Made by a program: the position numbers and the translations under genes. From NCBI RefSeq assembly GCF_028641065.1, contig NC_073405.1, forward strand, positions 13,640,001-13,704,000: DNA of 64,000 bases. Direction: 5' to 3'. The notes beneath the pieces were generated by a model. The model had not been told where the DNA came from and did not search any database. It worked only from the letters and a program-made list of their open reading frames with translations. Position 1 is the stretch's first letter. Each line of letters starts with the position of its first letter. Below, piece by piece: positions 1 through 64,000 of the stretch. The DNA is from Leucoraja erinacea (Eukaryota).

Positions 1-1493
1 TCACTGCAACAGTGACACTATATTCCACACTGTTTATTTCTTTGTTGTACTACTTTTTGCACTCATGTGTTTTTTAACTTGCTTGGATAGCGTGCAAGGC
101 CATGTTTTTAAAATCAAAGATAGACACTAAAAGCTGGAGTATCTCAGTGGGACAGGCAGCATCTCTGGAGAGAAAGGAATGGGTGATGTAATGGTTTGAG
201 ACCCTTCTTCAGACTGAATCAATACCAGTGGCCTGGTTCCTATTGGTATTTTCTTGGTTAGCTTGCATAAATTAATATTGAATTGACTTTGTAACACAAA
301 TTCTGAGTCACATTAACCCAGGCTACCTCAGCAAACAAAAAGACACAAAGTACTGGAGTAACTCAGCATGTTGTTGCCTGACCCGCAGTTAATCCAGCAC
401 TTTGACTTTTTGTAAACAAGTAGCTGCGTTTTCTTGTGACTGCCTCAGCATAGTTATGGAAATGGCCTTTTGGTTTGCTGGTGCATGTTGGTGTTTTGCG
501 CCATCATCTTAATGACATCTGTTTACTGAGACAGCCATGGAAATATGGCTGCCTCAGACCATGTCCACAGTGCTGTCATGTCCAGTTGAAGAAACTGAGT
601 TATGAAAATGTAGCTTCAGCCACATGCCATAAGGTGTGAAGGTTAGTCTCTTGGGCTCATGACCAAACGCAGAATTCAGCATTGTTGAGATGAACAATGT
701 AAAATGTAAGCGATTGTGTCCTTTCCAATGCACTCAGAAACTAACAGATCAGAAGATCCCCTCAAATTCTTTATGTGCATTTTCTTGCGTAGAATATTTA
801 GATCATCTTAAAGGTTTTTATTTTAGATTCTGGTTCTCAAAGGATATTTTGTGGGAACATATCACGATGCAGTCTTAAAGTTACGTTGACCTTCACTGGT
901 CTAAAGCCAGCAAGGGAGTGACAGCTGGGCTGTTACGAAGCTGTTTGCCCAACCAGGGTTTTACTGTCTGTTCGGTGGGCTCCATTTTGTTTCAGTACCT
1001 GAGCCCTACCTCCCTTCACAAAATGAAGGCAATGTGTCTCAAACCAGTTTCAGCCGGCTGTTGCCATGGGTTCCACTGGGGCAATCAGGTGACACGGAAG
1101 GGAAATGCCTAAGTCACATGACAACCTTATACTCTCTCTTTCTCTCTCTGCCAATTAACATATAGGAAGTTTGTTCCCAGTCACTTAAATGAATGGATGC
1201 TGCCTGCTAGTTGATGGGTGGTGACAGCTCTGCCTTATTGATCGTCTTAAGCAGGATCTATAGGAGTGCAGAGGGAGCATCAGACAGATGCAACGATATT
1301 TACCAGTTCTGTTAACTCACTTAGCTGCAGATTTATGACTATGATGATTGATGATACGTGAGTTTTGGAAAAGTGCCTAGCCCAGAGTTTAACTTCCAAC
1401 TCGAGTAATTTCTTCTTTTTAAGAAATGAATAAAGGCTTCCCAGTTTGCAGAATGTCATATACATGGTTTGCAATGAAGAATAATGAGAAAGA

Positions 1494-1638
1494 TGAAATG
1501 TGTAGGAAGGAACTGCAGATGCTGGTTCAAACCGAAGATAGACGGTCTGAAGAAGGGTCTCGACCCGAAATGTCACCCATTCCTTCTCGCCAGAGATGCT
1601 GCCTGTCCCGCTGAGTTACTCCAGCTTTTGGGTCTATC
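1494..1638 (+). mobile_element. Penelope-pLTR-derived mini-element with hammerhead core
   Basis: 11-bp TSD aatgagaaaga at 1483-1493 and 1639-1649; ggt-CTGAAGA-agggtctcgaccc-GAAA-tgtc-acc. Confidence 0.8.
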
Positions 1639-2418
1639 AATGAGAAAGAGGAGGAGGCAGGCAGTCAGTTCTCTGTTCCCCAGTGATCTCAGACTGGGCT
1701 GCTGCTGCCTCTCTGAGTAAGAAGAGATTTGCACAGTTCTCAAACTGTATATTCAACTGGAAGTGAAACACAGCAAGAACAAAATTTATCTGATTTGGTA
1801 TCCCCACACTGCTCACCGTCTCTTCTCTCAGCCCCGTCTTCCATATCCACATTCCAACTCGATAAACTTGGCTGTACAACCCTTCTCTGGCCCCTTGCCC
1901 TGCAACCCTCCTCCCCAGCCCCTCGCCCTCAACCACAACTCTCCCACTGCCTCTGGCCCACACAATCCTCCTCCCAGCCCTCAAACACCCGCACTCCACC
2001 TCCTTTATAACTGCTTGGACCTCACCCACCCTCCCTATTCCCTTCTGATCCTTCCCCACACACTCCTGATACCCTCTGTGCACTCACCCCAGCCCACCGC
2101 CCTTACCGCCTGCTCCCCTCGTCTTGCTCCCACCCCCCTCCCTCTCGGCCCTCACTCCCCGTCCCCCTTCTATCCTCACAATACTCAGCCTTGTACCTCC
2201 ATTATCCCTCTGGATTTTGCCACCACCAACCCCCTCTGGGATCACCTGAGGTGCTGAGTTATATTTGAGAGGTGTTCTTGTGTGGATAAAATGGAGAAAT
2301 TGTCTAAGGATGGGTTTAGATGGATTCTCGCACTCTCGATGGATGAAATTTGTAAACATTGCCGGCCTTACCCAAAACCCTGTGTGCCCTGTTCAACCTG
2401 TAGTCCCCTCTCTTTCAG

Positions 2419-2545
2419 TGAAATGAAGAAGGTAAAGCGGCCCCTATCTCCGGACATCATTGTCCTCTCCGACAACGAACCCTCAAGTCCCAGGCTGAAC
2501 GGGCTCTCGAAGGAACTAAGAAGTGCAAACACGGATGATATTATG
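2419..2545 (+). CDS. GATAD2A: GATAD2A (p66-alpha, NuRD subunit), first coding exon inside the window
   Basis: tttcag acceptor, gtgagg donor; encodes EMKKVKRPLSPDIIVLSDNEPSSPRLNG...DIM, matching the p66-alpha SPDVIVLSDNE motif. Starts with a split codon, so the start exon lies upstream of the window. Confidence 0.9.
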
Positions 2546-4156
2546 GTGAGGCAGTGCGTCACTCGTCAGACCAGCAGCTTCAGAATATTTTTTTATTTAT
2601 GCAAGTCCATGATTAAGTGTAACATTTATCTTCAAAGTACTGATTGCATGCTGGGGAAATGAGATTGCTTTTTCAAAGGGCAGGCACAAATGATACCCTT
2701 CATCAGATTGGTCCATTTCAAAACAGTGTAGGAAGGAAGGAACTGTAGGTGCTGGTTTCAATCGAAGATAAACATAATTTTTCTCCTTCCTGCTTCCCAT
2801 TTGGGATTATATGTAATCTCACTGCCTATCCCTGAACGAATTTTGGGAATTCTGGACAGTTTTCCTTTGGCACCTATTGGGTTTTGTAGCAAATCTGAAC
2901 TCAGTGTTTAAGTGTTGATGGACCATTTATTTGTAGGTCTGATCTGATCTAAATCAAGTTGCTGTAATTTGTGTCAGCTTCCTTCGTTCAAGAAGGTGTG
3001 AAAACTGTTTCTCCCCTGCTGTGCTGACCGGACACAGAGAGCAGGCACCTGTGTACCCTAATAGCCTGGATGGTAGTGGATTTTTCCTCTTGGAAATGAC
3101 GTAATGGGGTCTGACACCTGTGAAGCTGAACCTTCCTTTGCACCCTCTTCCCCCCCCCCCCCCCCCCCCCGCGAATTAAGAATGTCTGTACAGTTTTCTA
3201 TGACTGCGTGGGTTTTCTCCGGGTGCTCCTGTTCCCTCCCACATTCCAAAGATGTACAGATTTGTAGGTTAATTGGCTTCTATAAATTGCAAATTGTCCC
3301 TAGTGTGTAGGATAATGCTCGTGTACGGGATGATCGCAGTCGAAGCGAACTCTGGCCGAAGGGCCTGTTTCCATGCTGTATCTCTAATATGGATGATGTC
3401 CTGTCTCTAATGGTAGCTGGAAGGAACTTTTGATCAGAAGCCGGATGCAGGTGGAGTCTGAAGAGAGGCAGAGTGATGCAGTGTTGGGCACACAATTCAA
3501 TATCCCACATTGGAACTCTTAACTCAAGATTAACAATCTCAACACATTTAATTTAAATTATATAAATTAAATATATCTGACATTGTACAAAGTTGATGTC
3601 CATGAGTCTGAAGAAGGCTCCCAATCTGAATCGTCACCTATCCGTGTTCTCCAGAGATGCTGCCTGACCCGCTGAGTTCCTACAGCACCTTGTGTCCATG
3701 AGGGTGAGCATGGAGCTCTGCTGATTCCAGACCCCCAACAATGTCATTATTGATGAGCTATCCCCTGAATGGCCCTTAAATGGCACTAAATGTTGATCAA
3801 CACCAACAACTCCCAAACAAGGGCTTTGGATTTTATTCCAGATCTCTATTAAATAACTTGTATTCCACAAGATGGATTTAAGAGATGTAACAATTCATGC
3901 TAGTGTTTCTAACTTGTGTGAAAAATTATTCAAGATTTCTGCTTCCTGTTACTTATTGGTGAACCTTGTGGTGTGAGTATTGTGCTCTGCGAAGCTCAAT
4001 CTCACTGTGGAGTGGGAAATGATGTTGAATTTTTTGACTTGCATTGACGAATGGGGTTTTTAGCAGACTGGCTAGTTCCTGTGAAACCGTCAGATAAGCA
4101 GGGTATCGGAAAATTGGCACGGATGTATTTCAGTAATATTGGTTCTTTCCTTTTAG

Positions 4157-4411
<255 letters not shown>

Positions 4412-7063
4412 TGAGAGGTGCATTTCCTCAGTAAAGATGTACACAGCATTCAGGAACATAGAGCTTGCTCTGTGTTGTTCAGATGCTTTCAAAGGAAACA
4501 AAGGTACATGACAGAAGGACAGTAGAAAATCCATCCATGGCAGATAGATTGGGAGGAAATTCATGGCCTGCAACATCAGCTCAGGCTGATGTTGAATGTG
4601 AGTGTGTTTTGTTATTTATTCTATGTTATGACTGCAAGGTTAAACCATTTTGTTTTACTGAAAAGTGCAATGACAATAAAGTTGAATCTAATCTAATCTA
4701 AATTATCTGAAGGGTCTCCTGTACAGAATTCATGTCGGATCACGGTGAGACCACCCCCTGCTCCTGTATTTAAGCAGTGGTATTGTCCCTCCATTTTGCT
4801 TCGTTACTGACAATTGATTTTGAAATTATTTTCTAGAATCTAAAATTAGTCTATTGCTTCGATTCTGATCTGTAATTCCAGCCTTCTTGTTAATAAGCAA
4901 ATTTTCCATTGTTCTCGAAAAAATTCTGGATGGTTTACAGTTTCAAGTGATTTCAGACACATTTCTGTGATGCTTACTACCAGTAAAACCTCTGCTGGAT
5001 CAAGTTTTGGAATTGACTATTGCATGTAAGGATGAGGTCAGATCTGTGAACCTTTATTTTGATGTGATTAACTGCCCTCTGGCGGCACAGTTGAGTAGCA
5101 CAGCCATGTTGTACCAATCAGGTCAGCACACTATCATTGTGCTGTGGAATGTGGTCATGTTGGCCCCTTCACTCTGTCCTGCTGATCAAATCACATCTGC
5201 CCCTCAGCTGTATTTGCCTGCCCTGATTCTGTAATCTTTGCTTAAATAAAGTTAAACCAATCAAAACTCATTTGTTTTAAAAACGGTAAAGGCATACCTT
5301 GGTTGCCTCATTCGTAGCAAAATGTGACCATCCACACAGATGTGAATGTTAGCTGTTTTTATCTGGGATGATGTATGAATGGGGGGGATATTGCAGTTGG
5401 CCTTGGTAATCAGACTTGGGGAAGGGGAAACTCTTGCCAAGTTGTCAGCATTGTACCCTCTTCAATGCAACATACTTGCAAAAACTCGGAATTTTTTTTG
5501 AAAATTGGAGGACAGCCGTGGGCTTGGTTGTAGCACTGCATAGCATGGCATCTCACATTGTGTCACAAAGAATGGCTGCTGCATGTGCCGTCCTCTACTC
5601 TTGGTCCCCCAGCAGGAGATATGCAGTGGGGTGGGAGAAAGTAATGAGAGGGAGCTCGAGGGAATTTCAACCCCCTGAAATCTTAGCAGAAGCTTGAATT
5701 TTGTCAATTTTATGATTGAGTGCTTGTTGTAAAAGCCCAGAGTTGGCTGCCTATTTAAATGGTTTTAAGTTGTCCATTTGTTTTCTTGCACTGCCGGCTA
5801 CTGCCTTATGAACCTTCCCCAGACTTGCTCAAGCTCCCATATGAAACGTTTGAAGAGGTATCTGGTTCTAAACACCAGCCTTTTAATTCAATTTAATGGC
5901 CTTGTTAATGTGAAAGATGCTTGGCATGAATTATGCAAACAGTACAAAAATTCTAACTTTTTAGCTAGTTTTTCCATGAATACTGCTTCCCTCTGTAATC
6001 TTAAGGCAGAGCGATCCTCTGTCATCTAAATGTCTAATGTGGAATTAATTCTGCAGGCAATTCTTCAAAATCGTTCTCTGTTCAGCTCCAAGGAGAGGAG
6101 AATTGCAACATATTGATGGAGGTGATCAAGTGAAGGAGGAACAACTTAGTTCATTATTATTTTCTCGGGAACCTTGTTGGATTGAGAAATTCACCATTCC
6201 GTCCTGATTTTGCATATAGCCCATTTTATTGTCAGATGAATGTAGGATGTAGCATCTGTAAGTGGCATGACCCTTGAAGTCTTTTGTGCTCATGTATGAA
6301 GGTGGTGTGGTGTGGGGGCGTGATAGTAGAATTGTTAATCAGGTCAGTGTTTTGGTGATATGGTCACGAGTTTCTCTTTTTTCTAAAATAAAAGAAAATG
6401 ATCAGGGGTAAAAATTCTTGAAGAAACGAGAGCACAAAGAATTTCATTGTTCTATCAGGGACACATGACAATAAACTCTCTTGAACTCTTGAACTTGATT
6501 TAATGGCAAATAATTTGTTCTTGGAGAAAGATCTCAGATTCGGAAAGTAAGTAAATTACCAACTAAGTCGGGCAAAGCAGATGTGTCCTCTCCATTTTGA
6601 GTCCTGGTTGAGGTGTTCCCCACCTTTCTCTGGTTCGCTATATGGTGGCTGAAAGGAAAATGGGGTGAACAAGTGTAACTCCTCGATTAAAATCTGTAGA
6701 TTGTGTGAGGGACTGTGTTCAGGACTGCTGTTCTTTCACCTTGGTGCCTGAGTTTGAATCGGGTCTCTGCATGAAGAAACTCTCAACAGTTCTCAGATAT
6801 GGTTCAGACTTGAGACTGTTGGGTGTCAGTGCAAGGAACCATAAAGATGGTATGAAGTGATGAAGGTCCGGGTAGACGGAATAAAGGTTGCTGCGATGGG
6901 AAGATGGATGTATTGCCTTTTCACAGCTGGCATGTCCTGATTGGCAGTCTTATTGGCTTGTGTGGTTTCAACAGAATATCTCTTCAAACGGGCAGTATTT
7001 TGCATTCCTTGTATTCCTCAGCTTTCTCATGTGTGTTTGTGCTTTCTAATATTCTCTTCCCAG

Positions 7064-7153
7064 CCTGCTGTCTCGACAGGCACTGCCATGGCCACCCCAC
7101 CCCCGCTGGTACGGGGAACGCTGCATGTTCCCACTGGCAAGCCCAACTTCCAG
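7064..7153 (+). CDS. GATAD2A: GATAD2A exon, first PPPLVRG repeat
   Basis: cccag/gtcagt boundaries, 90 bp; PAVSTGTAMATPPPLVRGTLHVPTGKPNFQ. Confidence 0.93.
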
Positions 7154-8499
7154 GTCAGTGTAGAACTCGGGCCTTGCCAGGTTTTGGGTTGAACATTGAA
7201 GGTGGCGGTTGGGTGGGGACGTGCTGTGAGAATACAGCAATCAAGGTAAACCCCTGCTGGCTGAAGGAGGTCAATGAGATAGTTGGGAGACAGGTTGACA
7301 GGACCAAGCTCACAATGGTCCGAGATCAGACATTGGCATTACCACAAAACCCCACTGCTGCTAGAGAAATCGTGGTGACACTGCAAGGCTGCAATTACAA
7401 GGCTGGAACAATAAAGTGGAAAGATGCATAATCATCAAAATCTGAAAACAGAATGGCAGCAATCATTAATCTTTCCTACGTGTGTATTGTAACCCGCAGG
7501 CACTGTGTTATCATGGAATTTCGTGTAATTCCAGTAAATTTGAGCAGTTTCGTGTATCATGCAGAATTATGCTGCTCTTTTCTAATCTTGCATTGTACAT
7601 TGAGAGTTCATTTAGCAATATCGTGGTGAGTGCAGGTGGTAATGCAGACTAACAGGGAGGATTATTTCAGGGATGATATGGAAATTAGCTTTAGTGGCAA
7701 CCGTAGATGTAATTTCTAACTAATATTTGGCATAGAAGTGACTTTCCTTGAGGGTTGATCTGAGAATATTGGCATTTCTTTCTTCGGCCCTGGAAAATGG
7801 GGAAATAGAATTCATCATGTGAATAAGTGCAATGGTAGAACAATGGTAGAAATTACATCTAGGTTAGCCACTGAAGTTAATCACCCCCGAAAGAATTCTC
7901 TAATTTGTGTTCTTGTTTATGCAATTATGCATCACTAATCTAACTTCTGCAGGAGAAAACAGATTAAAGTGGTGAAAAATTATCATTTGCGAATATTTCC
8001 TAAGCGTCGCATCTGTTTGATCTCTCTTTTTAATGTCGTGTGTTACTGAACTTGGTTTGTCAAGGTAAACAATAAGCGAGCCCGGTATTCCGACTGCGCA
8101 TGCCCAGATCATATGTCACTAACTATAAACAGTCTCGGCATTGGTGGTGCTGCATTGTGCGCAGGCTTGCGTTTCATCTGTGGTCGGGGTTGGGGTCAGC
8201 TCTCCGTCGCTGCGGCCGCTGTTGAGTTGCTGCTGGGATGTCCCCATCCCCTCCACAGTGTCTCGTCCCTGTCCTGAGGTATCCGTGGTGGCTCTGGACT
8301 GGCGGGGCGGCCCTGGACTTGCAGCCGGCCGGCCATGGGCAGTCCGGGCGCCCGCTGAAGCTGCTGGTGCTGTTGGTGGTGCTGGCGGCAGCAGCAACCT
8401 CCTCCCCCTCCCTTTCCCAGCCCCAAGCCCAGAGTACGGTCCAGCTCCAGGTCGGGGATGAAGGCTGCCCACCGCGTGGCCCAGTCGAGCTCCGGGCCG

Positions 8500-8660
8500 G
8501 ATGAGGCCGAGCCCAGGCTGGCGCTCTGGTGCAAGGGAGGGTGGGGCCCTCGCTCCTTGGTGTTGTGGATGAAGTGGCAGCGGATACCATAGGGGCAGAA
8601 CGTCTTGTACTTGGGGTGGTGGCTGAGGGAGTGCAGCTCGGCCAGGCCGTCGCCGTAGGG
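8500..8660 (-). pseudogene. ZFP36/TTP-family tandem CCCH zinc-finger gene fragment with internal deletions
   Basis: YGD-GLAELHSLSHHPKYKT-FCPYGIRCHFIHN-...PPLHQSASLG versus family pattern [48 protein letters not shown]...LxxSxSF; no upstream in-frame ATG. Confidence 0.8.
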
Positions 8661-10469
8661 GCCTATTGGGGAGTGGGTTCCTCTGGAGTTGGAGCGGGGT
8701 TGGGCTGGAGTTAGCGCTAGCTGTGAGTTCTCCGTGCCGTGCTGTGCTGTCTGTGGGTTCTCCGTGCTGTCTATGGGTTCTCCGTGCTGGCTGGAGGCCG
8801 GTGTCTTGTCAATCCAGACGTCTCCAACCGCCCCCCGAGCCGGGATGGGACACTCGAGTGTGGGGGGGGTGCGACCAGGGATGGTCCAGCAGCTGTTCAG
8901 CAGCACTTGCGGCGCCGGTGACACGGATTCGATATTGGCTGCGGATGAGGCACGGTTCTGCGGATGAGCACTTTGATTTTTATTGATAGCGTTCGACCTT
9001 TGACAAATCCCATGATTCCTTTCATTTTTCGGAATACCGAACTCGCATATACTGATAGGCAAGTAGGATATTCTTTTGGCCTAAAATTATTCCACAGGTG
9101 TTCAAAAGGCTTCATTTTCACTTTTAACAAGTCTTCCCTCAGTTTTAATGTCAAATGTTTTGCAACGGCGCCTTTTATACTTTCACCAAAACAATGATTT
9201 GTTTTCATTTTTAGTTTCTTACTGACTTTTTTCTTGCATTGCCTACATTTTATCTGGTATTGGTGGCAAGCGATGCTTGTGTCCATTGGTGTGCATCAGT
9301 TCATACATCAGCCCATCATTGTACCACAACCCTGCTAGACATCCATGGTTGTGGGTGAATCCCTGTCCCTGGAATGAAAAGCTTTATCAGTTGTAAGGCT
9401 TCAAGTAATGGCATTGTACGTCTCCAAAGTAAGTGCATAAGATGAAAAAATACATGTTTGAAGTGTTCATCTTCGGAAGTGGTATTTGAAGAGAGCGAAA
9501 CAGACCACTTCATGGCTCAATGATTCTTCTATTGGACGAGATTCAAAGGAAGCTTGTACGATGCAAAAATAGCATCACATGGCTATGTGCAGGTGTAGCA
9601 AATAAATACTAATACAAATAAACTGAGATACTGGTTTTTACCAAAGATAGAAACAAAATCCTGGAGTAACTCAGCGGGTCAGGTCCCATCCACCAATACA
9701 TCCAATTAGTTCAAATGGTAATTGTACCCGCATCATGACAGCTATAAGAAATTCTCTGTGAATACCTTCAGTAATTCTTGAAGGTCAAAACACAAATGGT
9801 GACACATCGTGTTTATAGAGACATTTAACAAGCGCTTAACAGTGGCACCCCCATTGTCTCGCAGAAAGCAGAGATTTTAATAGATTTTTTTTCACCGAAA
9901 ATCAGAATCCGAATTACAAAACATGGGGGGGGGGGGGCACGTGCCCCCCCCCCCCCCCGCGGGATTTCTGTCCATGGTGTCACCCTCTCATGTGGATACC
10001 AGTGATCCCAAGCGACTGTTGAAAGAAGAGCAATTCTCTTCCTGACCTGCTCAATCATTATTTCATAAATCCAGGAATTAGAATAAAGATCAGCCAATTG
10101 TTAGCCTTTCCGTGTAACTTTTGGGATCTTGCTGATCGTAATGCCCATCGAATATTAAAGCATTGCATTGCCTGTAAAAATGTGGGGGTAATGCATGGAT
10201 GTGTAAAATGCTAGATATCTTTAGCATTTTCCCCACGGAGATACAATGAGCAATACTGCAACTCCCAAACTAGAGCTGCAATTTCAAGTATCTTTAATTA
10301 GTGTTCTATTCCTCTCCACATGAACTCCATTAGATAAATCTTGACAGATTTTTGAGAGACAGTTGGATGAATGATTCAAAGGTATAAGAAGCATCTCAGA
10401 AGATGGGCAGGATTTAGACCCGTTACTGTACTATACCCTTCTATGAATTCTATGAACTTTTCTGCAAGT

Positions 10470-10562
10470 CTGAGGTAGACAAAAATGCTGGAGAAACTCA
10501 GCGGGTGAGGCAGCATCTATGGAGCGAAGGAATAGGTGATGTTTCGGGTCGAAGCCCGCCTC
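10470..10562 (-). mobile_element. Penelope-pLTR-derived mini-element
   Basis: 11-bp TSD tttctgcaagt at 10459-10469 and 10563-10573. Confidence 0.75.
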
Positions 10563-10751
10563 TTTCTGCAAGTTTGTATCTGCAGCATCCATATCCACTA
10601 TCATGCTGACTGCTTGCAAAACGTTCAGCTAGTTTAATTGGAGTTGCATTCATGGCTTGTACAGATCCTTCAATGTTTCTGATTTTAATATCTTCTCTCA
10701 AACTGAAGATGTAGGAAAGCCTGTAGTTCCTGGTTTCTGTCTCCCTCCTTT

Positions 10752-11123
10752 CATAGAAACATAGAAACATAGAAATTAGGTGCAGGAGTAGGCCATTCGG
10801 CCCTTCGAGCCTGCACCGCCATTTAATATGATCATGGCTGACCATCCAACTCAGTATCCCGTACCTGCCTTCTCTCCATACCCTCTGATCCCCTTAGCCA
10901 CAAGGGCCACAGCTAACTCCCTCTTAAATATAGCCAATGAACTGGCCTCAACTACCCTCTGTGGCAGAGAGTTCCAGAGATTCACCACTCTCTGTGTGAA
11001 AAAAGTTCTCCTCATCTCGGTTTTAAAGGATTTCCCCCTTATCCTTAAGCTGTGACCCCTTGTCCTGGACTTCCCCAACATCGGGAACAATCTTCCTGCA
11101 TCTAGCCTGTCCAACCCCTTAAG
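10752..11123 (-). mobile_element. CR1 LINE 3' end
   Basis: TRGHSLRI..FFTQRVVNLWNSLP C-terminal motif; (ttctatgt)n tail; nearly identical to the 14065-14400 copy. Confidence 0.9.
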
Positions 11124-11935
11124 AACATTAACAATTGAGTAATATTGTTTGCCATTTTACAGTTCAAGGGCACAACTCCTCGTAAGGGCTTTGGAAAATC
11201 CTGACTTAACGTTTCCTTATTCCTTCCTTTTAATACTCTGCAGTAGCATCTAGTAATTATCAGAAGTTTGTCTGTCTTAAGTTATATTGTTTACTATATT
11301 GTAGTATTTGTTCATCCTACACTTTGAATACCACTTTGAAAACTGTTCATCTATCAGTCAATGATTCCCTCATTGTTGAATGGCTGTTTTTACCTTACTG
11401 AAGCAGCAAGAACCAGGGGCATACATTCAGATTAAAGTGATATCCGTTTTCATATGCGATGAGAAATGCCTTCACTTATTCTGTCGGCTGTAATGCTGAA
11501 TTATTGCGTGTATTTAGGACAGCAGTAGATTCTTAGGTACAAAAACATCAAGATATAATGAAGAATGGAGAGAAAAACGCAGTTGGGATGGAAGACCCAA
11601 TGGAAGTCCCAATATCTTAATGGTGGAGTTATCTGGTGGGGCGTTGTGGATATCTCCTGATATTCCTTGCGTGAAGGTCTTTAGACTGGTGCATGAATGA
11701 ACTTGATGTGAGAAAGGTGCAGTAGCAGTTTGCTGGCATTCAGTGCCGAGCCTGTCGCCCAGTAATGACTCCTTGAGGGAAAGGTGCAGAGATTGAAAGG
11801 GGTCCATAAAAGGTCAATCCCGGTCAATGTCGGCACGGTGGAAAATATTGGCAGTGATATTGTGGGGAACGGCAGTATAGTCGTGTTGTTGTTGTAGTTA
11901 GAAGGTATTTCTAAATATGTGCTCATGTCTTGCAG

Positions 11936-12067
11936 GTAAACACCGCCCGTGCAGTGGGAACAGTAATCCCACCACCATTGGTTCGCGGTGTTCAACAAGG
12001 GACCTCAAAGGTTGGATCGCAGCAGAACCCACAGATTGTGATGCCACCATTAGTGAGAGGAAACCCA
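11936..12067 (+). CDS. GATAD2A: GATAD2A exon, PPPLVRG/MPPLVRG repeats
   Basis: ttgcag/gtaagt boundaries, 132 bp; VNTARAVGTVIPPPLVRGVQQGTSKVGSQQNPQIVMPPLVRGNP (translated by hand; absent from the ORF track). Confidence 0.92.
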
Positions 12068-13407
12068 GTAAGTATCTGACTACAGATTGAAAATATTGAG
12101 TTAAGATATAGTTGCCACTGAATGCACATTATGTGCAGGTAGATAATTATGTGCAAGTAGATAAGAGATGGTATTGGCATCATGTCCAGCACAGACATTG
12201 TGAGCCGAGAAGCCTGTCCTTGCACTGTACTGCTCTACGTTCTTTCACATCTTGCAGGGTCCAATGCAGAAATGGGTCCAGCAGCGAAGTTGGGAGATGA
12301 CGAACATGAATTTACATTGCAGTTTGTAATATCCTGACGAAAGCTGCCCCGTATTCAATGGATCACATAATCATACATTAAGGAAGTAGTGCCCATTCTG
12401 CATGCAGCAAATTGATAAGGGCACCAGTGAATCAAACCACAGCTTTATTTTAATAAATTGTTTGAGAACAACTTCACTTAGGAAATCAAAAGCAAATTAA
12501 AATTAAAAAAGATTGTGACTCGGGTAACCCTCAGAATGAGTTGAGCCAAAACCTTCGAGATGGGCCATGAATGTTGTCTTCCCAGAGTTATTTAATCCAC
12601 AAATTAACACTTTTTGAAAAAGTTAATTCAGATCCAGAGAGACCATGCAAGCACTAAACTGGTGGTGGTGTTTCGTAGATTTGTTCTCAATTCTCTGTGC
12701 ATGTTGATTAAGTCAAATAGCATAGCAGCATTTCAAAGTGATCATATCGGGATGTCATCCTTTCTAAACCCAGTGCTTGTTCATAAAGACACTAACCAAG
12801 CTTGGTGTCAATTTCCATACTCAACCTCCACTTTAACTGCTCGGAACAAAATTTCACCTCAATCAATCTCACTTTGTATAGTGACCGGCATCAGATGTCT
12901 ACAAAATGTGTCTAAATTGAGGAATGTGCCAGGTTAAAAATAGCATTATAAATTATGAACTTGATGTCATAAACTGCATGCTTATATTTTGGAAAATGAT
13001 CTGAAGTACATGCAGCAGCTATTCTAATATACTGTGTATAACCATAAAGATCTCATGGGTTCCTTAACATCAGCTGTGCATGTGTATTTAATATTTATGA
13101 ATGCAATGGGCGGGAGAAAAGTTCATCCTGCCAAGTACATCTGGCCATCCCCTATCTCACCCTCCTCTTTTTTGAATTTTGCATGATTTTCTTATAAACC
13201 ATATGGGGACTATGCATTTGTCAACATTACTGTACGGAACTGTGATCTCCCTCACTTTTTGACCTAGTTGCCTGTATCTGTTTGGCTGCGCTGTTTGGAA
13301 TGTACCTTGCATGAATTCTGAATAACCTCTCCGTTTTATTTCCTGCCTTGCTTTCATTTCACCCAACCCTGTCACACGTTCTGTCCATCTTTGCCCCATT
13401 CTATCAG

Positions 13408-13599
13408 CCGATGTCTGTTTCTCCCCAGCAAATTCACGCCATCAGACCACATGCCAGCACTGCCCCACCTCCTCTGATGCTGGCTCCCCGCGCATCAGTG
13501 CCCAGTGCGGTACAAATCCAGGGCCAGAGGGTTCTACAACAGGGACTGATCCGTGTGGCCAATGTCCCCAACACCAGCCTGCTCGTCAACATTCCACAG
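13408..13599 (+). CDS. GATAD2A: GATAD2A exon (alternative in-frame acceptor would start the exon at 13429)
   Basis: atcag acceptor, gtaagc donor; [32 protein letters not shown]...[19 protein letters not shown]. Confidence 0.92.
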
Positions 13600-13936
13600 G
13601 TAAGCTGCCAGTAGGGATCAGAATCCTGCAGACACCCATGCTGGAGTATGGGGAGGTGATGCAGAATATGGGCAGGAAGAAGAAGTAGGGGTGGAAGAGT
13701 TCATAATCTTTGAGGAAGAGTGAAATGAAGTGGGAGCTGGACTATACCTTTTGATTTTAATACAAACTCGACGAGATTACATACAATCACAATACAAACC
13801 TCAGAAATGTGAGAATTTTTATACTGAAGGCTGTTGTTTCTGTGGAATATTACAATTGTTTTCACGTGCTATTATTTCAATGAAACCAAGTATAGCATAC
13901 CTATGGTTCATAAAGTTCATTGAGTTGTACTAGCAT

Positions 13937-14844
13937 TTATTCTAGCACTTTTTGTCCTTCACCAGGATAATGCCTGGATTGGAGGACTTTAGTTATGGGG
14001 GAAAATTGCAGGGATAAGACAGGCTTGGCTTGATTTTTGAAGGAGTCTGGGGGGGGAGGGGGGGAAGATTGTTCCCGATGTTGGGGAAGTCCAGGACCAG
14101 GGGTCACAGCTTAAGGATAAAGGGGAAATCCTTTAAAACTGAGATGAGAAGAACTTTTTTCACACAGAGAGTGGTGAATCTCTGGAACTCTCTGCCACAG
14201 AGGGTAGTTGAGGCCAGTTCATTGGCTATATTTAAGAGGGAGTTACATGTGGTCCTTGTGGCTAAGGGGGTCAGGGGGTATGGAGAGAAGGCAGGTACGG
14301 GATACTGAGTTGGATGATCAGCCATGATCATATTGAATGGCGGTGCAGGCTCGAAGGGCCGAATGGCCTACTCCTGCACCTAATTTCTATGTTTCTATGT
14401 ACAGCACAAAAACTGCCCCTTCAGCCACCATGTCTATTACCAACCTTTATACTCATTACACTGTATCATTTTGTGCCTTGTTTATTTAAGTCTCTGTCTA
14501 AATACAGTAATTGTATGATTCCACCACCTTTTTTGCCTGTATATCCCAGATATCAACCATTGTGCAAAATAAGACTTGCATCTCAGAACCACTTTAAATC
14601 TCCTTCCTATCCCAAAGCAATGTCCTGTTGTCTTTGATATCCCTATCATGGGGAAAAAGCATTTTGATTATTTACTCTTATATATGCCTCTCAAACTTTT
14701 TTCTACAGAGATCATACCCCCCCTCCCCCCCCAGACTCCTTCAAAAATCAAGCCAAGCCTGTCTTATCCCTGCAATTTTTCCCCATAACTAAAGTCCTCC
14801 AATCCAGGCAATATCCTGGTGAAGGACAAAAAGTGCTAGAATAA
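13937..14844. repeat. 128-bp inverted repeat (13937-14064 / 14717-14844)
   Basis: Arms are reverse complements with 2 mismatches, including matching G8-A-G7 / C7-T-C8 runs. Confidence 0.92.
14065..14400 (+). mobile_element. CR1 LINE 3' end
   Basis: Same C-terminal motif and ttctatgtttctatgt tail. Confidence 0.9.
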
Positions 14845-14981
14845 TTCAGTAGGTCAGGCAGCATCTCTGGAGAACAAGGATGGTTGACGTTTTGGGTCAA
14901 GATCCCTCTCCGAAGAGTCCTTTGGTCTTTTGACTTTGTGTCCTTTTGTGTATTAACCAGTATCTGCAGTTCTTTATTTCT
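14824..14981. mobile_element. Penelope-pLTR-derived mini-element, internally inverted
   Basis: 14-bp TSD aatatcctggtgaa at 14810-14823 and 14982-14995. Confidence 0.8.
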
Positions 14982-16173
14982 AATATCCTGGTGAATCCAC
15001 TTTGAAACCTGTTCAGAGCCTACACCGTACTCTCAAGTGCTGCGTGACCAGTGTTTTGTAAACTTGCAACATTACAACCCATAACTGCAGAATAAACCAC
15101 CTTTGGTTCCAAGTACACAATAACATGAGCAGGTTATTCACCTGTGTGGTTTAAGCGGTTGGAATTCGACATGGCCTTGGAGGAATGTAAAGAAAGGAGG
15201 AAAGATCACGCGGGAATTAGAATGGCTAAAAGGGGCCTCAAAATGTCTTTGATGAGACAGATTAAAGAAAATTCCCAGTGTTTGTGGAGAGAGACAGTAA
15301 ATTTATGTTACAGGTGGGTAACTCGCTGATCGGTACGTGTTGCAAGTGTACACTTGGAATCAAATAATTGAGTTGAGATGATAGAGCCAATACATTTTCA
15401 TGGTGATATTTTCATTCAGGGACAGCCATGGACACCGAACCATCAATAAATCATGGTCTAATTTTTAATGCCTTTTTTGATGCTAGTTGCTTCTCAACTG
15501 CTGATGCAGGTGCAGTTCTTTTGTTCCCAGGGAAAGATTTGTGATACACACATCCTCTCGATAACCTTGTAATCAGAGGACCAAGTGTTGAGATTTAAAT
15601 GCAATACTCGATCATATGCCTTACCTAATTTCACCAATTACTTTCCATTAAAGACCTCCCTTCAGTGAGTTTCTCATTACACTGTATCAGAGCTAGCTGA
15701 AATGTTATAAAACAATGTGAACAATCTCAAATCCACTTTCTCTGCAGAGTAGTCCCAGGCTCTATCGGGTCACAAGTGTCAGTATGAACATCTGAGTTGA
15801 TTTAGTGCCAGGGACCTGCAGGGTCAGGATTTTGATGGTCATGTTCCCACTGCACCAGTTTGCAGTTTGTCAACTGCAACAGTCCTAATGTTACGGCTGA
15901 ATTAGATTTACATATCTGTAATTTCCCCAATGTGGCAATGTGTCCCAAGTGGGATATATGCTGGACATTCCTTCATGGTCTCAGTGTTACTATCCTTGCC
16001 TGACTGTATAATCTGCCCATCTTCAACATGTGTGCTGCAACTGTTCAGGAAGGGGTCTCATCACCACAGCTAGAAATAGGAAGTTATTGGTTTACTGACA
16101 ATACCTACCTCCCAAGTATTACTACGAGGCTCTTAATTGCCAGCTGAGGGCCATATTGGAACAGCCCCAGTGA

Positions 16174-16722
<549 letters not shown>

Positions 16723-16826
16723 TGACACTTCGGGTTGGGACCCTTTTTCCAACTGATTGTGGTGGAGGTGGCAAGGAGGGGTGGCACAAAGCCGGCAAGT
16801 GATAAGTGGGTACAGTTGAAAGGGAG

Positions 16827-18207
16827 GTTACACAAAAAAGCTGGAGAAACTCAGCGGGTGCAGCAGCATCTATGGAGCAAAGGAAATAGGCAACGTTTCG
16901 GGCCGAAACCCTTCTTCAGACTGATCGGGGGCGGGGGTGGGTGGGGACAAGAAAGGGAAAAGGAGGAGGAGCCCGAAGGCTGGGGGATGGGAGGAGACAG
17001 CAGGGGGGCTGAGGAAGGGGAGGAGACAGCAAGGACTAACAAAATTGGGATAATTCGATGTTCATGCCCCCGGGGTGCAGACTCCCCAAACGGAATATGA
17101 GGTGCTGTTCCTCCAATTTCCGGTGCTGCTCGCTGTGGCCATGGAGGAGACCCAGGACAGAGAGGTCGGAGACGGAGTGGGAGGGGGAGTTGAAGTGCTG
17201 AGCCACCGGGAGGTCAGCTTGGTTATTGCGGACCGAGCGGAGGTGTTCGGCGAAACGATCGCCCAACCTCCGCTTGGTCTCACCGATATAGATCTGCTGA
17301 CATCTAGAGCAGCGGACGCAATAGATGAGGTTGGAAGAGATGCAGGTAAACCTCTGTCGCACCTGGAACGATTGCTTGGGTCCTTGAACGGAGTAGAGGG
17401 GGGAGGTAAAGGGACAAGTGTTGCATCTCTTGCGGTTGCAAGGGAAAGTGCCCGGGGAGGGGGTGGACCAAGAGGGAAGGGAAGAATTGACAAGGGAGTT
17501 ATGGAGGGAGCGGTCTTTGCGGAAGGCAGATATGGGGGGAGATGGGAAGATGTGGCGAGTGGTGGGGTCACGTTGGAGGTGGCGAAACTGACGGAGGATT
17601 ACTTTTTGTATGTGACGGCTGGTGGGGTGAAAGGTGAGGACTAGGGGGACTCGGCCCTTGTTGCGAGTGCGGGGATGGGGAGAGAGAGCAGTGTTGCGGG
17701 GTATGGAAGAGACCCTGGTGCGGGCCTCATTTATGGTGGAGGAGGGGAACCCCCGTTCCCTGAATAATGAGGACATTTCAGATGTCCTGGTGTGGAATGC
17801 CTCATCCGTGGAGCAGATGCGGCGTAGACGGAGGAATTGGGAGTAGGGGATGGAGTCCTTACAGGAAGCAGGGTGGGAAGAAGTGTAGTCCAGATAGCCA
17901 TGGGAGTCAGTGGGTTATGGGGAGTCTGCACCCCGGGGGCATGAACATCGAATTCTCCCAATTTTGTTAGTCCTTGCTGTCTCCTCCCCTTCCTCAGCCC
18001 CCCTGCTGTCTCCTCCCAGCCTTCGGGCTCCTCCTTTTCCCTTTCTTGTCCCCACCCACCCCCGCCCCCGATCAGTCTGAAGAAGGGTTTCGGCCCGAAA
18101 CGTTGCCTATTTCCTTCGCTCCATAGATGCTGCTGCACCCGCTGAGTTTCTCCAGCTTTTTTGTGTGTAACCTTCGATTCTCCAGCATCTGCAGTTCCCT
18201 CTTAAAC
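16827..18207 (-). mobile_element. Penelope-like retroelement, 5'-truncated, GIY-YIG endonuclease region, inverted pLTR
   Basis: ORF 17036-17776 has CNTC, NLIYCVRCSRC..IYIGETKRRLGDRFAEH, VAQHFN and GMNIE; about 260-bp inverted repeats; 15-bp TSD acagttgaaagggag at 16812-16826 and 18208-18222. Confidence 0.92.
18074..18108 (+). ncRNA. Candidate minimal type I hammerhead ribozyme in the Penelope pLTR (mirror copy on - at about 16890-16923)
   Basis: CUGAAGA + A + stem II gggu-UUCG-gccc + GAAA + palindromic (A)ACGU(U) with a GUU triplet; helix I is weak. Confidence 0.6.
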
Positions 18208-19356
18208 ACAGTTGAAAGGGAGTTTTGATTGGCAGATGTTTGGAGATGAAAAGACAAAAGATGTGAGAAAAGGATAGAAGAGATGCGAAATGTGAATCCA
18301 GAGGAAGAATTATAGGTGGAAGAGGAAGAAATGGGTGTGAGTCCGGGTGGGGCACAGAGGGGGGAGAAAAAGGCGGGATTGGTTGTAGGTCAGTTATGTA
18401 AAATTCAATGTCCCTACTGTTAGGTTATAAGCTACCCAAGCGGAATGTAACTTGGAGCAGCCTGTGAAAAAGTTGATGATTTGATGCTGTTCCTAATATG
18501 TCCAAACCCTTCCCTCTTCCCCCAATCTCATCTCCCCCAACCTTCCATTAATTTCAATACTTCTCCACACTGCTCATTCTAAAGTCTACTGCAAATGAGA
18601 TTCCCGGAGCAAGCCAAGTATTATATTTAAGTTGAAAATCCGGGAAGATACACAACTAGCAGATTGCAGAACGAGGTCATTTGAGCCATCGTTTTGTGTC
18701 TGTATTTTCTCTTTGAGGGTGTATTCAATTCTTCATCATTGCCTTCCAAATCACAGCTTGAGTCAAGACTCCTGGACTTTCTCATGTGTTAAGTGTGATT
18801 CCTTGGATCAACTGCTGCCCTTCCCAGGGTCAGCAGATTTCAGACACAACTCCATTGGCCCATGCACTTTGACCTGGACTTCCCTTTGCACATCAACTAC
18901 TGACTGGATTTGTTATGGTGATATCTTAATCCAATTGCATGAAAGTTTCAGTAAGTTTATAGAGGCTTGGAGCGCACTAATTAATACTGATATAATGACT
19001 TACCTAGACAGAGTCTAACCATGTGCAGAGGTGTGCTGTCCAGGTACAAAGATGCACGCTCTAGCCCACACCTTTTTCCACCTCCTCCCATTCTCCAATT
19101 TTCCCAGGACCTCCTAACAATTTTGTCTCCTTAAACCCTTCCACTCTTCCCTCTCCTTTAAATCCAGAGTCAGTGACACATCAAACGGTGAGGATAATTT
19201 TGCTGCAGTTCAGATATGTGAAAGGCATTGAGTGACACAAGGATTGGGATCAAAGCCCAGCACAAACAAAGGGCGAAATGATGCCACAACAATGGATCAG
19301 ATGAATTGTCTGCAGTGCTGCATATTCAGTGAAGAGTTAAGTATGGCACTGCCTCG

Positions 19357-19825
19357 AGTCAAGTCAAGTTCATTGTCTATGCATAATGATGGTGAGGTTT
19401 AGGTGCCATGAAGAACTTGCACGCAGCAGCATCACAGGCACATAGACTCGGACAACGAGAACATAAATTATACATAATAGTGAAAAGAAAAGAAACAAAC
19501 CATTCAGCAGAACCGTCGAGAAAACGACATGGCCCGCCCGGATGGTGGGGATCCCTTATAATTAGATGTTGCTTCCTTGAGCGAGTATCTCATGGAGATA
19601 CTTTCAATGGCGTGGATGACTGTACCCTTGATGAACTGAGCAGTGTTTTGGGGCTTGGTGAAGAGTTTGGAGGGGGTGATAGTGTTGAATTCTGAGCTGT
19701 AGTTGATGAACAGCAGTCTACCATATTGGTTCCTGTTAGGCAGGTGGCTCAGAGCAGAGTTGAGAGGCAGTGAGATAGCATCTGCCATTGGCCTGAATTG
19801 TGCAGGCAAGTTGAAGCAGATCCAG
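19357..19825 (-). mobile_element. Rex1/Babar-type LINE fragment with internal deletion
   Basis: ADAISLPLNSALSHL...RLLFINYSSEFNTITPSKL is Rex1-type RT; (cttga)n-like tail near 19357. Confidence 0.7.
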
Positions 19826-21284
19826 GTCAGAGATTCCACTCACGAGGATATCTCATCTGTTGCACTGTGGTGGTTGCACTTTGAGTCATTGTAATAAAGA
19901 ATGCCATGGGTGCATTAGATGTTACCAAGTGTTGTGGTTTGCAGTGGGTGGTGGTTTCTGTCGGGAACTATTTATCCCACCTGCCTCGCACTCCTGTGCG
20001 TGTACAATGTAGTATGGAGCTCAGAGACCATGGTGTATGTTTAGAGTGGGTGGAGGGGCGTGGATGCACTTCGCATCTGAGCTGTCGGCTTTGCACCAAC
20101 CGGGTTTGGGTAAGTTTACCTAAACTTTTGATTATTTTTTTGCACAGTCAGGATGCAAATAACATCTCTAACTAATTCTGCAGCGTTTGTATGTACCCCT
20201 GAGCACTGTTCACATTATTGTGGGTGGAGTACTGCTGTAATGGACCAGACCCGACGCTCTGCTGCAGGAGGGACTTTGCTCTCAGCCTCCCTTCCATGGC
20301 CTTGCTGCGAGGTGACGTGGGTCACATGTGACAAGAGTCTGGGACATTTCCAGCTAAACCTGCACTGATGAAATGTCCGCAGTGCTTGGGGAAGTTTCAA
20401 AGCAGTTTGTATGGAGCACAACAATTCATTGAAAAGTTGTTTAAAGCACCACCATTCTGTTAATTTTTGGAAAAAGGCGTGCGGGTGTGACTAGAGTCCT
20501 CAGGGACCTCATCCCCAGACTTCTCGTTGTGAAATTTTGCTAATCATCTTTTAGTATTGAGGCTAGGTTACCATAATTACATTGCTGGATGTGAGTATTT
20601 ACTGCCTACAGATTGGCGGATGTATTAACAACGTTCTAACCGCAGATTACACTTCAAATGAATTATAATTGACTGCAAAATTCTGAGCTGTTATACAAAC
20701 ACAAGTCTTCGTCTTTCCTGGACAGAACATTTCAATTCCATGTTGAGTATTTTACGTTGCAGCTGATCCATTCACCATCAACCACTTGATTTCCACCTGC
20801 TTGTCACATCATACGGTGGGAATGGGAGGGACCTGCTGCAAGTGTGAGTGCACACTTTAAGGAGTATGGGGCGAAAGCAGGAGCGGGGTACTGATTATGG
20901 ATGTTCAACCATGATCGTATTGAATGGCGGTACTGGCGCGAAAGGCCGAATGGCCTACCCCTGCACCTATTTTCTATGTTAACCTATGACTCCATCAACA
21001 CCTCAGTGCATCAGCAAGGCCAGCAGCATAATCAAGGACCAGTCTCGCCCTGGTCCTACTCTCGCTTTGAAAATACATACCTCCAGATTCAGGGACAGTT
21101 TATTCTCAGCTGTTATCAGGCAATTGAACCGTCCTCCAATCAACTAGATATGGGTCCTGGCCTCCCATCAACCTTGCTGGAGACCTTCAAACTATCTTTA
21201 ATCAAACTTTAGTGGACTTTATCTTGCGCCAAAAGTTATACCCTTTATTCTGTATCTGATAAGTGTGGACGGCTTAGTTTTAAT

Positions 21285-22869
21285 AATAATAATACATTTT
21301 ATTTATGGGCGCCTTTCAAGAGTCTCAAGGACTCCTTACAAAAATTTAGCAGGTAGAGGAAAAACATGTAAGGGGAATGAAATAAATAGTAGAGACATGA
21401 CTAGTGCACAAAGTAAAGACAGAATACAATTCAAAACACAATATGAGGCAATTAATGCACAGATGAAAAGGGAGGGGGACGTGGGGCTAAGGATAGGCAG
21501 AGGTGAAGAGATGGGTCTTGATGCGGGACTGGAAGATGGTGAGGGACACGGAATTGCGGATCAGTTGGGGGAGGGAGTTCCAGAGCCTGGGAGCTGCCCT
21601 GGAGAAGGCTCTGTCCCCAAAACTGCGGAGGTTGGACTTGTGGATGGAGAGGAGACCGGCTGATGTGGATCTGAGGGACCGTGAGGGTTGGTAGGGGGAG
21701 AGGAGGTCAGTGAGATATGGGGGGGCCAGATGGTGGAGGGCTTTGTAGGTGAGGACCAGGATTTTGTAGGTGATCCGGTGGGAGATGGGAAGCCAGTGAA
21801 GTTGTTTGAGGACTGGAGTGATGCGATGCCAGGATTTGGTGTGGGTGATGAGTCGGGCGGCTACGTTCTAGGCCAGTTGGAGTCGGTTGACGTAGGTGGA
21901 GCTGATGCCAAGGAGAAGTGAGTTGCAATAGTCCAGTCGGGAGGAGACGAAGGCATGGATGAGTCTTTCAGCAGCGGGAGGTGTGAGAGAGGGTCTGAGT
22001 TTGGCGATGTTGCGGAGATGAAAGAAGGAGGTTTTAATGACATGGCGGATGTGAGGCTCAAGGGAGAGGGTGGAATCAAAGATCACGCCAAGGTTGCAGG
22101 CCTTGGGAGATGGGGAGACAGTGGTGCCGTCGATGGTGAGAGTGGGGTTATTGATTTTGCTGAGTGTGGCTTTGGCGCCTATGAGGAGGAATTCTGTCTT
22201 ATTGCTGTTGAGTTTGAGGAAGTTATGTTGCATCCAGGTTTTTATAGCTGACAAACAGGAGTTGATATGGGAGGTGGGGGGATTTGGTGCCGAGGTAGAT
22301 CTGGGTGTCATCGGCGTAACAGTGGAAGTCCAGGTTGAAGTGGCGGAGTATCTGACCAAGGGGGAGGATGTAGATGATGAAGAGGAGGGGGCCGAGTACG
22401 GAGCCTTGGGGAACGCCTTGAGTGACTGTGGCTGTAGCAGAGTTGTGGTTGTGGAGAGAGATGAAGTGGGATCTGTTGGAAAGGTAGGAACGGAGCCAGC
22501 TGAGTGCAGAGCCTTCAATGCCGAGGTCTTTGAGTCTAGTGAGCAGGATGTTGTGGTTCACTGCATCGAAGGCTGCGCTCAGGTCGAGGAGGATGAGGAT
22601 GTTGAGGGAACCAGTGTCAGCAAAGGTGAGGAGGTCGTTGAGGACTTTGAGGAGAGCAGCTTCTGTGCTATGGAGGGGCGAAAGCCAGATTGGAGGGGTT
22701 CAAGTAGGTTATACGCAAGGAGGTGGGAATGAAGTTGCGACGCAACGATACGCTCCAGGGTTTTTGAAAGAAAGGGGAGGTTTGAGATTGGGCGGTAGTT
22801 AATGAGAGAGGAGGGATCAAGACCAGGTTTCTTTAAGATTGGTGTGACAGCAGCAGTTTTGAAAGCGGA
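21285..22869 (-). mobile_element. L2-clade LINE, 5'-truncated
   Basis: GVPQGSVLGPLLF, HCYADDTQIY, FFHLRNIAKLRP and SRLDYCNSLL motifs; (TAT)n tail; 10-bp TSD tagttttaat at 21275-21284 and 22870-22879. Confidence 0.9.
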
Positions 22870-22974
22870 TAGTTTTAATCATGTATAGTCTTTTCACTGA
22901 CTGGATAGCAAGTAACAAAAAGCTTTTCACTACCTGGCTTCATGTGACAATAATAAACTAAATGATCTACAGAA

Positions 22975-23835
22975 CATCAACGTCTCCATCACAGGACACA
23001 AACTATATTATAAACCCACTGACTCCCATAGCTATCTAGACTACACTTCTTCCCACCCTGCTTCCTGTAAAGACTCTATCCCCATCAACCAATTTCTCCG
23101 TCTACGCCGCATCTGCGCCCAAGATGAGGTTTGACATACCAGGTCATCGGAGATGTCCTCATTCTTTAGGGAACAGGGGTTCCCCTCTTCCATGATAGAT
23201 GAGGCCCTCACTACGGTCTCCTCGTTATCCCGCAGCTCTGCTCTTGCTCCCCCCCCCCCCCCCTCCCATTCGTAACAGGGACAGAGTCCCCCTTGTCCTC
23301 ACCTTCCACCTCATCAGCCGTCGCATACAGCATATAATCGTCTGACATTTTTGCCACCTCCAACGAGATCTCACTACTAGCCACTTCTTCCCATCTCCAC
23401 CCCTATCCGCGTTCTGCAGAGACCGTTCCCTCCGCAACTCCCTGGTTAACTCGTCCCTTCCCAACGAAACCATCCCCTCCCCAGGTACTTTCCTCTGCAA
23501 CCGCAGGAAATGCAACACCTGTCCCTATACCTCCTCCCTCAACTCTGTCCAAGGACCCAACAGTCTTTCCAGGTGAGGCAGAGGTTTACTTGCACCCCTT
23601 CCAACCTCGCCTACTGTATCCTCTGTTCCAGGTGTGGACTCCTGTATTTCGGCGAGACTAAGCACAGGCTTGGCGATTGTTTTGCTGAACACCTCCGCTC
23701 AGTCCACCTAAACCTACCTGAAATCCACATTGCTCAACACTTTAACTCCCACTCCCATTCCCACACTGACCTTTCTGTCCTCGGCCTCCTCCATTGTCAG
23801 AGTGAGGCCAAACACAAATTGGAGGAACAGCATTT
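22975..23835 (+). mobile_element. Degenerate Penelope-like element (RT C-terminus plus GIY-YIG)
   Basis: Collinear homology with the 17036-17900 element; LAYCILCSRCGLLYFGETKHRLGDCFAEHLRSV; frameshifts and stops. Confidence 0.9.
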
Positions 23836-23970
23836 TGTGTCTATCTTCAGCACATCTTGAATGCAAGTTGCAAATGTCAGAGATAGCCTTTGCTGAACAA
23901 TATCTCTACAAAGCTTCATGTCCAATGGAAGCTTTTGCAATAATCATCCTATTCAGAGAGAGGATGATAA

Positions 23971-24234
<264 letters not shown>

Positions 24235-24763
24235 TGACAGCTACAAACATCTGTCAGTTAGTCCCTGGGAATTCTGGCATCAATTCTCAGTGCTAGAATT
24301 ATTGGGAGTCGGCACATTGCTGCTCACACAGTTTAATATGTAAACTTACTTTGATATCCAAGTCCAGTCTCTAACACTGGTACAATGAGAGACCTGTCCC
24401 TGCAATATTGCGGATATACACTGACAGATTTATACCAGCCAGTACTACAGTGACTGACCCAAGTGCAGCAGTGCTACATCCAAGGGTTAATGACAGACCT
24501 GTACTCACCAGTGCACTGCATATATGTGTGTGTGTGCGCACAACAAGGTGTTTTAATTACCCAATTTATCCACATGGTCACCCCAGTTTTACCCTGTAGA
24601 GACGCACCATCCCCTATCCTTCCTGCAACTTAACAAGCTCCTTTTGTCTCCTTCCGAGATTTGATGAAAGTTTTATAATCGGAATCATTACCCCAGTTTC
24701 TCTTCCCGCAGGTACCACTTGAGCTGCTTAGTGTTTCTGGCATATTATGGTTTTTAACTTAGA

Positions 24764-25887
24764 CTAGACTAAGTGGGACCCATTGGGTTCCTGTCACACG
24801 GGAGGCCGTGTGACAGGACCCGTTCCCCCAACGCAATATTCCACCACTCACCCATAGCCCCCAACTGCGCAGGCTTGACTCATTTCCCCGCATCCCCAGC
24901 ACACTCTCCCCCCTCTTCACCCTCCCTCTTCTTTCCCCTCTCCTCCTCCCCTCCCCAATCCATCACCTCTCCCTCCCTCTTCTTTCCTCGACCCTCAGTC
25001 ACTCCCTCCATAACTCATCTCCCCTCCCTACCCCCCTCCTATCCCTCCATTCCCCCACCTCCCACGATCCCCCCCCACTATCGCTCCTCACTTGCCCCAC
25101 TGGCCACCTCTCCCTCTATTTCCCACTCCCTACCTACCCCACTTCTCCTCCTCCCTCCTCCCCACTCTCCCTCCTCACCTCCTCCCTCTTCTTTCCCCTC
25201 TCCTACCATCCCCAATTCCTCCCTCACCTCTCCTTTCTCCTACCCTCAGTCACTCCCTCCCTCCATAACTCCTCTTCTTCTATCGCCCCCCCTTCCTCCT
25301 CCACTTTCCCCTCCCACTCCCTCCCTACCCCCTCCTCTCCCTCAATCCCTCCCAGTCTCCCTCCTCACCTCCCCCACTTCCTCCCCCTCTCCCTCCCTAC
25401 CCCCCCTCTCCTCAATCCCCCAGTCTCCCTCCTCACCTCCCCCACTTCCCTCAATTTCCCCCACTCTCCCTCCTTATCTCCCCAGGATCTCGAGGTTCAT
25501 GCTCCTCTGACCGGAGGTTGCCTTGACCCGAGGCCGCTCCGACCGGAAACCGTGCCTGTCAAGGCCGGGCAGAGACAGGCGCCGCCGGTGACTGACAGCT
25601 GACGCAGCCAATCAGTGCGGCGATGGTGCAGGAAGGGGCGTTGCGGTCCCAGCGGTGACTGACGGGAGAGGAGACCAATCTGCGCATGCGCGGTTTTAAA
25701 GATTTTTAAGCCTTAACTTTTAAAATATACCACCAATCAGAACAAAACTTGTTGCACTTGCAGCACAGGAGAATGGTCAGTAAGGTGGCAAAAATCGTAG
25801 CGCCATCGTGTACTGTTTTTGCGCAAATGTAAAAACAGCGCAAACCGGAAGATAACAAGATGAGAGTTTTAGTTATGTATGGATAGA
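24764..25887 (-). mobile_element. Non-autonomous Helitron
   Basis: Minus strand begins TC(tatccatacataactaaaactctc) after an A and ends CTAG before a T; subterminal hairpin ggaccca-t-tgggttcc; internal pyrimidine low-complexity tract; no TSD. Confidence 0.75.
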
Positions 25888-25891
25888 TATG

Positions 25892-25894
<3 letters not shown>

Positions 25895-25930
<36 letters not shown>
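25895..25930 (+). repeat. (AG)n microsatellite
   Basis: About 18 perfect AG units next to the Helitron 5' end. Confidence 0.95.
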
Positions 25931-25935
<5 letters not shown>

Positions 25936-26259
25936 TAAAGAAAGAGAGAGAGATAAATACCCAACATCTGCAATTTTGGGGCTTTTTGCTCTCTGGAAAT
26001 TTTGGCTGGCGAGTGATTTCTTTTTCTTTGAAAGAAAAAGGTTATTGTGAATTTGCGGGAATTAATTCAGCTTACCAAGACCTAACATTCCAGTCAAGAA
26101 AATTATCTTCAGGAATAGAAAGGGATATTTATTCTGAAGGAATGTGGAGAGTGGTAGAGGGATTGTTGCCCAAGACTTGAGCCAGACATCTGCCTGAAGT
26201 TTAGTAGAAATGAATTGGTTATGGTGTAGAAAGGACAAACGATGCATTTTACTTTGCAG

Positions 26260-26346
26260 GAAATTGAACAACGGATACTGCAGCAGACAACTTCCAGTGT
26301 ACAGAGTAAGCAAGACTCTGCAGTTCAACACCATACGTTCAAACAG
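26260..26346 (+). CDS. GATAD2A: GATAD2A exon
   Basis: ttgcag/gtatgg boundaries, 87 bp; EIEQRILQQTTSSVQSKQDSAVQHHTFKQ. Confidence 0.92.
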
Positions 26347-26419
26347 GTATGGAAGGCAAGTAGCATCTAAATTAATCATTGTATTTTAAAGCGCTTAATT
26401 GGCTTGGCTTCGATTGATT

Positions 26420-26715
26420 GAAAGATAAAGCATGGAAACGGGCAGTTCAACCCATCGAGCCCATGCTGACCATCGATAATCCATTCACACTGGTTCTATG
26501 TTTACCCACGTTCTCATTCACTACCAATAATTTACAGAGGGCAGTTAACCTACAAACCTGCACATCATTGGCATGTTGGAAACCGGAGCACCCGAAGGAA
26601 ACCCATGTGGTCATATAGAACTTGCAAGCTCCACACAGAGAGCATTCGAGTTCAGGATTGAACAGAGATCTCTGGCGCTGTGAGGTAGCAGCTCTACCAT
26701 CTGCGCTACTGTGCA
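26420..26715 (-). mobile_element. tRNA-derived SINE, same family
   Basis: Reverse-complement homology with 48191-48505. Confidence 0.78.
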
Positions 26716-27023
26716 AAGCATTGCCATTTTTAAATAACTCGAACCACTGGGGAATAATAGCCCATTTTTAATGTTTCAGGGCTGCCTGCATCAGTTTGCT
26801 CTTTGCGAAATAAAAGAGAGCGTTACTTGCTCTGCAACCCATTGCGCACTGAGCTGCACATTCTTCCTTCCACTCCTTGTGTTCAGGATGAAAGTTGCTG
26901 ACTTTCTCCAGAATCCATTTCTTTTTCATTCAGACTTGAGTGTTTGAATGTTGGAATGTGACATGAAGAGCCAACATTTGAAGGTAAAGGTCCATTCATT
27001 TACACTTGAATGTCATGTTGCAG

Positions 27024-27201
27024 AGCTCCAGCCAGCTGTCTCGAGGACCTCAGTCAACCACAGCCCGGGGAGTGTTGCACACGTTTAGCCAGTCATCCCA
27101 GCTGCAGAATGTGTCTCTCGTCAGCAGGCAGGGCAAGCACGGCGAGAGAGCCGGGGGGAAAGGCAACACCACAGCCTGGAGGAAGCAGATCTCCAACACA
27201 G
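27024..27201 (+). CDS. GATAD2A: GATAD2A exon
   Basis: ttgcag/gtaggc boundaries; [29 protein letters not shown]...WRKQISNT. Confidence 0.9.
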
Positions 27202-28366
27202 GTAGGCTATGTAGTTATCGCCTCAGGCTGGCCGGCCACCCTAACCTACCGCCACACCTACACCCCTTGCTAACTCCCTCCACCCACTCTTTTCCCCACC
27301 CATACCCTCCTTCCGTCCCTTCCTAAACCCTCCACCCACTCTTCCCTTCCTTCTTGGATAGAGTGGATGTGGAGGCGATGTGCCTCAGAATTAAAAGATA
27401 TTCCTTTAGGAAGGAGATGAGGTGGAATTTCTTTAGTCAGAAGGTGATGAATCTGGAATTCTTTGGTCACAGAAGGCTGTGGAGGTCAAAATGGACATTG
27501 TTAAGGCAGAGATAGATTCTTGATTAGTACAGGTGTCAGATGTTTTGGGGCAAAGGCGGGAAATGGGGTTAGGAGGGAGAGATAGATCAGCCGTTATTGA
27601 ATGGCAGAGTAGACGTGATGGACCGAATGGTCCTATCACATGACACAACCTTCCCTCACTCCTTCTTCCCTATCCTAAACTGTTCACACTTCACCCCCTC
27701 TAACCCCTAAGATTTGCACCCTCCATCCACTTTCCCCCTGTTTTCATCACCGCTATCCCCCTCCACCCACTCTCTAATAACATCCTGCTTCTTTCACCAA
27801 CTATTCCCTCACCAACCCACAACTGCTTCCACCCTGGCCTGCCCTTCCTAAATCCCTCCCAACACTTTCCCGTAAACCCCACTAGCCCCTCCACCCACCT
27901 TTCCTGAGCTGTTGCAAGCCCTCTTCCCACCTGCACTTTCTAAACCACCTGCCCCCTCCACGCATTCTTCCCTAACCTTCCCCCAACGCATCCCACCGAT
28001 CTTTCCTCAAACCTCCTGCTGCCTCTACCCACTCTTGCCTCAACAAACTCCCCACACATCCACCTCCCTGTCCTAAACCCCCTCCACTCATTCTCCCCTT
28101 AATCTACCACCCATTCTTTCCTAAACTTTCGCCAACACTCACCTATCTGTCTTTGTTAAACACCCTGCCTCCTCTACCCACCCGTCCCTCACCAGCACAC
28201 AGCGATCCTCTCCACTCCCCTGAATGAGAGTTGCTGAGGTGGAGTGAGAAGATGAGAAATTCCCACCAGTGTGCCGGTTTTGAATTGCGTGTGAATGTTT
28301 CAGACTCTAGAGACCCCGGGTGCTTATTGTTCCTGGGAACAGGCTGGAAGCGCAAGATGTTGCTAA

Positions 28367-28516
<150 letters not shown>

Positions 28517-31500
28517 ATGCAGTGGCGGGTGGGTGGGGGTAGAGAGAAACTTTGAGAGATGGCCGCCATCACCCTGTACCCCTCGACAGCCGGGCAGTCC
28601 ATTGGTCAAAGGTATGAGGCTCGGGTGATCCAGGCCATACCCCGTACTCCTTTACAATGCAACCAGCATTTCTTGGCATTTTGAGCACAAAGCAAACGGT
28701 ACAACATGTGACCAGTTAGAAATGGGCATTTATCTTGCCAGATTACAAGGAAAGCTGTATGTGGAGAAAAGATTCTTTCTCCTTGCTGTTTCTCTGCGCC
28801 TGTGCGTGAGTGTACACCTTTAGTGCCCCCACGTCTTTGTTTTTCACTTCATGGCACGTGAAACCATTGAAGATCTCGTGTTCCGCAGTAGCTGTGTTCC
28901 TCTGATGGGTGGGGAAGGGATGCCTCCTTTCTGCCTGAGGGCAAGCGTTATATTCGGTGCGAGGGGTAGGGTTGAGTGCTAATTTGGTTAGTTGGGTGTA
29001 TCGATTCACAGCAGCAGAGGCACCTGGTGTCTCTGGGACTGAATCTTGTTGATCTTGTGTGTCCCCTCGCACGATATATCAGACGCAAAGACATCTCCCA
29101 TCTTGCACCTCTATACCATGCTTATATAATTACTCTTAGACAAACCATGTAATTCCTTTGGGTATTACCCCCAACCTTCACCCACACACAGACTCTTCGG
29201 AGTTGGAATTTGAAGGTATGTCTGGGGGAGGGATGAGATCGATGTTGGCACCGTGCGCTGGATTCATGCAGGGATGCTGATTATTTCCATCCCTCCTGTT
29301 ACCTCCCCCCTTGCCTCAGCTACCGTGGGCAGCAGTCGGCTCCCCACACATCCCACACTTCAAAACTGACAAACAGCAGCGCCTTTTAATATGTGGGAAT
29401 ATGTGGACGATAATGTGAATCAGGGTTTTGTCTCTGTTGCGAAATGTCCTGGTGATGTGAATATCAGTCCAGACCAGGATATGACTTAAGCAATTGCTAA
29501 GTGCATGTAGAGGCGAGAAACTTTCTCTCAGCCCAACTGTTGTGGCTGAGCTGTTATTTGGAGTGTCCCTGTGAACCTGTCACTGACACAGGCTTTCCCG
29601 TGGTCCAGAGCTGACTGGGATAAGAGGGAAGGAGGCTTGGCTTTACACTGAATCTCATTGGGTTGGAGGGTGACCTGGCCTTGTGCTCCCTGACCCGCTG
29701 AGTAAGTCGAGCTTTCTTGAATGGGACCGTAATTAGATGATGGCTCAGTAATTGATAATCGAGTTGTATTTAATTCTGGGCAGCGAGCTGATGACAGGCA
29801 GAATCACTCGATAACTGAGATGGAGACGCACTTGTGGTACAGCAGCCACTGTAGAAGTATCAACACCAACGCGTGGCTCCTTCCAATCTCTACAAACTTG
29901 TAAATTGCAGACATTTTAACTCGCTGCTTTCCTCTAACCTGTGAATAATCTTTTGACATTAAGGCAGATTTTTTCCCCCCCCCAATTTTTGATACAAATT
30001 AGTCATTAGTAAGACTGAAAATATTTTGCCAGCTGTCCTTGTTTGTTAGAGATTTTGTTTGTGTTTAATTGGTTAGCTGGAATGACGTATTTAATTCCAC
30101 CAAAGTATCCTCCTAAGTTAATATTTTTGTGTGCATTTTTGCACTACGGTGATGGAAGTGTAATGGCAGAGTTTGTATGCCCTGACAATTGGATCCAGTC
30201 AGCCTAGTTCCGCTCTTTTGTCACAAGGGGCTGTTTTTGTAGCCAATCTCAATCCCAACCCCAACTCGTGTTCCCAGGGTCTACAGTTGTGGTGGTGATT
30301 TAGTGAGTGCACAGCGTACACCAGTGCAAGAGAGAACAGTCCCACCTCCCATCACCACTCTGCATTCAGATCCCAGTAGGGGCGGTTAATGTGTGGGTTG
30401 TCCATTGTGTTGGGTAAAACAGTCCTGTTCCTAGTAGCAGTCCACTCTCATCCGATGGGAAATCTGATTGTGTGCATGTGTAAAACAATCCCGTCCCTTG
30501 TTTAAAAGGCACGCATGTGTTCCTCACCCCAACATTCTGAACATCTTTCAGCGTGCTAACTTTTCCTTCTGTTGGATTTGGGGTGTTGAGAAAGTTGTCT
30601 CTCATTGACGTAGAGCCTCAGATTCTCTATAATGCAATGTACATAACTAATGTTTACGCTGGTGTACAAGTTTCAGTTTGTCCTGATTTTCATTTGGATC
30701 TTTAAAGAATATGACATTCAGGACTCTGGAAGGATGGTAGATATGGGGGTGAAATGGTACCCACTGCATTCTAGCCAAGGAGGTCCATCACACGTGACTA
30801 TGTGGCGGTATTCTTCTCTGGTCTTTCCTGGGAGAGTTGTGTTCTTTGCTGCCTGTGCTTACTGCTCACAAGATAAATAGATGTTCTTTGTCCGTGAGAG
30901 CAGACCAGTCCCAATGCCATCTCTCCCACCTCTATTTGTGAATGAAAGATGGTTGTTTTTATTGGAATATTTGAAGACTGCTTGGGTTGCTGTGGGCAGC
31001 CATATTCCACGTGTTATAAGTTAATATATTCCCAGGCCAAGTGATCGCTCTGTCGAGAATTCATGTCTGCCTTGACTAATTGGGAATCCCACACTTTATT
31101 AGAAATAAAGAGACCTGTAATAACTCCACCATGTTGTACCACCATTCCATCTTCTCCCCTCCCTCTCTCAAAGATGTCACCTGGAGGAGTGCAGGTCTGT
31201 GGGGAGGGGTTTGATGCAGCCTTACAGACAGCTTGCATCTGTCTTTGTTGTGGGAACCCTCCCTCGAGAGTACACACGCCAAGCTGGGTTAGAGCAACAT
31301 GGTCGTCACCTTTTGGGTTTGTATTCAGGGAGTGGTTTTAAAGGAAAGGTCAAGAAAGGACTTCACATAGGTTATACATTGAAGGAACCACAGCCTTCGG
31401 GAGAATGTGCCTCGTTTGGATGTTCAGTGACATGTTGATACCAAATATTGTAGCCAGCTTAACGTTGGCAGCAGTCGCTCGGGTTGAGGGAACTTCACAG

Positions 31501-31997
31501 ATCCTTTGGCCCACGAATCCCTTTTAGATTTGATCCCTGCCCCCACCGCCACCACCACCGCTCTCACCAAGCTCTCAGAATTATTGCCCAGTGGCCGGGG
31601 AAAGAGTGAGCGACGGAGAGAGGTTTTTTTTCTGAAATGAATGCACCAACGCAAAGTACCTCAAGAACACATTGTCAAGAGAGTGAAAGATTGTTTCACC
31701 GATGGAGCCACATTCGGAGCGAGGAGATAACTGCACAAGACAAACTCTCACACAAAATAATTTTTATCTTCATTTTTTTGTCACAAGCGAATTTATATTG
31801 GGGTGACTGGAACTGCAAGAGCCGTTACAGATCTGTCGATACTTTTTGGACCTTCTATTTACTGTGACTATAATCTCTAATAGAACAAACTTACAGAGAA
31901 ATTGCTGCAAGAAGCCTATTCCCACTGGAGAATTTCAATCCATGTTTGAAATGGATGATGTATATTGTATTGAGGGATTTTTAGAATTTGAATGACA

Positions 31998-32003
31998 AAT
32001 AAA
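31998..32003 (+). terminator. GATAD2A: Probable GATAD2A polyadenylation signal
   Basis: AATAAA followed by a GT-rich downstream element (about 32028-32065), at the end of a repeat-poor stretch of about 3.5 kb after the stop codon. Confidence 0.55.
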
Positions 32004-32189
32004 CAGGACAAACAGCATGCTGGCATGGTTGTCTGATCCTCTTGGTGTTTGGTGTTGCTTTGGTGCTTTCTAAACTTGTGCGCATGAAAGTGAAGAGTCA
32101 GTAACGGCAACAACCTCTCTGTTGTCGGCTTCCAATGTGGAGCATTCTCAGGTAAGATGCACACTATGCTGATAAAAACGTAACACAAC

Positions 32190-32610
32190 CCACTACACTG
32201 TCCCATCACACACTCCCCAGGATCAGAACAGCATGGGACATAGGAACAGTTAGAGTTTAGAACTCCACTTTGCTGACCCATGGCACACAACAAATTTTAG
32301 AACAGCGTGGATTACATAAAATTAAAGCACCCTCCTCGTTACCCAACACACACTGAGGATGGGAATATCATGGATTACATACAAATGAAAGCTCTTTCAT
32401 CACTGACTGATCACACACTCTTGAGGATAGAATGGTGTGGATTGCATACAGATTAAAACTCCCCTCATACTCCTGTCAAACCTGCAGGGAGGTACAGCAG
32501 ACAGGCCCAGCACAAAGCTCTTCCTACATGGGGTCATCAAGCACTCCCACAGAGGAGCTGTGTGTATTAGATGCTGACTAAAATTCCTTTCATACTGACA
32601 TCAAACGGTA
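32190..32610 (+). repeat. Degenerate tandem array, unit about 65 bp
   Basis: Recurrent unit resembling cactgtcccatcacacactcc..agga..aacagcatggattacataca..taaagctc, about 6-7 copies. Confidence 0.6.
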
Positions 32611-33068
32611 CACAATGAAGTACACTATGGTGTAGTGAGGACAGTGCAAATCCTTCAGTGAAGCAAGCTGATGTACAATTGGCTGCCAGAGATGGAGGAA
32701 CAGTGATGGGTCGAATGGAAAAGCTCAATGCAGGTGTGTGGAGACAGTGAAGACATTGACAAAAGAGGTGACAATATTTACATTCTATTACAAATGGGCC
32801 GGGACAACAAGGTCAGTATGCAGAGGCAGAGGAGAGTGTTCTCATGAATGCTGAGAATAGTGGGACTGGGACTAGGGTCAAGATCTCAACTAATAACACT
32901 GAGACCAGTGGCAAGTGGGGATTTAAATTCAAGTAATTGAATTAATCTAGAACCAAAGGCTCTTGAATAGGGACTGCAACTATCACGTGCTAAAAACCCC
33001 ATTGTATGGTAGAGTTGCTACTTCATGGCGTCGGAGAACCGGGTTCAATGCTGACCTCTGGTGCTGTC

Positions 33069-33449
33069 CAAAGATCCTATAGCGAGCAAGATGGTCCACT
33101 TGACGAAAAAGACATAGTACGGCCATGGGCAGATTCATGGGTAATTTAAGGCCCCATTTCTGTATCCGGCTTCCGTCACCGCACCAAAGATCCCATAGGA
33201 TAATAGTGCGGAGATGGAAGCCGGTTACGGAAGCATCCTTGTAAAAATAAAAGCTATTTGGTAAAAAACTTCTCATTTTCAGAATTTTAATTTATTAACA
33301 CAAACTGTTCCCCGGCAACGTTCATTACACTGCGAGTCGAGTCGGTTATGGAAATGGATGAAAAAAATGCCCACGTTCCGTAGAGTACTACACGTCAGCC
33401 CATTGCATTTAGCACGAGTGGTCCATCTTGCTCCGCTATAGGATCTTTG
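33069..33449. mobile_element. hAT-type MITE inserted in a SINE
   Basis: About 32-bp TIRs caaagatcctatagcg(g)agcaagatgg(t/a)ccact; 8-bp TSD gtgctgtc / gtgcggtc (1 mismatch). Confidence 0.85.
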
Positions 33450-34749
33450 GTGCGGTCTGTGTGGAATTTGCATATTCTTCCTGTGACTTGGTTTCCCACG
33501 CCAAGTTTTTTTTACACAGGTGGTGGAAAGCGCTGCAGGTGTGGTTGAGGCAGATGCGATGGTGGTGTTTAAGAGGCTTTTAGAGTGGCACATGGATATG
33601 CAGGGAATGGAGGGATATGAATCACATGCCAGCAGAAAGTAGTTCAACTGGGCAACATGGTTGATGCAGACTTTGTGTCTTCCTGTGTTCCATGATGTAT
33701 ATCTATGATGTTCTAAGTTCTGTGTTGTTGCAACGTCCAAGCCATGGACAATTGTCAGATACAATTTGCCTTGCTGCCTCCTACAGCTGTATCTGAGCAT
33801 CAGAGGAGAATGGGTGCTGGCCCGACATGGACGCAGGTGATGATTAGAATGAATGAGTGTGGGCACCCTAAGGCTTTGAGATGAATTAAAAAATGAGAAC
33901 AATTAGTTCAGATTCCAGGGACAAAGTTGCTCTGATGCCCACTATACTGAGCCCGGGATAGAGACATGCCACTCTAAGACACATAAGAAGGGAATTACAC
34001 TTCAGGTTTCAACAGTACAGCACAGGAACAGGCCCGAAGAAGGATTCTGACCTGAAATGTCATCTATTTTCTCCAGGGATGCTGCCTGACCCACTGAGAG
34101 TCCAGTATTTTATCTCTTTCCTTGGGCCCACCATGTCTGTGCTGACCATGATGCCAATCTAAAATAATCTCATCTGCCTGCACATGATCCATATCCCTTC
34201 ATTCCTTGAATATCCATGTGCCTGTCTAAAAGCTTAAACACCATCATATCTGCTTCCACCACCACCCCTGGCAGCACCTTCCAGGTACCCACCTCCAGTA
34301 GGTGTGGGGAAAAACTTGCTGAACTAATTTCATTTAAAATTTGCCCCTCTCATCTTAAAGGTATGCCCTCTAGTCTTTGGCATTTACGTCCTGGGCGAAA
34401 GGTTCTACTCAATCCTATCAATGCCTCATAATGTTGTATGCTTCTCTCAGGTGGGAGGGGAGGGGAGAGGAGCACATGGTTCCAATGTATGTGCTACAAC
34501 TTCCCAGTAACAGCGGGATCATTTCCACAAAGGTGTGGGGAGGGCGGGCAGAACCCCTTGGATGAACAATGCTCCCTCTCTTCCCCCCAATAGTCACCAA
34601 GAGCAGGGAAGGGGCTTATTGATGGTGGAATTGACCAGGGATATTGATGGTGGAATCGTCTAATTATTAATTCTGGAGCAGCTAGTAAAATCCACTCTAA
34701 CATCACCAGCCCGGCATCGGGATAACCGAAGCGCTGGCTGCATGTCATA

Positions 34750-35640
34750 TTGCATGAAAACAGGCTCTTTAGCCAACTAGCCCATGCCAACCAAGATGCC
34801 CCATCTATACTAGTCCTGCATGCCTGCGTCTGGCCCATATCCCTCTCAACTTTTCCTATCCATGTACCTTTCCAAATGTCTTTAAAAAGTTGTCCTTCAA
34901 ATACCTCTGGCAACTCGTTCTATGTACCCACCACCCTCTGTGTTAAAAACATTCCTATTAAATCTTTCTCCCCTCGCCTTCAACCTATATTCTTTGGTTC
35001 TTAATTTCCCTACTCTGGATAGAAAAACCTTGCGTTTCCCTCATACATCACTATAAGATCAACACTCAGCCTCTTGCGCACCAAGGAATAACGTTAAAAA
35101 TAGGAATAAATAATAGACTTCCCAACCTCTCACTACAGATCAGTTCCTCAAGTCCTGGCAACATCTGTGTAAATCTCTGCACTCTTTCCAACTTAACTAT
35201 ATGCTTTCTATAGCATGGTAATCAAATCTGAACACAATATTCCAAATATGGCCTCACCATTCTCTCATACAACTGTAACTCAAACATGGTAACTCAAATT
35301 TCACTGTACCTTTGTTGGTTAAGTGATGATAAATGCCAACTTGAACATAAGATACCAACTTCTATTATCGGTACCCTGACTGATGAAGGCCAACATGCTA
35401 AAAGCCTTGATATCCTATCTACCAATGACACCACTTTCAAGGAACTGTACCAGTGTAGAACCCTCTGCTCGACAACATTGCTCGGGGCCCTGCCATTCAC
35501 TGTGAAGGTCCTGACCCCTGGTTTGACTTTCAAAAATGCAACACCTTGCACTTATCTGCATTAAACTTCATTAACCATTCCTTCACCCACTTGAGCAAGC
35601 TGATCAAGATCCTGCTATAATTTTTGATAACCATCATCAC
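34750..35640 (-). mobile_element. Old CR1-type LINE fragment
   Basis: Degenerate homology to CR1 RT C-terminus and 3' UTR. Confidence 0.6.
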
Positions 35641-37958
35641 TAATGTTTGCAAACATTTACTCATCTATTCGTGTATTCCTGCAGCAGGGACTGAGCTGAC
35701 TGCTGTTCTCTTCCTGCCAAGCTACCAGAAATCACCAGCTTTGCCCACTTCTTGCTGGCTCACAAAATGGCGAAGCCTTATTCCCTTCACCAAGTTGGGC
35801 CATGCAATGGCAGGGGGTGGGTGGTAATGTTCAGCCTTGGGCAGAGAGAGCACTCTGCTGGATACCACTAGAATGGACAAATCACTTAGTCAACCAGGTT
35901 GGATCACAGAGCTGTATGGCACAGGATTAAGCCCTTCAGCCCACCTTGTCCATGCTGAATAAGTTGGCATACTTGCCTGTTTCCGATTGCATGCATTCCA
36001 TTTATATATGTCCAAATGTATTTTAAAAGCTAATTTTATCTACTTCTATAGCTTACCTTGGCAGTTTGATGTAGATACAGATTACCCTCTGGGTGTTGAG
36101 GAGAGAGGGAAGTAGAGGTCACAGAGGGATCATCATTAATGCAACCACATGGTGGGGAACACTCACACTGGGCTCAAGCATTCAATCGCACAAAGCAACC
36201 TACGATGGAGCTTCCCTCAAAGTGGACAAGTGCTGGGGTAACAGCATTCTGGCAACATCTCTGGAGAACATCGAGAGGTTATGTTTCAATCGGGATGCTT
36301 TTATCTGCAACGTGCTCTAATCATGCTCTCCAGTACTCCAGCACCTTGTGTCTTATTTTGTAAACCAGCATCTGCAATTCCTTGTGTCTCAATTTTCCAA
36401 ATGAGTCTCTACAGAGAGGTTCTTCGGGGCTTCCCCATCAAACATGCCTGGGCTACAGGTTAGACACAAAGCGAGGCTCATCCATCGAGCGTCTGGGTCA
36501 GGGACACAGCAAAGGTCTGCTCACACAGTCCTGTTGCATATTTGCACAGCATAGGTCAAATACAGAATAAACAAGGGAGGTGGTTTTAGGAATGTAGCCA
36601 GTGATGGAAACACAGTAGGGGAGAATGGAACACCTTCACCTTTGAGCTCTGTGGCATCTGTCTGACAGTGTTTTGGACCAACAACAATGCAATCAGAAGG
36701 CAAGTACGGTTTGGCCTGATCCGCTGAGTTACTACAGCACTTTGTGTCTTTTTAACCTTGGCAAGCACCAGGACCCATTACAATTGGCCTTTTGCAGCAA
36801 AAGATCAACAGGGGGGCCTCTCCCCTTGCCCTGTCTGTCATCCTCCTTTCCATTCTCCCTCCCCCTCATTGCCACTCTGCCCCTCTGTCTCACCCACTGG
36901 TCCACCCACTGTCCTTCAGCTGCCTCTTACATCTCTTGTACAAGTGATTGCAATGTTTCTTGCTCTCACTCTGTCCACCACCTCCTGACAATATATGGCT
37001 TAGGAGCCAAGTGATTGGAATTGGATGAAGACCACATTCTGCTCCCTCCCCAAGATCCAGGCAGTGACCATTTAGCAGTAGCAGTGGCTCAGTGAATTGG
37101 GGGGCTCCCATCTTTGTGTCTGATAGTTGTGGGTTAAAATCCTGCTCCAGTGACAACATCCACGCCTCCACTCCAGGGGCAGTTCAGAGGAGGCGACTTG
37201 ACTCTGGCTGAAATTTGAACCAAATTCTTCCACTCGCACCCCCCTCGGGAAGGATCCAGTTACAAGTGCTGGGAGTTCTCTGTAGTGGAGAATCAACCAG
37301 CACATCACTACTCATGGAGACCCGCTGGCCTTAAATTGACTCGCAGATTTCCTTGAGTTACATTTATGAACACTCTGTAAAATGCATTGTGTTGATGATA
37401 GGCCACAATTAAATGTTATCTTTCTTTAATCTATATTTGGACGTGTGGATAGGAAGGGTTTAGAGGGATGTGGTTCAAATGCAGGCAAATGGGACTAGCC
37501 CAGAATGCCAATTTAGACAGCATGGACAAAGTGGGATTAAGGGCCTGTTTCCATGCTGTTGAAATCTACGATTTATCTTTTAACTCTTTTTTTTCTTTAA
37601 TCTGTAATCCTTCTTTCTAATTCCTTAATCCCCTTCTCCAACCTCTCCTTAATCTCTCTAATTTATTTTGTTAATCTCTCTCACTTTCTAATCTCCCTCA
37701 TCCTCTAATCTCTCTCTGCCACTTTGATCTCTCTTTTACTAATCTTTCCCTCCCTCTCTCTCTTTCTTTCTCTCTCTTTCGTTGCTGTGAAATCTAATCA
37801 TTTGGAAAGGTGGTGTAACTGACCCAGTTTTAACCTGATGGATAACTGCAGCCAAGACACCAATCTTTGAGACTAATTTACCAGCTGCAGATCTAGACAA
37901 TGCCCAGGGCAATAATGCAACAAGGATCCTGAATTGAGCCACTTTAGAGCATATTCCT

Positions 37959-38864
<906 letters not shown>

Positions 38865-38885
38865 TCACGCATCATCCCCATCACC

Positions 38886-38892
38886 TTTTATA
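38886..38892 (-). promoter_or_regulatory. TATA box of the TSSK6-like copy
   Basis: TATAAAA on the minus strand about 115 bp upstream of the ATG; context tttatagac is shared with the other copy. Confidence 0.55.
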
Positions 38893-41627
38893 GACATGTG
38901 ACTGGAAATGCCTCTGCAAAAATATTGGCTGCACTGACTTTGCAGTTAAATATAAATTGAAGCGTCACTCCCCTCAGATATCTTTTCCAAAGTCTAACAA
39001 AGGATCTGTGCCTCCTGCCGGGAGGCCAAGAGCTCCGGAGAAGAATCAAACTCCATGCATTCCAAGATGCAATTAAGCTAGCGTTTGCTTCAAGAAAGAA
39101 CAATAAGGAATGTACCTCCAACCCCCCACACTAAACATAGAATGCGTGGTTGGGACGTGTGAAGTATCTGTCTTGCCTTTCACCGGTGGGATGACTTCGG
39201 ACCCTTGACCTGACACTCGATACTTATGAGGTCACCCCCATCAATGAAGTGAAGGGTCGAGGGTGCTGCTAGCAGGAGGCTGACTGCTCAGTGGACAGGA
39301 TTTTCTACCGCAACTTCTTTTCTAGTTGGGTGAATCTTGTGGATTCTAACTGTGGTCTCGACAAACATTGGCTTCTGTCCCTCTGCTCCTTCCACCTGTT
39401 GCCCAGGATCTCCTGGAAACACTCCTCTGATGCCGCAACTGACACCGTGAGTGGACGTTTCTGAAAGGATGTGGCAATTGTCTTGCCCTCAGCCACAATC
39501 AATCGGGGAGGAAGATTTATGCTAAACATTCAGCAACAGGGAAAGTTCTTTTGAAGCAAGGAGTTGATCTGATTTGAGTCACATTTAGTTCTCTGTGCTG
39601 TGCGACCTTTTTCATTCCATGTTCATTTCAAACAGGGGATTATAACTTTGGGGTGTCCTGTTAAAGTGAAGAAAGTTCACCATGAAGAAACTTTAAATGA
39701 AACGATCTGAAGAGGTTCACTTACCTTTTGAGGTGCTTCAAACAAGACCTCAATAAGAGTCCTGTTGTTCTAAGTTGTTATTACCATTTGGCCATTGTTA
39801 ACTCCTTGTTTACAACAGTCCCTCTGTCTGTGGAGCAGGACGTCAGCAACCACCTCATAGAATCATAGACACATACAGCACAAGAATGGACCCCTTGGTC
39901 CACTATGACCATGGCTGAATGTCCAGAGGAACCACTGACGTCAGTGTAGGTTTGGCAATGGACGTTCCTCCAGTATGTGAGGAAGGTCAAGAGGAGACCA
40001 GGGCCACGGTCTGGAGAACAAGTTGGAGCAGAGGCAGTTTTGTGACAGACCTTGGTTTGAACACTATGGAAACCATAAGAAACAGAGTGTGTCTGAGGAT
40101 CAGTACCACCTGATGTCAGCGTGAGAAGAGATGCACCAAATACACTGCACTGGAGAGAAGAGGTGAGATAATAGCTACCTGCTAGATCCCACCCTTCCTG
40201 TAATGATGAAAGGAGAGCTTTTTGAGATGTGAGTGTGGAAGGGAGTTGGAGAGGAGAGGAGCTGAGGCCTGGGTTAGACTAGCCATGACCACATTGAATG
40301 GCGGGGCAGGTTTGAGGGGCCACCCTTGTTTGAGTCTGGGTGGTGGAACTTCCTCCTGGGAGATGTGAGAGAAGATCTGACCCTCAGCTGTCGACTCCTT
40401 GCTTGTGTTGGGTGGTTAGAGAGGATCGGACTCGCTGTCAGACCCAAGAACACCACTCCCATGATCAGTCAAATAGTGTTTCAGTTCCTCCAATGCTAGG
40501 GGTTTTGAACATGTCTCCCCTCAATGGATGACCTCAGGCCCAGTAGGACAAGCCCATCTTAATAGGAAGCCACACTCTAAGGGGCAGAGCAGAGCTGGTG
40601 ACCCGGACCAACAATGATCCTTCCGCCACCACTGGTGACACAGATAATCCAGTCAATATTGTGTTGGAGCTTACTGTGCATATATTGCCAGTATAGCAAA
40701 GGCAACCCTGCCAAACTGAACTATATCCTGTACTCTGTATCGCTTTGCTCTATCTATTGTGCTTGAGTTTGACTTGATTGTAGTGATCTATAGTATTGTC
40801 TGTTTTGTTTGGATAGCATGAAAAATAAAACTTGTCACTGTACCTGTCACTGTACCATGTGACAATAATAAAATTGAACCTATCTGGCAATGGAATGCCT
40901 GAGGTTGTGAAAAGTGCTATAAGAATGCAGTTTAATATCTGCACCAGTTTTCCAAATTGGCTGGTGGGTTGCATCTCCAGTGCCATCCCTGGGAACATTG
41001 CACAAGACTCTGACGGTGAATATCTACGGCAGAGGGGCCCACCTGAGGAAGGGCCATCTCGATGTCCCTCCACTGGCTAGTGTGGACACCCCTGGCTGCG
41101 AGGTTTTCCTCAGCATCTCTAGGACTGGCTCTCGGACAGACCGGCTGGAGTCCCCCAGAGATCTTAGGATTGGGCCTTTCAGCTCCTTATGTCTATGTAA
41201 ACCAGAGATTGACTGCGTAGACATCTCCTACTTCCCTGCTCCTAGCCATGCATTTCATGGCTGCTCTGAGCTTACAATTACTTTCTGGTTTTCTGTTTCT
41301 ACAAGCGTACTGGTAATGGAGGAAGATATACGACAATGGTGTTTAAGATGCTTTTAGATAGGGACTTGGATATGCAGGGAATGGAGAGATATTCAGGCAG
41401 AGGGTCTAACTTGCTATCATGTTCAACATGGGCATTGTGGACTGAAGTGCCTGCTTGACTCCCGAGGTCCAAACAGCAATAAACTCCATCGGGAACTCTG
41501 ATGTCAAACTGATCCAGTCAGTGAGTGGGGCGAGTGTGGGATTCATCCCAAAGTGAGGGTCTAGAGAGAACAGCAGAGAGTGTAGAGTAGGAAGTAAGAA
41601 CAAATATGGGAGAGAGAGGGATAGAAG

Positions 41628-41840
41628 GAAGATAGACACAAAAAGCTGGAATAACTCAGCGGGACAGTAACTCAGCATCTCCGGAGAGAAGGAAAGGGTG
41701 ACGTTTTGGGTCGAGATGGTCTGAAGAAGGGTCTTGACCCAAAACATCACCCTTCTCTCAAGAGATGTTGCCTGTCCCGGTGAGTTACTCCAGCTTTTAG
41801 TGTCTCGGTTTAAACCAGCATCTGCAGTTCCTTCTTTCAC
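41628..41840. mobile_element. Palindromic Penelope-pLTR-derived mini-element
   Basis: A reverse copy and a forward copy fused at the hammerhead stem (gggtcgagat|ggtctgaagaaggg). Confidence 0.75.
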
Positions 41841-41864
41841 GATGGAGAGAAGGAGATGGTTTAG

Positions 41865-42175
41865 AATTTAGTTCAGAGAAACGGCGTGGAAACAGGCCAT
41901 ACGGCCCATAGAATCTACACTGACCATCTGTTCACATTAGTTTTATGTCATCCCACCACTCCCTGAACACAGGAACAATTTCCAGAGGCTAACTAACCTA
42001 CAAACCTGCACATCTTTGGGATGTGGGAGGAAACCAGAGCACCTGGAGGAAACCCACACCGTCACAGGGCGAATGTACAAACTCCACACAGACAGCACCC
42101 ACTAGTCAGGATCGAACCTGGGTCTCTGGCGCTGTGAGGCAGCAGCTCTACCAGCTACACCACCGTACTGCCACG
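41865..42175 (-). mobile_element. tRNA-derived SINE, same family
   Basis: Reverse-complement homology with 48191-48505; B-box ggttcgatcc. Confidence 0.8.
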
Positions 42176-42371
42176 GCAATGAGGATCTGTGGGAAGAAAG
42201 CCCGGAGTCCACTCTACCGTTCCTTGGGAAGCGGTGTGTGCAATCAAAGTTTAATTACAACTTACAAAATAAGTTTGTTCACTTTCAAAGGTTTAATTGA
42301 GAATGGTTTAGATAGGTCGTTATGGTAACACTACGCGGAAATTAACAGTGGCTGCCCTCGGGGCTGTGCTC

Positions 42372-43289
<918 letters not shown>

Positions 43290-43306
43290 TCATGAACCCT
43301 GCAGCC

Positions 43307-43313
43307 ATTTATA
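43307..43313 (-). promoter_or_regulatory. TATA box of TSSK6
   Basis: TATAAAT on the minus strand about 125 bp upstream of the ATG; homologous position in both paralogs. Confidence 0.55.
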
Positions 43314-45199
43314 GACGTGGCCATGGGAAACACATTTTGAAATCTGGAGAGAAGTCACATCTTTTCAGTTCTGAGAATCTCTGCAAGAATTGTCGTGATT
43401 GACGGGGAACTGGACCGGGAAGAATTGAACGATAAAGGAGCAATGTCTAAGAAGCTTTGCATTATTTTGTAGGCACACCAACCTCAGGGTGAATAAATAA
43501 TCTGAGTTTATTTCTTTAATTATTTCTCCTGTTATATATCTGCATGATCTGCTCCACAGGTTAGTGGTTTTGTTCCACTGCTAATGATGTTTGATAACCA
43601 AATCTCAGCTCTCTGTAGACACCAGGTGACCTTGGTTTTGATGCTGGGGGTCAGACAGATCTGGTCACTGTGACATCACGGTTTGACAGGCAGGGTAGGG
43701 GAAGGTTACCTCATCAGCTGTGGGAAATCTGACGGTAACTTCACTGAGAGAAAAGCACAGGTCGTTGAGGAGGCACCGGAGAAGTATGGGTCTGACCATG
43801 GGCCTCCTATGTTCCCCAGGTGTGCACTTACAGTACAGGTATCCCCGCTTGGAATCAAGCTTGGAGAATCTTTGCAGAACACAAAGTGCTGGCGGAACTC
43901 AGTGGCTCAAGCAGCAGAAATGGACAGACAAGGTGTCAGGTTGGGACCTTTTTTCTGACAGATTGTACTAGGAGGGCAGTTGGGGGGGGGGGGGTGGCGG
44001 GGGGAGTTGGAAGAGGTGGGGACAGGACAAAGCATGGTAAGTGATAGGTGGATACAGGTGTGGGGCTAATTGGCAGATGGGTGGAATAAGTGACAAACGC
44101 CAAAGATGAAAATGAGACAAAAAGGTTTCAGATATGGAGATAACCGATCCTGGTTGGGCCTAAACTGGGAGGCCTGGAAGGTATTTGGAATTCATGTGGC
44201 CCTTCGAACCTACTCTGCTATCCAAAACAATCATGTCTGACCTTCTATCTCAGTGACCTTCTGCTTTCTCCCCATAAACCTCAATGTCTTTTGTACCAGG
44301 AAATTCATCTATCTCCATCTTAAATATATTTGAATTGTTTTATAAGTGTCACATGTATCAAGATCATGTGAAAATTTTGTTTGCATACTATCCAGTCGTC
44401 ATATTATACACGAGTACGGTTAAGCTATACACAGGTACAACAGGTAGTGAAACAAGAAAATTACCAGGTTGCAGAATATAAAGTTATGGTGTTATGGCGT
44501 TAGTTATAGAGAAAAAGTGCACATGCAAATAGGTTGGAAGATCGGGACTACACCCTAGTTTAAGGAAGGACCATTCAGTATTCTTCTAATAGCGGGGGAA
44601 GATGTCACTGAGTCTTGTAGCGTGCACTTTGAAGCATTTGTATCTTCTGTCCGATGGGATAGGGGAGAAGATGGAATGACCAGGATGTTAGTGGCCCTTG
44701 ATTATATTCCTGCTTTTATGAGGCAACATGAAGTATAGATGGAATTAATGGTGGGAATTCGAATCTGTGCAATGTACTGGACTACATCCACAACTCTATT
44801 CAATTTCTCATGGTCTTGGGCAGAACTCTTTGCTTTGCTTTATCTCCTCCATCCTCATCCCAGTTACTTTACTGCAGTCCCACCTGATTGTTGCAGGTCC
44901 ACTTTAGAAAATAACAGCATAGAGTGTAAAAGGAATCAGGAGGCTTTTGCTTCTATCAGTTAGATTGTAAATGTATCCATGTTATGACACAGGAGTTACA
45001 TTGCTAATCAATCTAGTTTTAATCTTGCAAACGGGGGGGGGGGGGGGGGGGGGGGGGCATGAGTGGAAAGGGTGTTTCTTTAAAGTTAAGTGAGACTACT
45101 TAATAGTTCAATATGATTCAATACTATCAATACTCACTGAGAATATCTGACTAGTTTTTGCATCGTTTTGTTTGCAATATGTTTTTATTCTAAGACAAA

Positions 45200-45480
45200 A
45201 AAAATACCGGAAGTGGGTGCGCAGGAAAAGGTTCCGTCTCGGTTAGGAATCAATCGGCGGCGTTGTCCTGGTAGCGGAAGCTCTGCGCTCGGGGGAAGGC
45301 GCGGCGGTGTCGAGCAAATATTATAGAGGAGCCCTCTAGGATCTTTGGTGTCGAGGTGGGTGGAGCGGGGCGGGGGATGGCGGCGACAACGGGAGTGGGG
45401 AGGGGGCGGCGAGGAGCGGGGTGATGGCGGAGTGCGAGGTGCGGCCTGGTGAGGGATGCTGCGGAGACGTTTTATCCGAA
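45200..45480 (+). promoter_or_regulatory. ARMC6: ARMC6 CpG-rich promoter and probable non-coding first exon (donor at 45356)
   Basis: CpG/GC-rich stretch, ETS motif CCGGAAGT near 45207, GGGGCGG boxes, gag|gtgggt donor about 0.9 kb upstream of the first coding exon. Confidence 0.65.
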
Positions 45481-45576
45481 CTGAAGCTGCTGCTGCTTCC
45501 CGGGGCCCAGGGTCCATCCCTCAGTCCCATCCACATCACGCAGCGTAAAACTATCGGCACAGAGATTCTCTTTCAA

Positions 45577-45699
45577 TCCCATAGCATAAAACGATCGGTC
45601 GATGGGGCCCAGGGACCTCCGTCAATCGCATTCGCATCCCGCAGCGTAAAACTATCGGTCGATGGGACCTCAAGGACCTCCGTCAATCGCATTCGCATC
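45577..45699 (+). repeat. Tandem duplication, period about 60 bp, in ARMC6 intron 1
   Basis: Two copies of gc(a/g)taaaac(g/t)atcggtcgatggg...ggacctccgtcaatcgcattcgcatc. Confidence 0.8.
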
Positions 45700-46234
45700 T
45701 CTCTGCTGCAACCCGGTCAGGCCAATCTACTCACGATTGAAATGCTCCCTTCCCGGCGACATCCTGGACCTCCTCTGGTGCAGATATCCAGTGCAATCAT
45801 ATCCTTCCTATGGTGTGACGACCAGTACTGACAATGGCAGTGTCCACAACTCAATGTATAGGTTTTTGTTTATTATGTCATGTGTAATGAGACACAGTGA
45901 AAAGCATGCATACTATCCAGTCAATTCATGCTATATGTCAGCCCAATCAAGCCTTACGGTTATGCAACAGGGAAGGATAATATAGCGTTATAATCTTACA
46001 GGGAAAGTGTAGATTTAAAAAAGTGTAAATTCTGCAATGAGATAGATTGGGAGACTTGTACCACACCCTTAGATTATGAGAAGGTCCCATCATTAGTCTG
46101 ATAACAGCAGGAGCTGATCCTGAATCTATGGTATGTGCTTTCAAGCTTTTGTATCTTCTACATGACAGGAGAGTTTCCTTCATATACATCTAACTTTACA
46201 CTTTTGTCACTGCTGTTAGTGAGGTAGTGGAAAA

Positions 46235-46355
46235 ATGGCGTGCAAACGGATTACTCAAGAGACCTTTGATAATGTTGTGCGAGAGAACATAATCGAGTTT
46301 GAGATGGAGCCAGAGGAGGCTTTGAAAGAAGCAATAGAACAGTTTGAATCACAAG
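46235..46355 (+). CDS. ARMC6: ARMC6 first coding exon
   Basis: aaaATGG start; [41 protein letters not shown]; gtatgt donor; acceptor AG at 46218-46219. Confidence 0.93.
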
Positions 46356-47037
46356 GTATGTAGATCTGTTAATCATTGTTCTCTGTCGTTTTAATCCCTG
46401 CCCTGCTTTGAATAAATAAACACACACATTGGGTGTTCTGTTTGTAGACGCTGAACTCAGTGCAACAAAGCAACTCTCAGCCTGTCAGTGGCCTCCTGCG
46501 CTCTTACACTGAAACAGCACATCTTCCAGACAGGAAGGTTGCAGCCTTTGCAACTTTATATTGAATTCAACGAGTTTGGGGAACTCTGTTTCAGAATTAT
46601 TCAGTTCTGCTAAGTTATCCATCTATATTATTGACTTACTAAAATGGCCTCCTTTACATCATTGACACCAAGTGTAGACTGGTCAACCATTTTGCCAAAC
46701 ACTTGCGCTCAGTACGCCAAGGTGTGTTGGATCTCCTATTTGCTAACCATATCACATACCCCTATCCTCCCTCTAGCTTTACATTTCACTCCTCTCTTTA
46801 TCTAATGCTGTTTTGTCTCCTTTTCACCTCCAGCCTTTGTCACTGACCACCCATGTGCCAATCAAATAGCCCCCTTACTTGTACCACCTCTAACTTGCCA
46901 GGCTTTGCCACATCCCCAATTTCCCCCCCCCCCCACCATAGTCTCCTCTATTCTATCCGTCTGAAGAAAGGTCCCAATCCGAAAGTTCACCTATCCATGC
47001 TCATCTGAGATGCAGCCTGACCTGCTGAGTTATTCTA

Positions 47038-47165
47038 TCTGAAGAAGGGTCTCAACCCGAAACGTCGCCTATTTCCTTCGCTGCATAGATGCTGCCTCAC
47101 CCGCTGAGTTTCTCCAGCATTTTTATCTACCTTCGATTTTCCAGCATCTGCAGTTCCTTTTTAAA
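47038..47165 (+). mobile_element. 128-bp Penelope-pLTR-derived mini-element nested in an older copy
   Basis: 16-bp TSD ctgctgagttattcta at 47022-47037 and 47166-47181; begins at tCTGAAGA. Confidence 0.85.
47039..47070 (+). ncRNA. Candidate minimal hammerhead ribozyme core
   Basis: CUGAAGA-a-gggu(cuca)accc-GAAA-CGUC. Confidence 0.55.
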
Positions 47166-48190
47166 CTGCTGAGTTATTCTAGTACTTTGTGTCCTGTGTA
47201 AATCAACATCTGCAGTTTCTTGTTTCTACACTTTGTTCAACTGTCCATTGGATGTTTTCTTCAGCAGCTTTTCACCCTGCCCTCGCCCTATCCGAAGCTC
47301 TCCAGAAATCCCACATCTGATTGTTTGGAAATCCAAATGGTGGGTTAGCTCTCACTCGTTGTGATCAGCCATGGAATGAGTTGTCCAGTCAAGTGAATTG
47401 TTTTCTGCTTATCAACATGCAAAGTACATTGCCAAATGTTATTTATTTTACACCATATCTGTAATTTTTCCTCTCACAAACTCGAGCCCTGCTTTCTGTG
47501 CTCCCACTCCTCCTCCTACCTTCTATTTTCTACTCCATTTTTTTTTAAAACTCACCTTTCTGTTTAACGGTGATGTTCTATTATTGGTTATAGGTTTCTG
47601 TTTCCCGCTCCCTTTAAACTCCATTTCCCACTCTCTTTAAACTAACCCAGTTTCTTATTTTCAAGCCCTGTTTAAATTCACCAGGTTCTCTTGCTGGTCC
47701 CATAAACTTGAGTCATGTCAAGTTGAGTTTATTATCCTATTCTAATTATGTTTTAAAATGTTGCTTGTGGCAGCATCACGTGTTTCTTTAGAATATTTAT
47801 TGCTCTACTGTGTAACGGGCAGGTGGGACTAGTGTAGATGGGACATCGTGGTCGGCATAGGCATATTAGGCCGAAGAGCCTGTTTCCATGACTCTTTATA
47901 AAGGAAAGTGTCAGGATATTAATAGAACAAGCATTCAATATTTGGAAAAACAGATAATCCAACATCACCAAAAGCCCAAGTGTGTTAGGTTATTTATGTT
48001 TTCCCCTTGGTTCTGTCCAGCCCTATCTTCCATGTAACTGAAAACAAACTTGTTTTCTCATTCCTACTTTTGATGAATTAACTCCTCTTTCAGTCAATCA
48101 ATGCTGCCTGAATTGCTGTGAGAGTATTTCCAGCATCATCTGTTTTTATTTCAGATTTCCATCATCTGCAATTTTTATTATTTTGATAAA

Positions 48191-48505
48191 TGGCAGCAAA
48201 GTGGCGCAGCTGGTAGAACTGCTGCCTTGCTGCGCCAGAGACCCAGGTTTGATACCATCTTTGGGTGCTGTCTGTGTGCAGTTTGCGTATCCTCCCTGTG
48301 ACCCAGTGGGTTTCGCCTGGGTACTGCGGTTTCCTCCCACAACCCAAAGACGTGCGGGTTTGTAGTTTAATCGGCTTCTGTAAAATGCCCCTTGTATGTA
48401 GGAAGTGGATGAGAAAGTGGGATAGCATAGAACCAGCGTGAACGGGTGATCGATGGTCGGCATGGACTGGTTGGGCCGAAGGGCCTGTTTGCATGCTGTA
48501 TCTTT
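48191..48505 (+). mobile_element. tRNA-derived SINE (V-SINE/HE1-like)
   Basis: A-box tggcgcagctgg, degenerate B-box ggtttgatacc, conserved core tgggtttc...ggtttcctcccaca, (tcaa)n tail. Confidence 0.8.
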
Positions 48506-48646
48506 CAATCAATTCAATCAATCAATCAAAGCTTTCAATGTTTAGACTAAATGTTACGCATTGGGCCAGATACACATTGAAGTTGCTCAGTAAACTGTGC
48601 TAAAAAGCTTTACTTTCCTCCAGAATCTCTTTCCGTTTCCTTACAG

Positions 48647-48726
48647 GTGTCAATCTTTTCAATGTGGTGAAAACTGTGCAGAATTTCACAGCCGAAGGCA
48701 GCGACCCGAAGCACCAAGTCCTACAG
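48647..48726 (+). CDS. ARMC6: ARMC6 coding exon 2
   Basis: ttacag/gtaatg boundaries; VNLFNVVKTVQNFTAEGSDPKHQVLQ; phase-consistent. Confidence 0.88.
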
Positions 48727-49475
48727 GTAATGGAGTGTGCACAGGGCAGCAAGGTTCACGTCTACAGTAAATAATGATTTACAAAAAGATAAACCTTTCC
48801 TCTGCTAGATGTCTCCTGTGTTAATCATATCTCTTCTAAAAGTAAATTCCATTTGTTTGAAATATTTTTTTCACCTCAGACCCTGGAAATTCTGTTCTCT
48901 TCCCCCAACACCCCTCCCACCAGATGTCTGACCACCAGTCAGAGACACATAGGTAAAGCTTCCTCACCCAGCAACTATGTTGTCACTGGCCTAATCTGGA
49001 TGTTGTGAGATGGCACCACAATGTGGCTACTCTGCGTGCTGTTCCAGAAAAGGATCTGTTGTATTTATGTATGTTATGATTGACTGGAGAACAAGGTGTG
49101 ACAATAATAAAGTAAACTAAAAGGTCCATCTTCAACAATAGACCTTCATTGTGAAATACCTTTCCTCCTGTAACTTCTGAGCTCTCTGGTTCTGGCAGTG
49201 TATCCAGTCAATATGCGGCCTGGGTTGCTGATTATATCTCTCGCAATGGCAATCATACGACTCTGGTCACTCTTTGCCCTCCTCAGTGACCTTGTTGTCT
49301 TTAATGGGTGCTCTCAGAGAAGACTAAATCTTCTCTGCACTCTTTCCCGGTCTTAAGCCTTTCCAACTCCCTGCCTTATGTTCCTTAAAGATGCTGCTTT
49401 AACCTGACACAAAGTATGTCAAATGTTGCCCACAAGTTCCTTGAGAGTGCAATTTGAGATGTTGTGTTTTTGTAG

Positions 49476-50046
49476 GCTCTCGATGCACTTCAGAAAGCCC
49501 TGGATATCTTGGCTCTTGACGAAATGGGGGATCACTTGAGTAAATTCACCGAACAATGCAGTCTTGATTTTGCTCACCGCCACCTGGCGGCTGAAAAGTC
49601 CGCCTACGCCACGGTCCTGTCCTGCTGCAGAGCAATGATGGCCGATGGGCTTGGCCTGGTGAAGGGAGTCCAAGCCCTGGCGGCACTGCTAGACGGCCAA
49701 CCGGACCTCCTTGACTCGGAGGGCAAGCACCTGCTCATCGAGATCCTGAAGCAGCACCGAGAACACGTGGAGCTGAACGCCACCACCATCCGCGCCATTC
49801 GCTACAGCTGCCTGAAGCATGAGCAGAACCGGCAAGACCTGGTGCAGTTCGGGGCACTGCCACTACTGACGGCTGCCATTGTGAATCACGGCACCAGCCC
49901 CAAAGTGGTCAGAGAGGCGGCTTTCGCCCTGAGGGTCATGACCTACGATGACGACATCCGGGTGCCCTTTGGCCGCTCCCACGATCACGCAAAGTTGATC
50001 GTGGTGGAGAACAATGGACTTCGGATCATCATCGAAGCTGCAAAAG
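49476..50046 (+). CDS. ARMC6: ARMC6 coding exon 3 (large armadillo-repeat exon)
   Basis: ttgtag/gtacaa boundaries; LLDGQPDLLD, CLKHEQNRQDLV, LRVMTYDDDIRVPFG. Confidence 0.96.
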
Positions 50047-50389
50047 GTACAAATGGATCCTCCCGCACTGTCCCACCAGTTAATCTACCAAAATTGTCAC
50101 AAAAAATCTGCTAATTATTTGAGGAATATGCGTTTAGACATGGAATGTTTCCCTCTGCACAAAGAAGTGTTCCATCATACACAAAGAAAAGAACCAATAG
50201 GACACAAAGTGCTGGAGTAACTCAATGAGTCAGGCAGTATCTCTGGAGAATGTGGGTATGTGATGTTTTTTCAGATTGAAAAACTAACATCTGCATTTCC
50301 TTGTTTCTGCAAAAGAAGAAATACACAGGTTAAAACAGGTCTGCACATTGTTCCCATAAACAAAAACAGGTAAGGGATTGCATTAAATA

Positions 50390-51890
50390 CAGAATAGTCG
50401 GAGTAAATGGGTCCTTTTCACAATGGCAGGCAGTGACTAGTGGGGTACCCCAAGGCTAGATTGGGGTTTTTGGATGTTTTAATCATAGAGTACTGTACTT
50501 GCAGGGGATTTAATAAGACCATTGAAACTTAATGCTAATGTTCAAACCCCAGCTATTTACAATATATATTAATGAAACTCTCAGGACCCAGGCCTGCTTG
50601 AAGGCAATATCTCCATACCTCAGTTTCCGGACAAGTGACCACTCAAGCTGGGGGGCAGTTCTTAGCTGTGAGGAGGATGCTAGAATTAATTTAATCGCAT
50701 TACTGGTGATGTCTTGGGTTAGGCTGGGTCAGTGGGCAAATGTTCTGGCAGATGCAGTATCCAGTGGATAAAAAGTGAGGTTATCCATTTTGGCTTTGTC
50801 TTAAAAACAACTGAGGCAAGCAGTACCGGGTTACAAATAACATATTATCTAAATGGTGTGCCGATTGGGAAAGGGGGAGATGACAGCGGTAGACCTGGGT
50901 GTGTGCCAGAGTGGGTACACCAGGGTCATTGAAGGTAGGCATGCAGGTGCAGCAGGCAGTAAATAAAGCGAATGGTATGTTGGCATTCCTAGCAAAAGGA
51001 TTTGAGTATAGGAGCAGGGAGGTTCTGCTGCAGTTCGATAGATAGCCTTTTATCTATCTATCTAAAAAAAAAGTTGTACAGGGTCTTGGTGAGACCACAC
51101 CTGGAGTATTGCGTACAGTTTTGGTCTCCAAATCTGAGGAAGGACATTATTGCCATAGAGAAAGATAACACCATTGGTGTGCAAAACTTGTTTGCTTCAT
51201 GACTGTAATTATTTTTCCATTTTTTGCAGAAATCCAGCGTCCTCAGTGAGCAGACGACTTGCAGTCAGACGGTTCACCAGGTCTGAATTGATTCCCGATT
51301 CCATCGATCATCAGGACACAGTCCCTTCCATCCAGAAGAAAGAGAGCAGGGATAGACTTGGTTTGATACTCTCTAGAATTTAGAAGATTGAGAGGGGATA
51401 CAGATAGAAACTTACAACATTTTGGGATTAAAAGCCAGGAGAATGGACAGGCTAGATGCAGGAATTTGTAATTGTTCCCGGTTTATGTTTGGGGAAGTGG
51501 CAGGACAAGGGGTATACTACAGCTTTGAAGGATAAGGGGGAAAGAAGGGTTCGAAAACCTAGATGAGAATAACTGCTGAGTTTTCACAGCACTTTGAGAG
51601 TGGTGAATCTCTGTTTGTTCAATTCTTTCTTGCCCACAGAGGGTAGGTTGAGGCTTCAGTTTTTCATTGGCTATATGTTAAAGAGGGAGTAATAGATGTG
51701 GCAATTCTCTCCGGTGTTAGAAACTAAGGGGATTACATAACTCTTTTTGTAGTACCCTTATTGGTGAAGGAAGGGCAGGTATGGGATACTGAGTTGGAAG
51801 ATCAGCCATGATCATATTGAATGGTGGTGCAGGCTCGAAGGGCTGAATGGCCTACTCCTGCACCTAAATTTCTATGTTTCTATGTTTCTA
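50390..51890 (+). mobile_element. CR1 LINE 3' portion of about 1.5 kb, sequence garbled
   Basis: GVPQG-type start, [19 protein letters not shown], ttctatgt tail; interleaved with fragments of downstream flank sequence. Confidence 0.8.
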
Positions 51891-52601
51891 AAACATTCCC
51901 CACACTCCTGTTATTCACTGCCAGGGCAGGCTCAACATTGACTAGACTTGGGAGATAAAAGAGAAGGTAAAATTGGGTTAAGCATAGAGTAAATCTCTCC
52001 ACGCATCCTACTACTTAACCTGTGCTGTAACTGGACGGTGGCAGAGGGATTTAATAAGACCATTGAGGAAACTTAATGCTAATGTTCAAAGCATTAAGGC
52101 ATTTCCCAGAATATGATCAATCTAACTGAATGAGAAAATACAAGCAGCTCCTATTAGATTTGGCATATATATAATCTCCACAAACAGGACTGCCTCAGCA
52201 GACTCCGCCTGCTCCTGTCTAACTCAACTAATCTACGCATACCTCAATTCTATCCTATCCTCCCTTGACAAGTCCCATCCCAGCCAACAATCAAGACACC
52301 TCGCACACGCCTACACACAGTTCTTAGTTGCTACTCGTATAATTAGAATTAATTTAATTCTAGCGAGATTACTGGTAATGTCTTGTGGAATTATTCTGAC
52401 CTCATTGCCCAATGTCATCTGTGACCACACTCATTATCCAGCACAAGATTAGCAAAGCCTCAGCAACTTTCTCTCTGTATGGCTTTGTCTTATCATCTTA
52501 TACATTCTACAACTGAGGCATCATAGTGTCTGTAGCCGGGTTACAAATAACATATTAATCTATGGATGTTTCCTGTGCATAAACTGATTGGCCTGTATAA
52601 G

Positions 52602-52895
52602 GGGGGCACAGTGACGCAGCTGGTAGAGCTGGCAGCTCAATGTGCCAGAGACCCGGGTTCCATCCTGTCCTAGGATGCTGTCTGTGAAGTTTGCATGTTC
52701 TTCCTGTGACTGCATTGGTTACCTCTGGGTATTCCAGTTTCCTCCCACATCCCAAAGACGTGCAGGTTTGGAGGCTAATTGGCCTCTAAATCGTCCCCTG
52801 TGTGTAGGGAGTGGATGAGAAAGTGTGATAACTTAGAACACGTGTGAATGGGTTATTGATGGGCGGAAGGGCCTGTTTCCATGCTGTATCTCTAA
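52602..52895 (+). mobile_element. tRNA-derived SINE, same family
   Basis: Collinear with 48191-48505. Confidence 0.8.
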
Positions 52896-52973
52896 ATTAT
52901 GCATAACACGATGCATTGGTTGCAAAACATTGTGAAAGATGCTTCATGACTGTAATTATTTTTCCATTTTCAG

Positions 52974-53119
52974 TTTTTGCAGAAAATCCCAGCGTCCTCA
53001 GTGAGCTGTGCTCCACGGTGTCACGACTTGCAGTCAGGAACGAGTTCTGCCAGGACATTGTGGATCTGGGAGGTCTGAATTTCATGGTGACTCTACTGGC
53101 CGATTCCATCGATCATCGG
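52974..53119 (+). CDS. ARMC6: ARMC6 coding exon 4
   Basis: tttcag/gtacgg boundaries; [34 protein letters not shown]. Confidence 0.95.
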
Positions 53120-54439
53120 GTACGGAACAGCCCCTTCCACTCCAGGGTGCTTACTCTAGGAGAGCAGGAAAAGAGGTGATATGATAGAATGCCTCAGAAT
53201 TAAGCAAGGGTGTGAGAGGGTAGATACAGAGAGGGTGATTCTGTTTCTGGGATTAGCCAAAGCCAGGAGAATAGACAGCAGTCATTGATAAATCTGATTT
53301 GTAATTTGGGAGGGTTTATTTAACTTGGGGAATGGCTTTAAATGTAGGATATACTATGACAGTGATCATTTGAAATAAATATTCAATCCAATGAAGAAGG
53401 GTCTCGATCGGAAACTTCACCTATCCATGTTCTCCAGAGATGCTGCCTGACCTGCTGAGTTATTCCAGCACTTTGTGTCCTTTTGTGTATTAACCTTGTT
53501 TGTTCAGTCCTATGATCTTTCTTACCCAATGCTAATTTGTTTGTGGCTCAGGTAATAATTCAGACCGCTTCTGCTTTTTCATGTTGTAGTTTGTAGCTGT
53601 TAAAAGGAATTAATACAAGTTTGGCAATTCTCTCAGGTGTTAGAAACCTGGTTGGGGAAGGTTACAAATAACTCTTTTTGTAGTACCCTTATTGGTGAAG
53701 GAAGGGCATTCAGACTTTCGAGCACGTAATGTGGTGGTAATATGGTTAATCTTCTCTAGTGAGTTCAATGAACAAATTTCCCAAGTACAGCGTTACTTGA
53801 GGGGCATCGCAAGATTGCTTCATAGAAGGGGGTTAAACAGCGTTCTTTCGAAGGTAGTGGAAAGCGATGGGAAAAAGATGTTTGCAGAATGTGAGGGCAT
53901 TTGGAAAATCTTTTGATGCTGGAGTAAGAGGAAAGGTTATGTGACTGGGCAGTAATTGAAATGCATGGCTGGAGTGGAGAAGAATGATTTGGATTTGAAA
54001 TATTTGAAGTTGGCACTTTGAAAGAGAGGGAGGCACAGGTGGTGGCCCCTGAGTATGAGGAACTTTGGAGGGGAGAAGTTGTGATTCCATGTCTAGAACC
54101 AGAGGCCAATCCACAAACTACCTCCTCCTCCAGCAGTGTGGTCTGAGACTGTCAGGACATGGTTGACACTGGATTATCTGGGGGAATGCTTAACCACCAA
54201 TCCATTTGAAGGGATACACTAGCCCCTGTTCAACAATGGTTGAAGTTGGTAACACATATTATATATGTGTGATAATGTACTGGCCCCTAATTGCCAGGCA
54301 CAGTGTGCTCTTGCCGGCCACAGTATGCTCTACCACGGTGTCCCTGTCAAAGTGTAACTTGCACCATTATTCACTTATTGGTGTGCACCAATGTTGCAGA
54401 AATGTTTATTACTTTTCTGTCTCATCTCTCTAACTGCAG

Positions 54440-54571
54440 GAGCTGGTGAAGCAGGTGTTGGGTGCATTCCGAGCTATTGCAGGGAATGACGAGGTTAAAG
54501 ATGTGATTGTCAACGCTGGTGGAACAGACCTGATTGTGTTAGCAATGAACCGTCACATGGGAAGCCCACAG
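54440..54571 (+). CDS. ARMC6: ARMC6 coding exon 5
   Basis: ctgcag/gtacag boundaries; [33 protein letters not shown]. Confidence 0.95.
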
Positions 54572-54939
54572 GTACAGAACTGCAACAGAGGTGCGTGCAG
54601 CGGGGGAAGGATGCCTCAGCTCCCTTAATGTGAGGTTTTGGGAGGATCAAGATTATTTTCTCGCGATTATTCTAGCAGGCACACAGAACCATTCAACCAC
54701 CAGAATGCCACTCCTCAGTACTGAGTTGCTGTTTGAGTATACTCCAAACACTCAGTCCAGGCCAATATGTTACTGATGTGAGGCGGTTTACTTTATGACT
54801 TCCCCAACACCTTTCAACGGTGTCAAAAATTGGAATATAGAATGACCATTCTGAAAGCTCTGAGACTTCCCCTGCTGCACTGACAAGGTGGCATGGAGAG
54901 GTAGAGGTGCAGCCGCTTACACTTCTCCCTTTGCTGCAG

Positions 54940-55077
54940 ATCTGTGAGATGGGTTGTGCGGCCTTGGGAATGTTCGCATTGCGGAAGCCGGAAAACTGTC
55001 GGGTGATCATGGAAGACGGAGGTGCTATGATGGCACTGCAGGCAATGAAGTCCCATCCGGCGGAGCTGAACGTACAG
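54940..55077 (+). CDS. ARMC6: ARMC6 coding exon 6
   Basis: ctgcag/gtatgg boundaries; [40 protein letters not shown]. Confidence 0.95.
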
Positions 55078-55637
55078 GTATGGTGGCGGGAGGGGGAATG
55101 GGAGGAAGGCTGAGGATGATGGGGATGTGGCAACTGAGGGGGGTGGGATAAGAAGTAATTGGGAGGAAGGAAATAAAAGAATGGAATGCAGTGATAAAAT
55201 GGCTGTAAGACGACATTGTTTTAGGTATGGGGACTGGAATAGGGGACGAGGGAATTGGCGAATGGATAGTCTGGTGGAGAGATTGGATCTGTGAAAGAGA
55301 TTACAGTTGAATCTTGCATCGATATGGGGGGGGGGGGGGATAAGGATCAGGTGCAGACAGATGAGATTAGTAGACATTGGTGATGTTTCAGATCGGGGCC
55401 CTCTTTCAGATTAAACTGTCTGAAGAAGGGTCCTAACCCAAAACGTCGCCAATCTATATCTTCCAGAAATACTGCCTGACCCGCTGAGTTACCCCAACAC
55501 TCTGACTGCTTTATAGTTTAATTGACTTGGCATCATGTTCGGCATGGACTTTATGGACCAATGGGTCTGTTCCTGTGCAGTACTGCACTATGATCTGTGA
55601 ACCTCTCTCAGCGGTCACTGATGTTTTGTGTCTGCAG

Positions 55638-55850
55638 AAGCAGGCCTGCATGCTGCTCCGTAACCTGGTAGCACGGAACCCTGACTTCACGCCGCAGATC
55701 CTTGAGATGGGAGCAGAGGTACTGATACAACAGGCAAGGGCCACGCACGAGGAATGTGGAGACCTGGCCAAAGCTGCCTTGAGAGACCTCGGCTGCAAAG
55801 TGGTGTTTCAGGAGCCCTGGACAGGGCTTAAAGGTGCGATCGCCCGTTAA
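55638..55850 (+). CDS. ARMC6: ARMC6 last coding exon
   Basis: ctgcag acceptor; [13 protein letters not shown]...[10 protein letters not shown]...EPWTG...TAA; spliced CDS totals 1401 nt, 466 aa. Confidence 0.95.
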
Positions 55851-56489
55851 CGTGCTCCAGAGAACACATTTGAACAAGCCAAGACACTATCTTGAGCTCA
55901 GATGAACATTGCTTGTTTTCCAACGTTTAACTTTTTGCTAACCATGTGGAGATCTCTGAGGTGATTGCTTTGTGGCAGTGAGTTAACATTAACCAGATAC
56001 CACCTCCTCCCTGGACTCCCAAGTAAAAGGTGCTAGAAAGATACTTGGACACAGAACAAAGACTTTCCACCAAAATGAGCATGTTTGGAAGTTCACTCGG
56101 CTTCACAGGGAATACATTAATGGAAATGATTTTGTTTCACGGTGGTTTCAGCGGCAGAATGCAAAGTGTTTCAAGGAGAAGTGTTTCAGGATATTGTCCT
56201 CTACCTGTGGATATTAAAGCCTTTAATACCACTCTTGGTGCTTCTGTCTTGCAATCAGTCTTGCAAGGGAGAGGAGGGAGGGAGTGGGGAGGGAAGGAGG
56301 AGAGGGGAAAGAAGAGGGAGGGGAGGCATTGCTGGGAGATGAGGAGGAATGGAGGAAGATAGAGGTAGGAGGAGGGGGGGAGGGGAAGAGGGAGGGGGTG
56401 AGGGGAGGGAGCAGTGGAGGGTGGAGAGAGGGTGGATAATGGAGGAGGGGAGTAGGAGACTGAACAGGGAGAATGAGATGTGTTCACTC

Positions 56490-56915
56490 TGATCTTATAT
56501 TTTACAAGTTATTGCCATTTTAAACTTTAAAAACGTCAGCCATGCCTGCGCAGTTGGGCGCTATGGGTGAGTGGTGGAATATTGCATTGGGGGTACAGGT
56601 CCAACTGGTCCGCACTTGGTCTAGTATATTACTAAAACTCTCATCTTGTTTGTAACTATATTTGTTTCTGAAACTGCAGAAAAACGGTACACGATAGCGT
56701 GACAATTTTAGGCCCACCTCACTCACCATTGTCCAGGGTGTGTAATAGCATTTTTCGTTCAGATTAATGTTATACTTTACAAGTTATTGACATTAATTTA
56801 ACATTTAAAACTTAACTTAAAACAGCGCCCCCACTTGCCGACCGCGTCTGCGCAGTTCGGGGAGGGTTCCCGTGCGCGTCACAACCAGCCGTGCCTGCGC
56901 GGTTGGGGCCTTTTC
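56490..56915 (+). mobile_element. Helitron fragments of the same family: a 3' end (CTAG at 56621-56624) joined to a 5' end
   Basis: 56544-56624 matches the reverse complement of 24764-24875 with a gap; 56625-56735 matches the reverse complement of about 25768-25880. Confidence 0.7.
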
Positions 56916-58067
56916 GGATTTTCAGATCGCCATAATTTTCCCCCCTTTTGCCTGTATTTGCTGAGGCTTAGAAAGAGAGGTCAGGTGAATTAGTGGCTGT
57001 GGGATGGTGCAGGGAGTGGGCTTTAGTTTGCTGGATTATTGGGACATGTCTGGGGAAGGTGAGATCTGTACAAGCGGGATGGGTTTTCACTGTAACTGGA
57101 ATGGGACCAACATCCTTGTTGGGAGGTTTGCTCATGCTGACGGGGTAGGTATAAACTGATTTGGCAGAGGAAGGGGGCTCGGGGAGATATTTGCACAGGG
57201 AGAGAGGAGGCATAGCCCAGTAGACGGAAGAAGTTCACATCAGGGGAATTTAGACCAAAGTTGCATCTGTTTTAATGCAAGGAGCCTATCTAGTAAGGTA
57301 GACAAACTCAAAACAGTAATTTATGTGGAAAAACAAAATATTGTTACCATGAGTGAGAACTGGTCGAAGTCGCTTTCTTTTGGTGGCAGTTCAGTGTCTC
57401 GGAGGATAACGTATTCAGATATTCAGAGGAGGTGGCATGGCACTGTGAGTCAACTAATGCATTTCTTTAATATTGAGAGAGGATATCCTCAAACTCAAAT
57501 GAAGACATATGGGTAGTGAGTAAAAACAAAAGAGTGTTGTCACTTTGAAATGTTTTAACACCTTCCAACGGGCAAAAGAAGATAGAGGAACAAATATACA
57601 AAGAGATATCAGAGAGATGCTATAGGGAAATGGTCCCAGATACAAAGCCCGATGTCTGCAATGAGGTAGAGGTGAATCAGACAGTACCCTAGCTTATGGA
57701 AGGATGGTTCAGAAGCCTGATAATTGAGGGGATGAAGCTGTTCCTGACTCTGGTGTGCACACTTTCAAGCTTCTGTACCTGCTGCCCGATGGGAGCAGGG
57801 AGAAAGAATGACGGGTGGGAAAGGTCTTTGATTATTTTGGCAGAATGAAGTGTAGATGGAGTCAATGCTGGGAAGTCTGGTCTGTATGATGGACTGGGCT
57901 ACATCCACAATTCTCCACAACGTCATGAGGTCCTGGGCTGAGCTGTTCCCAAACCAAGCTGTGATGCAACCTGTCAGTCGGAAGAAGGGTCTCGACCCTA
58001 AACGTCGCTCATTCCTTCTCCAGAGATGCTGCCTCACCCACTGAGTTACTCCAGCAATTTGTGTCTA

Positions 58068-58458
58068 GTAGTAGTAGGCCCTCCTCGGCCATGACTGACT
58101 ATGGGTGATGCATCCTAGTTTGTCGGATGCAAGTCTGGGCGATGTCATATGGAGGACAGGCTGTTGCCCATGCAGCATGTCCCCTCTCTCCACGTCGCTG
58201 ATCGATCCAAAGGAACAGTAGGGCCGTTACAGTTTGGCACCAGCACCGTCGCAGGAGTTGCCAGAGCGAGGTTGTAGACAACGACGAACTGCCTTAGGGA
58301 CTCCCGACTCCGGATTTTCGTGAGGTTTACTCCTGGAGCCTTTTCCATGACTGGATATGGCCACAAGGCAGTGGAGGTTTTAAATCAGTTTTCCCTCTCC
58401 TAGATGGACTGCCTTCCCAGGCTGATGAGCCCCATCTGCCTTAGTAGACAGTAGCCCC
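58068..58458 (-). mobile_element. Short non-autonomous RTE-derived retroelement
   Basis: (CTA)n tail, RTE-like 5' leader ggcagatggggctc...ccatctaggagagggaaaac, flanked by a tgtcta duplication; splits a Penelope-derived mini-element. Confidence 0.6.
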
Positions 58459-60338
58459 TGTCTACCTTCGATTTAAACAAGCATCTGCAGGCTTTCTTAC
58501 ACTGACAGTATGCTTTCTGTGGTGCATGTGTAGAAATTTAACACTCATCTTCACGCAGAGGTCAACGGACCAATTGACCTACTGACACGGTGGGGATGAT
58601 GAGGAAACCCCTGCAGTTCCAGGCAGAACGTGCGGACTACACACGACCGCACCTGAGGTCAAGATAAAACTGGATCGCTTGAGCTATGAGGCAGTGATTC
58701 CAAGCTTATGGGTATACAGGGCATCACAGAATCAGAAAGAGACACTATGGTTAGTCTTTTGTGACTGCACTGGTTGAGAAAGAGTTGTTCAGCTTGAACT
58801 CACATTCCCACATCTCCACATATAGGTTGTGGCACAGTGGGAGCTTAATCAGGTACTTGCCAAAGCTTCCGCTGACACCACCCTTTCTAGTAGTGGGTTC
58901 CACATCCCCACTTGCAGGAGCATTGAATAATAGTTGTCAAATGAGGATACTGCATTATCATAATAAGCTACTCAGATGAGGTATTATCAGAACTTGGGAA
59001 TTTGTTCACTGAGGTTGCTACTTCAAGATGTCACAACGTTGCACTCTTATGAAGGCATGGGTGCCCCAACACCAGTTGGCAGGAGAGCCCCGACACTGTA
59101 CCAACTGTCAGTACTTGACGCTAAGTCAGGTTAAATTTCAGTTGTACATCAAATGTGCACTTCTATTACAGATTCATCACAAGAGTAATCCTCCATTATT
59201 CTCTGGAACGTTAAAGTGCCAGTGACATCTTTATGTCAAAAGTAAGTAGTAACTCAAACGTTCCTATATTTATGGCAAACGTGCTGGAATAGTTGACCTC
59301 CTTCATCCTATTAACAGCAAATAATTGTATTTGTGTGTTAGAATTTGTATAATCCTAGGGTTAAAATATCAAGCCTGTATCCAGGTGAGGATATACAGTC
59401 AGCCTGTCAATCTGTAGGTAAAAGTTTTGTAATGGCAATTTTAAACTATTCCAAGCTTCAGCTTTGCATTGCCGTTACTGCACAAGCAGTGGGGAGTGAT
59501 CGTACGTAGCCGATAGCAAAAACGAATCCTTCAGTAATTCTTTCCAGTTTAATTGATTATTTATTGAAATAGTTGTACAGACAAAGAAGTAAACATACCA
59601 GATCCTCTTTATCCTTATACAAATTCTTACTATCTTACTATACTGTTTTTACTATCAGATCTGGTAAAAAAACTATATTCCTTCTCTCCTGCTCTTTTTG
59701 TCATCATCTTCTGGTCTTAGATATGAAACAACCCCTTTAGCCCCTTTTACTTGCATCTGAAAAGTGGTGCAACTGTGCCAATCTGATTTGACCAAAGTTA
59801 GCGGGCTTCATGTCCAATTTGAATTCCGCCATCTTGTTGAGATCTGCTAACCATCCTATCCATCGCTGAGAGAAGGTTTGTGATATGTTCTCATCCCATC
59901 CGGTCTTTCCGTACAGAGCTCGATTGACAGCAGCAGCAGGGTAGCCATTTTCATCCCTGCTTTCGTTGTCTCTTCTCAGGGGACCATAGATGACCCATCC
60001 GAGTCAGATCCTCACAGCAAATGGTCTGTCCCCTTGGCTGTTGACTAGTTCCCAAGGTTCCAATACCTTTGGAGCATTTGCTCCGATGAGTAGGTTGATG
60101 CCAGAGTCTATTTAGGAACCTTGATACCCTTCAAGTAAGGCCATTGTTTCAGGTCTTCCTGCTTGGGAATGTTTAGATGAGAAACAGGTATGGTCTTATG
60201 TGTAAACACATCAGATAGTTGTGTAAAATCGTCTTTGTCCAGGCTAGATATTTCCAAACCTGAGATATGATGACTGAACACAGGCTTCTCTTCATTCATG
60301 GTACGCAAGAGCATCTTAGTCTTTGTCTATTCTTGCTA

Positions 60339-60827
60339 TTGAGGGAGTGCAGCGTAGGTTTTTCAAGGTTAATTCCCGGGATGGAGGGACTGTCATATGC
60401 TGAGAGATTGGAGTGGCTGGGCTTGTACACTCTGGAGTTTAGAAGGATGAGAGGGATTCTTATTGAAACATATATGATTGTTAAGGGTTTGGACACGCTA
60501 GAGGCAGGAAATATGTTCCAGATGTTGGGGGAGTCCAGAACTAGGGGCCTCAGTTTAAGAATAAGGGGTAAGCCATTTAGAACGGAGACGAGGAAACACT
60601 TTTTCTTGTGAGTCTGTGGAATTCTCTGCCTCGGAGGGCAGTGGAGGCCGGTTCTCTGGATACTTTCGTGAGAGCTAGATAGGGCTCTTAAAGAAAGCGA
60701 AGTCAGGGGATATGGGGAGAAGGCAGGAACGGGGTACTGATTGGGGATGATCAGCCATGATCACATGGAATGGTGGTGCTGGCTTGAAGGGCTGAATGGC
60801 CTACTCCTGCACCTATTGTCTATTGTC
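60339..60827 (+). mobile_element. CR1 LINE 3' end inserted in the BEL/Pao relic
   Basis: GLSYAERLEWLGLYTLEFRRMRG motif; (ctattgt)n tail. Confidence 0.85.
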
Positions 60828-60949
60828 CTGTAATGTTCAGCCTTCTCATCAAGGTTTCTGTACAAAAGGTTGTAGAACTTCCATGATCCAAAAATGCTTA
60901 TGTTTGCAACACCATTTCACCCTTGCGGTTCTTTATCTGTACTGGTAAG

Positions 60950-61656
60950 AATCAGAATCAGATTCGCAAAGTATGTTTTGCATGACTCAAACAGACTCAA
61001 AAACACATTTTAACATGAACATCCACCACAGTGACTCCTACACATTCCTCCCTGTGATGGAAGGCAAAATAACGTTCAAGTCCTTCCTTTTGTTCTTCCT
61101 CGGTCGGGGGCCTCGAGCCCTCCATTGACGGGACGATCTTAACTCCTGTATCCGGCAGCGTTCAGGCCCTCTGCGTCGAGGCATTCAGCTCCTGAATCGG
61201 GGGGGTTGTCAGCTCCCCCGCGCCGGGAGATCGAACCTCGCGTCAGGGCTGGTCGAACCTTTCGCAACGTTTGAGCTCCCGACTCGGCCTCACCCGAGAC
61301 AGCGAGCTCTCGATGGTAAATCCGCAGGCCGCGGTGGGAGCAATCCCAGGCAAGGGATCTGCACCGATGTTAAGTCCGCATCCCGCGGTGGGGCTCACGA
61401 CAGTCTGAGGAGGCCTCGCAGCTCCAGCGATGGTAGGCTGCAGAATCCGGATAATGTGATCCGAATATTGATCATATCTCCGGGAAGGTAAGAACCTGAA
61501 AAAAAGTTTCCCCCGATTCCCTCCCCCCTCCCCCCACATAAAACAAATTGAAGTAAATTAAAACAAACTTTTAACAAACGCTAAAAATAACAAAAGATGA
61601 AAAAACGAACAGACTGCCGGCAGGGCTGCCATCTCCCTGGCGCCCCTGGTGGTCTG
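60950..61656 (-). mobile_element. Unclassified GC-rich non-LTR insertion within the BEL/Pao relic
   Basis: Interrupts the BEL reading frame between TCIFP and PVQIK; CpG-rich body; (tctgat)n-type tail near 60950-60965. Confidence 0.55.
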
Positions 61657-63606
61657 TAATGGGAAGATGCAGGTTTTATCACCGGCCCCAATATGCGCAC
61701 ACATCCCAGACGTGGAAACAGCATCACTCTTAGTTGGCTTCTCATTCTGTTCTGTATGCTCCAGCTTCTTCTCTGTGTTCTTCTGTTCAGTGTGAAGTAA
61801 TTCCGGATGATCTTGTTTGCACACACCACAAGTCATACGACTCTTTCAATTTCTACTCGTGTGTCTCTTCAAACATCCAAAGCATCGAAGTCCATCTTTT
61901 CTTTATGCCCCTTCTGCTTGACCAGTCGACACTGCCCTAATGTGTGACCACTTATATTACAGAATGAAGACGCATCTCTTCTCAATCCATCTGTTGTCAG
62001 ATTTCCTTGCACTGTTGTTTCTACAGGTAATACAGTTGTTGCAAAACTGTTTCCTTTCCGTCCTGATCTTTCTCTTGTACCAAAAGTAGAACCGTTGACA
62101 GTTGCCATTGGTCTAGGATCCTGAATGCTTCTAAAAAGTGGATCTGACATTATCTCCACTTACCACAGCAAGAAATCCACCAGATCAGGAAACATACCTC
62201 GACGTCCATACATTTTCTGTATCTGACATGTACTATCCCTCCTCTTGTCTCTAAGCCTGTATGGCAATTTTAGGATAGTCTTCATATTGTTAGTAACGTT
62301 CATTTTCTCCATATAGGTGAGATGTTCCATTGCATTGCAACAACCTCGAAAAAACAGCGAAAACACATGCAATGCCTTCACATCCTCTGCCTTGATAACT
62401 GACCAAACAAAAGCCTTGCTCATGTATGCACTGGCAATCTTGTGTTCATTACCAAAATATTTTTGGTAATGAATACAATGCGTACGATCACTCCTCCCTG
62501 CTTGTGTAGTAACGGCAATGGAAAGCTGAAGCTTGGACTAGGTTGAAAATGTCATTACAAGTGTTAACACCTTGATTTCACAATGCTGAACCATGCTGGA
62601 GGGGCTGAATGGCCTGTTTCTGTTCCTTTGACATTCTACTGGTGTATGTGCTCTTGTTCTGTTCTGAAGGACAAAACTCAGCAGCAAATCATCTGATGCA
62701 CTAAAAATAGCAGCGGGCACACTGGGAAGATCTATAACTGTAACTCTCCCCCAGATGTTTGCACTTTGTCAGCATGAGTTGCAAAAATAACTGCAGGCCA
62801 GAGTTTACCTGACTCATTCACTGAGGTGGGTGAGGCACTTGCATGAAAGCACAAACATAACCTCCTGCCTTCATGGGAATACTCTTCTGGCTATTGAAAG
62901 GGTCTGAAAGCTAGGTCATACAAAGGTGATGACAAGATGCCCTTCACAAACTGGGGGCAGTCTTTAACTCTACAGAGTATGGTTGGTGAAGTCATGGGAC
63001 AAATAAAACCTTAAGAAAGATCCTAATGGATTTCAGCTTGACTAGATGATTCAAGGCACAAAAAAGCTGTGTGGTGGTGGTTTTGGAGCTAAGTGTTGTT
63101 GAAATTGGTGTTCCAGCCCATAGGTTGCATAGTATTCAGTTCCCAGAATTTCCTGTGTACAAGGAATGAGGGGGGAGGGGGCGGGGGTGCAAGTCAGCAC
63201 TTGCCTTTCAATGGCATTTGTTCTGCGAGGTTAAAAGATTGAATGATGAAGGGACATGACTAGTCAAAAGAAACATTTCCAGAGAAAAGGCAGAAATCTC
63301 TCCTTTGATGCTGGGCGTCTATGAAATTAGACATTTCTTGGGTAACGGTACAATTAGAGCAGGACTCAAAAGGAAGGGAGTGTGGCTCCTGAAAATACTG
63401 GGGTGCAATTCCCCAAAGGTGTTCAGGAGAGTTTTCTTAAACAGTATGTGGAGGCTCCCACACGTGAGAAGGCAACGGTGGATCTAGTATTGGGAAATTG
63501 GGAGGGGCAAGTTAATGAAGAGTGTGGGAGGAGAGTTTGGGAGCACGTTTATAATGTTTAAGATACATGGATCGATCCAAAAATGTTTAAGATAGTTATG
63601 GCTATA

Positions 63607-63795
63607 GGGGAACTGCAGATGCTGGAGAATCCAAGGTTACACAAAAAAGCTGGAAAACTCAGCTCAGCACTATGGCGAAGGAAATAGGCAACTTTTTCGG
63701 GGTAAACCCTTCTTCTGTCTGAAGAAGGGTTTCGGCCCGAAACGTTGCCTATTTCCTTCGCTCCATAGATGCTGCTGCACCTGCTGAGTTTCTCC
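63607..63795. mobile_element. Palindromic Penelope-pLTR-derived mini-element
   Basis: Forward arm is nearly identical to 18075-18175; contains CTGAAGA-agggtttcggccc-GAAAcgtt. Confidence 0.8.
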
Positions 63796-64000
63796 AGCTT
63801 TTTTGTGTAACCTTCTCGCTAATGTTGACTGGAGCAGGTTATATGAGGGGAAAGGAACATCGACCAAGTGGGATGTTTTCAAAAATGTACTGAAGAAAGC
63901 TCAGGATGTGTACATCCGTGTTAGAGTGAAGGGCAAAGCAGGCAAACGTACAGGAAGCTTCGCTGAGAGGGAAATTGAGACGTTAGTCAAAAACAAGTAG

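What the first reader, a model, noticed from the sequence alone, without database searches (positions are those of the whole stretch)
47022..47181. Hammerhead-bearing mini-retroelements with their own TSDs (retrozyme-like family derived from Penelope pLTRs)
Seen: the most abundant short repeat in the window carries CTGAAGA-a-[stem-loop gggtc-tc-gaccc or gggt-ttcg-gccc]-GAAA-(C/T)GT(C/T). Intact or decayed cores occur near 190(-), 1547, 3608, 16900(-), 18077, 34035, 41720, 46960, 47039, 53392, 55420, 57978 and 63719. The same sequence is the terminal part of the pLTR of the GIY-YIG Penelope element at 16827-18207. Units of only 90-160 bp have their own TSDs (11 bp at 1483/1639, 11 bp at 10459/10563, 14 bp at 14810/14982, 16 bp here), and this 128-bp copy starts right at the core. 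Established: CUGANGA...GAAA...UH is the hammerhead core, and Penelope-like elements carry minimal type I hammerheads with a palindromic helix III thought to cleave as dimers. Inference: a very high-copy non-autonomous ribozyme-retroelement family that places potential self-cleavage sites in both orientations in the GATAD2A and ARMC6 pre-mRNAs.
Basis: partly seen in the sequence, partly recalled or inferred. Interest (0 to 1): 0.8.

Follow-up and report, generated by a model that had tools for sequence, protein, structure and literature searches.

The report
Short Penelope copies with fixed start
This is one of several hundred thousand short end-pieces of a Penelope-like jumping gene; they carry a stripped-down hammerhead ribozyme motif but mostly begin just in front of it rather than at its cut site, which suggests they are stopped first copies of the element's own RNA rather than a separate ribozyme-driven family.

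Summary
47038-47165 is a 128-bp piece with a 16-bp TSD and an intact minimal hammerhead core. It matches the pLTR end of a GIY-YIG Penelope-like element (Neptune/Nematis-type linker). About 8x10^5 related pieces lie in the genome (147 hits in 400 kb); roughly one in nine keeps an intact core.

The 5' boundary is not random. 22 of 44 copies that reach the core stop within 9 nt of it (2.7 expected), and 8,050 of 20,681 genome-wide copies leave the parent sequence within 3 nt. That boundary lies about 30 nt upstream of the predicted cut site, where 0 of 85 copies start.

Short and long copies share identical consensus in four subfamilies, and dispersed copies are not tandem, so they are not retrozymes. 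Helix I is 1-2 bp and RNA reads show no cut ends.

Best reading: by-products of Penelope reverse transcription that start at the tail site near the RNA's 5' end and run off a transcript beginning at an initiator-like TCAGTC ('strong-stop' cDNAs). Main rival: stalling at a 3'-splice-site-like tract. The boundary is shown; its cause is inferred.

The parts
47022..47037 (+). left TSD (16 bp), itself part of an older copy of the same repeat
47038..47165 (+). 128-bp short PLE copy, element positions +1..+128 (T before CTGAAGA = +1); 4 differences from its cluster consensus; sense in an ARMC6-like intron
47039..47066 (+). minimal type I hammerhead motif: CUGAAGA 47039-47045, extra A 47046, stem II 47047-47058 (4 bp + CUCA loop), GAAA 47059-47062, palindromic ACGU 47062-47065, predicted cut after C47066; helix I reduced to one U-G pair
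   Evidence: numbering from PMC4209133
47132..47165 (+). 34-bp PLE 'tail' (stretch between the two preferred 3' ends)
   Evidence: present in the forward pLTR 18173-18207 and absent from the inverted copy ending at 16827; PMC11167929
47166..47181 (+). right TSD (16 bp)
46960..47235 (+). older, decayed copy of the same repeat, split by the insertion; it also starts at G|TCTGAAG
16827..17920 (-). 5'-truncated PLE: ORF remnant 17036-17914 (thumb, CX4CxxC linker, GIY-YIG), 3'UTR, hammerhead motif, no tail
17921..18207 (+). opposite-strand pLTR copy: ORF end, pyrimidine-rich UTR (81% C+T over 57 nt) ending in ATCAG|TCTG at 18075/18076, hammerhead motif, 35-bp tail; 15-bp TSD at 16812 and 18208
1483..1649 (+). 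TSD-flanked composite unit: inverted tail piece plus forward copy starting GG|TCTGAAG at 1546
10459..10573 (-). TSD-flanked 93-bp copy that starts inside the motif (no CTGAAGA), no tail
14810..14995 (.). TSD-flanked unit: inverted decayed arm plus forward tail
63603..63815 (.). head-to-head pair, both arms ending at the same boundary near 63716-63718
41629..41840 (.). head-to-head pair; forward arm starts GG|TCTGAAG at 41720 and carries the tail
46235..46357 (+). first coding exon of the ARMC6-like host gene; next Arm-repeat exon lies within 49476-50111
   Evidence: gene name recalled

Best explanation
The short copies are by-products of an autonomous endonuclease-positive Penelope-like element (Neptune/Nematis-type), not a separate ribozyme-driven family. 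Shown: the element's protein inserts copies with ~15-bp TSDs; their 3' ends fall at two fixed sites flanking a 35-bp tail; about half of the copies that reach the hammerhead motif end at -2/-1/+1, just in front of it. Inferred: the template RNA begins there, at an initiator-like TCAGTC in the pLTR. In a full transcript the tail lies ~95-132 nt from that 5' end and ~35 nt before the ORF's ATG. Reverse transcriptase primed at this 5'-proximal tail runs off the RNA after 95-132 nt. The resulting 'strong-stop'-like cDNA is either integrated as it is (short copy), folded back (inverted pairs), or passed to the identical 3' pLTR and extended (long, variably truncated copies). The hammerhead core rides along uncut; it is conserved in the source elements and decays in the copies.
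For: Pile-up: 22 of 44 core-reaching copies end in -5..+4, 13 at -2/-1, against 2.7 expected (p~2e-15). Genome-wide 8,050 of 20,681 exact core 27-mers leave the parent within 3 nt upstream. Same boundary in 17 of 29 closest relatives of this copy and in older subfamilies: 54 of 77 core-reaching random hits lack the UTR, 37 of those keep AG. None of 85 start at the cut site. Short and long copies have 0 of 93 consensus differences in 4 of 6 clusters. Tail is followed by the ORF start in tandem junctions, as in the anole element, where RT starts internally at the tail and uncut RNA is the substrate (PMC11167929). TSD-to-core gaps are mostly 0-6 nt, so no host exon is carried. D. virilis Penelope has a TATA-less Inr/DPE promoter inside the pLTR (PMC2377424).
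Against: No transcript start was seen: 4 RNA runs gave no begin/end peak. The modal end is -1 (G), not the purine A at -2 that an initiator would predict, and older families often extend to -3..-5. The cap-G signature is weak: a single extra G in 3 of 12 direct GG-class copies, and 13 of 30 GG copies are explained by inverted-arm microhomology. Only 1 of 14 ORF-linked 5' pLTRs examined starts at the core, and 61 junction copies keep upstream ATCAG; this needs the unproven strand transfer or read-through RNA. Tandem units spanning -55..+220 also need template beyond -2. In D. virilis the site abutting helix I is a splice acceptor, not the start.
Confidence: 0.5

Rival explanations
1. Stall, not run-off: the RNA continues upstream, but reverse transcription stops where a pyrimidine tract plus CAG (a 3'-splice-site-like element bound by splicing factors or by the element's own protein) begins. 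The short copies are then ordinary 5'-truncated insertions with one strong truncation hotspot.
For: All subfamilies have a pyrimidine-rich tract ending in CAG|TCTG. In D. virilis the intron's 3' end maps to the 5' end of helix I, and PLEs retain introns. The spread of ends (-5..+4) fits a footprint. Most ORF-linked pLTRs extend upstream.
Against: No conserved donor is evident upstream (the GT-like site overlaps the stop codon and is GC in one subfamily). No spliced copy among 80 boundary loci. No joint into +1 among the 15 of 92 joints shown, and the largest loose end at the boundary is a genomic TSD junction. ORF-linked cDNAs pass the site more often than tail-primed ones, which a fixed block does not predict.
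Confidence: 0.25
2. SINE-like propagation: short copies keep an internal Pol II promoter (Inr plus an ACGT DPE-like motif at about +27..+30 from the A) and the tail, are transcribed, and are copied in trans by the PLE protein. They would be a non-autonomous family, but one that does not depend on ribozyme cleavage.
For: Short copies outnumber long ones (54 of 77). One tail variant is enriched in short copies (10 of 22 vs 3 of 22, p=0.045, one uncorrected test). The ACGT resembles the Penelope/LINE DPE RGACGTGY.
Against: No short-only lineage: consensus equals that of long copies in 4 well-sampled clusters, and the two short-only clusters at K=10 are unrelated deletions. The anole protein needs ORF sequence downstream of the tail, which short copies lack.
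Confidence: 0.15
3. One reading: retrozyme-like elements whose RNA is cut by the (dimeric) hammerhead, circularised and reinserted.
For: Core invariant across 6 cluster consensuses (0 of 11 vs 31 of 86 other columns, p=0.015). Rare head-to-tail arrays of 265-281-bp units each with a full motif exist. Retrozymes are proposed to derive from pLTRs (bioRxiv 2026.07.22.740005).
Against: Dispersed copies start 30 nt before the cut and none of 85 at it; only 705 genome-wide copies have a purine directly before the post-cut 27-mer. Array junctions differ between units and are not at the cut site. Helix I is 1-2 bp and the hammerhead fold is not the minimum-energy fold as monomer or dimer. No read ends at the cut. 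Stem II changes are one-sided only.
Confidence: 0.05

Closest known systems
Canonical EN+ Penelope-like elements, Neptune/Nematis type (Craig et al. 2021, PMC8557442)
   Same: Single ORF with RT and C-terminal GIY-YIG, CX2-5CxxC linker motif, partial tandems, inverted 5'-truncated arm, 30-40-bp tail, hammerhead in the pLTR.
   Different: Truncation is described as variable; here about half of core-reaching copies end within a few bases of one site, and the pieces number about 8x10^5.
Minimal type I hammerheads of metazoan PLEs (Cervera and De la Pena 2014, PMC4209133)
   Same: Core, extra nucleotide before helix II, G10.1-C11.1, palindromic 15.2-16.2; mostly dispersed single motifs attributed to truncated PLEs.
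   Different: Helix I is 2 bp in the parents (as in D. virilis) rather than 4-5; helix II is 4-5 bp; about 9x10^4 intact cores against 2,000-9,000 reported per genome; no copy boundary was reported in the parts read.
PAc, Poseidon of Anolis (Frangieh et al. 2024, PMC11167929)
   Same: Two RT start sites flanking the tail, template continuing into the ORF, uncut RNA copied, no RNA-seq ends at the cut site.
   Different: In PAc the ORF starts inside the ribozyme; here the ATG lies about 35 nt after the tail. 3' junctions here show 1-6 nt microhomology with the target. Short fixed-start copies are not described in the sections read.
Metazoan non-LTR retrozymes (PMC7761336; bioRxiv 10.64898/2026.07.22.740005)
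   Same: Short, non-coding, hammerhead-bearing, related to pLTRs; a few tandem arrays here fit the form.
   Different: Retrozymes are tandem units processed at the ribozyme into circular RNAs; these copies are dispersed TSD-flanked monomers bounded upstream of the cut and identical to the autonomous element's end.
Retroviral minus-strand strong-stop DNA and first strand transfer (recalled, no call)
   Same: Priming near the RNA 5' end, run-off after ~100 nt, repeat at both RNA ends allowing transfer.
   Different: Here priming is by a nicked target, the product is integrated, and the transfer is only inferred.

Membership tests
EN+ Penelope-like element (parent) | RT plus C-terminal GIY-YIG in one ORF | tested here: met
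   GIY-YIG E=0.0015 in the window ORF and RVT_1 E=0.0005 in L160, both below Pfam's curated cut-offs; L161 holds RT and GIY-YIG in one frame; atlas neighbours at 0.97 carry RVT_1/GIY-YIG
EN+ Penelope-like element (parent) | partial tandem forming a pLTR, inverted 5'-truncated arm, 30-40-bp tail | tested here: met
   (43 of 85 copies have an inverted arm)
Neptune/Nematis clades | CX2-5CxxC motif upstream of GIY-YIG | tested here: met
   CNRKRCNTC; definition
Neptune/Nematis clades | RT phylogeny with reference elements | not tested
   no named reference set was on hand
Minimal type I hammerhead of PLEs | CUGANGA / GAAA / UH core, extra base before helix II, G10.1-C11.1, palindromic 15.2-16.2 | tested here: met
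   47039-47066; invariant in 6 of 6 cluster consensuses
Minimal type I hammerhead of PLEs | helix I of 4-5 bp (2 bp in D. virilis) | tested here: inconclusive
   2 bp in 12 of 16 random intact cores, 0-1 bp in 4, 1 bp in the 47038 copy
Minimal type I hammerhead of PLEs | compensatory covariation in stems | tested here: inconclusive
   only one-sided U-G to U-A or C-G changes between subfamily consensuses
Minimal type I hammerhead of PLEs | self-cleavage as dimer or with protein | not testable with these tools
   no read ends at the cut in 4 RNA runs, which such libraries may miss
Rfam hammerhead families | match to an Rfam covariance model | tested here: not met
   0 hits at gathering score in the window; no hammerhead family at E<=10 on two stretches
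Non-LTR retrozyme | tandem units, each with a type I hammerhead | tested here: not met
   the TSD-flanked copies are monomers or inverted pairs; met only by rare arrays such as L262, with 8 core-led units in the stretch fetched
Non-LTR retrozyme | unit ends set by the cleavage site | tested here: not met
   0 of 85 start at +29/+30; 705 genome-wide vs about 8,000 at the upstream boundary; array junctions elsewhere
Non-LTR retrozyme | abundant circular RNA | not testable with these tools
   oligo-dT and single-cell libraries only
Independent non-autonomous family (SINE-like) | own lineage distinct from the autonomous partner | tested here: not met
   0 of 93 consensus differences in 4 clusters; 5 and 9 in two old clusters with only 5 long copies each

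The most novel reading that the evidence does not exclude
The short copies are integrated strong-stop cDNAs. Penelope-like elements prime at the tail near the 5' end of an RNA that starts right at the hammerhead, and the ~130-nt hammerhead-to-tail segment acts like a retroviral R region for a strand transfer to the 3' pLTR. This would give a mechanism for pLTR and partial-tandem regeneration, which Schostak et al. 2008 call unexplained, with several hundred thousand genomic fossils of the intermediate in one vertebrate genome.
Probability: 0.25. Interest if true: 0.75.

Novelty: new variant of a known kind. Interest (0 to 1): 0.45.

Why it matters
How Penelope-like elements copy themselves, regenerate their pseudo-LTR and use their hammerhead is still open. 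A base-precise 5' boundary in thousands of young copies pins down either the start of the template RNA or a strong RT stop. It also shows that uncut RNA is what gets copied in vivo, in line with the one in vitro study. Both points can be tested with standard 5'-end mapping and the published in vitro assay. The repeat also covers roughly 3% of this genome. A role in cutting host pre-mRNAs is not supported.

Tried and rejected
Rfam: no hammerhead match. Loose core pattern: near chance. Cleavage-defined ends: rejected. A second cut at the AUC just upstream: rejected by inspection, since helix III and helix I cannot pair with it and one subfamily lacks the triplet. Capture of host exons by splicing to the CAG: rejected for the copies seen (gaps mostly 0-6 nt; the top RNA loose end is a genomic junction). 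Cap-derived G: inconclusive (GG/YG 0.66 vs 0.43 expected, GAG/WAG 0.47 vs 0.38, largely microhomology). Lower per-copy divergence of core columns (0.096 vs 0.157) is not taken as selection, because copies were chosen by alignment to the core. No RNA holder was listed; the raw RNA runs laid carry no usable strand information in the bulk libraries and are dominated by host transcripts, so they say nothing firm on the start site or on cleavage. PDB search of the GATAD2 exon found nothing. Lunse et al. (PMC5785218) is not held; its result is taken only from a review passage. Paper searches that found no description of this repeat or boundary: (0 papers); the library lacks most subscription journals and Repbase/Dfam, where the repeat may already be catalogued. 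Supplements of the papers were not read; those of the bioRxiv preprint (one chondrichthyan genome surveyed) may list related families.

Full report
Observation. The insert at 47038-47165 is 128 bp, flanked by an exact 16-bp repeat at 47022 and 47166, and begins one base before CTGAAGA. It landed inside an older copy of the same repeat. A profile finds 25 copies in the window, 13 on + and 12 on -, including all 13 listed sites; 5 keep an intact core. The host genes run on +: a p66/GATAD2-type gene and an ARMC6-like gene whose intron holds this copy in sense (names partly recalled). Rfam has no match. Numbering below: the T before CTGAAGA is +1, the G before it is -1, and the predicted cut follows +29.

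Parent element. 16827-18207 is a 5'-truncated Penelope-like element with an opposite-strand pLTR and a 15-bp TSD. Its ORF remnant carries CNRKRCNTC before the GIY-YIG motif, the CX2-5CxxC linker of the Neptune and Nematis clades (PMC8557442, passages); no tree was built. Related loci hold RT and GIY-YIG in one frame. In tandem junctions the order is ORF end, ~115-nt pyrimidine-rich UTR ending in ATCAG, hammerhead motif, 35-bp tail ending near +132, then about 35 nt to the ATG. The genome has 2.19 Gb; my impression that it is a cartilaginous fish is recalled, not tested.

Copy number. In 40 stretches of 10 kb at fixed positions on the 14 largest contigs, the profile gave 147 hits (0 in the reversed control), covering 2.8% of bases. 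That extrapolates to about 8x10^5 pieces (standard error about 11%). 16 had an intact core, about 9x10^4 genome-wide. One tail 27-mer alone matches 8,039 times.

The 5' boundary. I scored 85 of the first 100 listed tail matches (13 units of one array left out, 2 not scored). 41 end inside the unit (>+4; 26 with an inverted arm), 22 end in -5..+4 (13 at -2/-1), and 22 extend further, spread over about 1,000 nt. With the truncation rate seen downstream, 2.7 of 44 were expected in that 9-nt window (p about 2e-15). Genome-wide counts of the bases before an exact core 27-mer were: not G 1,788; GG 1,536; YG 2,333; GAG 762; WAG 1,631; parental CAG 12,631. So 8,050 of 20,681 leave the parent within 3 nt. 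Corrected for chance matches this gives about 2,300 ends at +1, 4,900 at -1 and 1,500 at -2, figures that still include point mutations. 17 of the 29 closest relatives of the 47038 copy start at -4..+1 (this set was chosen for covering the whole query). In the random sample 54 of 77 core-reaching hits lack the UTR and 37 of them keep AG. TSDs of 9 bp or more were found for 65 of 85, median 15, usually with 1-6 nt of microhomology at the 3' junction.

The ribozyme does not set that boundary. A type I cut leaves the core on the upstream fragment, so cleavage-derived copies would start at +30. None of 85 does (nearest +26 and +32). Genome-wide 705 copies have a purine before the +30 anchor; that anchor's total was not counted but is similar to the core anchor's in 484 kb (11 vs 9), so at most about 6% could start there, mutations and fold-backs included. 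The motif fits the published minimal PLE hammerhead (PMC4209133, abstract, results and discussion read) and its 11 core columns are invariant across 6 cluster consensuses against 31 of 86 others, though other blocks are invariant too. Helix I is 2 bp in parents and 1 bp in this copy, stem II varies only one-sidedly, and the active fold is not the most stable as monomer or dimer. Published metazoan motifs show no monomer cleavage and low dimer cleavage; the anole motif needs protein and is dispensable for insertion (PMC11167929, main text read). Four RNA runs laid on L246 showed a depth step at the boundary, no begin/end peaks, and no joint into +1 among 15 of 92 joints shown. The largest loose end there is a genomic copy with its own TSD. 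These libraries cannot exclude rare cleavage.

Not a separate family. Short and long copies have identical consensus over 93 columns in 4 clusters; two old clusters with only 5 long members each differ at 5 and 9 (386 copies from all loci, a partly biased set). The short-only clusters are unrelated deletions. One hint the other way: a tail variant is commoner in short copies (10 of 22 vs 3 of 22, p=0.045). Non-LTR retrozymes are defined as tandem units processed into circles (PMC7761336, passages; bioRxiv 10.64898/2026.07.22.740005, parts 1-3 of 5 read). Only rare arrays here have that form, such as L262 with units of 270-281 bp, and their junctions vary between units and lie away from the cut. 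The 177-bp array L137 mostly lacks the core.

Mechanism. Shown: PLE-made insertions, two fixed 3' ends, a sharp 5' boundary upstream of an uncut core. Inferred (0.5): the RNA starts at the initiator-like TCAGTC (consensus recalled); RT primes at the tail nearest that end, as the anole protein does with ORF sequence downstream, and runs off after 95-132 nt. D. virilis Penelope has its Inr/DPE promoter in the pLTR (PMC2377424, passages and discussion). Against this: no start site was observed, the modal end is -1, the cap-G signal is inconclusive, and 13 of 14 ORF-linked pLTRs examined extend upstream (61 junction copies with ATCAG against 76 matches of the looser pattern). A strand transfer to the 3' pLTR would explain the last point but is unproven. 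The main rival (0.25) is a stall at the pyrimidine-CAG tract, where D. virilis has a splice acceptor. SINE-like spread from an internal promoter gets 0.15 and the retrozyme route 0.05.

Novelty. Hammerheads in pLTRs, dispersed truncated copies, tails and inverted arms are known. I found no paper describing the fixed upstream boundary, within a library that lacks many journals and repeat databases. An unchecked note of this scan reports the same clustering in another genome (e1-7858714); it is a lead, not support. Verdict: new variant of a known kind, interest 0.45.

Noticed in passing
window 37962-38864 (-) and 42375-43289 (-): Two intronless Ser/Thr kinase ORFs of about 300 aa in tandem between the GATAD2-like and ARMC6-like genes (Pfam Pkinase E~1e-65); a duplicated TSSK6-like gene by recalled synteny.
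   Followed up: no
L262 (G000:C23:3112850-3115100); also G000:C9:41121167-41124195 and L245: Head-to-tail arrays of 265-281-bp units, each with the full hammerhead motif, both helix I strands, tail and ORF start; junctions differ between units. These are the best local candidates for true retrozyme-like arrays and for dimer cleavage tests.
   Followed up: partly
L137 (G000:C1:24092.5-24094.8 kb) and L096: Arrays of 177-209-bp units running from the ORF start back to +36, +22, +1 or -2, as if RT re-primed repeatedly near the RNA 5' end.
   Followed up: partly
L141, L189, L151 (and L081): Insertions with different 5' ends at the same target site within another repeat, whose sequence resembles the bases just after the tail; suggests target preference by microhomology.
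   Followed up: partly
L263:1524-1620 (G000:C37:7620.6 kb): A short copy with an intact core and its own TSD inside a highly expressed transcript; it gives about 730 of 8,000 reads laid in each bulk RNA run. Strand unknown.
   Followed up: partly
runs X21 and X22 on L246:267-342: Single-cell reads lie about four times more often on the minus strand of the element; could reflect antisense bias of intronic copies or internal priming on the purine-rich antisense tract.
   Followed up: no
window 22226-22699 (-) and 59740-60003 (-): Remnants of other retroelements: an RVT_1 domain and a Pao-type A17 peptidase domain.
   Followed up: no
L063:~5020-5200: Three tandem 42-bp repeats of the hammerhead head alone; similar 33-34-nt back-jumps to the boundary, some with one extra G, appear in RNA reads.
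   Followed up: no
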